IMG/VR virus record: IMGVR_UViG_3300022753_000047
Source: a virus
Lineage: Duplodnaviria; Heunggongvirae; Uroviricota; Caudoviricetes
DNA length: 64,000 nucleotides
Direction: 5' to 3' (one strand)
The position numbers were made by a program, and so were the translations under genes. The notes beneath the pieces were generated by a model that did no database searches, was not told the origin of the DNA, and was given only the letters and a program-made list of their open reading frames with translations. Positions 1 through 64,000 of this stretch are shown here, one piece after another; the first letter of the stretch is position 1; every line of letters begins with the position of its first letter.

Positions 1-678
1 TTGAACCTTTGCTTTCGGCTTCTTAAATGAGGGTCGTGCAAACCCAAGGTCATTTAACCATGAGTTCATGTAGGTGGGTTCCCATCCGGCAGAACGAGCC
101 CACCAAGTATCTGTTGTCGATGTAGCTGCACTGTACGCAGCATTTGTTGCTGTCTCAGCGGTGCTATACAGCGGAGCTTCTCTGATTGCCCTAAGCACTT
201 CCTCCGACAATCTCGCATCAATTTGAGCCGCAAGCGCATCTCTTGCTGCAGTTGCGGTAGTTGCTGCGTCTACTGTATGGCGCGAAATCTCTCTTGCAAC
301 TCTCATGCCACTATCACGAATCGTCACTCCGTCTTCTGTGCGATAGAGCTCTTCGCTGTTACCAAAGATCAGATACTCTCCGGGATGAATAGGGATGAGT
401 GTGTCGTTGGTCTCGTAATGGAATGCAGGGAAACACATATTTGCTTCTGGGGCATTCTCAACGATGTAAATGTCAAACCCATGATATCTGCCATAATATC
501 CATTACCGTCAATTCTGACATTCTCACACCATTGGTAGTCTGTTCTCCGGGCGATCTGGTAATAAATTGATGGTGTTACTACAATAGCGACATTATCGTA
601 GTGAGCTCCACGAGCAAGAAATGCGTCCACCTTGGTCATTGCATCTGCAATGAGAAAATCAAGTTCATGGTCATTCAT
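1..678 (-). CDS. hypothetical protein, partial (C-terminal part lies beyond window start)
   Basis: Hand translation of the minus strand: ATG at rc 676-678 (MNDHELDFLIADAMTKVDAFLARGAHYDNVAIVV...) stays open down to position 1, with no TTA/CTA/TCA in that register. It is absent from the ORF track because no stop lies inside the window. Same orientation as all neighbouring genes, and a 8-nt overlap with the upstream gene is typical of phage operons. Confidence 0.4.
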   Translation of the reverse strand, partial: MNDHELDFLIADAMTKVDAFLARGAHYDNVAIVVTPSIYYQIARRTDYQWCENVRIDGNGYYGRYHGFDIYIVENAPEANMCFPAFHYETNDTLIPIHPGEYLIFGNSEELYRTEDGVTIRDSGMRVAREISRHTVDAATTATAARDALAAQIDARLSEEVLRAIREAPLYSTAETATNAAYSAATSTTDTWWARSAGWEPTYMNSWLNDLGFARPSFKKPKAKVQ

Positions 679-940
679 AACATTCACCTGCCAATCTTAC
701 CTCGCCGACAACAGGAGAGATTTTACAGTTGTCTGCGAGTTTGTCGAAACAGTCACAGCAAAGCTGCAGATGTACTTCGCTGAGATCATACTTGCTTCCG
801 TACCCAACGGATTTATGTATGGTAAAGTCTTCCTGCAAATCCCACTCATCGAGTGGTTTACCGCAGAGGTTACAGCATTTTGCTTCTGGCAAGTCAAAGC
901 CCCCCTTTATTTCAATATGAAAGCGTAGTTTTATACACAA
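671..940 (-). CDS. hypothetical Cys-rich (zinc-binding?) protein
   Basis: 89-aa ORF with CxxC...CCDC pairs (CCNLCGK...LCCDCF). Same strand as the replication operon. Confidence 0.4.
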   Translation of the reverse strand: MCIKLRFHIEIKGGFDLPEAKCCNLCGKPLDEWDLQEDFTIHKSVGYGSKYDLSEVHLQLCCDCFDKLADNCKISPVVGEVRLAGECYE

Positions 941-966
941 GCACCATGGCCTGGTTATGGGACTTG

Positions 967-3900
967 TTAAAAAACTCTTTGGTAGTCGGTCATCTTAAAG
1001 TAGCTGCCGTCACGCTCAAATCCCTTACAGAAAATGATATCGCCATCTTTGATAGGCTCTCTGTTGTAGACACTGTTGAACACCGTAAAGCGGCTTTCAA
1101 CTCCACTGCCGATGGACTTTGTGAATACACTGTAGCCGAACTGCTTACCATCACTTTTTCGGTGGAGCGGGATCAGCTTTGTGACATACAACTTTCTGCG
1201 GTCTGTTTCCTTTCCAGAGACATAACCGATGTAACCCATGACATCGTAGAAGTTCTTCACCTTAATAAGGTCGCTGAGGTCTTCCATGTTCATGCTTTTC
1301 ACATAGGTTTCTGCGTCTCTCAGAATGGACATGACATCCAGCAGTGTGTAGCTTTTAGCTTCGCCGCCTGACTTGGTCACGCCGACTGCATACTTCTGAA
1401 CGATGGGTTCCAACGGAGTTCCATCTACGACCGATTTCTTGATCTGCTTGGCGTCTCCCTTTTTGAAAGTGGAAAACAGGTCGACTAACCGCAGTAACTC
1501 TCGCTGGTTGCCAAAGTCGGAGAAGAAATCAAGCTGGATCAGAATCTCAAGCTGTCTTGAGTTGATAGATGTCTTCTTGTCGAGGTCATGGAGCAAATCC
1601 ATGAAGTAGGTGTACTGCCGCTCCTTTGAGAGTTGGTACAATTCATCAGCCAGTGCTGCGCTCATGTACTTCACAGAAGACAAGCCTTTGGCGATGATGT
1701 TCCGCTCACGGTCGAAGAAGTAAACACCCCTTGATAGCCCCCACTTTGGCATGGTCACCTTGATACCGACTTTTGTGGCGTACTTGGTGATAGCCGCTGT
1801 CTTCTCCTGGTTGTCACCAAAGATGTTCAGCGCCGAAGTCAAAAACTCCAGAGGATGGTAGTATCGCAGATAACCGCAGATATAACCGATGGAAGAATAA
1901 GCGTCTGAGTGGTTCCATGAAAAACCGTAGGCAGATGCGTCCAGAATGATTTGCAGGAACGGCTTGATAACCTCTTCGCACCGTTCTCGTGTGATGTCGT
2001 AGTGCTGAGAGGAGTAGTCAATGAACCGCTGCTCAATTTCCGGCAGAAGCGTTTCGGTTCCTTTCTTCTTGGCGATTGCACGGCGGACATTGTCCGACTC
2101 TGCATTGGAATAGCCACAGAATGTAACGAGGAACCGCATGATGGTTTCTTGCATGGCAATTCGACCTGCTTCCATAGCGAGCATATCGTTTAATTCCTTG
2201 AAACCATTGTCGTAAAACTCACCATTTGCGACGCTGTTTCGGAAGCTGGCACACGCCGGACGAATCAAACCATTGCCAAAGGACAGCCACTTAATCATGG
2301 AGAAGTTCGGAACAAGTTCCTTTGCAATCTGGATTGTCTGGTCAGACATGAACTTTTTCAGATAGGCTTGTGCCGAGTCACTTTCCCATTGGAAGATCAG
2401 TGTGGTGTCGTCTCGGATACTTTTCCAAACTGCCTCGTCTTCCATATCCGTATTATCCGGTGTAAGGCGTTCAATGCCGAGTTTCTTACAGGTATCGTTG
2501 ATAACGCCGATGTTGTCCAGACCGAGGATGTCCAACTTGACATACATCAAGTCATCCAGTTCCTTCATGTTAATCATGGACACCGGATAATCAGAGGTTG
2601 AAATACTGCACAGACCGACGGTCTGGCTGATGGGCAGGTCGCTGATAAGGACGCCACTTGGATGGGTGCCGATAGACACGATGGTGCCACGAACAATATC
2701 TACATAACTGAAAAGCTCTTTGTATTTTGCACGAATGGCAGCCTTTTCGCTTTCGTTCTTGCTGTCTGCCGCTTTGGTGATGCTGGGAACCTCTGAAAGA
2801 GGAATGCCCAGTGCTCTGGCAACATCTCGAATGGCGCCCTTTTCTTCAATCGTATTGAATGTGATGATCTCTGCCGACTGAATGTTGGGAAGCCCCATCT
2901 TTTCTTTTAAGAGGAACTCCTTGACGCGATCTCTGTCTTTGCCGCTGTAGTCTGTATCAATATCTGCGTTGGTAACACGGGACGGGTTCATGAAACGGAA
3001 GAAGTTCAAATCGAACTGGAGACTGTCCATTTCCGTAATGCCAAGCAGATAAGCGACCATGCTGCCGGACACAGAACCACGACCATATCCGCACTGGATG
3101 CCATTGGCTCGTTCCCATTCACGCAGATACCGTTGCAGAAGCATGAAGTCGATGGACTTTGTCGCCTTGTAAACTTCAATCTCCTCAGCAACCACTTTAC
3201 CTAACCGCTCGCCACCGTGACGCTTGACTGCATACGGGTGAGTTTTGATTGCATCGCTGATTTTCTCAACGAATGTCCGCTCCGGGTCTTCGTAGATGTG
3301 TGGGTATTTGGTTCCTCTATCGAGCTCAAACTCTTCTACCATATCCGCCATAATGTTTGTCATTTCGATGGCCTGCATATAGACTTCATGCGGCAAGGAG
3401 TTTTGTTGTCTATAGGAACTGACGAGCTCGTCGTAGGTTTTGAATTTCAAATCCCACTTATCTTCCTCGTCAAATCGAATGTTTTTTGACCGCTGCAAGA
3501 TTGCACGACCTCGTTCGTGCTCAGCGTTCAACACATGGGTATCAGTTCCTGCGATCAACGGAATACCCGTTTCCTGGCTCAACTGATAGAGACGCTGGTT
3601 GTAAACAAGCTGTTTGTCATCCAGATGATGGCCAACTTCAAGGAAACAGCGGTGCTTGTTCTTCTTCATAAACGATAAGAACCGCTCCTGAATGAAGCCG
3701 TCTCCTTTTGCAAGAACACCGCCGATACAAGCTGTGGTAACGAGGATGTTGTCCGATGTTTGGAACAACTCGTCAAAGGAAATTCGGGGGACATAGTAGA
3801 AATGGTTGTCCTTTCTGTTGAAACTGCCGGTAACCAACTGGTTCAACTCAAGGAAACCATCATAGTTCTTTGCGATCAGTACACAGTGGTAATTGTCTCT

Positions 3901-4200
3901 GATCTTTTCAGTCAGATCGGAGGTGAGATACGCTTCAACGGCATGGATGTATTTCATGCCAGCCGCTTCAATAGCGGTCTTCTTATGCCACCACTCAAAA
4001 ACGGAGCCATGCTCCGAAAAAGCCATTGCTTTCATACCGCACTCTTTAGCACGGGTTATGTATTCACCGAACTTGGTGACGGAGTCAATGTTGGTAACAC
4101 CGTTACTCAAGTCTGAGTGAAGGTGATATACAACATAATTGTCGCTACCGATAGTAAAGCCTCCTCTCGTACAGTTTTTCCCACACTTCTTGCCCAGCAT
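967..4200 (-). CDS. dnaE: DNA polymerase III alpha subunit (DnaE-like)
   Basis: 1077-aa ORF. N-terminal PHP domain (YHLHSDLSNGV...AFSEHG). Pol III alpha palm motif GYGRGSVSGSMVAYLLGITEMD. Confidence 0.85.
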   Translation of the reverse strand: MLGKKCGKNCTRGGFTIGSDNYVVYHLHSDLSNGVTNIDSVTKFGEYITRAKECGMKAMAFSEHGSVFEWWHKKTAIEAAGMKYIHAVEAYLTSDLTEKIRDNYHCVLIAKNYDGFLELNQLVTGSFNRKDNHFYYVPRISFDELFQTSDNILVTTACIGGVLAKGDGFIQERFLSFMKKNKHRCFLEVGHHLDDKQLVYNQRLYQLSQETGIPLIAGTDTHVLNAEHERGRAILQRSKNIRFDEEDKWDLKFKTYDELVSSYRQQNSLPHEVYMQAIEMTNIMADMVEEFELDRGTKYPHIYEDPERTFVEKISDAIKTHPYAVKRHGGERLGKVVAEEIEVYKATKSIDFMLLQRYLREWERANGIQCGYGRGSVSGSMVAYLLGITEMDSLQFDLNFFRFMNPSRVTNADIDTDYSGKDRDRVKEFLLKEKMGLPNIQSAEIITFNTIEEKGAIRDVARALGIPLSEVPSITKAADSKNESEKAAIRAKYKELFSYVDIVRGTIVSIGTHPSGVLISDLPISQTVGLCSISTSDYPVSMINMKELDDLMYVKLDILGLDNIGVINDTCKKLGIERLTPDNTDMEDEAVWKSIRDDTTLIFQWESDSAQAYLKKFMSDQTIQIAKELVPNFSMIKWLSFGNGLIRPACASFRNSVANGEFYDNGFKELNDMLAMEAGRIAMQETIMRFLVTFCGYSNAESDNVRRAIAKKKGTETLLPEIEQRFIDYSSQHYDITRERCEEVIKPFLQIILDASAYGFSWNHSDAYSSIGYICGYLRYYHPLEFLTSALNIFGDNQEKTAAITKYATKVGIKVTMPKWGLSRGVYFFDRERNIIAKGLSSVKYMSAALADELYQLSKERQYTYFMDLLHDLDKKTSINSRQLEILIQLDFFSDFGNQRELLRLVDLFSTFKKGDAKQIKKSVVDGTPLEPIVQKYAVGVTKSGGEAKSYTLLDVMSILRDAETYVKSMNMEDLSDLIKVKNFYDVMGYIGYVSGKETDRRKLYVTKLIPLHRKSDGKQFGYSVFTKSIGSGVESRFTVFNSVYNREPIKDGDIIFCKGFERDGSYFKMTDYQRVF

Positions 4201-5125
4201 CGACCGGACTCATCTTGTCTTCCAGCAGATCATCCTTATCCCAGATGTACTCAACTCGGACATAGCGTTTCAAACGCTTGATGTTTTCGTCCTCTCGGAT
4301 ATTCACGCCTTTGTCGAGGGCAAAAACTACTCGACAGCCGAGTTTGGCAAGTATCTTTAACTGGTAAGGGTTCACATGAGAGGTAAGCAGAGCCGCTGTG
4401 TTGCGTATCCCCCAGGAGTCGGCAAGCATAACTGACTTTGCGCCCTCAAACAGGATGATTTCGTTCTTGAGCAGGATGAAATCTCTGTTCTCGGCCAGCC
4501 CGTAGAGCGTGTCCAGGATGCCAAGTGGCTTGAAGTATGTGTATTTCCGCAACTTTTTCTCTTTCCATTGCTCGTCCACCGTTCTGCCGGACACATTGAT
4601 GATCTGCCCGTCCACGCTTCGTATCGGATACACGATGCGGTCTGAAAAATCATCGTATGAGACCTGGAAACGCCGCAAAGACAGGTCTGAGATGCCTTCG
4701 TTTCGCCAAATCTCCAGCTTATCGTCTCTCGGAGTGTATCTGGACATATAGTCATCAGGTAAAACCACTGATTTTGAGATTTTGACCTGCTTTTTCTTCG
4801 GCGCAAACTTCTTGGCGACCTTTGACGCCTCCATTTTTTGCCTTGGTGACGAGCAACCTTTTTCACCAGCATATTTTCGGAGAATATCTGCCGCTTTTGA
4901 GTCACCACACTGGTAGTAGCTCTTGATGAACGACAGAACATTGCCACCTTTGCCGGAAGAGAAGTCGTAAAACCGATTCATTTCGGTATTAACGGAGAAT
5001 GATGGCGTCTCTTCCTCTTTAAGTGGAGACAATGCCCAATATTCACCGTTTTTTTCTTCAAACTCTGTGAACTGCGAGATATATTCGAGAATATCCACTG
5101 AATCAATAAGCTCCGAGAGCGTCAC
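4145..5125 (-). CDS. DNA primase, DnaG-like (degenerate zinc-binding region plus TOPRIM)
   Basis: N-terminal ...EETPSFSVN...FYDFSSGKGGNVLSFIK resembles the DnaG Zn-ribbon region. EGAKSVMLADSWG is TOPRIM-like. Sits between helicase and polymerase. Confidence 0.55.
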   Translation of the reverse strand: MTLSELIDSVDILEYISQFTEFEEKNGEYWALSPLKEEETPSFSVNTEMNRFYDFSSGKGGNVLSFIKSYYQCGDSKAADILRKYAGEKGCSSPRQKMEASKVAKKFAPKKKQVKISKSVVLPDDYMSRYTPRDDKLEIWRNEGISDLSLRRFQVSYDDFSDRIVYPIRSVDGQIINVSGRTVDEQWKEKKLRKYTYFKPLGILDTLYGLAENRDFILLKNEIILFEGAKSVMLADSWGIRNTAALLTSHVNPYQLKILAKLGCRVVFALDKGVNIREDENIKRLKRYVRVEYIWDKDDLLEDKMSPVDAGQEVWEKLYERRLYYR

Positions 5126-5164
5126 ACCATCACCTCCGTCGAGTTATTTTATTATGTTGGCAGA

Positions 5165-6529
5165 TTAAAAGGGTGTCTGCGGAATGTGCTGTCTGGCCTG
5201 TTCATACAGGATAATATTTCCGTTGAACTGCAAGTCGATGTATTCTCCTTGTGCCATCTGCATACCGTTTCGGTTCAAAATAACAGACAACTTTTTGTTG
5301 CCGCACTCAACACCGTCTGCCTCGATCTCATCAGGTGTCTTATCCCGGATGACTGCAATCGTTGATGCGTTTCTGCCGATTTTGGCACTGTCTGCGACCT
5401 TGCCGGTCGCTGTAGCCTGTGCAGCACCAAGACCTGCAATGTTCATCTCACCGCAAATCTGGTTCTTGACCATGTCAACAAACCTGCCGAGTTCCTGATA
5501 ACTGTCAAACGCATCACCCTCGCCTTTACCCTTAAAGTAATCAACGATCAAGACATCCAACCCCTGCGTATGCTTGACTTTTTTGACCGCAGTATAGATA
5601 CTTTGCTGGTCAAACATAGGGATATAGATGTGGGTGAACTTTCTGGTCTTCAACCACTCTTTGGCGTTCATGATTCGACGCTCTTCCTCGTCTGTGTAGT
5701 TACCTGCGGTCAGTCGCTTAAACTCAATGCCCGTCAGGTGAGACAGAATTCTCGCTGTGAACAGTCTTGAGTTCAACTCACTATCCAGATAGAGAATGGC
5801 AAGGTCTTGCTTTAACATATCCACAGCACAATTCAGAAGCATCATACTTTTGCCTTGCTTGGCTTCGGCTGCAAAGATGAAAAGCTCACCACGCTCAAGG
5901 GTGGCATATTCGTTCAGAGCTGGGAACTTGAACGGAATGCCTGCATAACCGTTGCCTTGGCGTTCTTTGATTTTTGCCCAGCAATCATCTACGATTTCTG
6001 CATATGGCGGTACATCATTCGTTGTGGAATACTCCATCATGATGTCGTCAAGGGATGCGTAGATTTTCTGCTCCAGGTCTTTCTCAGTATCATCGAGACA
6101 AAGAGCTTCGCACTCTCGCAGCTTCTTAAAGGTATCTCTTCGCAAAGCCGCATTGAGAACATTGCTGACCAGCATCTTATATTCCTCGACAGAGCGTCTT
6201 GCCAGAGTGTCACTCATGTCGATGAAATCTTGCAGTTCATCGATTTGCAATTCCGCAGCATAGCGTCTTGTGTTTTCGTTGGACTCCAGAGCGTTGATGA
6301 TGTTGTATGCGTCAACCGTCCCGATGTTTTGCTGGGTCAGAATGGTGATTGCCAGGTACATATAGGCGTTTTGCCTGTCACAGAAGTGATTCGGCAAGAG
6401 ATTCTCTGAATAGAAAATCAACTCCGGGTTATGTATCAAAGAAGCAATTATGCCAGACTCGCTTGTGATGTTATTGATGTCTTCGATTTTGATATTTCTC
6501 ACCTCTTTGTCAACTCGAAGTAGTCGCAA
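5165..6529 (-). CDS. replicative DNA helicase, DnaB-like
   Basis: 454 aa. Walker A-like AEAKQGKSMML in the C-terminal RecA-like domain. N-terminal helical domain. Adjacent to primase. Confidence 0.7.
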   Translation of the reverse strand: MRLLRVDKEVRNIKIEDINNITSESGIIASLIHNPELIFYSENLLPNHFCDRQNAYMYLAITILTQQNIGTVDAYNIINALESNENTRRYAAELQIDELQDFIDMSDTLARRSVEEYKMLVSNVLNAALRRDTFKKLRECEALCLDDTEKDLEQKIYASLDDIMMEYSTTNDVPPYAEIVDDCWAKIKERQGNGYAGIPFKFPALNEYATLERGELFIFAAEAKQGKSMMLLNCAVDMLKQDLAILYLDSELNSRLFTARILSHLTGIEFKRLTAGNYTDEEERRIMNAKEWLKTRKFTHIYIPMFDQQSIYTAVKKVKHTQGLDVLIVDYFKGKGEGDAFDSYQELGRFVDMVKNQICGEMNIAGLGAAQATATGKVADSAKIGRNASTIAVIRDKTPDEIEADGVECGNKKLSVILNRNGMQMAQGEYIDLQFNGNIILYEQARQHIPQTPF

Positions 6530-7290
6530 TAGTCCTGCATTTCACACAGGTATCGGCACTTGAAATACTCAATATTTGGGCGGAACTCTGTTTCAGTTGC
6601 GATCTCGTCAACCTTATCTTTAACCCACAGCTTTGCGTTATCACAGGCATCTTCAAGAAACGGTTCTTCGATACGCAGTTGACTACGGAAGCAATTAAAG
6701 CAAAGTGTACTCGGCGGCTTACCGTAATGGTCATTGACGAAAATTGAGTACAGATACAACTGTTTCAGATATTGGTCAAGCTCCAGATCGGACTTTGTTG
6801 GTTTGCTTCGATGGCTCCGAGGTTTCAATGTTCTCGACTTGTTGTCTACAACAATGATCTCGCCATTCTTATCTTCTTCCAACAAATCGATATAGCCAAT
6901 GAATGGTATATCTCCGATTTGGAACTCTACTTTATTCTCAACGGAAAGAATCTTGTTTGGAGGAGTAGTCAGCCCTCTCAAATAATTCAGACCGTCAAGG
7001 AAGTAGTTTTTGAATATGGTCTTATTGGGTGCATAAGCATTGACCTGTTCACGAAAGTTCTGCAGATATTCTGCTTCAACTTGCGCCGCAGTTTTCTCAC
7101 CAGAATAGAAGCTGGCAAGCAACTCATGAACGAACTTGCCGTAGTTTGCAAAGAACATATCCTTACCCTTGACCCTTGGGTAACGAATGTATTTCAAGTA
7201 CCAGCGGTATGGGCAGTCATCAAAGGCTTTGATCCTGGAATAACTCCAGGTCATGTCCCGAATCAATGGTTCGTAGCTGATTTCTCCCAT
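6499..7290 (-). CDS. PD-(D/E)XK nuclease, Cas4/RecB-like with Cys cluster
   Basis: N-terminal CPYRWYLKY Cys and C-terminal CRYLCEMQDYC triad (4Fe-4S-type arrangement). Central IGYIDLLEED...IVVDNKS fits the D..ExK core. Confidence 0.6.
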   Translation of the reverse strand: MGEISYEPLIRDMTWSYSRIKAFDDCPYRWYLKYIRYPRVKGKDMFFANYGKFVHELLASFYSGEKTAAQVEAEYLQNFREQVNAYAPNKTIFKNYFLDGLNYLRGLTTPPNKILSVENKVEFQIGDIPFIGYIDLLEEDKNGEIIVVDNKSRTLKPRSHRSKPTKSDLELDQYLKQLYLYSIFVNDHYGKPPSTLCFNCFRSQLRIEEPFLEDACDNAKLWVKDKVDEIATETEFRPNIEYFKCRYLCEMQDYCDYFELTKR

Positions 7291-7306
7291 AGGCCGCCCG
7301 CCTTAA

Positions 7307-7675
7307 TCAGAACGGCAGACGGCTGTCGTCGACTTCTCCGTCGTCAACAGAGTGCTCAGGTTCAGTGCTGTTTGCGCCATCACCATCGGCATCCTCGAAA
7401 GAGAAAATCTTGTAGTTGGTGTATGTAGTTTTCTTGGCGGCGTCGTACTTGGTGGTCACATCGCAATCGCCGATCTTGATGCGAGAACCCTCGTGCAGCA
7501 GCGTTGCTTTCTTGGCGGCTGCTGTGCCGATACACAGAACGAAACCGGAGAAGTCCTGCTCGTACTCGCCAGTCTGTTTGTTCTTACGGCTGACCGAGAT
7601 ACGAATCTTGGTATTCGTGTCACTCATGGGGGACACTTCCCAAACCTTTGCATAGGCGCCTGTACGGAAACCCAT
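7307..7675 (-). CDS. ssb: single-stranded DNA-binding protein (SSB)
   Basis: 122 aa. OB-fold-like N-terminus. Acidic C-terminal tail ending DDSRLPF (compare DDDIPF). Confidence 0.6.
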   Translation of the reverse strand: MGFRTGAYAKVWEVSPMSDTNTKIRISVSRKNKQTGEYEQDFSGFVLCIGTAAAKKATLLHEGSRIKIGDCDVTTKYDAAKKTTYTNYKIFSFEDADGDGANSTEPEHSVDDGEVDDSRLPF

Positions 7676-7696
7676 TTTGAATTCCTCCTTTGTATG

Positions 7697-8386
7697 TTAC
7701 GCACCGACGGCGGTCTGCAGCTCCTGCAGCAGCTTACCAGCCAGCGTGGATTCCTTGATTGCGAAGTAGTCGCCGTTCTTCACATACTTGGTGACCAGCT
7801 TCTTCACATCGTCTTTCTTGTCGGGGTGTGCAGCCAGGTAGTCCTTGATCGTCTTGTCGATGCTTTCGATGATCTGATTGGTGATGACCCGGTCTTCCTC
7901 TGCCTCAGCTTCTTTCTGCTTGCTACGGAACTTATCGGGGTCATCGTTGGAGGTGGAAATGTTGAAGAACTTCAACAGGAAATAACGGGAAGAGTAGGTA
8001 AGGCCGGAGCCAAAACTCTGAGATGCGTCGCTCTGCTGGCCAACCATAGACCAGGTCTTTACGATTCGCTCCTCGGGATTGCTATTGTTTACCCATGTCC
8101 AGGTCATATCGGCGCTAACAAGCACCTCGTTGACATTCTCCTCGTAGATTTCGCCCTTTGGCGTAGTCTTGGTCTTCTTATAAGGATAGGGGATGACCTT
8201 GGTAGTTCCGGGGACGATGTCAGGGAATAGAGAGAGATCGTACTTCTCCATGAAGACTGTGATCTTGGCCAGGATGCTCTCTTCTTTGGTGTAGTTGTAT
8301 CCATAAGCCTTGGTATCTTTCTTCATGATCTCAACCTGCTTACGGATTTTGGCGAGCTTCTGGTAGATGTTCATCTGTTCAGCCAT
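7697..8386 (-). CDS. ERF-family single-strand annealing protein
   Basis: N-terminus MAEQMNIYQKLAKIRKQV is typical of the ERF superfamily. Located with SSB and nuclease. Confidence 0.55.
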   Translation of the reverse strand: MAEQMNIYQKLAKIRKQVEIMKKDTKAYGYNYTKEESILAKITVFMEKYDLSLFPDIVPGTTKVIPYPYKKTKTTPKGEIYEENVNEVLVSADMTWTWVNNSNPEERIVKTWSMVGQQSDASQSFGSGLTYSSRYFLLKFFNISTSNDDPDKFRSKQKEAEAEEDRVITNQIIESIDKTIKDYLAAHPDKKDDVKKLVTKYVKNGDYFAIKESTLAGKLLQELQTAVGA

Positions 8387-8398
8387 GAATACCTCCCA

Positions 8399-8668
8399 TT
8401 ATTCGTCGCCCAGAAGAGCACGGAAGTTGGCAATGACTTTGTCGTTCTTTGCCTTTGCTTCAGTCAGACCGGCTCTTGTAGCATCAAGTCCCTTCTGGTA
8501 ATCATCGATCTCGCGGATGGTATCCTCGATGCCACGGCTGATCTCTCCAAGGTTGTCGATGGTGTTCGTGACCAGAGAAACTGCGCTGTCGTACTGAGCC
8601 ATATACTGGCTCAACTGTGCCTGCTTCTTCAGCATGATGTCGGGGTTTTTGTTTTTTCTGAACGCCAT
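8399..8668 (-). CDS. hypothetical coiled-coil protein
   Basis: 89-aa ORF in the operon; overlaps the next gene by 1 nt. Confidence 0.4.
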   Translation of the reverse strand: MAFRKNKNPDIMLKKQAQLSQYMAQYDSAVSLVTNTIDNLGEISRGIEDTIREIDDYQKGLDATRAGLTEAKAKNDKVIANFRALLGDE

Positions 8669-9288
8669 TATGTATTCTCCTTTTCTTCGATTAAATATGT
8701 GGCTTCCATATCTGCCAGATGTGTGAGCAGTGCAAGTTTGCTTCGCTCAAAGATTTTGCCAATGAAATACTCACCGCCTTTGACCGAAGTATCAAAACCA
8801 CCCATATGGGCACGGATGGCGCAGATTTCTTCCGGTGTCAAACGGATAAAGTTCTGGAGGATAATCACAGATTTTTCGCCGTGACCACATGGGAATTTCT
8901 CGTCAACCTCATATACTTCCTTTTGAACCCATACGCCATTTTCCTTGACATTACGGGTTCCTTTTTTGTAGTAGTTGACTTTGCAGGCATCGTGCAGCAG
9001 CGAAATAATAGCAATCGTTTCATCGCTGTACTGTTCTTTCAGACCGGCGTGTTCAAGCAGCCCAACAAGGCAGTGGTAAACATTGAGTGAATGTTCAAGC
9101 AAACCACCTTCATGATTTCCATGGAATCGTGTTGATGCGGGTGCGGTGAAAAAGTCTGACTGCGTCAGCCAGTCGAGCAGGTCTTCCTTGCCGTCTCTTG
9201 TGATAAGTGTGTGATACAACTCCAAAAACTCAGCTTTCTTTTCTTCCATAGTCTCACCTCCGATCTGAAATAGATTGATATATATCAA
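8668..9288 (-). CDS. HD-domain phosphohydrolase
   Basis: H...HD motifs: HSLNVYH and ISLLHDACK. Confidence 0.6.
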   Translation of the reverse strand: MIYINLFQIGGETMEEKKAEFLELYHTLITRDGKEDLLDWLTQSDFFTAPASTRFHGNHEGGLLEHSLNVYHCLVGLLEHAGLKEQYSDETIAIISLLHDACKVNYYKKGTRNVKENGVWVQKEVYEVDEKFPCGHGEKSVIILQNFIRLTPEEICAIRAHMGGFDTSVKGGEYFIGKIFERSKLALLTHLADMEATYLIEEKENT

Positions 9289-9369
9289 CCACGATTGTGG
9301 ATTGCTTGCGATTTATTTTATTATGTTGATGGCGTATGTAAAAGCACCCGCCGGAACGGGTGCTTGAAC

Positions 9370-10320
9370 TCAAATCGAAAAAGCCAGCTTCCATCTCTGG
9401 TAATCGTCCATGTAGTCCTTGGCCTTTCTATTTTGTTTTTGCCGGAGCGTCGCTCTACCCTCTAAGGAATAAGTCTTACCAGACATTTCCTGGATAGCTG
9501 CTTCTGAGAAGTCGGCGGGGATACCGGCTCGCTCCATCTCATACATCCGATAGAACAGACCAGATAACCAAATGCGATAGAAACTAAGTTGCTGTTGGGT
9601 CTTGCCGTTCTTAAACGCCTCCGTCAGTCTTTTGGAGAGAGTAGAGCGTAAGGTAAGCAACTGCGTATTAGCCTTTATCCCACGCATCAAAGTTGTTCCT
9701 GCGATTCTGTCCCGAATTACGAGCTTTGAGTAGTTCGGATGCTTATAGGAGAATTGCGTGAGTTGGATTGCATTACGAAAAGCCGGAAGAGCCTCTCTGT
9801 AAATTGGACGCTCCTGACCATTATGGTCGATGGTCATATTTGCCATGTCAACATCCTTTGTTTCGATCTGCAGGGTATCTTCTTCTGGAATACCGGCATA
9901 CCCCATCCAGAAAAAGCAGCGGTAGATGTTGTCGATTGTCTCTTCGTCCTCTGTGTCAAAAACCTCGTTCAGGTATTTCTGCAGATGAAGAGGGCTCGAA
10001 ACCATCTGCGCTCTTACTTTGTCAAGGCCGAGAAGGTCGACATGCATGATGCTGTCACAGGCACCAGGATACTTGTTTGCAATACACCAGCGCACATACT
10101 CACGCATGATAATGATGCCCATCCATTTACTTGCGGCTCTCAAACCCAAAACATTATTGATTGCAGGCTGCAGCTCGTCAACGGTAAAGGCACACATATC
10201 TTTTTCATAGGTCTCTTCGTATGCCGAAAGCGCTTCAAACATATTGCAGGCTACATTCGATGTATGAATACTCTTTGTGTAACCGGCTATGAACTTCCGT
10301 TTCTGTTCCTCGTTATACAT
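9370..10320 (-). CDS. hypothetical protein
   Basis: 316-aa ORF with good coding continuity and no recognised motif. Confidence 0.45.
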   Translation of the reverse strand: MYNEEQKRKFIAGYTKSIHTSNVACNMFEALSAYEETYEKDMCAFTVDELQPAINNVLGLRAASKWMGIIIMREYVRWCIANKYPGACDSIMHVDLLGLDKVRAQMVSSPLHLQKYLNEVFDTEDEETIDNIYRCFFWMGYAGIPEEDTLQIETKDVDMANMTIDHNGQERPIYREALPAFRNAIQLTQFSYKHPNYSKLVIRDRIAGTTLMRGIKANTQLLTLRSTLSKRLTEAFKNGKTQQQLSFYRIWLSGLFYRMYEMERAGIPADFSEAAIQEMSGKTYSLEGRATLRQKQNRKAKDYMDDYQRWKLAFSI

Positions 10321-10337
10321 AATTAAACCTCCTTGAA

Positions 10338-10823
10338 TTATGTAGAGACCTTGTTTGCGTTAAGTTCAACGGCTGCATACCATACACGCAGTAAAGACTC
10401 TATATCGAGGAAAGAAATTGCAGAAGTTGCAAGGAGGTTTGCCTCCGTTACACGCTTCATATCCGCATCGGATAGCTTGGTGATAAATCTGCCGATTCGC
10501 TCTTTTGACATACGCTCCGGGTTTTCGCACAGAACTACGCTGTCCATACGAAGTCCGGTTTCTTCGGCTCGAAGCAGAACATGAGTGGGCTGACCCATTT
10601 TCTTGACAGAGCCGCTGATGGGCAACGCAATGATGTTTGGGCTGTGAGCGTTGCCAACATTATTCTGGAATACAAGCCCCGGTCTTAGTCCGGTCTGTTC
10701 ACTTCCACACCCATCAAATCGCATCAAGTAAATCTCGCCGATCTGGGGAACTCTACTTACATTCTGCTGACTCAAGCGCATCCTCCTCTCAATATAAATA
10801 TGTTGATATTGGGAGTATAACAC
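10338..10823 (-). CDS. MazF/PemK-family mRNA interferase toxin homologue
   Basis: GEIYLMRFDGCGSEQTGLRPGLVFQNN...SPNIIALPISGS...PTHVLL matches the PemK/Kid core (GEIW.V.L.P..G.EQ.G.RP.lV...). Confidence 0.7.
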   Translation of the reverse strand: MLYSQYQHIYIERRMRLSQQNVSRVPQIGEIYLMRFDGCGSEQTGLRPGLVFQNNVGNAHSPNIIALPISGSVKKMGQPTHVLLRAEETGLRMDSVVLCENPERMSKERIGRFITKLSDADMKRVTEANLLATSAISFLDIESLLRVWYAAVELNANKVST

Positions 10824-10858
10824 ACTTAGTTCAGTATGTCAACATAATTAAATAGAGA

Positions 10859-11185
10859 TTATGATGCAATGAGGGTGTAGGTGGAAACGCCGGAGCGGCT
10901 ACCGGGGCGACCGCAAACGATCTTGATTAAAACCCCAATCGGTGTGGGTTTTTCGCTGAACTGGACATACTTAACTCTGTCTATACGCATAGAACTCGCA
11001 CCTCCTGTAAGATAAATAACATTGGGATTCTCGTGAATCAACATATTTGTAAACGATAGTTGCAGTACGCATGGGTCTGCAACATCGAACTCATCCTGGT
11101 TCTCCGAGAGAAACGAGATGGTTTTGGGTTTGCATCTTGCAATAAACTCCTGAAATTCCTTGATCTGACTCATCTTCTGTAGCAA
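10859..11185 (-). CDS. hypothetical protein, first gene of the leftward early operon (Cro position)
   Basis: 108-aa ORF preceded by GGAGG. Transcribed divergently from the repressor gene. No HTH recognised. Confidence 0.45.
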   Translation of the reverse strand: MLQKMSQIKEFQEFIARCKPKTISFLSENQDEFDVADPCVLQLSFTNMLIHENPNVIYLTGGASSMRIDRVKYVQFSEKPTPIGVLIKIVCGRPGSRSGVSTYTLIAS

Positions 11186-11376
11186 ACCTCCATTGCTTTA
11201 CGGGATTTCGTGTGTTATACTACAGGTGCATTGTAGTGGCGAGTATAATGCGCCTGTAATTCTGCGGGCTTATGATGGTATTGTCGCTTTGTGGTGAAGC
11301 GTCCTTTCTGGATATCTGGCCAGTACCGTCGATCGCTGAGCAGTCCAAGTGGTGTTGGACTGCTCTTTTTAATTCC

Positions 11377-11447
11377 TTGACAGAAACCAAAGTTTGTGAT
11401 AACATAATCACACAAAAGAAAGTTTGTATTCGTATGGTAACACAAAC
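11377..11447 (+). promoter_or_regulatory. repressor promoter with two inverted-repeat operators
   Basis: TTGACA at 11377-11382, 17-nt spacer, then TAACAT. Inverted repeats TGTGAT-N6-ATCACA (11395-11412) and GTTTGT-N14-ACAAAC (11422-11447) share the half-site TTTGTG/CACAAA. Confidence 0.45.
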
Positions 11448-11495
11448 CACGGGCTGTGTCAATAATCAGCTCGCATAGAATTTGGAGGAGACGCC

Positions 11496-12296
11496 ATGGA
11501 GTTTGGCAAGCGATTAAAGTCATATCGGCTGAATAAGGGATATACGCAAAAAGAACTCAGCGCTATCATTGGCGTTTCTGAGGTTACGATAGGCAACTGG
11601 GAAAGGGAGGTAAAAGCCCCTAACCTTGGTGCGCTCTTTTCGCTTGCATCAGCTTTGCAGGTTTCACTGGATACACTTACCGGGTTTCCAATGCCAGAAA
11701 CTTCAAAACAGTTTACACTTGAAAATACTGAGCGTTCTTTGATCGAGAGATACCGTGAGCTTGATCGATACGGCAAGCAAGCCGTAGAAACGATTTGTAG
11801 TATCGAGTTTTCCAGAGTGTCTGCGAAAACCGACAGGAACCTTGTGTCTGGTAATGTGATTGCATTCCCTTCGCCAAAAGAGCGCGAGCGATACATTCCT
11901 GCTTACACAAGTCCATCTGCCGCTGGCTTTGCCGTACCACTGGAAGGCGATGAGTTTGAAATGCTCCTGGCAGACGACTCTGTGCCAGCAGATGCAGATT
12001 TTGCAGTTCGTATTCAAGGCGACAGTATGGCTCCATATATCGAAGATGGTTCTATGGTGTTTGTCAACAAGGATGCGGAAATCTCTAACGGAGATGTCGG
12101 TATTTTCTGTGTTGATGGCGCCATGTACTGTAAACAGTTCTTCAAAGACAACGAAGGGAATGTGCATCTCTTGTCTGCAAACCCGGACAGGGTCAACGCC
12201 AATGTTTACCTGAGTGCAGATTGCGGCTCAGAACTGCGGGCAAGTGGCAAGGTAATCATCGAAAGCATTCCGCTACCGGATTATTTTGACATTTGA
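11496..12296 (+). CDS. CI/LexA-like repressor (XRE-family HTH plus S24 peptidase domain)
   Basis: N-terminal HTH YTQKELSAIIGVSEVTIGNWE. C-terminal S24 motifs GDSMAP (Ser nucleophile) and a downstream Lys. The only plus-strand gene in the window. Confidence 0.8.
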   Translation: MEFGKRLKSYRLNKGYTQKELSAIIGVSEVTIGNWEREVKAPNLGALFSLASALQVSLDTLTGFPMPETSKQFTLENTERSLIERYRELDRYGKQAVETICSIEFSRVSAKTDRNLVSGNVIAFPSPKERERYIPAYTSPSAAGFAVPLEGDEFEMLLADDSVPADADFAVRIQGDSMAPYIEDGSMVFVNKDAEISNGDVGIFCVDGAMYCKQFFKDNEGNVHLLSANPDRVNANVYLSADCGSELRASGKVIIESIPLPDYFDI

Positions 12297-12297
12297 A

Positions 12298-12324
12298 AAC
12301 GACGGGGTTTAGCACCCCGTCGTT
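12298..12324. terminator. bidirectional intrinsic terminator hairpin
   Basis: AACGACGGGG-tttagca-CCCCGTCGTT is a perfect 10-bp stem. T/A-rich flanks lie on both sides, between convergent genes. Confidence 0.6.
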
Positions 12325-12325
12325 C

Positions 12326-13384
12326 TTACTTTATCGCATGGATAATACTGATGATTGCAATGATTGTAAGCAGAAACATCAGAAGTCCAGAAAACGAACC
12401 GTCAAAATAAGTTCCAACCGCTAACTCTTTCGCCTGCTTGGCACTATCTTTTAGTGTTGGGTTTGGAGACTTAATGACTGCATCTGCCCAAAGAATGTCA
12501 TTCATTACTTTGGCTAAGTCCCCTCCACTTGGAATATAGATGGTATTAAACGGAGGTGCTTTGCTTTTGGCCTCAATCTCTCGTTGCTCTCTGTCGTAAA
12601 TGCTTCCCGCTATATACTCGTTGCTTTCGCCGCCTGCTGCAAGATAAGCAGCATACTGCTCGCTTGAAGTAAACCGAAATACTCCGTTTGGAATCACATC
12701 ACCGATTGTTACTGCAAGATTCAACATCTTTTTGAGACAATCAGTAATATACAACACCGCCTCTTCCTTCGATGGATCAAACTCCATACCCACCATGTAA
12801 ACAATCGCATCGTGCTGCTCTCCAGATGCCTCTCTGACAAGCTGTGGCAACTTATCAATGTTTTGAACTCTCAAAGAAGCAAAGGTCTCCTTCAAAGACC
12901 GTACCTTGGACACAGATTGACTCCACACCGGGTAGATTTCATCATTCGGAAGTGCAGACCAACAAAGATAGAAACTGTTATGCATGGAAACTTCTCCTGC
13001 TTGAATGGAACTCAGTTTTCCATGCGTCCGACACAAAAGAGAAACGACCTTACTGCGATTATCAGCAATGATGTTATCCATTTTCATGGTTTTTCTGCCG
13101 GTGTTTTCGATAATCAATCGATTGTTACCAACAAAATCCCAGTTACTTCTCCCAACGCATAGGTGCGGATTATCTCGTTTGAAAGTTTCGATTCTTTCCC
13201 ACACCAATTCATGCTTGGATGGATCGCACACAAGATTCCACATCTCTCGTTCAAACGCATCATCGCAACGGAGCACTCTCGCAATTCCAGAACGAGTGTT
13301 ATTCAACTGTTTGACATGATTATCTTGGCTGTGTCGACCCATTTCACTAATTAAGCCAATTCCGCCAAATATCATCCAGTCCAT
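12326..13384 (-). CDS. hypothetical protein with C-terminal transmembrane helix
   Basis: 352 aa. C-terminal LLMFLLTIIAIISIIHAIK. Convergent with the repressor gene. Confidence 0.5.
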   Translation of the reverse strand: MDWMIFGGIGLISEMGRHSQDNHVKQLNNTRSGIARVLRCDDAFEREMWNLVCDPSKHELVWERIETFKRDNPHLCVGRSNWDFVGNNRLIIENTGRKTMKMDNIIADNRSKVVSLLCRTHGKLSSIQAGEVSMHNSFYLCWSALPNDEIYPVWSQSVSKVRSLKETFASLRVQNIDKLPQLVREASGEQHDAIVYMVGMEFDPSKEEAVLYITDCLKKMLNLAVTIGDVIPNGVFRFTSSEQYAAYLAAGGESNEYIAGSIYDREQREIEAKSKAPPFNTIYIPSGGDLAKVMNDILWADAVIKSPNPTLKDSAKQAKELAVGTYFDGSFSGLLMFLLTIIAIISIIHAIK

Positions 13385-13399
13385 AAACGCATCTTCCTT

Positions 13400-13642
13400 T
13401 TATCGTATTGCAGCTTCGATGTTGCTCTTTGCGTCTTCCAGCTTTTCTACCGCATCGTTCAAGTTTTCGACTGCATTTTCCATTGCCTCGAAGCGATCTG
13501 TGCCTTGCAGGTTTTCTGGGCAGTTGTCCATTGCATCCTGTTCTTTATCACAGACATTCTCGGTAATAATAATGGCTCTGCTGATTAAACTAAGCGCCTC
13601 TCGTAATGACCTTCTCTTGGTTTCATTCACGCTCTCACCCAC
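13400..13642 (-). CDS. hypothetical acidic coiled-coil protein
   Basis: 80-aa ORF. Confidence 0.35.
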   Translation of the reverse strand: MGESVNETKRRSLREALSLISRAIIITENVCDKEQDAMDNCPENLQGTDRFEAMENAVENLNDAVEKLEDAKSNIEAAIR

Positions 13643-14049
13643 AAATCCTTTACGCCGAAAGAAAATCTGAGCATACCGGATTTTGTTTTTGAGAAACTTA
13701 AGAAGTCCGCAGACTTCACATACTCAAAAAACTTATGAGAACGACCATGTTCAAACAAAACCTCGTCAGTATCAACACAAATCACGCCATGTTTCCCGTT
13801 GGGCTCGGCATTGATTTGAATCCCGTCTGCACAGAACTCTTCGTCCAAGATGTCGGCAAGCTCACAGAGAGTCATAAATCTCTTTTGGGCATCGGCATCA
13901 ACCTTATAGCCAGAGCTTGCCTTCGTGAACTTGTCAAGTATACGCTTTGCTTCGACTTGTGTGTTCGTTGTTGGCATAACATCACTCCAATCACACTTAT
14001 ATTTTACCACAAATCTGCTTTCTTTCAAGTCAGCATTTACAGGGTGCAA
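13627..14049 (-). CDS. hypothetical protein
   Basis: 140-aa ORF. Confidence 0.4.
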   Translation of the reverse strand: MHPVNADLKESRFVVKYKCDWSDVMPTTNTQVEAKRILDKFTKASSGYKVDADAQKRFMTLCELADILDEEFCADGIQINAEPNGKHGVICVDTDEVLFEHGRSHKFFEYVKSADFLSFSKTKSGMLRFSFGVKDLWVRA

Positions 14050-14687
14050 ACGATCTCCACCTTACCAGTAGCGCCCTGTCCGATAATGCTGAGGATAGAG
14101 TTTGCGATCATGCCGACATCGATCTGCCCCTGGAAGGTCAGAGAAAACTGCTTCATGTCCATGCCCTTCATGCTGTTGATGAGCTGAGGCTGTACAGGAA
14201 CGGTTGCTTCTTTGATGGAGCCAGGAACTTCCTCCACCTTTGCAGACGCCTCGTCAGAGCGCTCGGCAGTCTCGTTTGGAATCTGCGCTTCGCTGAGAAA
14301 CTCCTGCCATTTTGCCTTCTGATCGGCATTCATACTGTTGCCAACCTTAAAGGTAAGGCCGAGCTGATTGGTTTCGATATGACGGCGTACCGTCAGAGGA
14401 CGAACACCAAACATCATTGCCAAACTGGTAGCGTTGGCATTGTAGTTCTGAACGAGATGCGTCAGATACTCCTTTTGGATGTTCGTAGGCAGTTCTTTGA
14501 ACTGCTCCCAGGACTTGGGTTCATTCATTGTATAAGTGTACACTTCTCCACACCTTTCTTCCCACTGCTTCCGTGTCATATAGTCGGTTGACATCGGACA
14601 CTTCTTGCTTTTGCTTCCACCTTTACGGTACTTTGCCATTCTGGCAAGACGCTTTTTCTGCATCACATCGTAGTCGAAATCGTTCAT
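14037..14687 (-). CDS. hypothetical protein with possible HTH
   Basis: 216 aa. ATSLAMMFGVRPLTVRRHIE is HTH-like. Confidence 0.45.
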   Translation of the reverse strand: MNDFDYDVMQKKRLARMAKYRKGGSKSKKCPMSTDYMTRKQWEERCGEVYTYTMNEPKSWEQFKELPTNIQKEYLTHLVQNYNANATSLAMMFGVRPLTVRRHIETNQLGLTFKVGNSMNADQKAKWQEFLSEAQIPNETAERSDEASAKVEEVPGSIKEATVPVQPQLINSMKGMDMKQFSLTFQGQIDVGMIANSILSIIGQGATGKVEIVCTL

Positions 14688-14908
14688 TCGGAACCCTCCG
14701 ACAACTTTGCTGAAACCTCGAACTTATCTTCCAGTTCTTTCGGAGAACGAGCCTTCCCGAGCTTCTTAAACTCTCCATTCACAAGTTCATAGAGGAAATA
14801 GAAATCCCGGTTATTCTCCTTGCTGGTCATGATAAAGCGCAGGTTCTTTTGGGTATCATAATATCCAACCCAGACCTTTTCTCCTTTTGGATACTTAATC
14901 TGTTCCAT
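14684..14908 (-). CDS. hypothetical small protein
   Basis: Track ORF 14684-15019 trimmed to the internal Met (MEQIKYPK...) to avoid a 125-nt overlap with the desulfurase gene. Confidence 0.35.
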   Translation of the reverse strand: MEQIKYPKGEKVWVGYYDTQKNLRFIMTSKENNRDFYFLYELVNGEFKKLGKARSPKELEDKFEVSAKLSEGSE

Positions 14909-16091
14909 CTTGCGATACCTCCTGTTGAGAACGAAGTGCTTCAATACAGTTTGCCATGACAGCAGCCGCCTGTGCCACTTCGTCTGCGGTATTGTACTTT
15001 GAGAACGAGATACGAACACTGTTTCTCGCTTCTGTAGCGGTTAAACCATGTGCAATCAGGACATGACTTGGTGCCGCTTCGTGTGATCTGCAGGCAGAGC
15101 CAGCAGAAATGCAGACGCCAAAAGCGTCCATCATCAGCACAAGCGTTTCGCCAAAAACTCCATCAATGCGCAGGTTCAATACCTTGCCTGGATCGAGATA
15201 TGTATATCCGTTTGAGCAGATGCCAGCCTCTTTCAAGCTCTGATAGGGCAAATTCTTGGTAAGCTCCATGACAAACATCTGCTTCAAAGTGGATGTGGCA
15301 ATCGCTGCATCAGACAGCGACTTGGTTGCTGCCACACAGGCAGCGCCAAGGCCAACAATACCGGCTACATTCTCAGTGCCGCCACGGAATCCAAACTCCT
15401 GCTCGGCACCGCCGTGAATCAGCGGAGACAAACTCATGTCTCGAATATAGACCGCACCAACCCCTTTTGGGCCGTGAATTTTGTGAGCTGAAATTGTTGC
15501 AAAGTCGAGGTTGTTCTTGTCCATGTCAAGCACGAACTGACCTGCAGACTGAACACAGTCTGAGTGAAACAGAATTGCATGGCGCTTGCACACTTCTCCA
15601 ATTCCTTCGATATCGTTGACTGCTCCGGTCTCGTTGTTTGCCATCATGATGGATACGAGGCCGGTGTCATTTTGAATTGCCGCAGACACTTCATTTGCCG
15701 TAATGCGGCCACTGGGGTCGGGCTTCACATAAGTAATATAAAACCCGTCTTTGGTAAGCGATTCCGCAGCCTTAATCATGGAGTCATGCTCGGTTGCGGA
15801 CAAAACCAGATGTGTTTTCCCGCTTTGCAGGAGCTTGTGGCGAAGACCCTTGACGATCATGTTGTTGCCCTCACTGCCGCCGGAAGTGAACACAATGTGT
15901 TCCGGCGTACACCCAAACAGCATAGCGGTCTGTGCTCTTGCTGTTTGAATGGCTTCGGCAGCCTGCCTGCCAAAACTGTAGAGCGTTCCGGCATTACCAT
16001 ATTGCTCCTGTAAGTACGGCATCATTGCGTCCAGAACTTCCGGCGCAATCTTTGTGGTTGCCGCATTGTCCAGATAAATCATTGGAACCAC
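14895..16091 (-). CDS. cysteine desulfurase (NifS/IscS-like, class V aminotransferase)
   Basis: PLP-lysine motif SAHKIHGPKGVGAVYI. Active-site GSACRS. 398 aa. Confidence 0.8.
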   Translation of the reverse strand: MVPMIYLDNAATTKIAPEVLDAMMPYLQEQYGNAGTLYSFGRQAAEAIQTARAQTAMLFGCTPEHIVFTSGGSEGNNMIVKGLRHKLLQSGKTHLVLSATEHDSMIKAAESLTKDGFYITYVKPDPSGRITANEVSAAIQNDTGLVSIMMANNETGAVNDIEGIGEVCKRHAILFHSDCVQSAGQFVLDMDKNNLDFATISAHKIHGPKGVGAVYIRDMSLSPLIHGGAEQEFGFRGGTENVAGIVGLGAACVAATKSLSDAAIATSTLKQMFVMELTKNLPYQSLKEAGICSNGYTYLDPGKVLNLRIDGVFGETLVLMMDAFGVCISAGSACRSHEAAPSHVLIAHGLTATEARNSVRISFSKYNTADEVAQAAAVMANCIEALRSQQEVSQDGTD

Positions 16092-16100
16092 TCCTTGTAT

Positions 16101-16460
16101 TTAGTTTGTTTCTTCGAGTCGCTCAAGGCGGTAGGTCGTGTAGAGAGTTTCGATCTCGACCCAAGACTCGTCCTCTGCTTTGGTGCATTTCAAAACTGCA
16201 GAGGTATGAAGACGATGGAAGCTACCGGGATCGTAGGGTGGCTCAAACTTGATCCAACCACGCTGACCGATTTCAAGGCTCATGATGAAGCACTTTCGAC
16301 CAATCACTTCCTTGTGGATTTCCCGCAGCTCACCATCTTTAGGGGTGACACTTTTGATGATGTAAAATGGCATACAGAAACCCTCCTTACCAGCACTCAT
16401 AGTCGGTGACATCTTCCTCAACGCCGCACTTAGGACATTTGATTTTGATGGCCGTACCAA
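16101..16460 (-). CDS. hypothetical protein
   Basis: 119-aa ORF. Confidence 0.4.
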   Translation of the reverse strand: MVRPSKSNVLSAALRKMSPTMSAGKEGFCMPFYIIKSVTPKDGELREIHKEVIGRKCFIMSLEIGQRGWIKFEPPYDPGSFHRLHTSAVLKCTKAEDESWVEIETLYTTYRLERLEETN

Positions 16461-16767
16461 TGCCGGTTCCTGTCAGCTCATACTGATAACAACCGCCATT
16501 CTTACAGGATTGGTAGTGCCGACTGCGGAACTCAGCCATTCGCTCGATTTCCTTTTCGGAACACTGGCAAAGACTCAGTCTTCGATACTCCTCGGCCTGC
16601 TTGCGAGCAGCTTGGATTTCATCGTCCTTATTCCAAGTGCGAAGCTGCTCCCGAAAACTGTCTCTGGAATCGCAGACGGACTTATATTCTTTCTTGATGG
16701 TCTCAAGGCACTCGTCAAATGCCTTGCTTCCAAGCAGGTTAAAGATACCTGCATCGTTAGTGCTCAT
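16387..16767 (-). CDS. hypothetical protein with C-terminal zinc ribbon
   Basis: KCPKCGVEE...YECW. Confidence 0.4.
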   Translation of the reverse strand: MSTNDAGIFNLLGSKAFDECLETIKKEYKSVCDSRDSFREQLRTWNKDDEIQAARKQAEEYRRLSLCQCSEKEIERMAEFRSRHYQSCKNGGCYQYELTGTGIGTAIKIKCPKCGVEEDVTDYECW

Positions 16768-17359
16768 TGAAAATCACCTGCTCTCCGTTTTTCAAAATCC
16801 AGCAACCCTCACCAGTCAGAGCGCATTCTGCGCAGTTTCCACCGCACTCCACTGCATCATCTCTTGCGGTCGTGGTATTGTCACGATAGCGCACATGAGC
16901 TTCGGGTAAAGAAAAAGGGTTGACCATATCCAGGCCAACCCATGCACTGAAAATGATATGTAAGTTCTGAGGCAATTTAATGCCAGCAGAAAGCACATCA
17001 TTAACCAAGTCGTATTTCTTTGTGAAGCACAGGATTTGGCAGTGCGGTTGTCTTGCTGCAATCAGCAGCATTTGGCCGAAGTAATCTGCGTTGGGAATGT
17101 CGCCGGAAACATGAAAGCGGAAGAACCGAGACATCATGATAGATGCCTCGACCTCCCGCCAATAAGTTTCTGGATCAGATTGTAAAACCTCAAGGTTACG
17201 CTGGTATGCCTTTGCCACAGAGGGACGCAGACGCTCCAGCTTTCTTGCGTAGCATTTCTTCTGGCAGTCGCAGGATCGGCAGGTCACAACAGAGGGAAGA
17301 GAAATGCTTTGAATGCTGCCCATCTTGGAGTTGCCCTTACTGATACTCAGCACACTCAT
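16757..17359 (-). CDS. hypothetical Cys-motif protein (possibly DUF5131/Gp37Gp68-like)
   Basis: N-terminal CRSCDCQKKCYA resembles the C..C...CYA start of the phage Gp37/Gp68 family. Weak call. Confidence 0.35.
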   Translation of the reverse strand: MSVLSISKGNSKMGSIQSISLPSVVTCRSCDCQKKCYARKLERLRPSVAKAYQRNLEVLQSDPETYWREVEASIMMSRFFRFHVSGDIPNADYFGQMLLIAARQPHCQILCFTKKYDLVNDVLSAGIKLPQNLHIIFSAWVGLDMVNPFSLPEAHVRYRDNTTTARDDAVECGGNCAECALTGEGCWILKNGEQVIFNEH

Positions 17360-18231
17360 ACGCCGCCCATCCTTTCATAAAACTCGACTGTGTTTTCCAT
17401 CAGCATAGCCACAGTCATTGGCCCGATGCCACCGGGAACAGGGGTGTAGGCATTACAGTATTCGTAAATCAGCGGATCAATATCGCCACAGAGTTTCCCG
17501 TTCTCGTCACGATTCATACCCACATCCACAAAAACTTGTCTACCCAAATGAGCAAACTCACCGTAGTGTTCCATGGCATTAAAGGTCAATGTGTCTCTGC
17601 AACCAGTTGCAGAAACGATAATATCGGAGGAGCCGACATATCTGTACAACTCATGCTGAGGAGTTTTGCTGTGGCACAGGGTCACGGTGGCACCAGCCTG
17701 TTCCATCATTCTGGCAATCGGTCTGCCTACGATGTTGCTTCTGCCAATGATACAAACAGCCTTACCAAGCAGAGTGACGCCATTTGCTTCGAGCAAGCGG
17801 ATAATTCCCTTTGGCGTACACGGGTAGTGATACGGCGTTTCGCCGTTAGCCAAAGCAGCAACATTGACCTTGGATGCAAAACCATCCACATCACACATAG
17901 GGTCGATGTATCGGGTGAGATCACGCAGTTCTACCTCACCGTTCATCGGCATCTGGAAGATGATTGGTTTGTTTTCTGCGCAATTCTCAGCCACATCCTG
18001 GTCTGTGAGTTCATGCAGATGCTTCACGATTGGGCAAATACCAATCTCTTTGCATCGCTTGATTTTGTTTCTCACATAAACCAAACCGGCATCGTTATCG
18101 CCGCTCGTGATAATCATTAACTCTGGCTGAACGCCGGACTCCTTGAGCTTATCCACTCGCAGCTTGAGGTTGCTACAAATGCTGTCAGCTAACAGCTTTC
18201 CGTTCAGGATTGTCATTGCCTGCACCTCCAA
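17356..18231 (-). CDS. folD: bifunctional methylenetetrahydrofolate dehydrogenase/cyclohydrolase FolD
   Basis: GKAVCIIGRSNIVGRPIA (NADP-binding) plus YVRNKIK and VDVG motifs. Length 291 aa. Confidence 0.8.
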   Translation of the reverse strand: MEVQAMTILNGKLLADSICSNLKLRVDKLKESGVQPELMIITSGDNDAGLVYVRNKIKRCKEIGICPIVKHLHELTDQDVAENCAENKPIIFQMPMNGEVELRDLTRYIDPMCDVDGFASKVNVAALANGETPYHYPCTPKGIIRLLEANGVTLLGKAVCIIGRSNIVGRPIARMMEQAGATVTLCHSKTPQHELYRYVGSSDIIVSATGCRDTLTFNAMEHYGEFAHLGRQVFVDVGMNRDENGKLCGDIDPLIYEYCNAYTPVPGGIGPMTVAMLMENTVEFYERMGGV

Positions 18232-18769
18232 TAATCTGATCGAGTGTCCTTGGTGTGTAGTCCATCCAAGGCATCATGGCGCCAACATTGAACATCAGAC
18301 ACTTATGCCCGTACAACTCCTGCATGAGGTACTTGGTATGCTCCATCATGTTGGCTTCAAAAGAATTATGTACATGACCATACAGGTGATACCACCCGTA
18401 GAAATGGTTCTTGAAGCAGGGAATTGGATAGTGGCACAGGACAACTTTGCGTCCGTTGTCCTCGACCTCAAGATACTCGGTAACCTTGACAAACTGCTTC
18501 GTAAATCTTCCGTCATTGCAGCGGTCGTGGTTTCCTTTAATCAGGAACTTCTGACCATTCAGCTTCTGCAAAATCGGAATTGCAAGATTTGAATTACACC
18601 AGAACATATCTCCAAGAACATAGACAATGTCTCCTGGCTCCACGACGCTGTTCCAACGCTTAACAAGCGTCTCATTCATCTGCTCAACAGACCGGAAAGG
18701 GCGGTTGTCAAAGGCAATGATGTTGCCATGCCCATAGTGCCAGTCTGAAATATAAAATTTCCTTGACAC
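18185..18769 (-). CDS. metallophosphoesterase (calcineurin-like)
   Basis: DWHYGH...GDMFW...GNHD motif series. Confidence 0.65.
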   Translation of the reverse strand: MSRKFYISDWHYGHGNIIAFDNRPFRSVEQMNETLVKRWNSVVEPGDIVYVLGDMFWCNSNLAIPILQKLNGQKFLIKGNHDRCNDGRFTKQFVKVTEYLEVEDNGRKVVLCHYPIPCFKNHFYGWYHLYGHVHNSFEANMMEHTKYLMQELYGHKCLMFNVGAMMPWMDYTPRTLDQIIGGAGNDNPERKAVS

Positions 18770-18781
18770 GAAACCCCCTCC

Positions 18782-19093
18782 TTATCCGAACAGCAGCGTC
18801 TGCAAATCTTTGTAAAACTCTTCATCGCTGACGGGGTCTTGAACCGTATCGAAGTAATCACGGAAGCGACGAGCAATCTCCTCCAGAAGGTCTCTGGTGA
18901 TCTGCTCTCGCAGTGTGTTGATTTGCAATTCACAGGCGTTCAGGCGGTCTGTAATTGTATCAACATGGCATTGCACATCATCCGTTGACGCAACTCTTCC
19001 AACCCTTTCATAGAGGTCATAGACAGAACCTTGCAAGGTATACACATCTGACCGAACACCGGCAATATCTGCAATTACTGCGTCATAGCCCAC
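18782..19093 (-). CDS. hypothetical protein
   Basis: 103-aa ORF. Confidence 0.4.
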   Translation of the reverse strand: MGYDAVIADIAGVRSDVYTLQGSVYDLYERVGRVASTDDVQCHVDTITDRLNACELQINTLREQITRDLLEEIARRFRDYFDTVQDPVSDEEFYKDLQTLLFG

Positions 19094-19847
19094 TTGTCAA
19101 ACACGCCCTTTCTTTTTCAAATCGCTCCTCTAACTCAAAGATTCCTTGCGGTTTATCTTTGTAGAACCCCTTGAAAGGACGGTTGATTTTCGACTGCAAG
19201 TCCTTAAGCCTGTCCCAATATTGCGGTAGATAGAGGTAAATATTTCTGAGCTCCTTTAGGTTTTTGTTTGCACAGCACCAGCAGGAGACACGATCCAGAA
19301 TGGAATACAGTTCGATTTGGCCAGCCGATGAGTTTTCGTACCAATACCAGCCACGAGAGTGGCAGTATTCAAGGCAATCCACTTCGCTCATACCCCAATC
19401 GACCAATGGCAACTGTTTTCCATCCGACTTTTCTTTTTCAAAACGCTTGGGTTCATCGGCGGCAATACCGACATAATCAATCACCGTATCGCCCAAAGAC
19501 TTCTTGTATTTCTGAATGGCTCTTGTTTTGGATTTTGTCCCCCAACGACAGGGGCCGCCACACCAACCGTAGCCATAATGGAAACCGTCTTTATTGCGGT
19601 ACTTGATTTCACGCTCAAGCATGGAGTACAGGAATGGCTCTTCTGGATAAAGTACGATAAACTCAATTCCACGAACTTTCAACATTTCCTTAACCCTGTC
19701 ACGGATAAGGTAGATGGCTGCAAACTCCATTCCCGTATCATAAAAAACAACGGCATCCAGAGGACAACCTTCCTCCAGAAGCCGAAGCAGCATGGCAAGA
19801 CTATCCTTGCCAAAACTTACACTTGCTATGTATTTCACACCGACCAC
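19083..19847 (-). CDS. PAPS reductase-family PP-loop ATP pyrophosphatase
   Basis: PP-loop SFGKDS (SGGxDS type). C-terminal CWCC cysteines. Confidence 0.65.
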   Translation of the reverse strand: MVGVKYIASVSFGKDSLAMLLRLLEEGCPLDAVVFYDTGMEFAAIYLIRDRVKEMLKVRGIEFIVLYPEEPFLYSMLEREIKYRNKDGFHYGYGWCGGPCRWGTKSKTRAIQKYKKSLGDTVIDYVGIAADEPKRFEKEKSDGKQLPLVDWGMSEVDCLEYCHSRGWYWYENSSAGQIELYSILDRVSCWCCANKNLKELRNIYLYLPQYWDRLKDLQSKINRPFKGFYKDKPQGIFELEERFEKERACLTSGL

Positions 19848-19980
19848 AGACCAATTCCGGTCTCATGGTCAACGCCTTAATCCTCCCGTGCTACTCACAC
19901 ATCTGTGCTTTCACGCTGTAACAAGAAGTTTTACACCAGACTTATCAATCCTCTGGAAACCCAGTTTACCGGGATTGGTG

Positions 19981-20199
19981 TTACTCCTTTTCTGTAAGAT
20001 TAAAAGTTCTTTTGAAGTGCTCCATCATTTCCTCGTCCTCTACATAGAACGGGATGGACACACCGTTTGCCCGGTAAACATTCTCGACCAACTGGCCGAA
20101 TCGCCAGTCCGGGCACTGGCTTTCCCAGATATCTGCAAGCTGATTGCAGAATTTGCGAATGCGCTTAGGGTCTCTCACGGCTGCCTCCTTAATCCTCAA
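19981..20199 (-). CDS. hypothetical small protein
   Basis: 72-aa ORF. Confidence 0.35.
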   Translation of the reverse strand: MRIKEAAVRDPKRIRKFCNQLADIWESQCPDWRFGQLVENVYRANGVSIPFYVEDEEMMEHFKRTFNLTEKE

Positions 20200-20455
20200 T
20201 CACGATTTTCTCAAGCAAAAGCTCAAGAAGCAGTTTGACGAACCGTTTATCTTCGCCCTTATCCATGTGCTCGGAATCGGCATGAAGCATACCGTCCTCG
20301 CCGAGATACATAACATACTGACCGAAGCCACAGTTGGGCGCTGACCACTCAATTCCGATTACACCGTTGGGACAATGCTCATGGCGGTTGATCCAGATTT
20401 CATCGATTGTAAGATCAGCCGTCAGTTCTTCAAAAGTCTTACGAGCCACAGACAT
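20189..20455 (-). CDS. hypothetical small protein
   Basis: Track ORF 20189-20584 trimmed to the internal Met (MSVARKTF...) to resolve its overlap with the 20439-20624 ORF. Confidence 0.3.
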   Translation of the reverse strand: MSVARKTFEELTADLTIDEIWINRHEHCPNGVIGIEWSAPNCGFGQYVMYLGEDGMLHADSEHMDKGEDKRFVKLLLELLLEKIVIED

Positions 20456-20624
20456 CCTCCTTTGACAAAGCTCTGAACTTGTATTCAGTAATGCCAAACC
20501 CTGGGAAATTTTCTTCGGCGTATTCATCCGCCTTTTCCAGCAGTTCGGTTTCGGAGTCTGCACCCAGAATGACTTCGCCCACATTAACTGCAGCTAAGTC
20601 CCAGAAACTCACCAGATACTTCAT
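20439..20624 (-). CDS. hypothetical small protein
   Basis: 61-aa ORF. Confidence 0.3.
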   Translation of the reverse strand: MKYLVSFWDLAAVNVGEVILGADSETELLEKADEYAEENFPGFGITEYKFRALSKEDVCGS

Positions 20625-20863
20625 TCCTCAATCACCTCAAACAGTTTGTTGAAAATGCGTTCTGACAGGCGCACCTGAAAACAGCCACGCCGGGTTAAAT
20701 AACAATAGCCTTGGCATCTGCTCAGCTTCCACTTCTGATTTGGGCGGAAGTTGACCAAGACGCTAAGGCCATCAAAGTCACTGATATATCTTGCAAAATC
20801 CGATGTTGGCTTTGCGTATTTCATTTTGTCACCTCCGGTAGGGTGACATACTTCTGACCCCAT
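20621..20863 (-). CDS. hypothetical protein
   Basis: 80-aa ORF. Confidence 0.35.
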   Translation of the reverse strand: MGSEVCHPTGGDKMKYAKPTSDFARYISDFDGLSVLVNFRPNQKWKLSRCQGYCYLTRRGCFQVRLSERIFNKLFEVIEE

Positions 20864-21207
20864 CTGTCATCGAGCCAGAAAGTCGGGAGTGTTCGTGTTG
20901 CCGGATCAAGCTCTGCTTTGGCGAGATCGGTATATTCGCTGCGGCCTGCTTTACTGCCAGGGCGCATGGGAACCCATTGAAACCACTGGTCAATATCACC
21001 GATGCCAATTTTTCCGCAGATGGGACAGTAATAACCGAGACCTACATCCGGCTTTGGGATAAAACCTTTTGCACGGTCAAGTTGAACTCCGTTAAACTCA
21101 AACACACAAGGCACGAAATTGTGTTTGTGTTTTGCTTTTGGAGCAACCTTGCGCTTGGATTTCTTGCGGTATCGGGTCTGCTCGTCATGCTCAAAATAGG
21201 CTCTCAT
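20821..21207 (-). CDS. hypothetical protein with CPICG zinc-binding motif
   Basis: Track ORF trimmed to the internal Met (MRAYFEHDEQ), giving an ATGA overlap with the upstream gene. Confidence 0.4.
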   Translation of the reverse strand: MRAYFEHDEQTRYRKKSKRKVAPKAKHKHNFVPCVFEFNGVQLDRAKGFIPKPDVGLGYYCPICGKIGIGDIDQWFQWVPMRPGSKAGRSEYTDLAKAELDPATRTLPTFWLDDRWGQKYVTLPEVTK

Positions 21208-21464
21208 ATGCTTACCCCGCTTAACAAAAACTCCACGATATTTTGATCGGTCTCGACGGGCAAGTCGATGCCGCTTTCTTCCGGCACATCTCGCCGCCGT
21301 CCACAAAGGTAGTCGACCCACTCTTGGGGTGCCGTGACAATGAGGATACCATCGTCTCCCCAGTAAACCTCGGCATTGGGTATGTTTGTAAACTTGCTCA
21401 TATCGAACTGATGGTGCAAGTTTTGGGGAGTGCCAGTTCTGACACTGCGAATCATGCGCCCCAT
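21204..21464 (-). CDS. hypothetical protein
   Basis: 86-aa ORF. Confidence 0.35.
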   Translation of the reverse strand: MGRMIRSVRTGTPQNLHHQFDMSKFTNIPNAEVYWGDDGILIVTAPQEWVDYLCGRRRDVPEESGIDLPVETDQNIVEFLLSGVSI

Positions 21465-21478
21465 GTAATCACCACCCG

Positions 21479-22126
21479 TTATTTATCTGTTGCTGCAAGT
21501 TCTCGGTAGCGAGCGATTGCATCCCGAGCCCAATCGTTGTCGGAACCACGATTCAAATGATCTTCGATTTCGTCGATACACGCTTCTGTGATACCCAACT
21601 TATCTGTGAGCGATTTAATGATATTAAGCAAGACAAGTTTGTCCTGCTCGTAGGCAGTAGTCGCTTTCGCCATAGACAAAGTGATCTCTTCAAGAGCGTC
21701 ACTACGAATTTTGCGTACTGTCTGCTCCGGCAGAGAGATAAACATCCAATCCCAGTCGAAATCATCCTCGTCAGCCTCAAGGGTTTCACGGAGGCTTTTG
21801 CTTACCTCTTTCTCGACCGGGCACTCATCTGTGCTGATCGCTTCAAAGGCATGGAAGATGCTGCCATCTTCGTTCTGCTCATAGCCATAGCATAGCTTGA
21901 CCTGGTAATTCTTACTCGTTGGGTGTTTGGCTCTGCGCTTATTCCATGCATTGTGTAGATCAATCAGATTATCCTTCTCGAAGAAATCGATTGTGTGCTG
22001 ATTGTCTGCAAGGGTAAAGTAACAATCGTCTGCGTGATCGCCATAAATGAAATACCCGTCTTTTTCGGACATCTTACATCCGCAAAACGGGCAATCAAGC
22101 AACTGGATATTAGTTTGTACCATCAA
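21479..22126 (-). CDS. hypothetical protein
   Basis: 215 aa. N-terminal CPFCGC pair. Confidence 0.45.
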   Translation of the reverse strand: MMVQTNIQLLDCPFCGCKMSEKDGYFIYGDHADDCYFTLADNQHTIDFFEKDNLIDLHNAWNKRRAKHPTSKNYQVKLCYGYEQNEDGSIFHAFEAISTDECPVEKEVSKSLRETLEADEDDFDWDWMFISLPEQTVRKIRSDALEEITLSMAKATTAYEQDKLVLLNIIKSLTDKLGITEACIDEIEDHLNRGSDNDWARDAIARYRELAATDK

Positions 22127-22132
22127 AACTCC

Positions 22133-22303
22133 TCCTACTTTGCAGGAACAGTAAGCACCTCTATTTGCAAGAGGTCTGTTGTTTTAATAACCACAGGAAC
22201 CCATTCGCAATCCGCATATCGTTCAGCATCCTGCTTATCCAGATGCTTTTTGACGAACTTGTCAAATTCCTGTGGGGAAATTACGATCTTAATTGCGTGC
22301 ATT
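22133..22303 (-). CDS. hypothetical small protein (56 aa)
   Basis: Hand-found ORF below the track threshold: MHAIKIVISPQEFDKFVKKHLDKQDAERYADCEWVPVVIKTTDLLQIEVLTVPAK. GGAGG lies 6 nt upstream of the ATG. Confidence 0.4.
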
Positions 22304-22304
22304 T

Positions 22305-22754
22305 TCAAGCCTCCGACCAGTCAAGTCTTTGCCCACAGAAAGGACATCTGTCCAAATTGGTTGCTCTGTTATAGTAACCATCAAAACAGGGTTCAAAGTC
22401 AGAGAAACTCTCTTTGCAACGAGGGCATATGGACGGATTCCAATTCTTTGCAATGACTGCCATTGGTTTGCCGATGTCCACCAAAGCCTGCTGATATCCT
22501 TTGTCAAAGTCGCTTTTCTCTGGATGTGGCATACACTTATCCAGACCTTCGTGCTTTTTGTAGTAAGCGAGGGCTGCAAGAATGGTCTGCTTGGTTTCTT
22601 CAGACCAGCTTCGGATGCGAAATTGCTTTCGCACTTCTTCTTTGTCAACTGTGGACAAATCCATATGGTCGATACCGCTCTCAAAAAGCCGAACAAATTC
22701 TTTGGCCCGTTCGATTTTTGGCAGGAAGTCACGATTGTATTCCTGAACCGTCAT
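22305..22754 (-). CDS. hypothetical protein with C-terminal zinc finger
   Basis: CPRCKES...CPFCGQRL. Confidence 0.45.
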   Translation of the reverse strand: MTVQEYNRDFLPKIERAKEFVRLFESGIDHMDLSTVDKEEVRKQFRIRSWSEETKQTILAALAYYKKHEGLDKCMPHPEKSDFDKGYQQALVDIGKPMAVIAKNWNPSICPRCKESFSDFEPCFDGYYNRATNLDRCPFCGQRLDWSEA

Positions 22755-22766
22755 ACACCCACTCCT

Positions 22767-22967
22767 TTACACACGCTTTCTGGTTTTCTTACCACACTGC
22801 CTGCACTGATAGACGCACACCATGTCGCTTCCGGCAGGCATATCATCCCACTCTGTTCCAACTTTAACATAGTCGTGTTGGTTACAGGGGCAGAGCCTTT
22901 CTTCAAGCTCTTCAACACGGTAGGTGAGGCGAACAACCTCTGCTCTGAGCTTTCTTTTTGTAATCAT
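22767..22967 (-). CDS. hypothetical zinc-ribbon protein
   Basis: CPCNQH...CRQCGKK. Confidence 0.4.
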   Translation of the reverse strand: MITKRKLRAEVVRLTYRVEELEERLCPCNQHDYVKVGTEWDDMPAGSDMVCVYQCRQCGKKTRKRV

Positions 22968-23011
22968 AGGATTAGCCTCCTCATTCGTGCATCAAAACCG
23001 CCAGCATTTCT

Positions 23012-23176
23012 TCAAAGAACGCATCTGTCGATAGCCTCTCCGACAACAAAGTCAAGCATCTCAAGCAATCGACTGCTATTTTTGATGTATCGGACAACCT
23101 CATCAATAACAGATGGGTCGAGTTTTTTATGGCGAATCTCATCCTCCACCATATCTCTTAGGTCAAAAGACTCCAT
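23012..23176 (-). CDS. hypothetical small protein (54 aa)
   Basis: Hand-found ORF MESFDLRDMVEDEIRHKKLDPSVIDEVVRYIK..., below the track threshold. Confidence 0.3.
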   Translation of the reverse strand: MESFDLRDMVEDEIRHKKLDPSVIDEVVRYIKNSSRLLEMLDFVVGEAIDRCVL

Positions 23177-23182
23177 ATCAAA

Positions 23183-23563
23183 TTAACCTTTCATCCACTC
23201 GGTACATGGAAACCCGTTGGCACAGAACCATTGGGCAACCAAATGCCTATGGCAGAAATCATCTGGCTTCTCGTAGCAGACCAGACAGATATCGCTTTCT
23301 CCGACATTAAAGCTGTATATCATTCTCGACAGATCCAGAATGACATCGTTCGCGCTTAGGGTTCCCAACACCTGCTCATTGAAACACTTGATGTAATAAT
23401 CGTTATCATGGTTCTTTTTCCACTCCATGAAAAAGTCATATTTGGGAGCAAGTTTCTTATACTGCAACCCCTTATACCAGCTTGGTGCTTTTCCACAAAT
23501 ACTTACAGGGATGATGTTCTCTGGCAGATTGCGGAGCTGTGCAAAATAAGTGGTGTATATCAT
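23183..23563 (-). CDS. hypothetical protein, DUF488-like
   Basis: C-terminal ICLVCYEKPDDFCHRHLVAQW resembles the DUF488 signature (LLC.E....CHR). Confidence 0.4.
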   Translation of the reverse strand: MIYTTYFAQLRNLPENIIPVSICGKAPSWYKGLQYKKLAPKYDFFMEWKKNHDNDYYIKCFNEQVLGTLSANDVILDLSRMIYSFNVGESDICLVCYEKPDDFCHRHLVAQWFCANGFPCTEWMKG

Positions 23564-23566
23564 ACA

Positions 23567-23899
23567 TTAACCTTTCATATTCTGCTCACGAAGTGTTTTG
23601 AAGGCAACATCCTTGAGCATCGTGTATAATTCCTTATCATCAGATGGCGTAATGACATCATAGTTGAATGGGAATAATCTTTTAATTCCCCACTGCCCGT
23701 CTTGGATAGAGAATACCGCTTCGGTTACCTCAACCATTGATTGCTCCATATATCGGTCGGTAAGTTCTTTCTTCGTCTCTCCAATTACTCGAAACCAATA
23801 GTCACAATATTTGCCGCCCTCGATGCGGTCAAGGATAAAATCAGATTCTTTCATATGTGCCACCTCATCAGTACAGATATTCTGCAATCGTATCGCCAA
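23567..23899 (-). CDS. hypothetical protein
   Basis: 110-aa ORF. Confidence 0.4.
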   Translation of the reverse strand: MAIRLQNICTDEVAHMKESDFILDRIEGGKYCDYWFRVIGETKKELTDRYMEQSMVEVTEAVFSIQDGQWGIKRLFPFNYDVITPSDDKELYTMLKDVAFKTLREQNMKG

Positions 23900-24137
23900 G
23901 TTTAATAAGGTTGCTCACCTCTGCTTCGCTCATTGCTTCGATTTCTTCTCGTGAAAAGGTGTGCGATATGGCATAGTATGAGTTATACCAGTTCTCGTCA
24001 CAACCCATTCTGTTTCTCGCATTGACTACGACCGGTTTATCTATATATTCCAGTAACTTTGCTTTGCTCATAAAATCAGCCTTTCGAGTTGAGCACATAG
24101 TTATCCATGTACTCACACAGTTCTTGGTCGCCTTCAT
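23868..24137 (-). CDS. hypothetical protein
   Basis: 89-aa ORF. Confidence 0.35.
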   Translation of the reverse strand: MKATKNCVSTWITMCSTRKADFMSKAKLLEYIDKPVVVNARNRMGCDENWYNSYYAISHTFSREEIEAMSEAEVSNLIKLGDTIAEYLY

Positions 24138-24417
24138 CGGTGAGTGTCATAAGAACGATTTCGCCGCCGAGTAATTTCTGCAACAAAACTCCGCCCTCAT
24201 CTACCAGATACCTTCCTGCCTTTTCGCAGGCTTCTGGTGAGGCAACAAAAGGCTTTGGAATGGTGGTATGCAGAACTTCATCGGCTAACCACTGCAAATG
24301 GTCTGCATGACTTTGCGAATATGCGGCAATAGGCAAGCCGCTCGAATGGGATTGCAAAACAAGACCACTTGATTTGCCTGTGCCACGCCGCTGGTAAAAT
24401 GTGACCATTAAAATCAT
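24076..24417 (-). CDS. hypothetical protein
   Basis: 113-aa ORF; the start may be internal. Confidence 0.3.
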   Translation of the reverse strand: MILMVTFYQRRGTGKSSGLVLQSHSSGLPIAAYSQSHADHLQWLADEVLHTTIPKPFVASPEACEKAGRYLVDEGGVLLQKLLGGEIVLMTLTDEGDQELCEYMDNYVLNSKG

Positions 24418-24562
24418 CTCCTATCTACTATCTTCATCGATACAAACAACGATGGAAAAGCACAAAAACTCAATCCTAAAAGTCCACGGTCTGTGCCTGT
24501 TACCGACTGTTGAGTACCGAAAAGAAAGTGGGAAAACCCACTCGTCAATATCGCAGTAGAAT

Positions 24563-24925
24563 TTAACCATCAACGACAACTCCCGTCCCGACCATTTGCA
24601 TCGGTCTAATAACAGTATCAAACCAAATGGAATCACGAATATCTTTTGTGGTGAACACAAAGTTTACTCGTTTTCCTTTGAAGTTGATGAACGGCTTGAT
24701 CCAATCGAAACGCAGAATTGAAGTTTCGTAGACAAACTGGAGCTGAGAATCTATTCTTACAATGCCATAAGGCGCATTCTCAGCCACAAAATTTTTTGCC
24801 ATACTCTTATCCTCAAATATCAGGGCAACTTTTATTTTATTCATTGTAGAATTGCTTGGAACACCCTTGTAATGAGCCATCACGAGTTTGTGCAAATCAA
24901 CTTGAGTTTCTTTCAAATCCGCCAT
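24563..24925 (-). CDS. hypothetical protein
   Basis: Track ORF trimmed to the internal Met (MADLKETQ) to abut the upstream gene. Confidence 0.4.
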   Translation of the reverse strand: MADLKETQVDLHKLVMAHYKGVPSNSTMNKIKVALIFEDKSMAKNFVAENAPYGIVRIDSQLQFVYETSILRFDWIKPFINFKGKRVNFVFTTKDIRDSIWFDTVIRPMQMVGTGVVVDG

Positions 24926-24929
24926 AAGA

Positions 24930-25337
24930 TCAACCTCTCGCAAGCTGAACTTCCTTGTCGCAAATTGGGCAGTAACCCGTATTGTCTGCACCGAAATTGA
25001 CATGGTGCCCACAATCGTGGCAATGGTCGTTAGCAGTATGCTTTATTCCTCGAATGTTTTGGTACAACTTGATTACACTCTGGAAGTAGCGTTCTTGTTC
25101 TTCTTTAGGAAGCTCGCTCATCTTGCCAAGACTATACCGCATGAAGCCTGCGTCCAGATTATGGCAATTTGCACACTCATAATGGTGTATCGGTGTGCCA
25201 TAACCATCCCTAATATTTCCAACGGTTCCTTTGGGGAGGCTGTCTGCAGTATCTTCTCGTCCACAATTTGGACAATAGAAGTAAAACCTATTCATGCGCT
25301 TTACACCACCAATCCTTGCTCTTTCAATGACTCCCAC
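24930..25337 (-). CDS. hypothetical multi-zinc-finger protein
   Basis: CPNCG, CANCH, CHDCGHH and CPICD pairs. Confidence 0.45.
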   Translation of the reverse strand: MGVIERARIGGVKRMNRFYFYCPNCGREDTADSLPKGTVGNIRDGYGTPIHHYECANCHNLDAGFMRYSLGKMSELPKEEQERYFQSVIKLYQNIRGIKHTANDHCHDCGHHVNFGADNTGYCPICDKEVQLARG

Positions 25338-25846
25338 AGTTTTCTCTGTGGGGCAAACTCTTTGAAAAGTTCAATCTCTTTTCTGAGGCGGGCTACGATA
25401 GCATCATCTTTAGAAACAAACCGACCCAGATTGATTTTCTTGCTGTTGTATGTAATGTTGGCGACCCATTTGCTACGCTTTTTATCGAAGAAAACTCCAG
25501 CAACACCGGAGGTATTTGTGGAGTACAGGCCACGATTTCTGTCATTCTCAGACCGGTTGCAGCGCCGTAGATTTTGTTTACGGTTATCTGCCCGGTTCTT
25601 ATTGATGTGGTCAACGAACTCTTGGGCTTGTGCGTTCATTACGATTCTGTGAAATCGGACGAAGCGGCGAGACCCCGCATAGTAGTAGCAACTCACCAGA
25701 TATCCGTCTTTGTCCACATACCAACTGCGGTTCTCAATCAGCGGCAAGTCTTCGAGGTCGAACAGAAACTTGGCACGACCGATGTAGAGCACACCGTAGG
25801 TGTCAAACAGTTCAACCTTGTTCTGGTTGATCGTGGTAATTATCAC
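25301..25846 (-). CDS. HNH homing endonuclease with AP2 DNA-binding domain
   Basis: HNH motif VDHINKNRADNRKQNLR. AP2-like SGVAGVFFDKKRSKWVANITYNSKKINLGRF. Confidence 0.7.
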   Translation of the reverse strand: MIITTINQNKVELFDTYGVLYIGRAKFLFDLEDLPLIENRSWYVDKDGYLVSCYYYAGSRRFVRFHRIVMNAQAQEFVDHINKNRADNRKQNLRRCNRSENDRNRGLYSTNTSGVAGVFFDKKRSKWVANITYNSKKINLGRFVSKDDAIVARLRKEIELFKEFAPQRKLWESLKEQGLVV

Positions 25847-26094
25847 TCAGCGGGCTCCTCATACATGGGGATAGTGAAGGAATGGGTATAACTCTCGTCA
25901 AGTGAGTCATTCCACACGAGGCAGCGAACCTTCTTACCGACCTCTCGCTCGTCGCACTGTGTCACCAGAGTGATATCCTGGATGACGGTTCCATCTCTAT
26001 CCTCAAGACAGATGCTAATACCGTTGCTGTCGGGCTCTTTTTCTGCTGTCAGCAAGGCAAAGCCAAGATCGACCACGATTTTTTCTTTCTGCAT
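25843..26094 (-). CDS. hypothetical protein
   Basis: 83-aa ORF. Confidence 0.35.
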   Translation of the reverse strand: MQKEKIVVDLGFALLTAEKEPDSNGISICLEDRDGTVIQDITLVTQCDEREVGKKVRCLVWNDSLDESYTHSFTIPMYEEPAE

Positions 26095-26103
26095 ATGCTC
26101 ACC

Positions 26104-26940
26104 TCAAAATCCATTCCAGATTTGCCTGCCGCAATACTCAAAGCATTCGGCATCGTTGCAGTCTTCCGGTGTAAGATCGGCAAGTCTCTTACGACTGCGC
26201 GAAATAAATAAATCCGAATCCATAGGCGGTTTCGGATTTTTGTCTCGTAATAAATTGTCCATCTCAAGGAGGGAACTATATGTCTCCTGTTCGTTCTCCT
26301 TGAGGTACTGGAAGAAATAGTTTCGATGGAAAGGGCAGAATGCACAGGCGCTTGCCTTGGTGTCCAAACCCCAAACTTCCAGTATGTATTTATAGCTGTC
26401 GGCTCTGGCCATTCCCATATCAACGAGCGGGAACTTGTTGATAAAGAGCCGATGCGGATTTTCATGGCAGCGGCGGGACTCTTCTACGCTGAAACCCATG
26501 TGCATCTCGTGAGCTTTCACATCTTCCGGTTTCAGCCGCTGTCCCTTTTTATAACCGAGAAGTTCCCAACGAACATACTTGGTAATCTCATTTACCTTGT
26601 AGTCAATAGTACAATTTCTCGGCATTTTTGATTTGTGTCCGTCGTCTTTCAGCGTCCACCACGGGATGCTGACTGTACGGCGCTCACCGAAGTTCTTCAT
26701 GAAGTCTTGATACAGCGGTGTGTCCAAGACCTCAAAGAAAATCCCGGCGTTCTCGCAAGCACGCCGGGTAAATTCCAACTGTTCCATAACCCAAGGCGGC
26801 TCCAAGCCAAGGTCGCAGAAGATCACGGCGTCGTAGATCGGAACTAATGGGTACGGACTCGTTTTCTGTATTGCATTTTCACAGCTCATAAGAGCCAATG
26901 CGGTGGACTGCATACCAGCCCCGAAAGAAAGTATCTTCAT
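26104..26940 (-). CDS. PAPS reductase-family PP-loop protein (second copy)
   Basis: N-terminal SFGAGMQST P-loop. CAFCPF cysteine pair. Confidence 0.6.
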   Translation of the reverse strand: MKILSFGAGMQSTALALMSCENAIQKTSPYPLVPIYDAVIFCDLGLEPPWVMEQLEFTRRACENAGIFFEVLDTPLYQDFMKNFGERRTVSIPWWTLKDDGHKSKMPRNCTIDYKVNEITKYVRWELLGYKKGQRLKPEDVKAHEMHMGFSVEESRRCHENPHRLFINKFPLVDMGMARADSYKYILEVWGLDTKASACAFCPFHRNYFFQYLKENEQETYSSLLEMDNLLRDKNPKPPMDSDLFISRSRKRLADLTPEDCNDAECFEYCGRQIWNGF

Positions 26941-27160
26941 TGGCTCCTCCTATAATATTGAAATGCGGGTTGGGATTTGCACCCAACATGAAAGAGAATA
27001 CTCGGTCTGAGTTTTGGCGGGTTTATCTGCCCCCATGGTGCAGCTCTTTCCACCCGCATGGCGTCTACCATTGTGTGGGCGTCGATTGCGACACAACACA
27101 CTTTACCACGATTCCGGTGTTCCCACCGGGCGTGTCTATTCCGCCACCGCATCACACAGC

Positions 27161-27652
27161 TTAGTCGATTTCCCACCAGTAGTCAAAGCAACGCTTGTAG
27201 CCGCTCTTACCACTTCCAGCTTCCACACCTCTGCGGACAGCCCTGTTTGAATAGCGTTTCCAGAACCGCTGGCGATTGGAATTTTTGTGGTGTTTCACAT
27301 ACTTGCCAACAGGTTTCCAGACACCATCCACAAAGTCCCAATCCGTATATCCGGCAAAGGGTGCGTGTGTTTCATTGATGATATGGAACAGGTCGTTGCG
27401 TTTCTTTACCGCCATCGCACGGCGATACGCTGAGCCGGTTCTGCGTTTGCCACGCTTCTTCTTGGAGGGCTCTTCTGCAAAAGCATCTTCGCAGAATCCG
27501 CCAAGGAAAAACTCGAACTCAACTTTATCACAGCCACAGTATTCAAGCTGCGGCTCATAACCACCCTCTTCGGCGATCCTCAGCCGATGCTCAACCCCAA
27601 CACAAATGGGGCACTCGTCGCAGGTGAAGTTTCTGTCCCAAACTCTAATCAT
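27161..27652 (-). CDS. hypothetical Cys-rich protein
   Basis: CDECPICVG...CGCDK. Confidence 0.4.
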   Translation of the reverse strand: MIRVWDRNFTCDECPICVGVEHRLRIAEEGGYEPQLEYCGCDKVEFEFFLGGFCEDAFAEEPSKKKRGKRRTGSAYRRAMAVKKRNDLFHIINETHAPFAGYTDWDFVDGVWKPVGKYVKHHKNSNRQRFWKRYSNRAVRRGVEAGSGKSGYKRCFDYWWEID

Positions 27653-27679
27653 AGAAGCACCTCCGCTTTTGTTTGCAGA

Positions 27680-28543
27680 TTACAACCAGCGCTCTACAAA
27701 CTCTCTGTCTTGTGTGAAGATGGGGATTTCTCTGTCGATGACCCAACGACGCCGGGTAACATTGACAATCTCGTCATTATTTCTGGGATTCGGCTTTGGT
27801 GCCGTCTCCGTAACACGATAGCAACAGGAGCCACGCTTGCAGTCTGTGGGGTAGTCGTTCCAGTTGACACCCTTTTCAGACCACAGCATTTCCTGGATCA
27901 TGTTGCAAGTCTTTTCGTGGAGCTGTTTGGCGCTGAAATACGCTTGTCCAGCAGCTTCGATGCTGTTGCGGGTCGCATCTTGCTGACGCCAAATCAGGCA
28001 GTTGCAAACTTCATCTTTGGGGATGGAGAAAACCCGTGCATCAAACATGGCCGACCAGAACTTGCGCTTGAGCTTGTCGTGGTAAACCATCCTCGCTGCA
28101 CAAACACGAGCCATATCTTCTTGGGCGACACCCATAAGCTCGGTTACATCATTGAGATAACCATCGACCTCTTCCGTAAAGAAGCGGTTAAACGCAACCG
28201 TCGCCATGGATGCCGCAACGCTGGTCATTTTCTGAACATTGTAGCCGAACCAAGCATCGGTGGTGATGGTCGCATAGTCGGTGAGAACCAGTGTGATTTC
28301 ATCGGACTGGGTATAGCCAAACACACAGCCCTGGATGTTCTTACACAGGAACTGCATGGTACGCTGCATGGTTGTCATCATGACCTTGTCAAAGGGTTTC
28401 TTCATGCCCTTTGTGAATGTATGAAACGCTTTGCCGTCAAGGCGAATGATGACAGGGACTCGACGGGTCAGATAAGTACGAGGTACATACTCGTAATTTT
28501 GCTTCATGCGGTCGCCGAGGGAGTCAGCTTTCTTTTTACCCAT
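27680..28543 (-). CDS. tRNA(His) guanylyltransferase Thg1-like protein
   Basis: N-terminal YEYVPR...VPVIIRLDGKAFHTFTK matches the Thg1 fingerprint (..VRiDG..F..F..). Confidence 0.6.
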   Translation of the reverse strand: MGKKKADSLGDRMKQNYEYVPRTYLTRRVPVIIRLDGKAFHTFTKGMKKPFDKVMMTTMQRTMQFLCKNIQGCVFGYTQSDEITLVLTDYATITTDAWFGYNVQKMTSVAASMATVAFNRFFTEEVDGYLNDVTELMGVAQEDMARVCAARMVYHDKLKRKFWSAMFDARVFSIPKDEVCNCLIWRQQDATRNSIEAAGQAYFSAKQLHEKTCNMIQEMLWSEKGVNWNDYPTDCKRGSCCYRVTETAPKPNPRNNDEIVNVTRRRWVIDREIPIFTQDREFVERWL

Positions 28544-29942
28544 TGCCCATGACCTCCTGATATTTTTCTTTTACCAAATACGAAACCAGAGCCACACGCT
28601 CATTGGGAAGTTCGCCGTTAATTACTTTCTCAAGAACCTCATTCAACACAACGCCGACGGCCTTGCCTTCAGAGAGGTACAGGAGATTCATCACATCGTG
28701 ACCGTCAATCGCAAGGTCTTTGAGCTTAAAGCACTGGTTGTTCTTGATGACCTCTTCCAGAATGACTCCGAGCGCTGCGCACCGTTCGATTCTGGATTCT
28801 TGTGTGTCTTTGGCGTGAGCTTGAATGTCGGCCATACGGATGTTCAGCAAGCGGACGAACTGTTTTTCACCGATCTTGTTGAGCCATCTGCGAACCGTCT
28901 TTGGAGTAGGCTCAATAATAGCATCGTGGTGCAAAACAAGCTCCAAAATGTCCGATTTGGATTTATTATCAAACCGGAGTTTGGTAAGCACTTTTTCGGA
29001 AATATCATGGCTAAAAACGCCATGACCGTAGAAATGGCCGCCCTTTTCATCTTCTGTGTAGCAGTGGGGCTTGCCAATATCATGCAGGAGCAGTGACATC
29101 TTAACTACGATATCGTCGCCGTCATAGTTGGAAACCGCATGGGCGATATGCTCGTAGACATTGTACTCGTGGAATCGGTTGTTCTGATCGAAACCGACAC
29201 ACGGCTGCATTTCCGGGATGATGGTGGTAATTACATCGTTGTACTCCAGAAGTACATTGAGGACACCCTTGCCGCAGAGCATCTTGCACAGCTCAGACTG
29301 GATGCGCTCAGCGGCGATGTTTTTAAGAAGCTCTTTATTCCGGTGGATGGACTGAGATGTTTTCTCTTCGATAGTAAACCCATAAGTTGAAGCAAACCGC
29401 ATAGCTCTTAGGATACGAAGTGCATCTTCGTTAAACCTGTCGTCCGGGTTTCCAACACAGCGTATCACACCGTTTTTCAAGTCTTCACGACCGTGAAACG
29501 GGTCTACCAAACCGGCCTGATTAAAGGCCATTGCATTGATGGTGAAGTCCCTGCGAGACAAATCCTTATAAATGCTGTCGGTAAACTCCACACTGTCAGG
29601 ATGTCGGTTGTCCGAGTAATCTCCGTCGATACGAAATGTGGTGACCTCAAACTTTCCAGACCGCTCCATGTCTACCGTAATCGTGCCGTGTTTCAGGCCG
29701 GTGTCGATGGTTCGCACACTGCAGCGAGCGAAGTATTCCTTCATTTCCTCCGGCGTTGCCGAAGTGCAGATATCCCAATCCTTGGGTTCCAAACCCAACA
29801 GGCTGTCACGAACACAACCACCGACCACATATGCTTCATGGTGTGCATACCGAAGACCCTGCACGATGACCTTAGCACCACGAGGAATTGTGATCTTACA
29901 CATCGATTGCCCTCCTGTTAATTGACACGATGAACTCCTCAA
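28536..29942 (-). CDS. cca: CCA-adding enzyme / tRNA nucleotidyltransferase with HD domain
   Basis: GGCVRDSLLG, DWDICT and RRDFTINAMA head-domain motifs. LLLHDIGK HD motif. Confidence 0.8.
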   Translation of the reverse strand: MRSSSCQLTGGQSMCKITIPRGAKVIVQGLRYAHHEAYVVGGCVRDSLLGLEPKDWDICTSATPEEMKEYFARCSVRTIDTGLKHGTITVDMERSGKFEVTTFRIDGDYSDNRHPDSVEFTDSIYKDLSRRDFTINAMAFNQAGLVDPFHGREDLKNGVIRCVGNPDDRFNEDALRILRAMRFASTYGFTIEEKTSQSIHRNKELLKNIAAERIQSELCKMLCGKGVLNVLLEYNDVITTIIPEMQPCVGFDQNNRFHEYNVYEHIAHAVSNYDGDDIVVKMSLLLHDIGKPHCYTEDEKGGHFYGHGVFSHDISEKVLTKLRFDNKSKSDILELVLHHDAIIEPTPKTVRRWLNKIGEKQFVRLLNIRMADIQAHAKDTQESRIERCAALGVILEEVIKNNQCFKLKDLAIDGHDVMNLLYLSEGKAVGVVLNEVLEKVINGELPNERVALVSYLVKEKYQEVMGNG

Positions 29943-30927
29943 CCTTTTTCATGTCGGGAGCAACGGGAAGAGAGGTGTTGTTTTTGGCGTAGGCCAAGCG
30001 TTTCTCGTATTCAGAAACCATTTCAAAGAACTCCGGTTTGTAAGTTCCGTCTTCGTTCTGATACTTACCATTCCGAATTTCCAGAAGCATCTCTCTGTCG
30101 CTTTCTCTGTATGTCCTGATTTCTTCCTTTTCCAGAATATCAAGGCACATCAGATACAGGCGGATCAGGTGCATGGCGTGCTTGTTGAGATGGTTGTCGT
30201 CTTTCTTGTGGTTCCGATGATTCAGCTTTTCATAGTTGCCAATCACATTTGACAAGGTGTTCATCATAATGCTGAACTCTCTTGCCGGATATTTGTCGAG
30301 GTGGATGTTGCAGTAAACCTCACGGTCGAGGTCATCTCGTGGACTTTCGTCCGTAAACAAAGTGATGCCGCCGTTATCGAACACAGTGTATCTGTCACCA
30401 AAAGCCTTGAGCGCACGCTCCATGGCCTTTCGGATGTGTTCTTCATTGTCTGCCTGGGACATCCTATCTCTGGCGAGAGCATTTTCCAGACGGCGAAGCT
30501 GTTGTGTTGCGTATCCACCAAATGAGTTGACTGCTTTCTGAGAAAGAAAGAGATGCCGATTATCGATCATCTCCTGACCAGCCTCAGACACGAAGAAGTA
30601 GTGTTCGGGCTTACAGCCGAGCAGCTCAATCGTGTTAGGATTGCAGTTGAGCAGGAGACTTACCAACTTGTTGAAGCCGTAAATCGTTGTATCGGTCTGG
30701 GTGTTTACTACCTGCTCGAAATTGGAAAGGCCAAGCAGATCGCTTTTGCTGTTCATGGCACAACCACGGACATCTACATCAGAAGTCTCAATGTTTGTAC
30801 CGTATGCGTAGCTGCCACCAAGCGTCAGGAACATGATGCGCCCCGACAAATGTGGGTTTGTCCTCAGAAAATCATACGATTCTCCGCTAACCATTTCTTT
30901 GATCTGTTCGATGGTCAAGCGATCCAC
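29896..30927 (-). CDS. nucleotidyltransferase (Pol beta superfamily, minimal NTase fold)
   Basis: GSYAYGTNIETSDVDVRG is the G[SG]x9-13DxD NTase signature. Confidence 0.55.
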   Translation of the reverse strand: MDRLTIEQIKEMVSGESYDFLRTNPHLSGRIMFLTLGGSYAYGTNIETSDVDVRGCAMNSKSDLLGLSNFEQVVNTQTDTTIYGFNKLVSLLLNCNPNTIELLGCKPEHYFFVSEAGQEMIDNRHLFLSQKAVNSFGGYATQQLRRLENALARDRMSQADNEEHIRKAMERALKAFGDRYTVFDNGGITLFTDESPRDDLDREVYCNIHLDKYPAREFSIMMNTLSNVIGNYEKLNHRNHKKDDNHLNKHAMHLIRLYLMCLDILEKEEIRTYRESDREMLLEIRNGKYQNEDGTYKPEFFEMVSEYEKRLAYAKNNTSLPVAPDMKKVEEFIVSINRRAIDV

Positions 30928-31442
30928 CTCCTGTAATTCTTAAAATGTTGTATAAGTGACTCCACTCCCGGCCTCACCACACACCTTTACGCTGTGCCAT
31001 ATTACCACCACAGCATGACCTCTTGTGCCATGCCAGTAGTCCTTTCAGCCTTTCTATCGGGGAGCAGGGGGGTTAGTGTTTCCCGTCTTAGCTTACCAAG
31101 GTATTTCGGTGTACCGATATATACACCCGTTGCACCTCTCCCAGCCTCCGCAGAGAACTGGGCCGTTACCATCTGTGTGCGGCCATGGCCTGTGCGCAGC
31201 TTCCGCACTCCATCAGTGGTACAACGCCACCTAACCGCTCTTTTCTTTAACGCCCGGTCACATCATTTGAGTTTTGGTTTCTTGTTTACCGCCGTGTTTC
31301 CCTCACGGCATCATGCACCCGGTCAGTTTTTATTTTATGGACGAGTCAGAACCGTCACTCGTCCCGATGTGCCACCTTGGAATCCGACCGCCACTCACAG
31401 CCGTGATATGTTATCTCAATCGGGCCAAACATATAGACACGA
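30928..31442 (-). ncRNA. candidate structured non-coding RNA (515-nt ORF-free gap inside the operon)
   Basis: No minus-strand ORF. The plus-strand ORF is Pro/Arg/Ser-rich and reads like non-coding sequence. Multiple strong hairpins: GGACGAGT-N10-ACTCGTCC, GCCGTG-N7-CACGGC, a GGCCATGGCC palindrome, GTGCG-N7-CGCAC. Confidence 0.3.
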
Positions 31443-31946
31443 TTAGTGCTTGCTGATAACCCGCTTGAACTTCAGCTCGCTGTTTTCGATATACTCGTCA
31501 ATCAAACGGCTCTGTTCCTTGGTTTCCGCATACGCAGTAATCGTGATTGTTTTCTTACTCCAATCCAGTGTGTAGGTATCAGCCGCCACATTGGTTACAT
31601 GATGCTTTGCCAGAAAATCTCGGAGTTTCTTCATTGCCTGCAAGTCATCTGACATAATCACATTCACATAGGTTTTCTCTTTAGAGAACTTGTTGCTTAC
31701 TGCAACTGCCAGACAGCATCCAACGCCACTGGCAATCGACACAACGATCAGTGCAAAACTGTTATCGGTTGTGACAATGTTTTTCGTGATGCAAAGGTAC
31801 AGGAAATTGGATAATCCCAACGCCAGTCCGGCCAGAATACAGCGATTGCGCTGAACCAGAATCGTCTTGGCAGTACCCAACATATTGTCGATTACCTTTG
31901 CAACGAACAGGATTGTAAAGTAAATCCACCCAGTCAAAAATATCAC
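31443..31946 (-). CDS. UPF0316/DUF2179-family membrane protein
   Basis: Two to three N-terminal TM helices, followed by a soluble C-terminal domain. Confidence 0.45.
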   Translation of the reverse strand: MIFLTGWIYFTILFVAKVIDNMLGTAKTILVQRNRCILAGLALGLSNFLYLCITKNIVTTDNSFALIVVSIASGVGCCLAVAVSNKFSKEKTYVNVIMSDDLQAMKKLRDFLAKHHVTNVAADTYTLDWSKKTITITAYAETKEQSRLIDEYIENSELKFKRVISKH

Positions 31947-32278
31947 TCCTAACTCTTATCTCTCACTCTTTTGACCAGGATTAGCATTGTAATGCTGGCA
32001 TCAAGTGCGCTTATATCTCTTGTGTCACAATGGCTGGGAAGAAACCCAGATTTCAAACAGAAAATTTCCACGGTGGCATATCGCCTTGTTTACCCCATGG
32101 GCAACGATCTTAGCCGTCACTTGTCTGGTCACGCAGTAAGGTCGCTTCGACAGGCACCAGACTATTTTCCCCTTACCCGGATACCGATATCACCTAAGTC
32201 GGAAGGGTGTGTAATAGGTTCTTTTGTTAGAGGTGCGCCACAAGCCGTACACACTCAGCTCCCTATGAAACATTCGTT

Positions 32279-33370
32279 TTATTCGTCGTTTGCCAGCAGG
32301 AAATCGGGGTTGATGACCTTGAAACTGATGTCGGGGTCATAACTCCGCATAACCACGCCTTCTCGCTTCTGTCCGGCGAGCAGAGTGGAAGTACCCTTGG
32401 CATACTCCACCAGGTCAGCAATGGTCTCGGGCAGAACTTTACCCTCCTCCAGAACGGGAACCGCCTTGATGCTAAATGGATGCAGCAGTCGTGCAATTTC
32501 TCTGGTATCGCACTTGCGGTCAGGGAAAATCAGGTTAAATGCGTAGAAATCGTAGCTATTAACCCGATATTTGTTCTTTTGGATGCCGGGGCCGATGATT
32601 TCTCCCTGCAAAACGATGCGGTCATGGTCACCAATGAGCTGCATCAGCACAGACTTAATGTCGTACTTGGCAGCGATTGACCAGTAAGAACTGTTGTCGG
32701 GCTTACCCAAACGAATGTTTCGGGAGCATACGCCGAACTCATATTTCTTACGACCGACTTTTTCCAGGAAGTATGTAGCGGACTGACCGTCGATCTTCTC
32801 CGTAACCATGAAACGAGTACCGTTCTTTTTCTCGTTCTCGAACATGGTAGTCTTGTTCTGGATGCGTTCCTCGTCAGTCTTGACGATCCATGCAGGGAAG
32901 CCTTTCTTCTTGGGCTTCGGGCCGAAACACTTACGGAACCAACGGAACCTCATCATGAACTGGAACAGCTTGCCGTACTGTTTCACACGGCTGTCATCTG
33001 CACAGGCCAGAAGCTGACGCTCCTGCTCAGCCTGCGGGTCATATTTCTTGATGCCCAGGATTTCCGTTACATCCATATCCAGCGCATAGGTGCCGGGAGG
33101 AAGGATGCTCATGGGGAGAACCAGACCCTGGGAGACCTGTTTGCGGAGCTTGATGGTACGAACACGGAACTTTCTATCCCGCAGGAACTCAAACTCTGGT
33201 CGGTCAGGCACGATGGAATCCACTTCGATGTAGACAATGTGCTGGCCAACTGCAAATTCGCCTTTCTGGACAACGCACTCCCAGCCATCAACCTGTGCAA
33301 CCTCGATCCGGTCTGCACCAGGGATGGGGCGAATATCTGAGATAGTGCGGATGGTTGCTAACCTTCGCAT
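32279..33370 (-). CDS. ATP-dependent RNA ligase, Rnl-type (DraRnl-like) with N-terminal OB/tRNA-binding-like domain
   Basis: Motif I KIDGQS (TEKIDGQSATYF). N-terminal RLATIRTISDIRPIPGADRIEVAQVDGWECVV resembles tRNA-binding OB domains. Confidence 0.55.
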   Translation of the reverse strand: MRRLATIRTISDIRPIPGADRIEVAQVDGWECVVQKGEFAVGQHIVYIEVDSIVPDRPEFEFLRDRKFRVRTIKLRKQVSQGLVLPMSILPPGTYALDMDVTEILGIKKYDPQAEQERQLLACADDSRVKQYGKLFQFMMRFRWFRKCFGPKPKKKGFPAWIVKTDEERIQNKTTMFENEKKNGTRFMVTEKIDGQSATYFLEKVGRKKYEFGVCSRNIRLGKPDNSSYWSIAAKYDIKSVLMQLIGDHDRIVLQGEIIGPGIQKNKYRVNSYDFYAFNLIFPDRKCDTREIARLLHPFSIKAVPVLEEGKVLPETIADLVEYAKGTSTLLAGQKREGVVMRSYDPDISFKVINPDFLLANDE

Positions 33371-33389
33371 TGGTTATCCTCCGTTGCAT

Positions 33390-33659
33390 TTAATAATTTT
33401 CTTCTATTTCCCAGAACACATATAGGAGTACGGCAGTGAGAATAGAAAACAGGATTACGCACGGAATCAGTTGGAGCAATACAACCGCTCCATGAACAAG
33501 AGCCCTAACGAGAATTACGAAAAACCAAAGAATACAACCAAGCTCTCCGCCAAACACCACGATTGCAGCGAAAATCAGGAGAGCAATGTATGGGATGTCA
33601 TTTAGTTTCGGCCCATCTTCAACCATGCGTTCAACCCGATCTTTTAAGGATTGGATCAT
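33390..33659 (-). CDS. hypothetical membrane protein
   Basis: 89 aa, 2 TM helices. Confidence 0.4.
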   Translation of the reverse strand: MIQSLKDRVERMVEDGPKLNDIPYIALLIFAAIVVFGGELGCILWFFVILVRALVHGAVVLLQLIPCVILFSILTAVLLYVFWEIEENY

Positions 33660-33673
33660 TGTGGCATTAACAC

Positions 33674-33994
33674 CTACCGTTCAAACATAATGCAATCCCG
33701 GATGAGGCGTTCTCGCAGCAAATCATCTTCCATATCCGCAAAATCAATCCAGTGGAACTGGTCTGTGATATCACCGGAAATATCGAAAACTCGATTACCG
33801 ATTTTGGTGGCGAAATGGTTGGCGACTTCGTCATACACCACGGTCGGATGGTATCGCTCAAACCTCGTGAAGAGGATAAGCGCAAACCAGTAGCAGCATC
33901 CACAGGTGAACGCTGTCACAACCTGGTCGAACTTCCCGTTCAGAGTAAAACGGCTTGTAAAACTCTGAACTTCTTTGTTAATCATTTCTTGCAT
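33674..33994 (-). CDS. hypothetical protein
   Basis: 106-aa ORF. Confidence 0.4.
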   Translation of the reverse strand: MQEMINKEVQSFTSRFTLNGKFDQVVTAFTCGCCYWFALILFTRFERYHPTVVYDEVANHFATKIGNRVFDISGDITDQFHWIDFADMEDDLLRERLIRDCIMFER

Positions 33995-34055
33995 TGAAAA
34001 TCACCCGGAAAATGAAAAGCCCATGGATGCGAGACCCATGGGCTTGATCGGTTAT

Positions 34056-34949
34056 TTAGTTCACGCCGTCAATACTGACGATAGCGCCAGCACCGGAGAC
34101 GGTGGGCATCTTACCATCCCACTGCTCGTACTTGATCTTCTCAATCAGTTCTGCGGTCAGGGAGGCAGCGATCTTTCTGTTTGCATCAGCCTCTGCTTCG
34201 GCGGCAATGCGGATGACCTCGGCCTCGGCATTGGCTTCGATGATTGCCTTTTCAGCCGCAATCTGTGCGACCTCTTTTTCCTTATTGGCATTCACTTTGG
34301 CAGTCTGCGCTTCAATATTGGCCAACTCCAGCTCCTGCTGTGCAGTAACTTTCTTCTGGATGGCTGCCGCTGTCTCTGCATCCACGGAGATGTCCGTGAA
34401 GTTCACGGTATCAATGATGATACCGTACTGGTCGAATTTTTCACGCAGGTATGTATCCAGTTCAGCATTGATCTGAGTACGCTTGTCACCAAAGATGTCT
34501 GTGACAGGATAGTTTGCGGAAACTTCCTGTGTCCATGCGATAATCTTGGGCTTAATAAATGTGTCTTTGATGCTCTCACCAGATTTACCCTTGAACATTA
34601 CGAAAGTATCAGCAACTCTTGCCTCGTCAAAACGGTAGGAGAACTCCAAATTGACACGAACCGTTTTACCATCGGAAGTGGGGATGCTGAAACTCTCATC
34701 CTTGGGAGAGTCACCCTTTTCCTCGGCAGTCAGGTAGGACTGCTCAATACCAATGGAGTATGTAGTGACCTTTTTGGTGGGAGACACCAGATGCCAGCCC
34801 TGAGTCAGAACTTCACCATCCACGCCGCCGTTCATGTTGTACACAACGCCGACATAACCGGCAGGCACCTTTTCCAGACAGATGACCGCACCGGCCAGAC
34901 CCAGCACCAGACACAGTGCCAGAATTACTGCACCAATTTTACCCTTCAT
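34056..34949 (-). CDS. SPFH/band-7 (stomatin/prohibitin-like) membrane protein
   Basis: N-terminal TM then SPFH core. C-terminal Ala/Glu-rich coiled coil. Start trimmed to the Met of MKGKIGAV. Confidence 0.6.
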   Translation of the reverse strand: MKGKIGAVILALCLVLGLAGAVICLEKVPAGYVGVVYNMNGGVDGEVLTQGWHLVSPTKKVTTYSIGIEQSYLTAEEKGDSPKDESFSIPTSDGKTVRVNLEFSYRFDEARVADTFVMFKGKSGESIKDTFIKPKIIAWTQEVSANYPVTDIFGDKRTQINAELDTYLREKFDQYGIIIDTVNFTDISVDAETAAAIQKKVTAQQELELANIEAQTAKVNANKEKEVAQIAAEKAIIEANAEAEVIRIAAEAEADANRKIAASLTAELIEKIKYEQWDGKMPTVSGAGAIVSIDGVN

Positions 34950-35127
34950 TCGTTGATTCCTTTCTTTCCTCGCTTGATTTTGCGGGTTCATCTCCCGCAA
35001 TTTCCTTTTTTGCATCGTTGAACAGGCGCAGACCGATACCGCCGATGCCCTTAAAGGCAAAGCTCAGGCAGAACCAGATAAGTACCAGTGCAGCGATGAC
35101 CAGAAACCAGAAAACTACATTCATCAC
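34939..35127 (-). CDS. small membrane protein (possible NfeD-like partner of SPFH)
   Basis: 62 aa with a single TM helix, immediately upstream of the SPFH gene. Confidence 0.3.
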   Translation of the reverse strand: MMNVVFWFLVIAALVLIWFCLSFAFKGIGGIGLRLFNDAKKEIAGDEPAKSSEERKESTNEG

Positions 35128-35138
35128 ACCACCCCGAT

Positions 35139-35591
35139 TTAGATTTTATATAAGGTAAGATGATGCTCACGAAAAACATCCGTCAGCATATCCAGAACCT
35201 TTCCCCAATCGCCACCACCGAGGCCGCAACCAATTCTGTAAGGCATGGCAATCGTGTTGCCCGCCTTGACATTGGCCGCAATCTCTCTGCAACCACAGCG
35301 CAAAGCCTCGAAGTTGGTGTACTTCTTGCCATCCCGGCCAAACTGGAACTGACCAAAAATGTTGATGATGGCAGTGTTCTCATTTACACGAACGCCCTGA
35401 ATCTGCCCAAGCAGAGCTTCTCGGTTGTTCGCATGGTCATCACAGACCTTTTTGTATTTGTCAAACACCTCTGGCCATTTGGCACGAATCTGCTTGGCAA
35501 CACCACTGCCCATGACTCCCTGGCAGTTGACCTGGTGGCATATGTATTGTGCAGAAGACTCCATCAAGTCCCCGTTAATAATCCGAATCAT
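35139..35591 (-). CDS. macro domain protein (ADP-ribose binding / hydrolase)
   Basis: IINGDLMESSAQYICHQVNCQGVMGSGVAKQI matches the macro N-terminal motif (GDIT...VNAAN..L.GGGV). Confidence 0.7.
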   Translation of the reverse strand: MIRIINGDLMESSAQYICHQVNCQGVMGSGVAKQIRAKWPEVFDKYKKVCDDHANNREALLGQIQGVRVNENTAIINIFGQFQFGRDGKKYTNFEALRCGCREIAANVKAGNTIAMPYRIGCGLGGGDWGKVLDMLTDVFREHHLTLYKI

Positions 35592-35811
35592 CAGTGATTC
35601 CCTCCTCCGATAAGAGCCACTCTTTTTGGTGATCTACGGCATCTTCATAACCGTAATAAGTGTGGCCGTCAGTCGTGCGGTAGTATGTTGTCTCTCCACA
35701 CTCGCACCATTCGCCGTCATACCCCTCGTCGTATTCGCGCTCAGCATACTCACTGACGAGAAGTTCAGCGAGGCGTTCAATGTCCTGCAACAGCCGTTCA
35801 AGGTTTGTCAT
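35575..35811 (-). CDS. hypothetical acidic protein
   Basis: 78-aa ORF. Confidence 0.35.
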   Translation of the reverse strand: MTNLERLLQDIERLAELLVSEYAEREYDEGYDGEWCECGETTYYRTTDGHTYYGYEDAVDHQKEWLLSEEGITDDSDY

Positions 35812-36224
35812 GACGCATCCTCCGTTAAAACTCTCGGGTGATAAACTCTGTTCTCCATGCGTTCCTCAGCTTTTCTTGTTCTGCCGAGGGCTTCACGCAG
35901 AAGGTTCATCATGTTCTTGCCCTTATCGCTGTCCAGGAACTGAACGAGTGGCTCCAAAATTTCGGCGGTGTCTTTGTGCTCTCGGCGGAGTTGTCTGCAC
36001 TGCATTAGCTTCGTGGCGACCTTGGCACGCTCTGCATAGTCGAGTTCGTCCAGTTCCAGCTTGTGCAGGTAATCCTGTGTGAGCCGATCCATTCGGTTGA
36101 CTTCCTCACGACTCCAGGTGTAATCCTTGACCGCATCTTCCATCATCCTGCAGACGCCGCTGATGTACGGAGAGAACTGGGGCGTTTCCTTCTTTTTCTT
36201 CTTAGCGATAAGGAACACCTCCAA
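35808..36224 (-). CDS. hypothetical protein
   Basis: 138-aa ORF. Confidence 0.4.
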   Translation of the reverse strand: MEVFLIAKKKKKETPQFSPYISGVCRMMEDAVKDYTWSREEVNRMDRLTQDYLHKLELDELDYAERAKVATKLMQCRQLRREHKDTAEILEPLVQFLDSDKGKNMMNLLREALGRTRKAEERMENRVYHPRVLTEDAS

Positions 36225-36456
36225 GTAAGAGCAACTCGATTATTTCATCCGTGTCTGCCACATCGAAATCAGGAGCCTCGTCAAGCTCTATCCACTCAGC
36301 AGCACTTGGCTTGATGAGCAGGGCTTTGTTTGCCAATTCCACGAAGTAGATCACATTTCCAACGATTTCTCTAATCGTAAAAATCCCTGTCTCGCCGAAC
36401 CCCTCGAAGCGGATCATCTCTCCGGGCGCCATTTCAAGTATTCTTCTGAAAGACAT
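36202..36456 (-). CDS. hypothetical protein
   Basis: Track ORF trimmed to the internal Met. Confidence 0.35.
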   Translation of the reverse strand: MSFRRILEMAPGEMIRFEGFGETGIFTIREIVGNVIYFVELANKALLIKPSAAEWIELDEAPDFDVADTDEIIELLLLGGVPYR

Positions 36457-36466
36457 GACGCCTCCT

Positions 36467-37762
36467 TTATCCGTAGCTAATATCATCTTTGTCGGTTCGC
36501 AGGGAAACAAAAACAGGAAACTGCAAACTGCGGTTCCCTGTGGACTTATCAAACGATATTTCCTTGTATTTCACTTCGGCAAGAACGCCGGTGACCTCTT
36601 CCTGGTGCGACCAGAACCACGCTCTCTGTTCATCCGTAAACCCGGAGCCAACTCCTACTTCAACGCCGTCGTAATCGACTACGATAGCGCCGAGAGTATT
36701 GGACAACTTACCCGTTCCGGCCTCACATCGAATGATGGGCAAGTCCATGGTGTAAAACCGCTTCACTTTTAGGATACCGCCGTGCCGTTTGCACTGGTAA
36801 GGAACATCAAGATTGACCATCAATCCCTCTTTGTCTTCGTTTACCATGCGTTCCAAAAGTGGAGCGATTACAGATTGATCTGTTCCGCAATACAATGCAG
36901 GAAGCACACGAACATGGTCGTTTCCTTGCAGTTCAGAAGCAAGGCGATCCAACTGCTCTCGCCGTTCACTGTATGTTGCGGAGCTTACGCCACGATCAAA
37001 CTCATAAACGGGTAAAACATCAAAAACCGTGAAGCAAACCTGTGTTTTATCATCGTTTTCAGAGTTGACAATTCCCGTGGTTATGCGGAATGCTTCATTA
37101 TCGGAGTGGCCACCTTTGTGCTTTAAGGTCAGCTCTCCATCAAAAACCAACTCTGAGTAAGGTTCAAGCACATTTACAATGTGATCGAGGCCATTCAGCA
37201 CAGTTCCACTGCGACCACGCAATTCTCCACGGTAAAGTGTAGCCCGAACTCCATTCAGCTTCTCAGAAACCGAGAACCATACCCCATCTTTCAGCGGATG
37301 CTTTTCAATAGGATATGCCTGCTGAACCTCCCACTCAGGGATAAGACCAGGAATGGCTTTGTTTACGCTCTTAGCAGTGACACCAAGCCGCAGGGTCTTG
37401 GCGAGAAGTTTCTTGAACATCTCACGATACCCCTCGTCTTGTGTCTCCAGAAAAGCAAGGACTTGATACACAGTCGCATCGTCCAGAGCTTTTCTTTTGC
37501 TGAGCGTTTCACACACCTCAAAGATTGAAGTAAATGTGAGAGTGATTGCTGGATTATACACGCATCTTTGGAACAGTGTTGCTTCCGACACCTTATAGGA
37601 AAGCAGCGGATGACAGGCGTAGTAAAGCAACTGCCTAAAAATACTGTCATCCTTGTTCTGAGCCATGATTGACAGCTTTTCCTTTGATCCGCGTGCTTCT
37701 TGCAGTCTCTTCATTTCAGCTACTGCATTATGCAAATCGCCCATTGTTGCTCCCGCCTCCAT
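36467..37762 (-). CDS. ATP-dependent DNA ligase-family protein
   Basis: Ligase motifs: I KLNGVR (Asn in place of Asp), III FDGELTL, IV EGLMVN, V LKVKRF. C-terminal OB domain. Confidence 0.6.
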   Translation of the reverse strand: MEAGATMGDLHNAVAEMKRLQEARGSKEKLSIMAQNKDDSIFRQLLYYACHPLLSYKVSEATLFQRCVYNPAITLTFTSIFEVCETLSKRKALDDATVYQVLAFLETQDEGYREMFKKLLAKTLRLGVTAKSVNKAIPGLIPEWEVQQAYPIEKHPLKDGVWFSVSEKLNGVRATLYRGELRGRSGTVLNGLDHIVNVLEPYSELVFDGELTLKHKGGHSDNEAFRITTGIVNSENDDKTQVCFTVFDVLPVYEFDRGVSSATYSERREQLDRLASELQGNDHVRVLPALYCGTDQSVIAPLLERMVNEDKEGLMVNLDVPYQCKRHGGILKVKRFYTMDLPIIRCEAGTGKLSNTLGAIVVDYDGVEVGVGSGFTDEQRAWFWSHQEEVTGVLAEVKYKEISFDKSTGNRSLQFPVFVSLRTDKDDISYG

Positions 37763-37846
37763 TTCCGTCAGAGTAATAGAAATAGAACAAGAGCAACACA
37801 GCAGCGACCACAGGGATTACTACTGAATTGCTCATGTTTCACCGCC

Positions 37847-38587
37847 TTAAGGCTGGCTGCCGTATGCGGGCATAGGTTTCAGTTTGTGCAGATTCTTTCT
37901 GTGAAGACCCTCGATCAAACGCTCGTGTCTCTCAATGGCACAACATCCATCCATGATGTATCTGTCGATTTCCTGATAGCTGACGCCGAGATTGTCCTCG
38001 TCTGTCTTGCCGCACAGGCCATCGGAAGGAACCTTATCAACCAGGTCTCTGGGAATGGGAAGCTCATGGCCGATTTCCAAAACCTCATGAACCATCAGAT
38101 TGGAAAGTGGGCTGAAGTCACCAACACTGTCACCAAACTTTGTGGAATACCCTACAAAGTCTTCGGAGCGGTTACAAGTATTGGCAACACGACCGCCCTC
38201 CGGCAGGGACTGAGCCACTGCATACAGAGTGGTCATGCGGATGCGGGGAGGAATGTTGACAACCGTCTGCTCGCTTACCTGCATAATACCGCTCAGCTCT
38301 TCCATCAGAGCAAAGACGGTGCTTTCAATGTTGACCACTTTGTAGTTGATACCGAGAGCTTCAACGAGGCGATGGCTATCATGAATATCAGACTGTTCAC
38401 CGTTCGGCATCAGAACACCCACAACACGATCCTTGCCAAGCGCTTCGACACACAGAGCAGCCACAACACTTGAGTCTTTGCCGCCGGAGATACCGACAAC
38501 AGCAGAGCAGTTCGGCCCGTTTTCGGCAAAGTAGTCTCTGATCCACTGAACGATTTCATCTTTCGTTCTCTTAGGGTTTGCAAGCAT
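37847..38587 (-). CDS. nadE: NH3-dependent NAD+ synthetase NadE
   Basis: PP-loop VVGISGGKDSSVVAAL. 246 aa. Confidence 0.8.
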   Translation of the reverse strand: MLANPKRTKDEIVQWIRDYFAENGPNCSAVVGISGGKDSSVVAALCVEALGKDRVVGVLMPNGEQSDIHDSHRLVEALGINYKVVNIESTVFALMEELSGIMQVSEQTVVNIPPRIRMTTLYAVAQSLPEGGRVANTCNRSEDFVGYSTKFGDSVGDFSPLSNLMVHEVLEIGHELPIPRDLVDKVPSDGLCGKTDEDNLGVSYQEIDRYIMDGCCAIERHERLIEGLHRKNLHKLKPMPAYGSQP

Positions 38588-38598
38588 AGCGACCCTCC

Positions 38599-40086
38599 TT
38601 AGAAATTGCCGTTGTGCAGATTATTTCTCACATCTGCCAGAGTGTACTTGGTAACAAACTCGCCATCTTCAAAGACGGGGACAAGTTCATTGTTATCCTG
38701 TGCCTGTGCCCATGTCAGACCGTCTTCATAAGCATAGCCGTCAGCGGTCTTATACACACGGCAGCAACCACGCTGAGATTTCTTGAAATGACCGGAATCG
38801 GTCTTGGGGTTCTTGAAAATCATAATGGGAGCGCCGTTTGCATCCTCAGCATAGGTGGCCTTGACGGCGATGCCGAATGTGTCACGGGTATAGGGGTTGT
38901 ACTCTGTTCGGAAGTCTGCAATGGTTTCCAGACACTGCATAGAGAACGAACCAACGCCCAAAGAAACATTGTTAATTGCAAACCCATTCCGCTCCAGGCG
39001 CTTATAGATTTCTTCGCATCTCTGTGGCGTAATGCTGTCGCCGTAGATGGCTTTCACATGAGGATTCAGCACCTTAAATCCCTTGCTGTTGACAGTGCCA
39101 CCGAAGATGTCCCACAGCTTAAACACGGTCTGTGTTACAACCTCAACAGGGTTGCCACTGTCGCCACGGATGGAGATAAATCCATCGTGCGCAAGGATTT
39201 CGTCCTTGAGCTGAGGAAGAATGTTATCCACCAGATTCCAGTAGTCGTAACTGTCGCTCACCATTGAGAAACTTTGGTGAGGATAGACCTCAGTCAGCAG
39301 GCGACGAACATGGGTGATTTCGTCTCCGTCGATGGCAAAGTTGGAACACATAACGCTGTGCTCAGTGGACAGGGCGCCAAAAGCAACCGGCTCTGTGGAA
39401 CTGTCACACAGGTAGTTGTCCTCCAACCAAAGGATGGCGGGAACAGTTGCCGTATTCAGAAAACTGAGGCAGAAAGCGGCAGAACTCTTGGTTGCACTCT
39501 CAACACTCTCCTGGCCACGCATAGAAAAATCGCCAAGGAGTCTTGCACGGGGCACGCTGTCATCACAGGTGCGATCAGCAAACTCATTGACGATCTGACG
39601 ATAACGATAACCGACTTCTGCGGAAACCTGCGTGTGCCACATGGTACAGGACAGCATGGTTTCAATGGAATTAACCAACCACACAAAGTCGGGATGTGTG
39701 TTGGAGATTTCGATCTGTGGAACCTTAATATCAGAGCGGGTTCCTTCGGGGAGTGCTCTGATTTTCAGAGGCAGATAACCGAGATTGTAGAGTTTCTCGA
39801 TGCGCTCCTCGCCAACACCGTTCGTGCCGATAGTGGCGTTGAGCACACGCTTGTACTCTTCCAGAACCTTGGGATAGGGCTTGTCAAAGAAGTTCTCATT
39901 GAACGCATCGATGAGATACTCCTGAATGAACGCCTGCAGACCAAAGAGAGTGATCTTCCCAGTGTCCTGGAGTCTGGACATTCTGGGCGTATAGTAGGAG
40001 ACCATTTTGGTCAGTCCCTTGGGGTACTGATCTGCGTGGGCGGTCTTGTAAAAATCCAGACACAGCAGAGGATTGTAATGTATCAT
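38599..40086 (-). CDS. nicotinamide phosphoribosyltransferase-family protein (NAMPT/NadV-like; alternatively a Namat-type enzyme)
   Basis: 495 aa. N-terminal DFYKTAHADQYPKG is typical of NAMPT. Confidence 0.7.
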   Translation of the reverse strand: MIHYNPLLCLDFYKTAHADQYPKGLTKMVSYYTPRMSRLQDTGKITLFGLQAFIQEYLIDAFNENFFDKPYPKVLEEYKRVLNATIGTNGVGEERIEKLYNLGYLPLKIRALPEGTRSDIKVPQIEISNTHPDFVWLVNSIETMLSCTMWHTQVSAEVGYRYRQIVNEFADRTCDDSVPRARLLGDFSMRGQESVESATKSSAAFCLSFLNTATVPAILWLEDNYLCDSSTEPVAFGALSTEHSVMCSNFAIDGDEITHVRRLLTEVYPHQSFSMVSDSYDYWNLVDNILPQLKDEILAHDGFISIRGDSGNPVEVVTQTVFKLWDIFGGTVNSKGFKVLNPHVKAIYGDSITPQRCEEIYKRLERNGFAINNVSLGVGSFSMQCLETIADFRTEYNPYTRDTFGIAVKATYAEDANGAPIMIFKNPKTDSGHFKKSQRGCCRVYKTADGYAYEDGLTWAQAQDNNELVPVFEDGEFVTKYTLADVRNNLHNGNF

Positions 40087-40313
40087 TTCTTCTTACCCTC
40101 TTTCAAATTTTTAGGAATGCCATATTTTGCAAAGTACAGGGCAAAGGCAAATGGTGCGGCAACAGGCCATAAAACTCCCATAACCACGCAATATCCAGCC
40201 TTGTCATGCCAACCTCTGCCATAGTCGCTGTCAGCGAAAATATACAGATAGTACAATGCAAATGTAACAAATGCACCAACGCAAATGTATAAAAGCATCA
40301 GCAGAAAAATCAC
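40083..40313 (-). CDS. small membrane protein
   Basis: 76 aa, 2 TM helices. Confidence 0.4.
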   Translation of the reverse strand: MIFLLMLLYICVGAFVTFALYYLYIFADSDYGRGWHDKAGYCVVMGVLWPVAAPFAFALYFAKYGIPKNLKEGKKK

Positions 40314-41515
40314 TCTTCGTCACCTGCCTTAAAGTTGTAGATAGGCTTGATGACTGCTTCGATTGTGACTGTAGGCTCGATGTTGTCAACAATATCGGAC
40401 ATATTCTTATATGCCATCGGACACTCGTCAAGCGTGCTCCTACCAACAGAAGTGGTGTAGATACCGTCCATCTGTTTCTTGAACTCGGACACAGTAAAGG
40501 TCTGCTTTGCCGCACTGCGGCTCATCAGACGACCAGCACCATGAGGAGCTGAACAGTTCCAGTCTTCGTTGCCCTTACCAACGCAAATCAGACTGCCATC
40601 TCTCATGTTAATGGGGATCAACAGCTTTTCACCTGCCTGCGCAGAAACTGCACCCTTGCGGAGGATCATGTTATCCACATCGATGTAGTTGTGAATGGTG
40701 GTGAACTGCTCAACAACATGGAAGCCCATCTCTTTTACGATGGTGTCCATCATAGCCTGACGATTGAGGTTTGCAAACCGTTGAGCAATACGCATATCAT
40801 GCAGATACTGCTCAAAAAGCTCGCCCTCCACATATGCAAGAGGCTTCGGAATAGGCGAATGCTTGGACTTCAACTGCTTGAGAACGCTCTGAATCTCTTT
40901 CTGACGGCCAGCAGCTTTCAACTCCTCGACCTTTGCATCAATTTCCTCTTTGCTGTACGAGGTTAATGCTTTGTATGCTGCTTCCTGATAGAAGTTAGCA
41001 ATTTCAAGGCCGAGATGACGGCTGCCGGAGTGAACTACGATGTATATGTTTCCAGCATCGTCTTGGTTTGCCTCAATGAAATGGTTACCACCGCCGAGCG
41101 TGCCAATGCTGCTGTATGCACGGTCGATGTTTACCTTTTTGGCGCAGCAAAGCTCTGACAGGTCGATATCCTTGGCAAATCGGTGTTCCTTTTTACGAAT
41201 CTCAAACCCGGATGGAATACCAGCACGAATTACCTTGTCCAACTTCTGCGGCTCGATATGCGCTTCCTTGATGCGGATCGTTTCCATTCCGCATCCGATG
41301 TCCACGCCAACGAGGTTGGGGCAAATCTTATCCTTGATTGTCATAGTGGTGCCAATGGTGCATCCTGCTCCGGCGTGAATGTCCGGCATCATACGAACTC
41401 GGCTGCCCTCAATATAGGGCTGGTTCAAAAGGTTAATTACCTGCGAAATCGACTCGTTGTCAACCACATCGGTAAACACCTTGGCAGTTGCGTATTTGCC
41501 CTGCAACTCAATCAT
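40310..41515 (-). CDS. rtcB: RtcB-family RNA 3'-phosphate ligase
   Basis: DIHAGAGCTIG, GGGNHFIEAN and SAPHGAGR motifs. Confidence 0.8.
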   Translation of the reverse strand: MIELQGKYATAKVFTDVVDNESISQVINLLNQPYIEGSRVRMMPDIHAGAGCTIGTTMTIKDKICPNLVGVDIGCGMETIRIKEAHIEPQKLDKVIRAGIPSGFEIRKKEHRFAKDIDLSELCCAKKVNIDRAYSSIGTLGGGNHFIEANQDDAGNIYIVVHSGSRHLGLEIANFYQEAAYKALTSYSKEEIDAKVEELKAAGRQKEIQSVLKQLKSKHSPIPKPLAYVEGELFEQYLHDMRIAQRFANLNRQAMMDTIVKEMGFHVVEQFTTIHNYIDVDNMILRKGAVSAQAGEKLLIPINMRDGSLICVGKGNEDWNCSAPHGAGRLMSRSAAKQTFTVSEFKKQMDGIYTTSVGRSTLDECPMAYKNMSDIVDNIEPTVTIEAVIKPIYNFKAGDEE

Positions 41516-41535
41516 AGGCTTGCCCTCCTTGAGAC

Positions 41536-42339
41536 TTACTGAATGACGGACACCTTCTCGTGCTCGCCACGGAAAATGCTTTCGGATGTGAACACATGGG
41601 TAATCAACCCATCTGTCAGAACTGAACCATCACGAATGGTATTTTCGCAATGGGTAACATAGAGGAAAATGTTTTCCGCACCAGCCTCTTTCAAAGCCTT
41701 TGCGGTGTGGGTAAATGTGCCACCACGGGAACAGATATCATCAACGATAAGGACGGTTCTGCCCTCGACTTTATCCGCACCAACCAGTTCGAGCTTCTGG
41801 ATTTTGCCAGTACGCCAATCTCTGTGCTTGATGCCGAACACATAGTCGCCCTGGATTTGGGAAGAGTACCGCTTCGATGCACCCTCATCGGGATAACAAA
41901 GCAGAATGTCCTGCTTACCAAAGGTTTCCCGGATATTCTTCATTACAAACTCTTCCACGCATCTGGTTACACCAATCGACTGGAAGCGGTTAATCAGAGC
42001 TTCAGACACACTGGAGTGAGGGTCATACGCCGTAACCGAGTCAAACCCCAGTGCGTTGATGAAGTCGGCAAACCACTTGAGCGTAAACACTTCGTCGCCA
42101 CTTTTCACCCTATCCATTCTGGCATTGGGGATATAGGGCATAATGAGGTTGATTTCCACGGAACGGTCTCTGTTTGAACGAATGTGGTTGGTAAGGTGCC
42201 AGACGAGAATACATTCGTGGTCACCATCATACAACCACTTAATATCATAGGTCATTGCCTTACCAGTGTCAAACCGGAATGAGGTTGTACCGTCGGGAAA
42301 AGAGGTAAAACTGACTTCCTTTCCGTTCACGAAAATCAT
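41536..42339 (-). CDS. ribose-phosphate pyrophosphokinase-family protein (Prs-like; possibly an ADP-ribose pyrophosphokinase)
   Basis: PRTase motif RTVLIVDDICSRGGTF. LIMPYIPNARMDRV compares with AVIPYFGYARQDRR. Shorter (267 aa) than canonical Prs. DPHS replaces DLHA. Confidence 0.65.
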   Translation of the reverse strand: MIFVNGKEVSFTSFPDGTTSFRFDTGKAMTYDIKWLYDGDHECILVWHLTNHIRSNRDRSVEINLIMPYIPNARMDRVKSGDEVFTLKWFADFINALGFDSVTAYDPHSSVSEALINRFQSIGVTRCVEEFVMKNIRETFGKQDILLCYPDEGASKRYSSQIQGDYVFGIKHRDWRTGKIQKLELVGADKVEGRTVLIVDDICSRGGTFTHTAKALKEAGAENIFLYVTHCENTIRDGSVLTDGLITHVFTSESIFRGEHEKVSVIQ

Positions 42340-42340
42340 A

Positions 42341-42904
42341 TTACGCCTCCCAGTTCTCGATGTTGATCTGGCACATCTTCATGGCAGCCAGCGCATTTGC
42401 ATGGCTCTCAGGAGTGACTCCAGCACAGCAGGCCGCATCAACAGACAGCTTGACTTCGGGCAGGAACGCCTTGATGAGCATGGCGTTGGAAATGACGCAG
42501 ATGTCAGTACACAGACCGACGAGCGTGATCTCTTCGATTGGATTTTTCTTGTTCATCTGAGCCAGCCAATCGGCAAGCTCGATGGAGCCAAAAGTGCCTT
42601 TCAGGAACACCTCGGCATCTTTGCCCTCCTTGGTGACCTTGGCATCGATAGCCTCATACACATCCTTGTGCAGTTCCCAGCCATCACTCAGATGACTGCA
42701 GTGGACAACGGGAAGCAGGCGACCTTCCTGAGTGTTGAGGTAATCCTCATAATGCGTATCATGCGTTACCGCATAAACGCCATCGAAGTTGTTGATTTTC
42801 TGGACAACATTGGGAACGATCTCCTGCGCTTCCTTAGAACCAAGAGCGCCAGAGATGAAGTCACCCTGCATATCCACGACTACGAGAACCTTCATTCTTC
42901 GCAC
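42341..42904 (-). CDS. isochorismatase-family hydrolase (nicotinamidase PncA-like)
   Basis: VVVDMQGDF (Asp) and GLCTDICV (Cys) catalytic motifs. Confidence 0.6.
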   Translation of the reverse strand: MRRMKVLVVVDMQGDFISGALGSKEAQEIVPNVVQKINNFDGVYAVTHDTHYEDYLNTQEGRLLPVVHCSHLSDGWELHKDVYEAIDAKVTKEGKDAEVFLKGTFGSIELADWLAQMNKKNPIEEITLVGLCTDICVISNAMLIKAFLPEVKLSVDAACCAGVTPESHANALAAMKMCQINIENWEA

Positions 42905-43079
42905 CTTCCTTTATTGATGTCGTCTTTATTTCGTTTGCGATTATACGCTTTCTTATTCGGAACAATCTGAGTAACGGGGCGAGCGCACGACCAGAAATTC
43001 CTGGACTTTTTCGCTTTCTGCTTTTTCTCATTCTTTTCTGTCATGTACTACACCTCCGTTATCAGACCCCTAATACCGT

Positions 43080-43175
43080 CCGCACGCCGCGCCTGTTGCA
43101 TCTGTAGCGGCGTGTGCATAAAGTGACACTCGCTTTTGCGAGTATTGTTCTTTTAGGGGCTAAAAGAACAATACG
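43080..43175. other. cluster of three adjacent hairpins
   Basis: GCACGCCGC...GCGGCGTGTGC (bulged). ACTCGC-TTTT-GCGAGT. A perfect 15-bp AT-rich stem GAGTATTGTTCTTTTAG-ggg-CTAAAAGAACAATAC at 43142-43174. No adjacent T-run. Confidence 0.5.
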
Positions 43176-43316
43176 AAGCAAAAAGAGTGAAGTGACCAAG
43201 GTCGTCCTTCTGCAATCTGCGAGAAGAAATTGTGTTTTTTGCTGAGGTTATATGTAAGACACAATCGATATCCACGGTATCAGAGTAATCTTAACTGCAG
43301 CCACGCAGTATCGATA

Positions 43317-43871
43317 TCAAAACAATGGAAGCAACTCTGCCAAAGCCCGGTCGATTTCGGCCTGTTCATTAGCCTTTTTCTTTGCGTCCTCGCTCTGCTG
43401 GATGGTCACATCAAGGATACACATAGACACCAGCTCCGTGACAGAAAACTCTTCCTCCGGTTCCTGATAGTCGCCTTCATCATTCGACTCGTCGGCAGGC
43501 TCCTCAAAGGGAAGCATATCGTCTTCATCGAAGTCACCATCTTCATCATCTTCGTCCCATCCGCCATAACGATCCATCCAGTCAAGGACATCACTCTTAT
43601 AGCGTTCAAAGTCATCATCATTGAGACCCGCATAAACCATGTATCCTTCGGATACATAGTAGTCATAGGAGCGATCAATGTCACAAAGACGGTCACGAAC
43701 TTCACGCCATCCCATACCGTCGGTGACAGCATTACAAATATCCTCATCGATCATATTGTCAAGATCGTCATCGTGGTAAATATCTTCGCAAACACTACAG
43801 TCTTCGTCGCTGCAAAACTCTAACAGATGCCACCATTCGATGATATTCTCAATGAAATCGTTCCTTGTCAT
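43317..43871 (-). CDS. hyper-acidic hypothetical protein
   Basis: 184 aa with long Asp/Glu runs (DEDDEDGDFDEDD..EEPADESNDEGDYQEPEEE). Confidence 0.45.
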   Translation of the reverse strand: MTRNDFIENIIEWWHLLEFCSDEDCSVCEDIYHDDDLDNMIDEDICNAVTDGMGWREVRDRLCDIDRSYDYYVSEGYMVYAGLNDDDFERYKSDVLDWMDRYGGWDEDDEDGDFDEDDMLPFEEPADESNDEGDYQEPEEEFSVTELVSMCILDVTIQQSEDAKKKANEQAEIDRALAELLPLF

Positions 43872-43895
43872 CTGGACACCTCCTCGATTTATTTT

Positions 43896-43986
43896 TGGCT
43901 GGGGTAGCAGGACTTGAACCTGCGGTCGAGGGTAAACCTCTTGTCGGAGTCAAAGTCCGATGCCTTACCAACTTGGCGATACCCCA
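43896..43986 (-). tRNA. tRNA, type II (long variable arm, G73); anticodon reads UUG by hand fold
   Basis: Acceptor TGGGGTA/TACCCCA. T-arm GCAGG-TTCAAGT-CCTGC. CCA encoded. Anticodon stem TCGGA/TCCGA with loop CTTTGAC. 20-nt variable region. Confidence 0.55.
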
Positions 43987-44144
43987 ATATTGATGTTCGG
44001 TTCCTGTCATTACACACGCACGACTCGCACCGGAGTCGAACCAGTTTCACCGAAAGCATCACCTATCAATGCTTACCAGCCGTGCAAATAATGGCAGATC
44101 AGAAAGGGATTGAAATCACCGCAGCCCAACACCAACTGCGGCAG

Positions 44145-44220
44145 TGGAGCTGGTGACAGGGATCGAACCCGCGACCCTCGGAGTACAAAACCGATACTCT
44201 ACCAACTGAGCTACACCAGC
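44145..44220 (-). tRNA. tRNA-Thr (UGU)
   Basis: Acceptor GCTGGTG/CACCAGC. D-arm GCTCAGTTGGTAGAGT. Anticodon loop TTTGTAC. T-loop TTCGATC. CCA encoded. 76 nt. Confidence 0.7.
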
Positions 44221-44533
44221 AGAAGAAAAGGGAGCCTAAACAGCGTGGTCGTTGCCTTACGCAATCACTGTTGCCCTCCAAACGGAGGTCTCAGGGGTAC
44301 TGGTTTGCTCCCTGCTCTACTATTACCCCTTGTTCGATGTGCTCACTGGCACCCCAGTGCAGGCACTGAGTTTGTTTGAAGCCATTTCCTTGGCAGGTCG
44401 AAGCTAACCTCGCCGGTCTTCACGCACCCGGTCTGCGCCCTGCTGACGGGACTGATCCCACATCTCGGGAGGAAGTGCGCACTTCAAGAGATGTCTGATA
44501 CCGTCGCCCCTGTACGCTGCCAGCTTTGGGAGC

Positions 44534-44609
44534 TGGAGCTGGAAATCGGAATTGAACCGATGGCCTGCACAGTACGAAGGTGCCGCTCTACCAACTGAGC
44601 TATTCCAGC
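44534..44609 (-). tRNA. tRNA-Thr (CGU)
   Basis: Acceptor GCTGGAA/TTCCAGC. Anticodon loop TTCGTAC. T-arm ATCGG-TTCAATT-CCGAT. CCA encoded. 76 nt. Confidence 0.7.
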
Positions 44610-44622
44610 AAATAAGTGGTGC

Positions 44623-45297
44623 TCAAATCGGCACCACTTTATTAAAGAGAGCAACGAACTGCTCATTTACCTGCTTGTCAACATGGTAATGGCCGAAATA
44701 CCACCTCTTGAACTTAAGCTCTGAATAGATACGCTCAAGAAAGCTCACGACCGGATCGTTTTCATACCATGGTGAGAGAAGCATTTGAACACTTCGAGGC
44801 GCACAGTGAGTGATGGCATAGTCAACCTTCCAATTTACCGCATCGAGACTGGATATGGCATACTCCATCTCTTCTCTGGATGGGATTTCTTCTTTCCACC
44901 AGGAAATATGCTCAATGCGATGCTCTTTGTCGATTGACCTTGCACCACCCATGACAAATATCTTCTTTCTGTCGATTGTCAAAACCTGACCTCTTTCCAG
45001 ATGATAAATGTCCGGTGCAATCTCTCGCACATAGCCGCCGAACTTCTTTTTCAGTGGCATACAACGGAGGATATCGAAGTTTTCATGGTTGCCATCAACG
45101 AAAAGCGTTACGAAATTCTTGTTTGATAGCCAATCTTGCCAGTATATCTCTCTGGCAGAGCCGTCCCACACAAGGCCAAAGTCACCACAAATAATGAGGT
45201 AGTCTTTTTTCGTTAGCTCTTTTTGTTGTGGAAAGTTCGTAGTGTTCAGTTTACTTATGTCGATATTGGCATGGGTATCGCCAGTGACATAAATCAT
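44623..45297 (-). CDS. metallophosphoesterase (lambda-phosphatase-like)
   Basis: GDTHAN...GDFG...GNHEN motifs. GGAGGTG RBS. Confidence 0.6.
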   Translation of the reverse strand: MIYVTGDTHANIDISKLNTTNFPQQKELTKKDYLIICGDFGLVWDGSAREIYWQDWLSNKNFVTLFVDGNHENFDILRCMPLKKKFGGYVREIAPDIYHLERGQVLTIDRKKIFVMGGARSIDKEHRIEHISWWKEEIPSREEMEYAISSLDAVNWKVDYAITHCAPRSVQMLLSPWYENDPVVSFLERIYSELKFKRWYFGHYHVDKQVNEQFVALFNKVVPI

Positions 45298-45696
45298 TCT
45301 GTCACCTCCGTATGGTTTGGAATACCTGTGATCTCATAGGATATAGGATCATGGCCATCTGGAGACACTGGGACTCAAGAGCTGAGGCTGATGAGATGCC
45401 TCTTGATTTTTTGTCGCCAAATGAGGGATTTGGATTGAGACTTTTGGCTGGGAATCAGGCGAAACCAGATTTCTGGGGGTCGGCGGGTGACCGAGGATCA
45501 CCGGCGAGCCGATCGGCCACCTGGCGGAAGCGTTCGACGGCGCATCCTGCTGCCGTCCGGCTGCCGCAGCACGCCTGCTGCAGGTGCCCTTCAGGCGCCT
45601 TCTCTTCAGGCTGTATCCTGCTTCTCAGCTATTTGTTACTCACACCATCGGCGATGAGCACCACATATTTGCGGTTATTCATCACAGGTATTTCAG

Positions 45697-46833
45697 TTAT
45701 CGCAAATCTTCTCGGATATCCCGCAGAACATCTGCGCCCATTTTTTCGTTGATATGTTTGATGATGCCGTCGATGGCATCCTTTTCTACCATGCGGTAGT
45801 AGTTGTAGTAGCCGTCCAGAACCTGAACATCATGCTTATCCCAAGAGACGCCATTTCTGCGATCCAGAATGTAGCTGTGCAGCATACTCTGGAACTGGCG
45901 CTTTCTCTTGTGGCCGACAGTGATTTCGTTGTCCTTGTTCAGCATCACTCCGAGATTCCAATTCCGTCCTGCGGAGGAACCATATCTCGTCTTGGCACTG
46001 TTAATAGTGAATGGCGCATTGAACTCGGCCAAAACATCCACAACGGCCTTTTCAATCGCCCTCACATCAAAGGTGTACTTTGAGGAGATGATAAAATCGT
46101 CGGCATATCTTGTGTATGTATAGCTCTGCTTTTCAAAATCCCTAAACTTATTTGCCAACTTATAATCAATAGGAATCATCATAACATTGGTGATAAGCGG
46201 AGAAATCGGGGTTCCCTGCGGGAGACCACCATTCAGAAAAGCCAGTTCAAGAGCAGTTCTCAGTTCGCTTTTACCGATCTCGTACTTGACGATTTCACTG
46301 AACGGAAAAATCATACTGAACTGTTGCATGACAAAGTCAATGGTTGTACTTCCAAAGAAGTTGGACAGGTCATACTTACCAAACCACTTGCTGTCATTTT
46401 TCTGGTGACGCTTTACTGCATCGATTGTGCTTCTACCTTTCACATATGCAAACGCAGAAGTGTGATAAAGCGTGTGGAAATACTCTTCAAAGATGGTTTT
46501 CAGCCTTCGGAGTGCATCCATCAGTTCCGGCTGTGGGGCATCAATTCGGCGCAAGCCACCGCTTTTCTTAGGAATATAGAAAGTGGTGTAAATATCTTCA
46601 CGCTTTTTCTCACGAAGCGTAGCTGTGCTCTCATTGAAACGAACCAGATGCTGAATCAGCTCGGTTACATCAATGCTGTCCTTAAAACGATTGCTGATAT
46701 GATCGAACTCATAGGTTCTTGTGTTGCCAATATTACGATTGACGACCGGACTGTCTTCATAAGACTTAAACAAAAATTCCTCCAGTGTCATCTGGTGATA
46801 CATGGGGGATTGCATGACTGTGATGTAAACCAA
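45697..46833 (-). CDS. reverse transcriptase (retron/UG-type, not group II or DGR by motifs)
   Basis: RT motifs LPQGTPISPLITN (QGxxxSP) and YADDFIISS (YADD). 378 aa. No maturase (X) domain. Annotated start is TTG; the first ATG is at codon 7. Confidence 0.8.
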   Translation of the reverse strand: MVYITVMQSPMYHQMTLEEFLFKSYEDSPVVNRNIGNTRTYEFDHISNRFKDSIDVTELIQHLVRFNESTATLREKKREDIYTTFYIPKKSGGLRRIDAPQPELMDALRRLKTIFEEYFHTLYHTSAFAYVKGRSTIDAVKRHQKNDSKWFGKYDLSNFFGSTTIDFVMQQFSMIFPFSEIVKYEIGKSELRTALELAFLNGGLPQGTPISPLITNVMMIPIDYKLANKFRDFEKQSYTYTRYADDFIISSKYTFDVRAIEKAVVDVLAEFNAPFTINSAKTRYGSSAGRNWNLGVMLNKDNEITVGHKRKRQFQSMLHSYILDRRNGVSWDKHDVQVLDGYYNYYRMVEKDAIDGIIKHINEKMGADVLRDIREDLR

Positions 46834-47228
46834 CTTTTACACCTCTTTTCATATTAGGATTTATCTGTAACCAACACAGGTATTGGATGTCGGCGATGAT
46901 CTTAAGAAGGATCGTATTTACCTGGATTACGAGAGTTCAGAGGCAGAAAGTCAAGAGGCTTTACCAGCGAAATTAAATAATTTTGCTGGAAAACCGCCAG
47001 CGGATGGCGGGCGGGTGACGAATCCGACGCGTCTTCGGCCCGTCGACCTTCCAACGGAGGTGGTTCGAGTCCTGATGACGACTCAACCCTGCTGCATCGA
47101 GCTGCAGTCCCGGGCTCTCATCTGGGGCTTCTCCTCCTCATTCTCCACAAGTTGTTACTTCAGCTATCGGCGTGAAGCTCCTCTTACACGAAGAAGAAAA
47201 TGCGTTACAGATATTGGTGTGTTTAGGG
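46834..47228 (-). ncRNA. candidate RT-associated structured ncRNA (retron msr-msd-like) bounded by inverted repeats
   Basis: 395-nt ORF-free segment. Perfect 10-bp inverted repeat: tatctgtaac at 46862-46871 (28 nt upstream of the RT start) and gttacagata at 47204-47213. GC-rich internal hairpins CCGCC..GGCGG, CTGCA-N6-TGCAG, GACGCGTC. Confidence 0.4.
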
Positions 47229-48068
47229 TCACACCAAACCCAAAAGTGCAAGGATTTCTTCGGTTGTTCCTACAGCCATAGGCTGTACATCAAACGGGAT
47301 CAGTTCATAAATTCCGTCTGCAATTTCCTCGACCTTGGCATCAAGACGAATTTTGCAGGTCGGTCGAATACCATGTGCTCTTGCCGGGGTGCTATAACTG
47401 ACATACCCCATTCGGTCAAGAATGCTTACCGAACTGGCGAAACGATCATGTTTATCAGCAAGGAAGTACGGCATGAACTGAACCTCGCCCTCGTAGCCAG
47501 TCATCCGACCTTTTCTATCGATCAGGTCTACGGATGGATGGGCACGAACACCCTTTTTCTTGAACAAGTTGAACTTGCTGTCCCCGAACACATCCGCCAG
47601 TTTGGGGAGACGGATTTTAGAAGTGATCTGGTCTTCACCAACTGTGAATGTCTGCGGAAGAATACAATTCAGCTCAAATTCCTCGAAGTGATAGAGGAAG
47701 CCACAGTGATCTGCGTATGTACCGATATGACCCTCAATGTCACTATACTGTCTGCTCGGGGCGTTATCGTTTGTATGCTGAGGGATATACCAGGAAGTTT
47801 CGGTGCTGTTCAGGAAACAGTGGATGTTGGAGAGCAGGTAATTCGGATTACCGGGCCCCATGTATGTAGAGCCGTTGTCTCTTACGGCCTGTTCTTTTGC
47901 GTCAAAACACAGGAAATCCAGCGTGTTTGTAGCGATAAAATCGCCGTTTGGAGTTGCTTTCGTCCACGAGATAGGCACCGGCTCGGCCAGATTATCAACG
48001 CTATACTTGCCAATGAGCACTTTGCTGCCCTGACGCAGACTCTTTACTGTCGGTTGCACGATGGCCAC
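47229..48068 (-). CDS. hypothetical protein (candidate effector or receptor-binding-like protein)
   Basis: 279-aa ORF immediately upstream of the RT-associated non-coding region, on the same strand. Confidence 0.5.
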   Translation of the reverse strand: MAIVQPTVKSLRQGSKVLIGKYSVDNLAEPVPISWTKATPNGDFIATNTLDFLCFDAKEQAVRDNGSTYMGPGNPNYLLSNIHCFLNSTETSWYIPQHTNDNAPSRQYSDIEGHIGTYADHCGFLYHFEEFELNCILPQTFTVGEDQITSKIRLPKLADVFGDSKFNLFKKKGVRAHPSVDLIDRKGRMTGYEGEVQFMPYFLADKHDRFASSVSILDRMGYVSYSTPARAHGIRPTCKIRLDAKVEEIADGIYELIPFDVQPMAVGTTEEILALLGLV

Positions 48069-48092
48069 CTCCTATTGCTTATTTCTTACCGA

Positions 48093-48764
48093 TTAAAACG
48101 CATCCAGCATGAACTTGAAGGAGTCGGCAAGGATCAGCTTCTTGATGCCTTTGCCGTTCCAGAAGTTCATGAAGTTTGCAACACCCAGAGCACAGATAAC
48201 CCACACAGTGGGGGCAACAGACAGGGTGACATTGCAGGCAGAGACAGGAGTTTCCTCCTTTGCCTCGTCATGAGTGAAGTTCATGGAGGCCAGGAAGTCC
48301 TTCTTCATCTTGTAGTCAGTCCAGTCCGCAGCATAATGCTGGGCGTCTTCCAGACGGGTTCTGAAGTCAAACATCGCTTTGACATAAGGATTGTCGATAT
48401 GCTTCTCGACGATCTGCTTGCGCAGTTCGATGTTGTCTACGCAGAGGAAGACATAGCCGGAAAGCTGCTGACCAGTCCAGCCCTTTTCCTGGAACTTCAG
48501 GTCGTCGGTAATATCGGGATTGATCTCCGACAGGATATCGGCCAGAGCATTGATTTTGCTCACACCAACATCTTTCTGTCGGAACATCTGATTGGCCAGA
48601 TTCTTAGGCTCGACCACATCAAAGTCCCACAGGGTCATCTTGGTCACGCCAGCTCTGGCGAGAAGGACAGCCACGGTGGAGCCAACGGAACCGCATCCGA
48701 TGATGTGGATGCGGTCGTCGTTCTTTTCGGGCTGGAAAAAGTCATAGCATTTGGACAAATCCAT
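48093..48764 (-). CDS. ThiF/MoeB-family E1-like adenylyltransferase
   Basis: Rossmann motif RIHIIGCGSVGSTVAVLLARAGV with DFD downstream. 223 aa (adenylation domain only). Confidence 0.7.
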   Translation of the reverse strand: MDLSKCYDFFQPEKNDDRIHIIGCGSVGSTVAVLLARAGVTKMTLWDFDVVEPKNLANQMFRQKDVGVSKINALADILSEINPDITDDLKFQEKGWTGQQLSGYVFLCVDNIELRKQIVEKHIDNPYVKAMFDFRTRLEDAQHYAADWTDYKMKKDFLASMNFTHDEAKEETPVSACNVTLSVAPTVWVICALGVANFMNFWNGKGIKKLILADSFKFMLDAF

Positions 48765-48780
48765 CTTTTACTCTCCTCTC

Positions 48781-49734
48781 TTATCGGTAGCCGAAGGCAC
48801 TGTAAGGGTTCTCATAGTCGTCATCCTCGTAGTCGAAGATGGACTGCTGGTCGCAGGCATTAGCTGCAGCGGCACCCTTCCAACCCGCGCCGATCTGCGT
48901 CTTAGGCTTTTCCTTCTTATTGTCTTTTTTGCCCTTATCATCCTTTTTGCCGCTGGCGGGAGTGACAGGGGGCGCTCCGTTTGCAGGAGCGGGAGTGCTG
49001 GACAGCGGATTGTATGGCTTGCCGTACTGCTGACCACCATACTGCTGACCGTACTGGCTTCCGGTGGTGGGAGCCTGATAACGGTAAACCTTATCCTTTA
49101 CCATTTCCTTGGCATCCTTAATGAACGCATCGAAACCAACGGCAGCATCATAGATTTTGACATCGATGTCACCATCCTCAAACAGAATGTTCTTCTGGAG
49201 GTCATAAATCTTGATGTTGCGCTTGAAGGATTTGTTGTAGATCATGAAGATGTAGAAATCTTCATTGTTGAGCTGAGCCAGAATTTCCTCCTGATGACTC
49301 AGGTCAACACCGGAGGGATTGGGAGCCATATTCACATGGGAATGACCTTGCATATGAATGTTGTAGAACCGCTCGTCCTCGTCATTTTCCATCAGCCAGA
49401 TGGCATACTTTTCAGTATCCATCTCGACCGTAGAACCGGTGACTTCCTGCGGATAAACGAGAATATCCTGAATGAGATACTCGTGAGCACCCTCGGTATC
49501 CAGACGATGGGCTACACCGTGCCACGCCACTTCCTTGCTGAACTCCTGCAGAAGCATGAGCATCTTCGTCCATGCCTCGGCAGTGAAATAGATAGTTGCT
49601 TTCTGCTTGTCGATGCTGAAAGTCTTGGTGAAAGAAATCTTGCCATCGGCCAGCTTTGCATTCTCCAATGCTTTCTCAAAATCGATGCGACACTGGTCTT
49701 TATACTCCTGTGTCATACGAATGATCTTACTCAT
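48781..49734 (-). CDS. JAB/MPN (JAMM) metalloisopeptidase with C-terminal Gln/Tyr/Gly-rich low-complexity tail
   Basis: JAMM motif EVAWHG...HSHVNMAPNPSGVDLSH (E, HxH, x7 S, x2 D). Start trimmed to MSKIIRMTQEYK. Confidence 0.7.
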   Translation of the reverse strand: MSKIIRMTQEYKDQCRIDFEKALENAKLADGKISFTKTFSIDKQKATIYFTAEAWTKMLMLLQEFSKEVAWHGVAHRLDTEGAHEYLIQDILVYPQEVTGSTVEMDTEKYAIWLMENDEDERFYNIHMQGHSHVNMAPNPSGVDLSHQEEILAQLNNEDFYIFMIYNKSFKRNIKIYDLQKNILFEDGDIDVKIYDAAVGFDAFIKDAKEMVKDKVYRYQAPTTGSQYGQQYGGQQYGKPYNPLSSTPAPANGAPPVTPASGKKDDKGKKDNKKEKPKTQIGAGWKGAAAANACDQQSIFDYEDDDYENPYSAFGYR

Positions 49735-51193
49735 GCGCTGCTTCCTCCTGTTCTTCCGTCCCATTAGCCGCCTCCTGTTCCTCAAGCCACTTGATTGCGG
49801 CAGCGGGCTTAACATAGCTGCCGTCCGGCAGTTCGATAATGCTCTTTCCGTTGCCATAGAGGCTGTTCATGAACCTGCTCATGACGGTAGAGTCGCCCCA
49901 GTTCAGGCTCTTGCAGGATGCGATACACTGCTCAAGGGCGCCGATGTAGTTGTTGTCTTTCAGCAACTGATTGATGGTGCGCTCATAACCACCCATACAG
50001 TGGAAACTGTTGATGTGGGTATTGGGCATACAGTTGCCGAACTCTGCCGGAAATTCATGGTCAGTCAGTGCGGCAACATTACCGTTCAGGTTAAACCGAT
50101 AGGCTGCGCAGAACTTGATGCGCAGAGTTTCATCGATGAAGATAGCCTTAATCAACTTTGCCATCTTTTCGGGAGCAATGGAGCCTCGTGCGCTGTTGTA
50201 CACGAAACTTCTGTTGTTGCCGAGGATGCGCTCGACCATGTCCTTGTCGAAGTAGGAGAGGTAGTCCGCAACGCAGAAGTACATCTCCGTATTGGTGACA
50301 TGCTCCAGATAGAGCTTGTTGTTGCACAGGAAGTAGTCCATGATCTCGGAGTCTTCGCCACCCTGTGCAATCTTCTGCTCAAGGCCGAGCAGACGGATGC
50401 AGTAGTCACGGCGAACATTGTACTGAGAACCAATAGCCTCATTCAAACGCTGGATTTCATTGTCCGTCTGGGTGATCTTGTTGCGAACCTTGTCACACTC
50501 GATTTGTTCGTAGCGATGCTCAAACCCGGCAAGCATCTGACGGATTCTCGCCGTTCTGAAGTCGTACTTCTCGGCAATCTGCCGGATACAGGCTTCATAC
50601 TTTTCGGATGTGCGCTCCTTGAGAGACTGGATCAGCTCCATCTCAAGCTCGGAGATACCCGCCTCGGGGTTGAAATACCAAGGCATAGCAGGTAGGATGG
50701 CCATCTGCAGGTAGTGCATTTTCTTGATGTCCATGCTCTCCGTGAACAGAACCACATTCTTCTTCGTGGGGTTCACATAGCAGATAACCGGGAAAGACTT
50801 CTTAAAAAAGGCCGTCATCTTATCGAGTCGGTAGTAGCCCTCATACCGGTCGGTAAAGCCCTTTTCGATAATCTTCATGTTGGCAAGATTGCTTTCCTGC
50901 GAAGCCTTGAAGTTATGTACGACGAACACGCCGTTGGAGCTGAGGTACATCGAACTGGTGATGGCTTTCACGCAGTCACTCACCGGAATGCCGTTGATTT
51001 GGCTCGTCTGGTAATTGCTGCTGGTGAACTGCAGGGTGATGCTGTCCTCTGCACCGATGCGAGGCGCCAACAAAGCTCTCAGCGTTGCGAGGAACGAAAT
51101 ATCTGACAGGTATGCGTCGCCGTTGATGTTCTGGAAAAACGAGTTGGCAACATCAGAAGTGAGCGGCGTTTGAGAAATCGTCGTCTTGAACAT
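49727..51193 (-). CDS. hypothetical protein (488 aa)
   Basis: Long ORF upstream of the JAB and E1 genes, with no recognised motif. Confidence 0.5.
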   Translation of the reverse strand: MFKTTISQTPLTSDVANSFFQNINGDAYLSDISFLATLRALLAPRIGAEDSITLQFTSSNYQTSQINGIPVSDCVKAITSSMYLSSNGVFVVHNFKASQESNLANMKIIEKGFTDRYEGYYRLDKMTAFFKKSFPVICYVNPTKKNVVLFTESMDIKKMHYLQMAILPAMPWYFNPEAGISELEMELIQSLKERTSEKYEACIRQIAEKYDFRTARIRQMLAGFEHRYEQIECDKVRNKITQTDNEIQRLNEAIGSQYNVRRDYCIRLLGLEQKIAQGGEDSEIMDYFLCNNKLYLEHVTNTEMYFCVADYLSYFDKDMVERILGNNRSFVYNSARGSIAPEKMAKLIKAIFIDETLRIKFCAAYRFNLNGNVAALTDHEFPAEFGNCMPNTHINSFHCMGGYERTINQLLKDNNYIGALEQCIASCKSLNWGDSTVMSRFMNSLYGNGKSIIELPDGSYVKPAAAIKWLEEQEAANGTEEQEEAAHE

Positions 51194-51228
51194 ATAGACA
51201 CCTCACTTAATAATCGCTTGGTGGGGGA

Positions 51229-51314
51229 TATCGGGGTCGAACCGATACGGTGAAACACCAGCGGAACTTAAGTCCGCTGCGTCTGCCAATTCCGCCAATC
51301 CCCCATGAAAAAGG
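51229..51314 (-). tRNA. tRNA-Leu (UAA)
   Basis: Acceptor GGGGGAT/ATCCCCC. D-arm GGCGGAATTGGCAGACGC. Anticodon loop CTTAAGT. Long variable arm. T-arm ATCGG-TTCGACC-CCGAT. CCA encoded. Confidence 0.75.
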
Positions 51315-51356
51315 CCGCCCCGAAGGGCGGCCATGGGGTTATGTACGCCGGGTGGC

Positions 51357-51587
51357 TTAGGCGGCGTTGTCCGCCTTAACCACATTCAGCAGGAAGCACT
51401 TCTCGGTGATGCCGAAGGAAGCGAAGGTCTTGTCCAGATCGCCGGGGTTCAGGGAAGAACCATCCAGGTGCATCACGCCACGGGTGTAGTCGATGCCGTT
51501 GGCCTCCAGGGCGGCACGCAGGGTGGTGTTCTCGTCGATGATAACGGACTCGCGCTTGACATTGTTGCCGACAGTAACCTTAATCAT
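51357..51587 (-). CDS. hypothetical small protein (possible beta-grasp/ThiS-MoaD-like, lacks C-terminal GG)
   Basis: 76 aa. MIKVTV...NTTL..L......ID pattern. Confidence 0.35.
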   Translation of the reverse strand: MIKVTVGNNVKRESVIIDENTTLRAALEANGIDYTRGVMHLDGSSLNPGDLDKTFASFGITEKCFLLNVVKADNAA

Positions 51588-51638
51588 AGTAGTAGTCTCC
51601 TTTATTTCATGAAATTTTTTGGATTGATTGATGATTTA

Positions 51639-51663
51639 GGGGTGGGCAATTACGCCCACCCCG
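51639..51663. terminator. GC-rich hairpin between genes (weak terminator or RNA stability element)
   Basis: GGGGTGGGC-aattac-GCCCACCCC is a 9-bp stem. A-run nearby on the minus strand. Confidence 0.35.
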
Positions 51664-51672
51664 AGGGGGTCA

Positions 51673-52077
51673 TCACTGAGCGACGGAGATGTTCTCCATC
51701 ACAGCGTCCTTCTCAGCCTTGACCTCGGCCAGGGCAGCCTCGAACTGAGCCTCAACCTTGTTCAGGTTCAGGATGGCGACACCGACAGCGTCAGCCACAT
51801 ACTGCTTGGCATCTGCCACATTGCGGGGCAGAGTCATAGTGATGGTGGCCAGCTTGGCCTCGTCGTGGGTCACGCTGCCGAAGCTCGCACCGTACTGGGT
51901 GATACCGCCCTCACCGGTAGTGGAACCGACCTTGAAGACTTCCTCTTTCTTGCCGTTCTCACCGGTCTCGTACAGGCACAGAGCCTTGGGACGATACTTC
52001 TCCAGCAGCTTGATGTCCTCCAGCTTCTGAGTGGAAGTGATGACGACAGCGTCGCCTGCGATAGTGATCTTTGCCAT
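51673..52077 (-). CDS. hypothetical protein
   Basis: 134-aa ORF. Confidence 0.4.
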   Translation of the reverse strand: MAKITIAGDAVVITSTQKLEDIKLLEKYRPKALCLYETGENGKKEEVFKVGSTTGEGGITQYGASFGSVTHDEAKLATITMTLPRNVADAKQYVADAVGVAILNLNKVEAQFEAALAEVKAEKDAVMENISVAQ

Positions 52078-52275
52078 GGTTATGTACTCCTTTTATACAA
52101 AATGTACTCCATTCAGCCATTCCTTTCGGAAGCCCACCCATACCACGAGGAGGCGGAGCCGTTATGGGCATAAGAAAGGCCACCCCTTACAGGGTGGCCG
52201 AGAAACTTGGTAGGCAATCGGCGTTTTGCCCTCCTGTACGGAGTTGCGAAAACGCCTCGCTATTAGGTTTTTTGG

Positions 52276-52935
52276 TTAGAAGCTGAAGCCGAAAGACACG
52301 CCAATACTGTAGCTGGCGGCGTAGTAGTAGGCGTTGCCGTTGGTGTAGACAAAACAGAAACTAGTGCTGTTGCTCGAACGAGGAGAACGCAAGAACCTAC
52401 CGGTTCTTTGTCCGTTGCAGAGCTTGTACCAAGGCACATCCTCCATACGGTAGTATTCATACCATTTACCCTCGCCAGGAGCAGAGTAGATGTTTCTGCC
52501 GAACACCTCTTTTTCAGAGGTGACGAAGAACTTGTTCACAGAGCGGGTCAGAGTGTTGGTGCCGTCGTAAGTTTCTGCTGTCCACTTGACCACAGGTTCC
52601 GCAACAGCAATGATGTCATCAGGGATAAGTCTGAAAATATCACCATCAGCATCATTCATCTGATGGCACAGGTGGGAGGCACCCCAGTTGCCCTGGTTGG
52701 TATCCCGTCTGTTCATATAGTAATACTGCGGCAGACAATCCACCAATTCCCACGACAGAGGCAGGATCGAACCATCCTCTGCTTCGTCATGGTTGCGACC
52801 AATGATGTGGAACTGAGCAGGGGTTCCGTCCTTGAGTACGACATTCTTATAGTCACCAGCTTCAAAAACGAGGGGCGCCATGCTGCCGTATCCCTTGAGC
52901 GAGTGCCATGAATAATCGTCTAAGCATCTTGCCAT
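52276..52935 (-). CDS. hypothetical protein with aromatic C-terminus
   Basis: 219 aa, ending YYYAASYSIGVSFGFSF. Confidence 0.45.
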   Translation of the reverse strand: MARCLDDYSWHSLKGYGSMAPLVFEAGDYKNVVLKDGTPAQFHIIGRNHDEAEDGSILPLSWELVDCLPQYYYMNRRDTNQGNWGASHLCHQMNDADGDIFRLIPDDIIAVAEPVVKWTAETYDGTNTLTRSVNKFFVTSEKEVFGRNIYSAPGEGKWYEYYRMEDVPWYKLCNGQRTGRFLRSPRSSNSTSFCFVYTNGNAYYYAASYSIGVSFGFSF

Positions 52936-52944
52936 GATTTATCC

Positions 52945-53583
52945 TCACTTTCTGGTGACTTCCATTGCTCCGGTCGTACCTTCATCATCCACATCGAGAT
53001 ACGGGTACTCCACATATGATTCCTCACCGGTTTCTTCGTCAGTGACAAATGTAGGGCGATAAACGGAGATCAGATGTTCCTCGGCCAGAAGCATACAGAA
53101 CGAATCGAGCAGTTCTTCGATGATGTCTTTCCCGTACAGTTCAGTGATTTGGCTGGGGCTGTTGCAGTTGAGAACGACTTCAAGGAAGTCCTGCATAGCA
53201 AATGTGAGGGCATCCTCTCTTTCGTAAATCTCATCTTCCATCATCTGCATTTCCATCTCTGCAGTGATTTCTTCTTCGTCCTCTTCGAGATCGGACTGGA
53301 AGCTGTACTTGGTATCATGCACAACAACCGGGAACAGATACTTCAGGTAAATCTGTTTGGTTGTCAGTTCACTGTCAGCCGCAGAGACAGCGCCCTCCTC
53401 GTATAGCTTGGTATCTTCCTTATAGACAGACAGGAGGGGGCATCCGTTTTCTTCGGTCAGATAAACTGAATGACAGGTTTCCTCATTTTCGGCAATCGCC
53501 ACCATTTCATTTTCCAAGCGTGCCTTGTTCTCTGAGAAGAACGGCCATACTTCTGTGGGTTTCAGATGGATATTCACGCCCAT
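52945..53583 (-). CDS. hypothetical acidic protein
   Basis: 212-aa ORF. Confidence 0.45.
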   Translation of the reverse strand: MGVNIHLKPTEVWPFFSENKARLENEMVAIAENEETCHSVYLTEENGCPLLSVYKEDTKLYEEGAVSAADSELTTKQIYLKYLFPVVVHDTKYSFQSDLEEDEEEITAEMEMQMMEDEIYEREDALTFAMQDFLEVVLNCNSPSQITELYGKDIIEELLDSFCMLLAEEHLISVYRPTFVTDEETGEESYVEYPYLDVDDEGTTGAMEVTRK

Positions 53584-53609
53584 ACTGGCTACCTCCTTAA
53601 TATTTCAAA

Positions 53610-53685
53610 TGGTCTGAGTGGTGGGACTCGAACCCACGACCTCATGGGCCCAGGCCATGCGCTCTACCAACTGAGCTACACCCAG
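53610..53685 (-). tRNA. tRNA-Pro (UGG), with C at position 33
   Basis: Acceptor CTGGGTG/CACTCAG (G-U at 4-69). Anticodon stem CATGG/CCATG with loop CCTGGGC. T-arm GTGGG-TTCGAGT-CCCAC. CCA encoded. Confidence 0.6.
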
Positions 53686-53819
53686 ATAAAAGTGACCAGC
53701 TTTTCGATCCAACCCAATGGGAAAAGGAGTAGTTGTGAGGGGACACAAAGGAGAGGGGTTTGGGTACTGGTCATGAGGATTCTATGAGTAAAGAGAGAAA
53801 AGAGGTTCCCCTTTCGGGG

Positions 53820-53910
53820 TGGCGGAGCAGACTGGACTCGAACCAGCACGCCCTTTCGGGCTACTCACGGTTTAGCAAACCGCTGCCTTACCAGTTAGGC
53901 TTACTGCTCC
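53820..53910 (-). tRNA. tRNA-Ser (GCU)
   Basis: Acceptor GGAGCAG/CTGCTCC. G73. Anticodon loop TTGCTAA. Long variable arm. CCA encoded. 91 nt. Confidence 0.7.
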
Positions 53911-54148
53911 ATATGTGCGCTTGCCGCTTAGATTGTCATATCGTCTACTTGAGAGTAAAGGTCTCGTTCGTAAGCAACCGTGTATACCCAGTTGCTCCGC
54001 AGTTTTCAGCGACCATTGTTATTCTTCGTGAGGTGATGCGCTACGCTCACATCAGACGGGAGCTACCCGTCAACCGGGAAATCCCACCTTTCGGACGCAT
54101 CCTCCAGGCAGTTGCAAGCCCCACAAGCATCTGCAACTTTTAAGGGTC

Positions 54149-54240
54149 TGGCGGAGGTGGTAGGATTTGAACCCACGGACGGCTCGCACCGTCAACGGTT
54201 TTCAAGACCGCCGCCATAAGCCAGACTCGGCCACACCTCC
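54149..54240 (-). tRNA. tRNA-Ser (UGA)
   Basis: Acceptor GGAGGTG/CACCTCC. G73. Anticodon loop CTTGAAA. Long variable arm. T-loop TTCAAAT. CCA encoded. 92 nt. Confidence 0.7.
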
Positions 54241-54243
54241 ATA

Positions 54244-54522
54244 TTAAACGCCAAGAAATGCCGCAATATCGGCACTTTCAGCCGTATCGAAATCCGGCAT
54301 TTCTTTTTCAACAAAACAGTTTCCACACCAAGTGTGGTTCCCGTCGTCAATGTCGATGCTGTACCCATAAGTACCGAAAGTATCATCCATGTACTTGTGC
54401 GTGATTTCTGCTTGTCTGGACACATATTCGTCCATGGTTTCCACCCAACTAAATGGGCAGTCTTCGTATGGGGTATCTACGACAGTTACAATGTCGCCAA
54501 CTTCAAACTCGTTGTAGTTCAT
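54244..54522 (-). CDS. hypothetical acidic protein
   Basis: 92-aa ORF. Confidence 0.4.
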   Translation of the reverse strand: MNYNEFEVGDIVTVVDTPYEDCPFSWVETMDEYVSRQAEITHKYMDDTFGTYGYSIDIDDGNHTWCGNCFVEKEMPDFDTAESADIAAFLGV

Positions 54523-54540
54523 AAGACCACCTCTCAGTTG

Positions 54541-54933
54541 CTATGAAAATAGGAACGAACTCAACTCCGCTTCATTAGCGGCTTCAAATTCAGGTGCAGA
54601 CTCTACGCCATTGCACATGGCAATGAACTCGTCCACCGAGCATAGAAACCACTTATCATCATCCGGCATCAGCTCGGGATAATCGTTCTCGAACTCTTCT
54701 TCGTAATATGTACGACTGCAATGACAAACCACTTTGTTTGTGGACTCGATATCGAAACAAGTGCTTTCACGATAATCGCTCCATCTGGGTTCAAGGCCGC
54801 TGTCCAGTGGATCATGGGTGTCCCATTGATACCCATTGTCTTTTAGAAACTCGATCAGCATCTCCGCTGCTGCTCTGCTGCCTGTTGCGATGACAGCAGT
54901 ACGGGGAAATACACATCCCTCCAAGTCAATCAC
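54541..54933 (-). CDS. hypothetical protein
   Basis: 130-aa ORF. Confidence 0.4.
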   Translation of the reverse strand: MIDLEGCVFPRTAVIATGSRAAAEMLIEFLKDNGYQWDTHDPLDSGLEPRWSDYRESTCFDIESTNKVVCHCSRTYYEEEFENDYPELMPDDDKWFLCSVDEFIAMCNGVESAPEFEAANEAELSSFLFS

Positions 54934-54967
54934 TCCCCATATCGTTTCTTCTTACCAAAGTGTTGTT

Positions 54968-55294
54968 TTATCGGATTCCATCTATCCACACCTCTAAAGT
55001 GTGGCGATTGGCAAATTGCTTACAAAGCTCTTCGATAGACACGCCATATGCTTTTGCATCTTCTTTCATTGATACAAACTGGTCTTTGTACTTCTTAACC
55101 AGTTTCTCGACAGCAAGGAAGTGTGCCTTGTCTTTTGGATAGTAGGAGATATCCTCAAAGCGGACTTCGCTTATATCTCCTGTGTGAAAGATTGCTTTCC
55201 AACAATCTTTACAGGGTTCGTCTTCCGGCGATACCATATGATTAACGCAGTTACCACAATGAACAACCACGCCGTTTACTTTAATTGGCTTCAT
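54968..55294 (-). CDS. hypothetical zinc-binding protein
   Basis: HCGNCVNH...CKDC. Confidence 0.4.
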   Translation of the reverse strand: MKPIKVNGVVVHCGNCVNHMVSPEDEPCKDCWKAIFHTGDISEVRFEDISYYPKDKAHFLAVEKLVKKYKDQFVSMKEDAKAYGVSIEELCKQFANRHTLEVWIDGIR

Positions 55295-55309
55295 TGGCGG
55301 TTTTCCTCC

Positions 55310-56122
55310 TTACCTCCAATTTGTTGCAATCTTACCGTCTGGATGGATGATGATGTTGGAGTAACCATCCCGATAATCGTTGTGCTGTTGCTGCCACATA
55401 TCCCCGAGTGTTACTCTGGCGTGTTTACCAGCATAGTCAAATGTCGCATAGACAAAGAAATCTCCTATGCGGAATGTGCGAACATCGATTTCAGCATCGT
55501 TCTGCAGATCATTCCAGATATCTATCGGATAGTCTTTCTGTTCAAGTCCGCTGAGAAACCGGAACGAAAAAGCATTTGCGTCCATCTTCATATAATCTTT
55601 GATGAACACCAGCGTTGGGTTCTCAACTACAGTTTGAACTGTACACCCAGGGAAGTTTCTGGGATTCGGATGTACAAATTCATTGCAAGACAGGTTTATA
55701 TGTGCCAATCCATTCAGTTCTGTGCTAAAGCCAGAAGTGTTGATGGAACAAAAGACAACATTGCTATGACTTCGGTATGTATCAACGATTTCCGCAATGT
55801 GTTCAGGATACAGCCCAGGTTCTCCGCCAGTAATCGTGAGTCTGGCATTGGGGTGCTCTTCCAAAACACGCTTTAGTGATTCGATTTGTGCAGGAAAATC
55901 ATTATTCCCGGTCATTGGATGCTGCCGCTCCAAACAGAACGGGCAATGGAATGGGCACTCTTGCGTTGTGATTAGCTGCACATTGATACGGTAGTACAGA
56001 GGGCGACCAAGAGAGGTCTTTTCTTGTCTACTCTCAAGGCGATACTGCAAGTCTGCATTCATTTCAAACCTTATATCGTCATAAGAGCGAATGAATGGGA
56101 TGAAGTTCATTTTGCTACTCAC
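55310..56122 (-). CDS. radical SAM domain protein
   Basis: CxxxCxxC motif ECPFHCPFCLER. ITGGEP glycine-rich SAM motif. Confidence 0.6.
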   Translation of the reverse strand: MSSKMNFIPFIRSYDDIRFEMNADLQYRLESRQEKTSLGRPLYYRINVQLITTQECPFHCPFCLERQHPMTGNNDFPAQIESLKRVLEEHPNARLTITGGEPGLYPEHIAEIVDTYRSHSNVVFCSINTSGFSTELNGLAHINLSCNEFVHPNPRNFPGCTVQTVVENPTLVFIKDYMKMDANAFSFRFLSGLEQKDYPIDIWNDLQNDAEIDVRTFRIGDFFVYATFDYAGKHARVTLGDMWQQQHNDYRDGYSNIIIHPDGKIATNWR

Positions 56123-56146
56123 TCGTCACTCCTCCTTTACTCTGTT

Positions 56147-56256
56147 TGGTGGGAAGGGATGGATTTGAACCACCGAAGTATTACTGACCACACGGCGCCC
56201 CAAGTCGAAATACAGAGATTTACAGTCCCTTGCTTTGGCCGCTTGCATACCTTCCC
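56147..56256 (-). tRNA. tRNA-Tyr (GUA)-like with oversized (~36-nt) variable region (110 nt total)
   Basis: Acceptor GGGAAGG/CCTTCCC, perfect. Anticodon arm AGGGA-CTGTAAA-TCTCT; the loop is identical to Bacillus tRNA-Tyr. T-arm GGTGG-TTCAAAT-CCATC. CCA encoded. The variable region GTATT...AATAC encloses 26 nt. Confidence 0.5.
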
Positions 56257-56491
56257 ATATGGTTTACGGGGGTGACGGTTTACCAAACTCCACCGACAGG
56301 ATGCACTTCGGAAGCGGCGGCCATGTTCTTTCGTGGATATCCCGAAAATGGCGGCGGCAAAACCCCGCGCCTGGTAGCATTCCCAGACTTGTCCGCACCA
56401 CTTCGGTTTACCGGCGAACCAACGGTTTTGAGCAGCATTTCCCCGTGATCGTCGAGGTGCTTTTCTCATCCTCCATGGCTTCCCATGGAGC

Positions 56492-56567
56492 TGGTGGAGA
56501 TAGTCGGGATCGAACCGGCGACCTCCTGCTTGCAAGGCAGGCGCTCTCCCATCTGAGCTATATCCCC
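56492..56567 (-). tRNA. tRNA-Ala (UGC)
   Basis: Acceptor GGGGATA/TATCTCC with the G3-U70 Ala identity pair. Anticodon loop CTTGCAA. T-loop TTCGATC. CCA encoded. Confidence 0.7.
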
Positions 56568-56639
56568 ATAGATCAGCAGTTTTTGTTCGTCGATGCGCAC
56601 TAACACGAGGAACTGCCAAACTCGTACAGACACTCGGAC

Positions 56640-56720
56640 TCGAACCAAGGTGATGGCCATTCACGCACCTGCTGCCTGCATATCAAGTTGCGACCTAAAA
56701 CCCATAGGCTACTCAGCCGC
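56640..56720 (-). other. tRNA-like element (canonical T-arm CTTGG-TTCGAGT-CCGAG; no clean cloverleaf, no CCA)
   Basis: T-loop and a 3' acceptor-like strand are present. No matching 5' acceptor or D-arm found by hand. Confidence 0.3.
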
Positions 56721-56832
56721 TTGATGTCTCCCAAACACTGCTTTCTTGCCTTGGGCAATTTCGGATGATTGCCCTCCGCAAGAACAAGTCCCGTGTCTCC
56801 GATCACACAGGATTCAGACATCGTTCCCTTTC

Positions 56833-56913
56833 TGGTGGGAGAAGTTGGACTCGAACCAACATGGCTTTTAACCGGGGTGCGACCCTGCGTCTAACCAATT
56901 CCGCCATTCTCCC
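56833..56913 (-). tRNA. tRNA-like (Leu-type D-arm, 81 nt), anticodon arm unresolved; possible pseudo-tRNA
   Basis: Acceptor GGGAGAA/TTCTCCC. D-arm GCGGAATTGGTTAGACGC. T-arm GTTGG-TTCGAGT-CCAAC. CCA encoded. Only 25 nt lie between the D- and T-arms, with no 5-bp anticodon stem. Confidence 0.4.
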
Positions 56914-57386
56914 ATAGGTGGGTTGGCCGAAGCCAACCCTATATGAAACCAACACGCTGCCATCCAGCCAAGTGGAACTCCCTGCGGCCACATATTCACC
57001 CGACAAACCAAACCCTTGGGTTTTGTAAATCATTATTCTTTAGCTGCTACATTCGCAGTCGTCTTTAGAGCCTGAGCTTTGTTCAAGTGAAAAACTTTGA
57101 ACTGTGAACCTTGCTATTTGAACTTTAACCTTTGAGCCTTACAGCAAAAGACGGTTTTTCTGACCGTTGGGCGTTGCGCCCTCTTACAATTTCTGTATAG
57201 AGCCTGTCTGCCTTTTGTGGCGGCAGGCGTTGTTACAGAAAACACATTTGCAACCCAAAGCAAAGGTTTTCATAATAGCTAATCAGGCTATTTTACATCT
57301 TCTTTTTATCTTTACTTATCTGTAGATGTTGAAACAGAGAAGGAATATGATTTAGGGTTTTCGGATGACAGCGAGGTGATTAACGA

Positions 57387-58028
57387 TTAGTAGGAGACCT
57401 CAATCTCCGTCACAGAATTGGACACGGACAGAGCCGCATCCACATCGACCGTGAAGTCATTGATGACCTGCTCCAGACGCTCGATCTCAACCTTGACCTT
57501 GATAGGGTCAACCAGCTCGAAGGTTTGAGCCGCAACGAAGTCGGCACGGACTTTCTTGACTTCCTCGGTTGCGTTCTTCATATCCGTATTGCCATACAGG
57601 CTGCGGATGTACTCGTCCGCTCTGCTCTCCAGAGCATCGCCGTTGTTGACATTGGCTTCACGCTGGGCACGGACATAGTCGGTATTGATCTTGGACAGGA
57701 GAGCCTGCAGATAGCCAATGCCATGGTTCTTCATCTCGATAGCCTCGGCCACAGTGTACTCCACGCCGGAGACCACGACCTTGGTGGTGGCATTGGACAG
57801 AACGACAGCACGCTTGATGGCGTTGCGGCGTGCGATCAAATCCTGGGCTTTCTGATAGCCGGATTTCATCTGCTCACAGTAGTCAGACACCGTGATGCCG
57901 TTGATCTTATTGTTGGCGTGCTTATTTGCCACCACGAAAGGAATGGCGTTGGTGGCCTTGTTGATACGGCTTTCCATGGTCTTGAGTTCGACCAAAGCCT
58001 TATGGACGGTCATTTTCTCAGTTGTCAT
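57387..58028 (-). CDS. hypothetical protein
   Basis: 213-aa ORF. Confidence 0.45.
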   Translation of the reverse strand: MTTEKMTVHKALVELKTMESRINKATNAIPFVVANKHANNKINGITVSDYCEQMKSGYQKAQDLIARRNAIKRAVVLSNATTKVVVSGVEYTVAEAIEMKNHGIGYLQALLSKINTDYVRAQREANVNNGDALESRADEYIRSLYGNTDMKNATEEVKKVRADFVAAQTFELVDPIKVKVEIERLEQVINDFTVDVDAALSVSNSVTEIEVSY

Positions 58029-58161
58029 AAACCTTGCTCCTTAAACTTTAGTAATATGCGGACTTAAACCCTCTGCAAAACAGTCCGCTCGGCGTCCCAA
58101 TACACTACAGATTGCTATTGGAGGGGGAACAATCACGCCGTTTCCCTATGCGGTGGCCGGA

Positions 58162-58440
58162 TTACTCCCCGGCCACACAGTCTTTCAAATTCTTGCCAGC
58201 TTTGAAGCTGGGAGAACGCTTGGGTTTAATCATAACCACCTCGTTGGTTTTGGGGTTACGACCAGTGCGTCCGGCACGCTCTTTGACCTCGAAAGTTCCG
58301 AACCCAACGAGCTGCACCTTATCACCGGAAGCCATAGCATCGGTGATGGTTTTGAGCGTTGCATCCAATACTTTCTCAGCGATCCGCTTGGACACTTCTG
58401 CATTGGCGGCGATGCCGTCAATCAATTCTGCCTTGTTCAT
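58162..58440 (-). CDS. HU/IHF-family DNA-binding protein
   Basis: MNKAELIDGIA...GFGTFEVKERAGRTGRNPKTNE is the HU signature arm. Confidence 0.75.
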   Translation of the reverse strand: MNKAELIDGIAANAEVSKRIAEKVLDATLKTITDAMASGDKVQLVGFGTFEVKERAGRTGRNPKTNEVVMIKPKRSPSFKAGKNLKDCVAGE

Positions 58441-58786
58441 ACCGGGCAAACTCCTCTCTGACTTCTTCGGGCGTTGCTCTGCGAGCCAACCCCATCGAAA
58501 TCAGTTGGTCGGCAAAGCCGGGAGGGAAAATGCAGTCGGGAACAAGCATAGTTTCCGGTTCGCTCGGCGTCGCATGATCGAAAATCTTCCTAATAGCGCT
58601 GGCAAAGGCATCGAAAACATCTTCGCCAACATCATAGCAGTCGATATCGCCATCGCACTCAGTGAGGTAGTGGCTGAGCGCATCGACTTCCTGTTGGGTA
58701 AACTCAATAGACACCCTGTTGTCGGCAGAGTGCTCTGCTCTCAGCGGTTTCAGGCCGGAGCCGTTAATGTTCTGCATATCCACCAT
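58418..58786 (-). CDS. hypothetical protein
   Basis: 122-aa ORF. Confidence 0.4.
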   Translation of the reverse strand: MVDMQNINGSGLKPLRAEHSADNRVSIEFTQQEVDALSHYLTECDGDIDCYDVGEDVFDAFASAIRKIFDHATPSEPETMLVPDCIFPPGFADQLISMGLARRATPEEVREEFARYEQGRID

Positions 58787-59080
58787 CCTTTTTCAGTTGA
58801 ATATCGTTATCGCAGTATTCGCAGGGATACACTTCCGAATTACCGTCGGCATCGAACTCAAAATTCCCGTGGAATAACACGATTGAACCGCACTTAGCAC
58901 ATATGCCGAAGACATCAGCCTTGCTCATGCTGCACTACCCTCGGCATCAGCCAATTCCTGGCGAGCTTCCTGAATAGAGTCGGCAGAGAACTGAAAAACT
59001 CCATTGAGAAATACTTCGATATGCTCTCCACGAACCCATCTGAACTCATAGTCTCCCATGGTCTGCCTCCTCCGTTTGAT

Positions 59081-59359
59081 TTACTTAATCGTGATAAGGA
59101 TCAGCGCACGGACGAACTTCATGACCCATGCCGGTGCATAGAACAGGTTGGCAAAAATCCTTCCGACCAAGCACTGCCCATCGACAAAATCTCGCTTCAT
59201 CTCTCGTGCGCTCCAAAGGTGAGCGGTAATCAGATTGACCACCACATAAAGAACGATGATGATTATTGTTACAGCCGTCACAGCATTACCTCCAAAACTC
59301 TTTACTTGATGCACAAGGTCTTGTTCAGAATCCTGCCGCTTCCGGTGTACTGGTAGCAT
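59081..59359 (-). CDS. hypothetical membrane protein
   Basis: 92 aa with a TM helix. Confidence 0.35.
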   Translation of the reverse strand: MLPVHRKRQDSEQDLVHQVKSFGGNAVTAVTIIIIVLYVVVNLITAHLWSAREMKRDFVDGQCLVGRIFANLFYAPAWVMKFVRALILITIK

Positions 59360-59997
59360 TGGAAGAACAACAGATTGCCGTACTTCAAATACTCCAACTC
59401 ATCGTCAATGTAGAACCTTGGACGCTCGATAAACTTATCGGCTATGACCTTGAGTTGTACGATTTTCTTTCTCTTGCCTTTGTTGGCGTAGATTCGCTGG
59501 GGTTTCGGCAAACTCCACTTTTCCAGATAATCAAGAATGACGCTCTCCATCGGATTTGCGCTATTGATGAAAATGGAAAACCCCTCTTCGCAAAGCCAGC
59601 GATAGAGGGGATGGAATTTCTTATTCGTGATGGTACGATCGAAGTCCAGAACCACGATGGGAGACGATGCCTTATACACTCTGAGCAAATCGATCACGCT
59701 GTCTTTGTCGGCCTTGACGATCTCGTCGGCATCATCAAAGCTGAACTCACGAGTTACTTTATAGATACCTCGAAGCTGATTGGTCAGAAAGGTTATGTAC
59801 GACATGAGCCCTCTGAACTGCATCATATCGAGATATCCGGCCAGCTCCTCCTCAGAGAAAATCTGATACACAAACAGGCTCTTCATCAGATGCTTGAGCC
59901 GGATGGTTTCCCGGCGGGTCAGCAGCGTTTTAGAAATACCATGTTTGTTGCACAGTTCTGTCGGCATCCCGGTCAGATAGTGCTCGGCGATGTTCAC
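59302..59997 (-). CDS. HAD-superfamily hydrolase
   Basis: Motif I VVLDFDRTIT (DxDxT). Confidence 0.5.
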   Translation of the reverse strand: MNIAEHYLTGMPTELCNKHGISKTLLTRRETIRLKHLMKSLFVYQIFSEEELAGYLDMMQFRGLMSYITFLTNQLRGIYKVTREFSFDDADEIVKADKDSVIDLLRVYKASSPIVVLDFDRTITNKKFHPLYRWLCEEGFSIFINSANPMESVILDYLEKWSLPKPQRIYANKGKRKKIVQLKVIADKFIERPRFYIDDELEYLKYGNLLFFQCYQYTGSGRILNKTLCIK

Positions 59998-60188
59998 ACG
60001 ATCACAACCTTTCGGGTAAACAATGCGTAAAGACCGAGCGGGAGTATCAAGAGAACTGCGGTGCAGTCACGGTCTTCGATACTGGTTCCGGTGCTTGCAA
60101 CCCAAAGGGCGATGGCACAGATCAGGATGATGCCAATTCCATAAAGGCGCTGCTCGAAAATCTTCCGCTTATACTGCGATTTCGACAT
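59994..60188 (-). CDS. small membrane protein
   Basis: Track ORF 59994-60308 trimmed to Met MSKSQYK, because its 5' part is antisense to the tRNA-Leu gene. Confidence 0.3.
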   Translation of the reverse strand: MSKSQYKRKIFEQRLYGIGIILICAIALWVASTGTSIEDRDCTAVLLILPLGLYALFTRKVVIV

Positions 60189-60213
60189 GAGCAAACCCTC
60201 CGTTTCTTTTGAT

Positions 60214-60296
60214 GGTGCAGGATAAGAGACTTGAACTCTTACGCTAAGAGCAGCGGTACTTGAAGCCGCCGTGTCTACCAATTCCACCAATCCTGC
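60214..60296 (-). tRNA. tRNA-Leu (CAA)
   Basis: Acceptor GCAGGAT/ATCCTGC. D-arm GTGGAATTGGTAGACAC. Anticodon loop TTCAAGT. Long variable arm. T-arm AAGAG-TTCAAGT-CTCTT. CCA encoded. Confidence 0.7.
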
Positions 60297-60297
60297 A

Positions 60298-60373
60298 TGG
60301 TGCGCCAAGTGGGACTCGAACCCACGACCACCGCCTTAAAAGGGCGGTGCTCTACCAACTGAGCTATTGGCGC
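60298..60373 (-). tRNA. tRNA-Lys (UUU)
   Basis: Acceptor GCGCCAA/TTGGCGC. Anticodon arm CCGCC-CTTTTAA-GGCGG. T-arm GTGGG-TTCGAGT-CCCAC. CCA encoded. 76 nt. Confidence 0.75.
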
Positions 60374-60579
60374 ATGACTTACCGATAGTTACGCTGGCGA
60401 ATAATCAGACCGTGAAAGTTCTTCATCTCACGAATCTGGTTATCGGTGAAAGTTCCGCAGGTGTAATACCCGTCCTCAAACCAAAGTCCCTTAAACATCA
60501 GTAAAACCTCCCGGAGAAAGAAAAAGCCACCAGTGAGCGAAAACTCCTGGTGGCTTAGTCGATCTGATATGCTGTTGTA

Positions 60580-61011
60580 TTAGATAGGAGTAAGCAAACC
60601 ATGGAAAGTGAATGTCAACCTGACCTTGTTCGCTTTCAGCGGATAGATTTCCGTGTTGCTTGCAAACTCCGACGCTCTGGAAAACCCTTCGATATCAACA
60701 ATGTCCAGAGATACGCCCTCAACTCGGACAACTCCGACATTGGCATCAAACTCATGCTGCTTGCACTCGACCTTGGCTTCGCTGTTGGTTTCCCGCAAAA
60801 CCTTTTTAATCATGGCGCAAGAGAACCGCATTTGCTGAACTCGTGGGTAATTCAGAATAGATACTTCGTTTCTGGGGAGTGTTTTGAGATACTCGATTAA
60901 CGCATCGATCTCGGCAAAATCCGTATCATTAAACTCCTCGGACTCAAAGCACTTTTCAAAATCCTCCAACATTCCACCTCCCTTGATTGTAGGAAAAACC
61001 TGGCACAGCAT
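60580..61011 (-). CDS. hypothetical protein
   Basis: 143-aa ORF. Confidence 0.4.
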   Translation of the reverse strand: MLCQVFPTIKGGGMLEDFEKCFESEEFNDTDFAEIDALIEYLKTLPRNEVSILNYPRVQQMRFSCAMIKKVLRETNSEAKVECKQHEFDANVGVVRVEGVSLDIVDIEGFSRASEFASNTEIYPLKANKVRLTFTFHGLLTPI

Positions 61012-61286
61012 GACTGTGATAAACCTCTTATTATAGTATAATCGGACTTCGTCCTTGTGTCAATTTGCAGATTATACAGTTCCTTGCGTGCCAAGATATC
61101 CACTCTGCGTTTACACAGGCTTGTGACTGTTTATCGAAAACTCGATAAGCCGCATTAGACAGAGTTGGCTTCCACCTCATTTAACGCTGCTACCTCGGAA
61201 TACAGCGCACCAATCCCCATTGATAAAAGCCCGTTCGGGTATAATTTGGATCAAAAACCCGACGGTACACCCGTTAGGGTATAGTT

Positions 61287-61361
61287 TGGTAGCCCGTAGG
61301 AGAGTCGAACTCCTGTCTCTGGATTGAAAATCCAGCGTCTTGACCGCTTGACTAACGGGCC
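61287..61361 (-). tRNA. tRNA-Glu (UUC)
   Basis: Acceptor GGCCCGT/ACGGGCT. Anticodon arm CTGGA-TTTTCAA-TCCAG. T-arm AGGAG-TTCGACT-CTCCT. CCA encoded. Confidence 0.7.
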
Positions 61362-61553
61362 ATAAGCCGGTTACACCAGACCGGCTACGAAACAGGCCAT
61401 CGAGAAAAACCCGATGGAGAACGGAACGGTGAACCGGACGATACTCTGAATACGAGCATTCCGGCGCTCAGACTTGCGGCGACGGCGGCGGGCGCACTTT
61501 GCGCTATACGCCATAGCTCTCGCTTCTCTCTCAGACATAAATAACCCCTCCGA

Positions 61554-61778
61554 TTAGAAAAAATTATCAAGGATAATCAGGTGGAACCACTTGGTTTCCT
61601 TCTCATAGCCAGCATACTCTGTTATGATTTCCACCATCTCGGTATCATCCGGCATAATCTTGTTAATGCCAATGTAGGGAAATCTGACCTTTCTTGCAAT
61701 TACCAGATACGGCTTACGCTCACAGGCCATCGCTTTACCTCTCTTTCGCAGTATCAAGGGCAGCGACCGTGATAGCAT
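61554..61778 (-). CDS. hypothetical protein
   Basis: 74-aa ORF. Confidence 0.3.
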   Translation of the reverse strand: MLSRSLPLILRKRGKAMACERKPYLVIARKVRFPYIGINKIMPDDTEMVEIITEYAGYEKETKWFHLIILDNFF

Positions 61779-62004
61779 GAGTTACAGCGATTGCGCATCT
61801 GTCACACTCGATACGCATACCACGCTCACAGCAGACCCGACAGGAATACTTAAAACTCCGATTGGCTTCATGCTTGTTGGACGCTTCATACTGCAATTCC
61901 ACGCCAACCTGCTCAAACTTAGTCACGGTAGCACCTCCAATATTCAGTTCTCTCTGCTCTGCGTTTACACGGGCTGGCAACCGTTTGGAGAACCCAAGCC
62001 GCAT
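61735..62004 (-). CDS. hypothetical Cys-rich protein
   Basis: CRVCCERG...CDRC. Confidence 0.3.
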   Translation of the reverse strand: MRLGFSKRLPARVNAEQRELNIGGATVTKFEQVGVELQYEASNKHEANRSFKYSCRVCCERGMRIECDRCAIAVTHAITVAALDTAKER

Positions 62005-62388
62005 TAGAGATGGCGCCCGCTATAATTTCAATATCCGCTGATACAGAAAACTCCTGCAAGGGCGCCGATTACAGGAAACTCTGCACCGGCTTTAGGCAGC
62101 TTGTTGCTGCCGTCACCGCCTGATACTCGCTCAGGCAGAAGCCATCCATGGGCAAGGTTGCCGAAAACTCGGATTAGCCCTCTGGAAAGAAAACCGCCGA
62201 CAGAAACTCCATCGGCGGCTTATCTGCGATAGATCAAAAACTCGGACTTTCGATAACATTGGTCACAACTGTGCGACCGCTCAGCGCTTCTCGCGCTAAA
62301 ACCCACGCCTCGTCAATACCCGAAGCATTGACGAAGCAAGTGGGCAGGTTAGGGTTATACCCATAACCAAAAACCGCATACCGCCTCA

Positions 62389-63141
62389 TTAGGCGTCTTT
62401 CTTGGTCTTGAAGTCCACCTCATAGGTGGCGCCGGGAGTGACAATGCGATGGCAGACCTCAGCCAAATAGTTACGGAAGTACCGGTGGTTGGCACAGGTC
62501 ACGGTCAGAGCCTTGCGGTTCTTCTTGGAATAGACAGACATCAGATAATTGACATCGTGAGAGGTGGCCTTATAGTCGCCGCCCAACATAGCGGTGACAA
62601 CGGTCTGCAGGGTCTTGAGCAGGTTGGTCTTGCTGGTGGGGTTCTTGCCCATGTCAAACTCACGGGCGATCTCGCTCATAGCGTAACTGTCATTGACAGC
62701 CTTGGGGTCGATGCCGAGGTCGACGCACTTCTGCGCAGTCAGCAGGAAGTTCATCTTCATGGCGATATGGCTCCAATTCTCATTGGCGCCGATAGAGCCA
62801 CAATACTTGTGGAGCTTGAGCAGGTCGATCTGGCGTTCCTTGTCGATGATGGAACGGACGGGAACCTTGTCATCACCCTTTTTCTCGTCCTTGACGCCGA
62901 TAGTCACAAAGGACAGGGTCTTGACGGCGGTGAGCATGGGGTCATCGGAGTTCTTGCAGTCCTCGAAACACATATCACGGACTACGGCGGTGTACTCGTT
63001 GATCTTCTCGGTGATAGCAGCATCGGCCTTGGTGGCCTCCTCATACTTGCCGCCCTGGATAGCCTCGTTGTAGTCCTTGACAAGGGCTTCGGCTTCAGAC
63101 CGCAACTGCGCCAATTTGGCAATGTTTTCTTCTCTGGTCAT
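62389..63141 (-). CDS. hypothetical protein
   Basis: 250-aa ORF, the last coding gene before the ORF-free terminal region. Confidence 0.45.
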   Translation of the reverse strand: MTREENIAKLAQLRSEAEALVKDYNEAIQGGKYEEATKADAAITEKINEYTAVVRDMCFEDCKNSDDPMLTAVKTLSFVTIGVKDEKKGDDKVPVRSIIDKERQIDLLKLHKYCGSIGANENWSHIAMKMNFLLTAQKCVDLGIDPKAVNDSYAMSEIAREFDMGKNPTSKTNLLKTLQTVVTAMLGGDYKATSHDVNYLMSVYSKKNRKALTVTCANHRYFRNYLAEVCHRIVTPGATYEVDFKTKKDA

Positions 63142-63733
63142 TTTGAAATGCCCCTTTCATAGATTTTGGGTGATGGTTTATCACTCAAGAAAGCCGCCGA
63201 AAATCCAGCCTTAGCGGGAAAGTCGGCGGCTCTATCAATGATAAACTCAACACTCGTGGGTGACACCGGCTCTGCACTTAGCCCGATGGGAACATATCTG
63301 CCCCATTCAGCCGTTGCAGTATCTAACGGTGTGCGTATCATTCCTAATACTCACCCGTGTTGAGGAATTTGCTTTTATTCGCAATACTCAATCAAATCCG
63401 ACTTTTATATCTTAATGCCCTCATTACCGGCTCCTCGGAGCACTTCACCCTTGGGTGGATAACTCGGACAATACTACTTGCCCTCATTGACCTTTCTCGT
63501 ATAGTCATCAGTTCCGCAAGCCGCGTTTAGGCTCATAGACACAAACCTCCGGGGATTTTCACTATCTCGTACCTATGGCCTAACTCCATAGCACCGGCGA
63601 CGGCGGCCTTTAGCCGCAAAACTGTGATTTATAGTCCCTCAGTCGGACATTCTGTGCGGCCCGTCCGCACTCCATGGCTAAACCATGGCCGCTCACCTTT
63701 TGCGTTGGTGAGTTACGGCAAGGGGTTTTCACC

Positions 63734-64000
63734 CTTGCACCCCTAACCGCAAAGGGGGGTCACCCTTGCCCGAAGTGGGGCGGCGGTGTTCCCTTGTCGG
63801 TGGGAGCGGTGCGGGGCGGCTTGCCCTTGCACCCCTAACCGCAAAGGGGGGTCACCCTTGCCCGAAGTGGGGCGGCGGTGTTCCCTTGTCGGTGGGAGCG
63901 GTGCGGGGCGGCTTGCCCTTGCACCCCTAACCGCAAAGGGGGGTCACCCTTGCCCGAAGTGGGGCGGCGGTGTTCCCTTGTCGGTGGGAGCGGTGCGGGG
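63734..64000. repeat. GC-rich 92-bp tandem repeat, at least 2.9 copies (truncated by window end)
   Basis: The unit cttgcacccctaaccgcaaaggggggtcacccttgcccgaagtggggcggcggtgttcccttgtcggtgggagcggtgcggggcggcttgccc recurs at 63734, 63826 and 63918. The period is not a multiple of 3. Each unit contains CCCC..GGGG stem-loops. Confidence 0.85.

Follow-up and report, generated by a model that had tools for sequence, protein, structure and literature searches.

A run of six co-directional genes on the minus strand of a gut-Clostridia phage, at positions 37847–42904 of the 64,000-nucleotide stretch analysed here (the window), appears to encode NAD+ reconstitution pathway 1 (NARP1) in a deamidated version that would proceed via nicotinic acid, a reading drawn from its genes to which we assign a probability of roughly 55%. 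A route through nicotinic acid is, if true, undescribed, and we know of no report of its predicted central reaction, in which nicotinate and ADPR-PP would yield nicotinate adenine dinucleotide (NaAD). We directly observed the gene content of the module, the family placement of its proteins, their residue changes and their linkage to other genes. The ORFs, at the positions originally given, and their family matches confirm the module of the original prediction, four NAD+-metabolism genes with an embedded RtcB. The features considered are:

42341..42904, minus strand: nicotinamidase-like protein (PncA-like, isochorismatase family), 187 aa; PF00857, E = 1.8e-19
41536..42339, minus strand: Adps-like (Prs-like) enzyme, 267 aa; Prs-type domains; phrog_619 at 242 bits
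40310..41515, minus strand: RtcB RNA ligase, 401 aa; PF01139, E = 1.6e-66; phrog_1075 at 485 bits
40083..40313, minus strand: predicted membrane protein, 76 aa; no Pfam match, weak phrog_4955 match
38599..40086, minus strand: NAMPT-like/Namat-like transferase, 495 aa; NAPRTase and NAMPT_N domains; NF006629 at 457 bits
39448..39450, minus strand: codon of Ala213 in the Namat-like gene, equivalent to SPbetaL1 Namat Asp215 and human NAMPT Asp219
39367..39369, minus strand: codon of Ser240 in the Namat-like gene, equivalent to SPbetaL1 Namat Ala242
38881..38952, minus strand: selectivity-clamp helix region of the Namat-like gene, GSFSMQC[LETIADFRTEYNP]YTRD, with a 13-aa insertion
37847..38587, minus strand: NadE, NH3-dependent NAD synthetase, 246 aa; PF02540, E = 4.9e-52; TIGR00552, 177 bits
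35139..35591, minus strand: macrodomain protein, Adpp-like; PF01661, E = 1.2e-7; phrog_335, E = 1.3e-38

The family assignments of the five operon proteins other than the 76-aa one are far beyond chance. Listed above in their 5' to 3' order, the six genes follow each other nearly without gaps (junctions of a 1-nt gap, a 20-nt gap, two 4-nt overlaps and an 11-nt gap), an arrangement that fits a single transcript.

By sequence, the Prs-like protein falls on the Adps side and not with housekeeping Prs. In blastp it scored 155 bits (37% identity) against the verified SPbetaL1 Adps and 117 bits against that of ICP1, but only 68 bits against E. coli Prs, and it reached 99 bits with TIGR01251 (cut-off 113), as compared with 106 and 98 bits for the verified Adps and 423 bits for E. 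coli Prs. The DPHS that had been noted in place of DLHA is present at residues 106–109. In the alignment the protein displays the KxRDxxTGKI hairpin that bears the catalytic Lys, a DDIC... PP loop and a short RF loop, lacks the C-terminal alpha11–12 module, and retains equivalents of F18, R87, H121, D161, K185, D212 and D213, whose roles in Adps have been described (PMC13586617).

The closest solved relatives of the Namat-like protein were the Namat structures 9w5x/9w5w (405 bits), with lower scores for Haemophilus ducreyi NadV (333 bits), Xcc Nampt (174 bits) and human NAMPT (about 140 bits), placing it by sequence on the Namat (NARP1) side of the family, but not among canonical members. Since H. 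ducreyi NadV is a functional bacterial Nampt and scores 333 bits, the donor (ADPR-PP or PRPP) cannot be read from similarity alone. When set against canonical Prs/NadV and characterised Adps/Namat, both window proteins are nearer the latter, so that the proposed NARP1 gene pair held as to lineage, but it is not the characterised pair, given that two of the six nicotinamide-pocket residues seen in the Namat crystal structure (PMC12774641) are changed (D215 to Ala and A242 to Ser). The alignment shows 'NTATVPA' around Ala213, where canonical Namat/Nampt have 'G[TS]D[TS]xPA', and 'STEHSV' around Ser240, where they have 'ATEHSV'. The lost Asp (D215 in SPbetaL1 Namat, D219 in human NAMPT) hydrogen-bonds the nicotinamide amide (PMC12774641, PMC7096376, PMC4442680) and is the accepted determinant of nicotinamide versus nicotinate use in NAMPT, human NAPRT having Ser there (PMC7096376, PMC4442680).

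Positions 215 and 242 co-vary almost perfectly among 150 cluster representatives (D/A in 91, A/S in 33 and S/S in 19), and in the tree the variant forms one monophyletic clade of 50 leaves containing no D/A member. Its sequences carry A, S or V instead of D at position 215 (Ser in 17 of the 50) together with A242 to S, and show further class-specific changes beside other pocket residues (positions 183–187, 213, 239–240 and 304). The catalytic core (D13, Y15, F189, R192, H245, R306, D308, G360 and D361) is invariant in this clade and the adenine clamp is kept, with R40 in 44/50, GS plus an aromatic residue at 390–392 in 49/50, and TRD at 398–400. Basal members have the canonical clamp motif (GSxΦxΦxΦTRD; PMC12774641) intact and no insertion, whereas the clamp helix of the derived part of the clade is interrupted by 6–17 aa. 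AlphaFold2 predicted the 13-aa insertion of the window protein as a low-confidence beta-hairpin, with pLDDT below 50 in the active-site segments. As this insertion lies inside the helix governing ADPR-PP preference, donor specificity may have changed in the subclade.

The variant pocket is tied to two further genes. In viral loci flanked by 4 kb or more on each side, NadE and the nicotinamidase were both present in 134 of the 135 variant loci and either one in 0 of the 21 canonical loci. The residue switch arose once, in one clade, so the loci behind this contrast do not count as independent events. The linkage holds where gene order differs, where sequences have diverged to as little as 42% identity with the window protein, and where NH3-type NadE has been exchanged for the glutamine type; the Adps-like gene is found in 135/135 variant loci. 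About 1500 canonical-type (D/A) phage records have neither NadE nor PncA, and both genes are rare in phages at large (50 NadE homologues and nine of this nicotinamidase among 50,697 phage records, as against 1559 Adps-like and 2042 Namat/Nampt genes). The operon of an independent complete phage, Phass-1, comprises a nicotinamidase, a Prs-like gene, an NAMPT-like gene of the A/S type, a HAD-like gene and NadE. NadE and PncA therefore look like obligatory steps of one deamidated pathway, not the added side branch originally proposed.

That earlier reading, a canonical NARP1 (nicotinamide plus ADPR-PP to NAD+) to which nicotinamidase and NadE add an auxiliary branch boosting the deamidated salvage of the host, would suit the Adps/Namat family pair with its conserved catalytic core and clamp, and Ser240 could act as a substitute hydrogen-bond partner for the lost Asp and so keep nicotinamide as the substrate. 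We nevertheless consider it quite improbable: D215A costs SPbetaL1 Namat about 8-fold in NAD+ synthesis (PMC12774641), Namat would have to share its substrate with a nicotinamidase from the same operon, and an optional add-on would not yield the linkage contrast described above.

The deamidated version of NARP1 is favoured, on sequence grounds, by the Namat-side placement, the remodelled base pocket, the single clade, the NadE/PncA linkage and the Adps-like partner, as well as by the Phass-1 operon, the rarity of NadE and nicotinamidase in other phages, and Clostridia chromosomal operons adjoining NrtR. In this pathway a host NADase (TIR, SIR2 or SEFIR type) would cleave NAD+ to ADP-ribose and nicotinamide; the phage nicotinamidase would convert nicotinamide to nicotinate and the Adps-like enzyme would form ADPR-PP from ADP-ribose and ATP; the variant Namat-like enzyme would then join nicotinate and ADPR-PP into NaAD, which NadE would amidate to NAD+. 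We infer all of these substrates and products, and likewise the role in counter-defence by NAD+ reconstitution, which, as originally suggested, seems the most reasonable one. Against the deamidated route, it is longer and costs more ATP, with no evident benefit to the phage; the possible stand-in role of Ser240, the clamp-helix insertion and the presence of Francisella tularensis NadE among the nearest solved relatives also count against it.

The enzymes proposed for the first and last steps carry the expected motifs. The nicotinamidase-like protein (best solved relative P. horikoshii pyrazinamidase/nicotinamidase 1ILW, E = 5.5e-11) scores under the NCBIfam PncA cut-off (37 vs 174 bits) and keeps the catalytic Asp (VVVDMQGDF) and Cys (GLCTDICV), an alignable Lys and the D-x-H...H metal site (HDTH...VVHC). 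NadE exceeds the TIGR00552 cut-off of 63.65 bits and has an SGGKDS PP-loop, its best solved relatives being P. horikoshii NadE 2E18 (150 bits) and F. tularensis NadE 3FIU (125 bits), the latter an enzyme that prefers NaMN.

The macrodomain gene, overlooked in the original prediction, lies 2.3 kb from the operon. Its product shares 28% identity with the characterised Adpp of Vibrio phage Gary (E = 1e-13) and 32% with the macro protein encoded next to NARP1 in phage Adele (E = 1e-23). A macrodomain gene occurs in 77/135 full-flank variant loci, and its homologue in most related loci is flanked immediately by the Namat-like gene on one side and NadE on the other. The protein is probably an ADPR-1''-phosphate phosphatase (Adpp-like) and part of the module, in which it would broaden the input by converting ADPR-1''-phosphate to ADP-ribose.

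A Preiss–Handler-type salvage on PRPP, in which nicotinamidase gives nicotinate, the Prs-like enzyme PRPP, the NAMPT-like enzyme NaMN, host NadD NaAD and phage NadE NAD+, accounts equally well for the lost amide-binding Asp and the nicotinamidase/NadE linkage. The NCBIfam name of NF006629 is nicotinate phosphoribosyltransferase, Namat keeps activity with PRPP (PMC12774641, bioRxiv 10.1101/2024.02.11.579819), the PRPP-using H. ducreyi NadV is a fairly close relative, and the clamp-helix insertion of the window's subclade points the same way. We regard this alternative as rather unlikely: the partner resembles Adps and not Prs in score (155 vs 68 bits, and short of the Prs cut-off) as well as in its loops and truncations, and is linked in every variant locus despite each host having its own Prs, while NARP2 phages have none; R40, GS-aromatic and TRD are kept, with basal clade members retaining the canonical clamp motif; and both an Adpp-like macrodomain and NrtR are found associated with the module, indicating ADP-ribose as the input.

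NrtR regulates NAD metabolism in response to ADP-ribose, and the same module adjoins it in non-phage chromosomal contexts of Clostridia (Pseudoruminococcus, Konateibacter and Lachnospiraceae genomes). These contexts, and FolD and a cysteine desulfurase among the other metabolic genes of the window, would suit a general NAD+ supply, i.e. an NrtR-regulated chromosomal salvage operon of Clostridia acquired by the phage to raise NAD+ for its metabolism and not for counter-defence. We think this very unlikely, as the pathway, if ADP-ribose is its input, would run only during NAD+ cleavage, and the module lies amid counter-defence-type genes (an RNA-repair suite, the macrodomain gene and tRNA genes); it concerns purpose, not chemistry, and is compatible with the deamidated route.

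RtcB and the 76-aa gene are a lineage-specific insertion, dispensable and carried by only a minority of the relatives, a point the original prediction had missed. RtcB occurs in 18/135 full-flank variant loci, and close relatives that have one carry it between the Adps-like and Namat-like genes. The homologues of the 76-aa protein (49–53% identity) all come from related loci that carry RtcB as well, the two genes having arrived together. The role of RtcB is probably tRNA/RNA repair, unrelated to the NAD+ steps.

The module can be compared with four known systems. Like bacterial Preiss–Handler salvage (PncA, PncB, NadD, NadE), it has a nicotinamidase first, an NAD synthetase last and deamidated intermediates, but it contains no PncB-family enzyme or NadD, and its Adps-like and Namat-like middle would bypass NaMN. 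As in NARP2 (NadV/Nampt plus NatV/Nmnat, Vibrio phage KVP40), a Nampt-family enzyme would rebuild NAD+ in infected cells. Unlike NARP2, a Prs-like gene is present and, as originally stated, no NMN adenylyltransferase was detected in the window (best tblastn E of 0.55 with phage NadM; no HxGH motif in any frame of the 64 kb; no cytidylyltransferase-like or NUDIX domain in Pfam scans of 40 ORFs of about 150 aa and longer); the Nampt of a NARP2-type Aeromonas phage is 27% identical, with GGG...NRD at the clamp instead of GSF...TRD. NARP1-AP (Adps, macrodomain phosphatase Adpp and Namat; bioRxiv 10.64898/2026.01.28.702374) shares the accompanying homologous macrodomain gene, although in the window this gene lies off the operon, its product is only distantly similar to Gary Adpp, and the remaining pathway is the predicted deamidated variant. 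With NARP1 itself (Adps plus Namat; Osterman et al., 2024, bioRxiv 10.1101/2024.02.11.579819; Namat structures in PMC12774641 and Adps structures in PMC13586617) the module shares adjacent phage-encoded Prs-like and Nampt-like genes of the same two lineages, ADP-ribose as the presumed input, the Adps signatures, the Namat catalytic core and the adenine-clamp residues. It differs from NARP1 in the Ala/Ser pair and remodelled neighbouring pocket segments, in the 13-aa clamp-helix insertion, in an obligate linkage to nicotinamidase and NadE that canonical NARP1 loci never show, and in the predicted product of its transferase, NaAD instead of NAD+.

The NAD+ module comprises six minus-strand genes, whose layout had been described in the original prediction, including the 'DPHS' motif of the Prs-like protein, and is borne out by both the ORFs and their family scores:

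42341-42904, minus strand: isochorismatase-family hydrolase (nicotinamidase-like), 187 aa (PF00857, E = 1.8e-19)
41536-42339, minus strand: Prs-like protein, 267 aa (phrog_619, 242 bits)
40310-41515, minus strand: RtcB, 401 aa (PF01139, E = 1.6e-66)
40083-40313, minus strand: hydrophobic protein, 76 aa (no match in Pfam)
38599-40086, minus strand: NAMPT-like protein, 495 aa (NF006629, 457 bits)
37847-38587, minus strand: NH3-type NadE, 246 aa (PF02540, E = 4.9e-52)

Consecutive ORFs are joined by a 1-nt gap, a 20-nt gap, two 4-nt overlaps and an 11-nt gap, and the close packing across 37847-42904 would fit an operon; a scan for consensus promoters and terminators gave no usable boundaries. NadE passes its family model (TIGR00552, 177 bits; cut-off 63.65) and carries an SGGKDS PP-loop motif from residue 34. 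Aligned to Pyrococcus horikoshii PncA (1ILW), the nicotinamidase displays the Asp (VVVDMQGDF), the Cys (GLCTDICV), the D-x-H...H metal site (HDTH...VVHC) and an alignable Lys. Its score of 37 bits lies below the 174-bit cut-off of the NCBIfam PncA equivalog, so that its assignment as PncA rests on motifs and gene context. The predicted lack of an NMN adenylyltransferase (Nmnat) in the window likewise held: the best NadM-like match reached E = 0.55, the HxGH motif was absent, and neither a cytidylyltransferase nor a NUDIX domain turned up in the 40 window ORFs scanned.

By sequence, the Prs-like protein is an Adps, the enzyme that converts ADP-ribose to ADPR-PP in the phage NAD+ reconstitution pathway NARP1, where Namat then joins ADPR-PP with nicotinamide to give NAD+. 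In blastp it scored 155 bits with the Adps of SPbetaL1, 139 with that of FADO and 117 with that of ICP1 vs 68 with Escherichia coli Prs, the SPbetaL1 and ICP1 enzymes being biochemically verified references. The NCBI Prs model (TIGR01251, cut-off 113) gave it 99 bits, next to 106 and 98 for the verified Adps and 423 for E. coli Prs. The functional residues of Adps have been defined by structures of the ICP1 enzyme (PMC13586617), and in alignment with this enzyme the window protein keeps F18 and R87 (adenine contacts), H121, D161, the catalytic K185 of the hairpin, D212 and D213; F92 is kept neither here nor in the verified SPbetaL1 Adps. Further Adps-type features are DPHS, the hairpin KHRDWRTGKI (KxRDxxTGKI), the PP loop DDICSRGGTF and a shortened RF loop, and the protein ends at 267 aa, lacking the C-terminal alpha11-12 module of Prs. 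Its gene sits two genes upstream of the NAMPT-like gene. PHROG membership was dropped as a discriminator between Adps and Prs, as phrog_619 gives E. coli Prs 193 bits too.

The best solved relatives of the NAMPT-like protein are the SPbetaL1 Namat entries 9w5x/9w5w (405 bits; sequence 100% identical to the SPbetaL1 genome by tblastn), against 174 bits for Xanthomonas (Xcc) Nampt and ~140 for human NAMPT. Haemophilus ducreyi NadV reaches 333 bits, which weakens the bit-score argument for Namat vs Nampt, and the donor substrate is thus not settled by similarity alone. This NadV (PDB 9ke8/9keo), regarded as a Nampt, has a clamp-region motif (GAQTYQRNTRD) intermediate between the two types; together with its score, this motif makes the sequence boundary between Namat and Nampt less sharp than the published motif implies.

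The NAMPT-like protein was aligned with characterised or canonical Namat sequences (SPbetaL1, FADO, a Felixounavirus, ICP1, a Kayvirus and a Pakpunavirus) and one NARP2-type Nampt. The Nampt-type catalytic core (D13, Y15, F189, R192, H245, R306 and D308) is intact in the window protein and in 49-50 of the 50 sequences of the clade that shares its altered base pocket, referred to here as the variant clade. In this pocket (SPbetaL1 numbering), Asp215 is replaced by Ala213 of the window protein ('NTATVPA' for 'GTDTIPA') and Ala242 by Ser240 ('STEHSV'). Both positions are among the six nicotinamide-pocket residues of the Namat crystal structure, in which Asp215 hydrogen-bonds the nicotinamide amide, and D215A lowers NAD+ formation 8.1-fold (PMC12774641). 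The equivalent Asp219 of human NAMPT is the accepted determinant of specificity for nicotinamide vs nicotinate, and human nicotinate phosphoribosyltransferase has a Ser at this position (PMC7096376, PMC4442680). The Ala/Ser (A/S) state is common to all 81 related viral loci found in IMG/VR and GenBank (61-87% identity).

Preference for ADPR-PP is conferred by the selectivity clamp, which in its canonical form combines a beta1-beta2 loop residue that stacks (Arg, Lys or Tyr) with a helix bearing GSxΦxΦxΦTRD, where aromatic residues occupy positions 3 and 7. The window protein has the loop Arg (TPRMSRL) as well as GSF and TRD, with the helix motif split by a 13-aa insertion (GSFSMQC[...]YTRD). 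A variable insertion of the form GSFSMQC[...]P[YF]TRD occurs in all 81 viral loci and spans 9-25 alignment columns in the representatives displayed. Conservation of the clamp residues R40, G390, S391, the aromatic at 392, T398, R399 and D400 in the variant clade matches that in canonical Namat. An AlphaFold2 model of the protein (mean pLDDT 72, active-site segments <50) was too weak for interpreting the clamp insertion, and Foldseek re-confirmed the fold and nothing beyond it.

At least 8000 candidates for the Namat-like protein scored at E <= 1e-20; among the matches listed (n = 120) identity was 76-95%, too narrow a range for family structure. This structure emerged from a search of 1.84 billion representatives of 50%-identity clusters, of which the 150 nearest (36-82% identity) were taken. 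Residues 215/242 were D/A, the canonical pair, in 91 of these, A/S in 33, S/S in 19, V/S in one, A/G in one and other pairs in a handful, the variant branch accounting for about one-third of these 150 nearest representatives. Neighbour joining placed the non-Asp sequences in a single 50-leaf clade that contains no D/A member; the residue switch arose once. The canonical clamp motif is intact (e.g. GIGSYTYQYNTRD) in basal members, among them the complete phage Phass-1, and a derived subclade, to which the window protein belongs, carries a clamp insertion of 6-17 aa. The positions that best separate the classes (183-187, 213 with Gly to Lys or Asn, 215, 239-242 and 304) adjoin the pocket residues F189, D215, A242 and R306. 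Large intein-like insertions (~280-340 aa, C...HN boundaries) were also seen in many canonical Namat homologues (cluster representatives P0158, P0159, P0189, P0191, P0192, P0194, P0200, P0204, P0250 and P0254), with hot spots right before the catalytic TEHSV motif and within the clamp motif GS[FY]...TRD. No confirmed locus came from scanning viral contigs with P0143, a divergent representative that bears an intein.

Every viral or phage locus fetched was classed by its 215/242 state and its flanks were searched by tblastn, those with at least 4 kb on both sides being counted. NadE and nicotinamidase were both detected in 134 of 135 variant loci, the lone exception (L145) being without detectable NadE, and the Adps-like gene in all 135; among canonical D/A loci, 19 of 21 had the Adps-like gene and none had NadE or nicotinamidase (Fisher test for variant vs canonical linkage 4e-25, not to be taken as a probability). 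Because the residue switch arose once, what these counts measure is how well the linkage was retained as the clade diversified; they are not a tally of independent events. The linkage holds through varied gene arrangements: nicotinamidase lies upstream in some variant loci and downstream of NadE in others, the Adps-like gene is downstream in S/S-type loci, and the order in Phass-1 is nicotinamidase, Prs-like, NAMPT-like, a HAD-like gene and NadE. Across a collection of 50,697 phage records, homologues of NadE were found in 50 and of this nicotinamidase in nine, compared with 1559 for Adps-like and 2042 for Namat/Nampt proteins. The original prediction had taken the two central genes for the NARP1 pair, and the scores uphold this at the level of family (155 vs 68 bits for Adps; 405 vs 174 and ~140 for Namat, with H. 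ducreyi NadV at 333). Its further reading, a canonical Namat with an optional deamidated branch, fits poorly and is quite improbable: the Asp that binds the amide is missing, a nicotinamidase made alongside would compete for the substrate, and the two extra genes never occur in canonical loci (0/21).

The most economical reading of the sequence features and linkage, to which we assign a probability of about 55%, is a deamidated NARP1, a pathway whose every chemical step we infer. Nicotinamidase would convert nicotinamide to nicotinate, the Adps-like enzyme would form ADPR-PP from ADP-ribose and ATP, the variant transferase would join nicotinate and ADPR-PP into NaAD, and NadE would turn NaAD into NAD+. 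The main rival keeps the deamidated logic with PRPP as the donor and relies on host NadD; it has most room in the insertion-bearing subclade, and we consider it unlikely in view of the Adps character of the Prs-like partner, the presence of the Adps-like gene in 135/135 variant loci and the conserved clamp.

Bacterial copies bear on the deamidated NARP1 pathway. A scan of one genome per species yielded 54 loci, nearly all from gut Clostridia (Lachnospiraceae, Oscillospiraceae, Ruminococcus and Christensenella), and all 52 whose sequence spans both pocket positions are of A/S type. Some are phage-like, among them L189 and L191 (an Oscillospiraceae isolate), with 12 and eight window genes in common, and hint at the host group. 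Others are plainly chromosomal. In Pseudoruminococcus massiliensis (L218) the genes encode, in this order, AgrB, nicotinamidase, Adps-like, Namat-like, a two-domain glutamine-dependent NadE, NrtR (NUDIX plus NrtR winged helix) and an esterase. In a Lachnospiraceae MAG, aspartate carbamoyltransferase comes after nicotinamidase, Adps-like, Namat-like and NrtR. The chromosomal modules L218 (8632-14324) and L229 (8637-12401) both end with NrtR, an ADP-ribose-responsive repressor of NAD genes. If NrtR responds to ADP-ribose here, its place beside the module points to ADP-ribose as the input. That a canonical two-domain NAD synthetase takes the place of NadE supports a role of NadE in amidating NaAD. 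These chromosomal versions suggest a housekeeping pathway that recycles NAD+ breakdown products in these Clostridia.

A macrodomain protein (35139-35591) is encoded 2.3 kb from the operon in the window, and between the Namat-like gene and NadE in most relatives; homologues occur in 77 of the 135 variant loci. It shares 32% identity (E = 1e-23) with the NARP1-adjacent macro protein of Pseudomonas phage Adele and 28% (E = 1e-13) with the characterised Adpp of Vibrio phage Gary, with HQxNC, MGxG and GCGLxGGDW in common, and its best NCBIfam match is the DarG macrodomain (75 bits, under the cut-off). Adpp converts ADPR-1''-phosphate to ADP-ribose in NARP1-AP (bioRxiv 10.64898/2026.01.28.702374). 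In the slot that this gene fills in most relatives, Phass-1 (L091, OQ749652.1; 7784-8203, minus strand in the locus) encodes a 139-aa protein with a HAD-type DxDxT motif (FDFDDTVF), which may be a non-homologous phosphatase.

RtcB and the 76-aa gene occur together in only 18 of 135 variant loci and are therefore an insertion, not a pathway component. A functional tie between RtcB and the NAD genes was rejected: RtcB is missing in most relatives, and the phage has a separate RNA/tRNA-repair suite at 27680-33370 (minus strand), in addition to RtcB:

27680-28543, minus strand: Thg1-like tRNA-His guanylyltransferase
28536-29942, minus strand: CCA-adding enzyme
29896-30927, minus strand: RlaP nucleotidyltransferase
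32279-33370, minus strand: RNA ligase (PHA02142 OB domain)

NARP1 is likewise flanked by an RNA ligase and a polynucleotide kinase in Adele and by an RNA ligase in Gary, so that RtcB beside the NAD genes looks like clustering of counter-defence genes. The suite, RtcB and the 12 tRNA genes of the window suggest a putative defence against anticodon nucleases.

The window belongs to a large phage, with nearly all genes on the same strand and genes for the DNA polymerase III alpha subunit, a primase and a helicase. A nucleotide search of the 50,697 phage records gave no near-identical match to the 5-kb module region, and the nearest record at the protein level was MT835544.1, an unannotated human-faecal contig. 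Directly downstream of NadE lies an ATP-dependent (not NAD+-dependent) DNA ligase (36467-37762, minus strand), which would free phage ligation from NAD+ levels. Two calcineurin-like metallophosphoesterases are encoded at 44623-45297 and 18185-18769 (both minus strand); in close relatives the former is conserved about 6 kb from the module, at 64-78% identity. A retron-type reverse transcriptase beside the tRNA cluster (45697-46833, minus strand; NF038233 St85-type, 183 bits, cut-off 235 not reached) is shared by many related phage loci at 57-71% identity. ARAGORN called a tRNA-Gln(UUG) at 43896-43986 (minus strand) that, at 91 nt, is unusually long for its type and could contain an intron or be a mis-call. 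Phass-1, a distant relative, is a member of the 'code 15' phages, a clade that recodes TAG, and has a suppressor tRNA; window ORFs read through normally under the standard code. A MazF/PemK-type toxin homologue (10338-10823, minus strand; PF02452, E = 6e-22) was detected, and no antitoxin was identified.

Few outcomes of bacterial immunity are commoner than NAD+ depletion, and phages are known to undo it chiefly through NARP1. We tentatively propose, at slightly less than even odds, that the variant clade has a new activity, nicotinate ADP-ribose transferase, which together with nicotinamidase, Adps and NadE would recycle both NAD+ cleavage products in four steps, and that this pathway is widespread, serving gut Clostridia as a housekeeping operon under NrtR control and their abundant large phages as a counter-defence module. 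If true, NAD+ metabolism would gain a reaction (nicotinate + ADPR-PP to NaAD) and an intermediate, annotation rules under which any Prs/Nampt pair is named 'NARP1' would have to include a check of single residues, and the phage pathway would have a link to a salvage operon on the chromosomes of gut Clostridia, with a bearing on the origin of NARP1; it would also raise the question of why some phages spend extra ATP on the nicotinate detour. The predicted enzyme activity is specific and directly testable with four purified proteins and LC-MS.

Already known are NARP1 (2024), the Namat and Adps structures (2026), NARP1-AP (2026) and the RyDEP accessory enzyme (2026). The papers describing them make no mention of nicotinamidase, NadE or nicotinate, and full-text searches, with most subscription journals outside their scope, found no literature joining NARP1 or ADPR-PP with nicotinamidase, NadE, nicotinic acid or NaAD. 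NARP2 differs in pairing Nampt with an Nmnat in the same phage, whereas none was found in the window. Set beside these systems, the large branch of the Namat family that combines a rebuilt base pocket with constant linkage to nicotinamidase and NAD synthetase is a previously unremarked one.

Follow-up and report, generated by a model that had tools for sequence, protein, structure and literature searches.

A probable new type of phage-borne retron: one reverse transcriptase with two cognate msr-msd RNAs in a conserved ThiF/E1-JAB cassette

The window analysed here, a stretch of 64,000 nucleotides from a Caudoviricetes record, carries on its minus strand a compact cassette built around a reverse transcriptase (RT) gene. 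Read along that strand, the order is a Cys/His protein of about 490 aa, a JAB protein, a ThiF/E1-like enzyme, an msr-msd unit, the RT and further msr-msd units, and this order is interrupted only by variable inserts, namely a 279-aa gene and an 80-aa ORF. The surroundings hold 12 tRNAs together with genes for a CCA-adding enzyme, RtcB, an RNA ligase, Nampt and a PRPP-synthetase-like protein, as well as RAGATH-4 and RAGATH-16, two other phage-associated RNAs encoded in the same tRNA-rich operon. The tRNA genes lie on both flanks and on the same strand as the cassette, which agrees with the tRNA-array setting described in an earlier, sequence-only reading of this DNA.

The RT gene (45697..46833, minus strand) encodes 378 aa, begins with a TTG start codon preceded by a AAGAGGTG Shine-Dalgarno sequence and matches Pfam RVT_1 at 1e-20. 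Its motifs include IPKKSGGLRxI, LPQGTPISP, YADD and NSAKT; the sequence-only reading had described just such a 378-aa enzyme, with an LPQGTPISPL-type motif and YADD, and had set it apart from group II introns, and both statements stand. A PADLOC comparison, which that reading had proposed, returned retron RTs as the best 25 of 25 matches, headed by RT_II-A at 3.5e-49 over profile positions 4-300 of 304. The NCBIfam model retron_St85_RT matches at 7.5e-54 with 183 bits, under its curated cutoff of 235 bits, and the models of other classes give 4e-27 (group II) and 3e-10 (Drt2). The closest PDB sequences are the Ec83, Ec78 and Ec67 RTs. A group II intron was rejected on the lack of any Rfam intron match and on a TIGR04416 score of 95 bits against a cutoff of 300, and a DRT2-type enzyme on a Drt2 score of 39.7 bits against a cutoff of 390 and on open template frames that are not conserved. 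Profile and PDB sequence matches place the RT in the retron clade. Retron RTs are recognized by a region X motif NAXXH, in which H is the most conserved residue, and a region Y motif VTG, in which G is (PMC7736814). These hallmarks are degenerate in the phage enzyme: when aligned with the Ec83 RT, AVKRH stands opposite NAKIH and NLG opposite VTG, the N/A and V/T positions being lost, and the histidine H143 and glycine G295 are invariant in the family. An N-terminal extension of about 75 aa is specific to this family.

Immediately upstream of the RT lies the first msr-msd unit (352 nt, 46862..47213, minus strand). The segment 46834-47228 has no sense-strand ORF and reaches a GC content of about 58% at its centre, and it contains a perfect 10-bp inverted repeat pairing TATCTGTAAC (47213->47204 on the RNA strand) with GTTACAGATA (46871->46862), the latter ending 28 nt from the RT start; the ORF-free GC-rich segment, the repeat and the spacing had all been pointed out by the sequence-only reading. 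In the predicted RNA, the arm a2 (47204-47213) is directly followed by a putative branching G at 47203, then by the msr with hairpins SL1 and SL2 and a AACAACTTG motif, down to 47148, by an msd-like centre (about 46873-47147), by an opposing G at 46872 and by the arm a1 (46862-46871). Covariance model R1, built from the 5' 61 nt alone, scores 70.8 bits on this unit (E 2.7e-11), and an unconstrained minimum free energy (MFE) fold regains the closing helix. Other figures are less telling: by our own estimate, a perfect 10-bp repeat is expected by chance about 0.07 times in 395 nt, a second perfect 10-mer pair is present within the same 2.1 kb and the fold z-score of the region is a modest -2.7. 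A lone 10-bp perfect repeat is weak evidence, and we regard the comparative evidence given below as decisive in reading the repeat as the predicted a2/a1 closing helix of a canonical msr-msd RNA.

A paralogue of this unit follows the RT, inside a 399-nt gap (45298-45696) that the sequence-only reading left undescribed. This second unit (372 nt, 45321..45692, minus strand) is recognized by R1 with 54.5 bits (E 3e-8) and carries a 15-nt inverted repeat of 93% identity. It is colinear with the first, which it resembles only distantly: a2 occupies 45681-45692, with pairing continuing to 45695, the G after a2 is at 45680, the model-matched part of the msr spans 45629-45690, the opposing G is at 45333 and a1 covers 45321-45332. 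The fold z-score is -3.3. Units downstream of the RT are present in most related loci.

Comparison with these loci brings out an architecture that is kept while its sequence changes. The a1/a2 geometry suggested at the outset recurs in more than 60 homologous loci, where the arms differ in sequence yet remain complementary. Over 57 distinct units, 94.9% of arm positions are paired versus 28-42% in slid register, and all 10 a1/a2 pairs have changed on both sides; the arms were located by a complementarity search, which partly builds in the paired percentage, and because that search itself selected for complementarity, it is the recurrence at a fixed position that counts. The G following a2 is invariant across units, and a G precedes a1 in nearly all of them. 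In the two msr hairpins, changes on both sides affect 12 of 14 pairs, and SL2 shows compensatory changes in 7 of its 9; this 14-pair structure is 86.7% paired versus 71% in shuffles, a value reached by 0 of 500 shuffles. Conservation of the inverted repeat and of the structure among homologues, a point left for checking by the sequence-only reading, is therefore seen both in the geometry and in the covariation of arms and msr hairpins. R1 gives 2 matches within the 64-kb window and, across 72 loci, 176; every one of them lies on the RT strand, and for almost every match a complementary a1 of its own, preceded by a G, follows 214-403 nt downstream. In relatives, the RT has one unit upstream and between one and three or more downstream; these units share the strand of the RT, every one has an a1/a2 pair of its own that covaries, and one unit per locus always terminates 12-40 nt ahead of the RT start. 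The a2-G...G-a1 architecture is also found at 37-48% RT identity, and the units occur with this RT clade only, being absent from control loci.

The msd behaves differently from the msr. MFE models draw it as long (215-290 nt) and multi-branched, whereas a canonical msd forms one long hairpin. Applied to eight close relatives, RNAalifold detected essentially no covariation inside the msd (1 of 78 pairs compensatory). In the upstream unit, the msd centre is a local substitution hot spot, evolving 3-10 times faster than the fourfold-degenerate sites of the RT: its divergence is 10-13% where these sites differ by 1.3-4.6% and the msr by 0%. The hot spot is confined locally inside otherwise near-identical 7-kb blocks, and in one allele class 38 of 230 central columns are variable versus 3 of 88 in one flank and 2 of 89 in the other. 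Substitutions hit all four bases and are mostly transitions. A search of the msd centres of about 80 units against about 1.9 Mb of retrieved loci returned only orthologous units or their own hairpins. Two further candidates were set aside. A tRNA-like msd was suggested by a single 12-nt T-arm match (E = 3) that is probably due to chance, ARAGORN and Rfam finding no tRNA there. A Neo-like coding cDNA was considered on account of antisense stop-free frames over both units (46883-47281 and 45312-45752, plus strand), but these frames are not conserved, only 14-16 of 78 units being at least 90% open. We consider it unlikely, but worth stating, that the units form a diversified ssDNA 'library', in which a constant RT-recognition handle (a2, msr, 3' leader and a1) is joined to a fast-changing msd cargo. 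Such a library could arise from error-prone cDNA recombining into its own template gene, the excess of substitutions being made by the RT, and the element could then be a self-diversifying retroelement without adenine specificity. It could also arise from strong diversifying selection on msDNAs during an arms race, in which they would act as baits, decoys or guides and the E1-like/JAB module would supply a protein-modifying output. By either route, viruses would then carry a form of retron biology that is new.

Three protein genes precede the RNA-RT part of the cassette. The ThiF/E1-like adenylating enzyme (223 aa, 48093..48764, minus strand) is recognized by Pfam ThiF (4.9e-23), by NCBIfam ThiF (2.3e-24) and by PADLOC Cap2-type E1-E2 models (down to 5.8e-21), and its gene lies directly upstream of the RT/ncRNA part in every locus with enough upstream sequence. 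The next protein resembles JAB/MPN+ (JAMM) metallopeptidases in conserved residues and profile matches; its listed ORF (48781..49857, minus strand) has 358 aa, but the probable true start is an ATG at 49734 (MSKIIR...), 2 nt past the stop of the preceding gene. The residues E109, H172-S-H174, S182 and D185 are near-invariant, and a low-complexity linker leads to an acidic-aromatic C-terminal tip. The JAB profile matches RPN11 at 6e-4; with PADLOC JAB models, the window protein reaches 9e-4 and the homologue at locus L079 6.6e-7. PADLOC Cap2 models recognize the ThiF protein and Cap3 models the JAB protein, so that the cassette holds both an E1-like adenylating enzyme and a JAB peptidase, as do type II CBASS and Bil operons. 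The third protein (488 aa, 49727..51193, minus strand) has no assigned family: it comprises two alpha/beta domains linked by a long helix, and P390, H393, C399, N431 and D434 do not vary even where identity falls to 17-24%. Foldseek against the PDB returned no significant match to it, and profile searches of PDB sequences, Pfam and PADLOC were empty. It is a weak candidate for an E2/RWD-like thiol enzyme. We found no ubiquitin-like protein in the cassette and no conserved C-terminal glycine on any of its proteins, and a role of the RT or the 488-aa protein as a substrate for C-terminal-Gly conjugation found no support, their termini not being conserved.

This upstream block is present in 89 of the 89 loci in which the RT is at least 37% identical and enough upstream sequence is available. 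Among GTDB contigs, it accompanies 16 of 16 RTs at or above 37% identity and 0 of 15 at or below 33%, the latter being generic retron RTs, and it persists at 37-40% RT identity in differing phage backbones. On this sequence evidence, the conserved partners of the RT are the 488-aa Cys/His, JAB and ThiF/E1-like proteins. The sequence-only reading had instead proposed the genes for the 279-aa protein and the metallophosphoesterase as partners; both genes exist, but their adjacency to the RT varies and they were rejected as effectors since they are not co-inherited with it. The 279-aa protein (47229..48068, minus strand, between ThiF and the first unit) evolves fast, being 26-48% identical where the RT is 57-74% identical, gives a partial match to the PHROG 'Hoc-like head decoration' (6e-11) and is missing from many loci (e.g. 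L029-L036 and L043-L059); it is probably not part of the system. The metallophosphoesterase (224 aa, 44623..45297, minus strand; Pfam Metallophos 1.3e-11, phrog_1649 1.4e-37), for which a PDB sequence search gave no match, adjoins the RT in the closest relatives only, and elsewhere its distance varies or the gene is absent. Just upstream of a tRNA-Leu gene and the cassette, a strong intrinsic-terminator-like hairpin (51313..51332, minus strand; GGCCGCCC-TTCG-GGGCGGCC followed by a T run) likely marks the 5' boundary of the transcription unit; no promoter was identified.

The carriers are gut Clostridia phages of a large, widespread family, in which 446 clusters (50% identity) match at E <=1e-30, and the majority of the loci trace to a single family of syntenic phage contigs of 60-148 kb. 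The flanks of the cassette nevertheless switch completely between integrase/LPD18, SNF2/MCM, HNH/methyltransferase and tRNA arrays. The cassette also occurs in prophage-like contexts, at locus L073 with an integrase and at locus L091 in an isolate genome. The cultured isolate Clostridiales Family XIII bacterium PM5-7 has a prophage-like copy (JBNDKG010000001.1, 57-72 kb). GenBank phages gave no DNA match, and the best protein match was 40% identical, in an unannotated faecal contig.

The best RT matches are the retrons of Mestre clade 1 (types I-A and II-A1: Ec83, Ec78 and St85/Sen2), with which the phage locus shares the order msr-msd-RT, an a1 just upstream of the RT start codon, an a1/a2 pair with two opposing G and two short msr hairpins. 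It differs from them in lacking the SMC-like ATPase/HNH or NDT effector, in having several msr-msd units per RT on both sides of the gene, in an msd of 215-290 nt predicted to be branched instead of a single hairpin, and in its Clostridia phage carriers and its E1-like, JAB and Cys/His partners. Its RT keeps only the H of NAXXH and the G of VTG, has the 75-aa N-terminal extension and scores below the NCBIfam family cutoff. Comparison of the neighbours with PADLOC, Pfam and NCBIfam models revealed none of the effector families of the 13 described retron types, and a full-text literature search retrieved no description of retrons with E1/JAB partners or multiple ncRNAs. Operons associating an E2+E1 protein, a JAB protein and a pol-beta nucleotidyltransferase are known as class 6b (Iyer, Burroughs and Aravind 2006; PMC1779556), and the phage cassette resembles these and type II CBASS in setting an E1-like enzyme and a JAB protein beside a nucleotide polymerase on mobile elements (PMC1779556). 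Here, however, an RNA-templated RT with ncRNAs takes the place of a CD-NTase as the polymerase, the E1 carries no E2 fusion, there is no cyclic-nucleotide effector and the RT lacks a conserved C-terminal Gly or Ala for conjugation. The Bil/Bub systems (E1, E2, JAB and Ubl) differ likewise: the phage cassette yielded no Ubl gene, its candidate E2 is weakly assigned and it includes an RT with ncRNAs.

Taken together, these data are best described by a retron that phages carry and whose type has not been described before, a reading to which we assign a probability of about 0.7: one RT of the retron clade would serve two cognate msr-msd RNAs, placed on either side of its gene, as the 3' part of a conserved cassette. 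The retron-like RT, the upstream msr-msd closed by a1/a2 and the status of undescribed variant already figured in the sequence-only reading and are retained, whereas its partner genes are replaced. Other interpretations have to be weighed against this one. The structured units might not be RT templates but another class of phage ncRNA, such as regulatory elements bound by the RT or signals for processing a tRNA-rich transcript; their location in an operon with RAGATH-4 and RAGATH-16, an Rfam search that matched neither unit and an msd devoid of covariation-supported structure would fit. We judge this very unlikely, given that a2-G...G-a1 with two 5' hairpins is a specific retron signature (PMC7736814), that one unit always stands 12-40 nt before the RT start and that the units are confined to this RT clade and absent from control loci. 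A diversity-generating retroelement (DGR), whose RT would copy a template repeat with adenine-specific errors into a target gene, for instance that of the 279-aa protein, is likewise phage-borne and linked to hypervariable sequence, and the cassette has a fast-evolving neighbour protein as well. This reading is extremely improbable and effectively refuted. BLAST detected no near-duplicate of either ncRNA in the 64-kb window, the best matches being 12-19 nt, in line with the sequence-only reading, which had set the RT apart from DGR RTs by its SP motif; with no VR-like copy there is no TR/VR pair in the window, nor is there an Avd. The two units are only distantly alike, the hot spot is not DGR-like because its mostly transitional substitutions fall on all four bases without adenine specificity, motif 4 of the RT reads QGTPISP and is not of the SQ type, the RT scores as retron-type and of retron clade, and the 279-aa gene is missing from many loci that retain RT and ncRNA.

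The association itself might be mere synteny, the RT and its ncRNAs forming a self-contained 'orphan' retron and the E1-like, JAB and 488-aa genes being unrelated neighbours inherited by descent. Orphan retrons without effectors do exist (Mestre 2020, PMC7736814), and the bulk of the loci stem from a single family of syntenic contigs. The four genes, however, keep their contiguity and their order down to 37% identity of the RT and 17-25% of the 488-aa protein, while both flanks of the cassette change completely among these loci, and the association holds in 89 of 89; mere synteny is decidedly unlikely. A counter-defence decoy is also unlikely: the RT-msDNA would mimic host retron antitoxin complexes or other ssDNA ligands and silence effectors or ssDNA sensors, and a set of fast-evolving msd versions would keep pace with diverse host systems. 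Genes of counter-defence type surround the cassette (the 12 tRNAs, CCA-adding enzyme, RtcB, RNA ligase, Nampt and PRPP-synthetase-like protein), no toxin-like effector was recognized among the neighbours, and several units per genome coexist with the msd hot spot. The decoy nevertheless leaves unexplained the strict co-inheritance of the E1-like, JAB and Cys/His proteins with the RT; no known host retron has a matching msr, and the cassette also resides in prophage-like contexts.

Under the preferred reading of a multi-unit retron, the cassette would be transcribed as one or a few RNAs, following the retron paradigm (PMC7736814). The a1/a2 fold would set the invariant G (47203 in the first unit, 45680 in the second) beside the end of the template, and the RT would bind the conserved msr hairpins, prime from the 2'-OH of this G and reverse-transcribe a portion of the 215-290-nt msd, giving a branched RNA-DNA molecule (msDNA). 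With one msDNA templated per unit, at least two different msDNAs would be made by the phage. Judging from gene association alone, RT-msDNA complexes and the E1-like, JAB and Cys/His proteins may cooperate. The toxin-antitoxin logic of retrons and the control of the polymerase by Cap2/Cap3 in type II CBASS suggest by analogy that the msDNA may sense or regulate, with the adenylation/peptidase module as the output under regulation, or that these roles may be exchanged. The system most probably plays a role in phage-host or phage-phage conflict, and an anti-phage or competition function is plausible. A conflict role fits because tRNA, tRNA-repair and NAD-salvage genes lie nearby and the msd evolves fast.

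To our knowledge, all characterised retrons consist of one RT, one ncRNA and a toxin-type effector, and defend bacteria. The locus described here departs from them by an array of template RNAs per RT, by partners of ubiquitin-like activation and deconjugation and by its phage carrier. The msd hot spot poses a testable question, whether variation comes from the RT or from selection, and the copy in isolate PM5-7 offers an experimental entry point. If several msDNAs are made, retron biology would extend to multi-template systems, reverse transcription would be linked for the first time to E1/JAB chemistry and these arrays may provide compact natural scaffolds for producing multiple ssDNAs.

The locus is well supported as a real feature, a retron in a new form with a putative product and role: the clade of its reverse transcriptase (RT), the architecture of its non-coding RNA, the multiplicity of its RNA units, the co-inheritance of an upstream gene block and a hot spot of variation are all observed directly. 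The sequence-only reading, which had called the locus retron-like and suggested a new variant, is borne out by the RT clade and the msr-msd architecture. The 378-aa RT ORF that it described was recovered at 45697-46833 on the minus strand, with a TTG start behind a ribosome-binding site (AAGAGGTG) and a match to Pfam RVT_1 (1e-20). All 25 of its best PADLOC matches are retron RT models, headed by RT_II-A (3.5e-49, profile positions 4-300 of 304). The best NCBIfam model is retron_St85_RT (7.5e-54, 183 bits, under the curated cutoff of 235), the group II (95 bits), Drt2 (40 bits) and Drt3 scores being far lower, and the closest PDB sequences are the Ec83, Ec78 and Ec67 retron RTs. In an alignment to Ec83, the retron motifs NAXXH and VTG are replaced by AVKRH and NLG; across the RT family alignment the H and the G are invariant and the remaining motif positions are not, and these two residues are the most conserved of the motifs (Mestre et al., PMC7736814). 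The reference retron RTs lack an equivalent of the ~75 N-terminal residues.

The region upstream of the RT (46834-47228) contains no sense-strand ORF and encloses unit 1 (46862-47213, minus strand). The perfect 10-bp inverted repeat TATCTGTAAC / GTTACAGATA, previously reported at 46862-46871 and 47204-47213, lies exactly there, and its RT-proximal arm indeed stops 28 nt before the RT start. In one sequence alone this repeat is weak evidence, since such 10-mers are expected by chance at about 0.07 (estimate), a second perfect 10-mer pair lies close by and the fold z-score of the region is only -2.7; the case depends on comparison across loci. Among 72 IMG/VR loci (RT homologues 45-74% identical, contigs of 4.5-148 kb, most of at least 50 kb), the intergenic region is conserved over its 5' ~90 nt and not in its centre. 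Every non-truncated locus carries an inverted repeat at the matching position, with its 5' arm 300-380 nt ahead of the RT and its 3' arm ending 15-30 nt short of the RT start, and the arms vary yet compensate between loci (TATCTGTAAC, AACTGTAAC, GAATTGTAAC, ATAACTGTAAT, GTCTGTATT, TTAGTTCAAA and others). An invariant G directly follows the 5' arm in the ncRNA alignment and precedes two hairpins, SL1 and SL2, the latter with compensatory changes in seven of nine pairs, and the motif AACAAnTTG lies 3' of both. Pairing in the 14-pair msr structure amounts to 86.7%, whereas shuffles give 71% and slid registers 36-50%. Because (t)atgtAG precedes the 3' arm, a second G stands opposite the first. Such a2-G ... 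G-a1 geometry, a2 and a1 being the 5' and 3' arms of the closing helix, and short msr hairpins are defining features of retron ncRNAs (PMC7736814). Judged from sequence comparison, the RNA upstream of the RT is a retron msr-msd; the a1/a2 geometry proposed for it is substantiated by the recurrent compensating arms, the invariant and opposing Gs and the covarying msr hairpins.

Between the RT and the metallophosphoesterase gene (44623-45297, minus strand) lies a 399-nt gap that is ORF-free and GC-rich, delimited by a 15-nt inverted repeat (45318-45332 / 45681-45695) and colinear with the region upstream of the RT; it contains unit 2 (45321-45692, minus strand). A covariance model of the msr, trained only on the 5' 61 nt, matches the 64-kb window exactly twice, each time on the RT strand: at 47148-47213 (70.8 bits) and at 45629-45690 (54.5 bits). 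Across the 72 loci all 176 matches fall on that strand, a typical locus carrying one msr ahead of the RT and one to three behind it (5637, 7169 and 7452 in locus L002; 5621, 7150, 8070 and 12472 in L043), and loci with generic retron RTs gave zero matches. Nearly all matches are accompanied, 214-403 nt farther downstream, by a 3' arm complementary to their own 5' arm over 7-15 bp, and a G stands before that arm; in such a span the estimated chance of an anchored 8-mer complement is ~0.01-0.02 per unit. All ten arm pairs covary among 57 distinct units; the arms were located by complementarity, which makes their high paired percentage partly circular but not the fixed position at which they recur. 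Folded without constraints, nearly all units form the closing helix and both hairpins in the MFE structure. Loci differ in how many units they have and in where these lie. L064 has no downstream unit because its RT-metallophosphoesterase gap is only 92 nt (6482-6574), and L074-L076 have no upstream unit because the ThiF-RT gap is only 60 nt (2403-2463 in L074), so that any ncRNA must be elsewhere. In the Roseburia-binned contig L080, two msr-like matches downstream of the RT (8184-8242 and 8276-8337) lie 92 nt apart, too close for two full units, and one may thus be truncated or degenerate. Seventeen of the 18 positions of SL1 in unit 2 (GCAAATATGTGGTGCTCA, 45655-45672) are complementary to 44608-44625, where the metallophosphoesterase stop codon meets the 5' end of tRNA-Thr(cgt); this may be chance (E = 0.07 in the window).

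The msd centre is GC-rich, 215-290 nt long and predicted to be multi-branched, not a single hairpin, with essentially no compensatory covariation within it. These centres are unalignable between phages whose RTs are ~70% identical, and matches elsewhere were found neither in the window nor in ~1.9 Mb of fetched loci. Between near-identical phages the msd of unit 1 (msd1) differs by 10-13%, RT fourfold-degenerate sites by 1.3-4.6% and the msr by 0%; in pairs whose 7-kb blocks are almost identical, differences peak locally in the msd1 bin alone, and unit 2 shows no hot spot in the pairs where msd1 peaks. Fifteen phages with identical msr and a1 form two deeply divergent msd1 allele classes, with point substitutions scattered inside each. 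Within a class, variable columns number 38/230 in the centre against 3/88 and 2/89 in the flanks; all four bases are hit and transitions predominate. Thus msd1 shows recombination between alleles as well as a substitution rate that is raised locally (or diversifying selection). Phages L008/L012/L016/L062 and L013/L015/L017-L019 have identical msr, a1 and RT but two deeply divergent alleles of the upstream msd centre (locus positions ~5700-5930), in which a few islands are conserved (GATGACGCGG, ATGTCAAGCA, GTACTAACA); this suggests cassette-like exchange of the msd. A 12-nt GGACTCGAACC-like stretch of msd1 (~47061-47072) corresponds in reverse complement to the T-arms of three window tRNAs (near 53834, 56636 and 56847), probably by chance (E = 3).

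Three readings as another RT system are rejected. A DGR would not be expected from an SP-type RT motif 4, neither a VR-like copy nor a near-duplicate with adenine mismatches was found in the 64-kb window, and the msd substitutions show no adenine bias; a group II intron is contradicted by a sub-threshold RT score and a search that found no ribozyme. Both exclusions agree with the earlier reading. Stop-free antisense ORFs of 132 and 146 aa overlie the msr-msd units on the plus strand (46883-47281 and 45312-45752) and could point to a DRT2-like coding cDNA, yet the RT is not Drt2-like and the frames, which are not conserved in related units, are for that reason probably a by-product of GC-rich sequence.

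The 279-aa protein (47229-48068, minus strand), proposed earlier as a possible effector, had to be dropped: it is only 26-48% identical where the RT is 57-74% identical, is absent from many loci and partially matches a Hoc-like decoration PHROG. The metallophosphoesterase, also counted in the retron unit, adjoins the RT in close relatives only and was discarded as partner. Every locus that extends far enough has a ThiF/E1-like gene (48093-48764 in the window) upstream of the ncRNA, preceded by two more conserved genes, for a JAB protein (48781-49857) and a 488-aa Cys/His protein (49727-51193), all on the minus strand. The 358-aa JAB ORF (probable true start 49734) is assigned as a JAB/MPN+ peptidase from its nearly invariant residues E109, H172-x-H174, S182 and D185 and from profile matches to RPN11 (6e-4) and CBASS-type JAB models (down to 6.6e-7, for the L079 homologue). 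Its C-terminal third (48781-49050), like that of its aligned homologues, comprises a low-complexity G/Q/P/K-rich linker and a conserved acidic-aromatic tip (..DDPYxxxGY), an end similar to the C-terminal tails found in single-stranded-DNA-binding proteins. Conjugation of the RT in the manner of CBASS is unsupported, since a conserved C-terminal glycine is missing from every cassette protein and no Ubl was seen.

The block 488-aa/JAB/ThiF/ncRNA/RT is kept at 37-40% RT identity in contigs whose flanks differ considerably (an integrase in L073, SNF2/MCM in L079; also L077 and L074-L076). In a GTDB scan it was present in 16/16 contigs with upstream sequence and RT identity of at least 37%, from bins of Roseburia, Oscillospiraceae, Lachnospiraceae, Christensenella, Lawsonibacter, Family XIII and Peptococcaceae and two Bacteroidales bins, and in 0/15 contigs at 33% or less, which carry ordinary retron RTs without the N-terminal extension. 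The ThiF-RT gaps of the block-bearing contigs again contain a2-G ... G-a1 units, and a cassette copy from a cultured isolate (L091) lies in a phage-like region. In the literature searched, phage-encoded retron RTs are mentioned in general terms, and retrons with E1/JAB partners or multiple ncRNAs were not found there.

The cassette lies near a terminator (51313-51332) and among tRNA genes and genes for a CCA-adding enzyme, RtcB, RNA ligase, Nampt and PRPP-synthetase-like and nicotinamidase-like proteins. The run at 28536-42904 (minus strand), of tRNA-repair/NAD-salvage type, encodes the CCA-adding enzyme, RNA ligase, an ATP-dependent DNA ligase, Nampt, RtcB, the PRPP-synthetase-like protein and an isochorismatase/nicotinamidase-like protein, and beside the tRNA genes it looks like a counter-defence cluster. 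Two function-unassigned ncRNAs, RAGATH-4 (63235-63372, 104.8 bits) and RAGATH-16 (63547-63617, 83.1 bits), both minus strand and above the Rfam gathering score, are spaced ~200 nt apart and share the strand of the tRNA genes. A weak Rfam tRNA match (56150-56256, minus strand, 34.4 bits), unusually long at 107 nt and uncalled by ARAGORN, overlaps a 175-aa ORF (56137-56664), adjoins tRNA-Ala(tgc) and could be an intron-containing or degenerate tRNA.

By the retron paradigm, the RT would prime from G47203 and G45680 and copy the msd into branched msDNA; as it would prime at both sites, the phage would make at least two msDNAs. From their association, these may cooperate with the E1-like/JAB/Cys-His module. 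The setting among tRNA genes and tRNA-repair and NAD-salvage-type genes suggests a conflict function, in which the module might exclude rival phages or counter host immunity.
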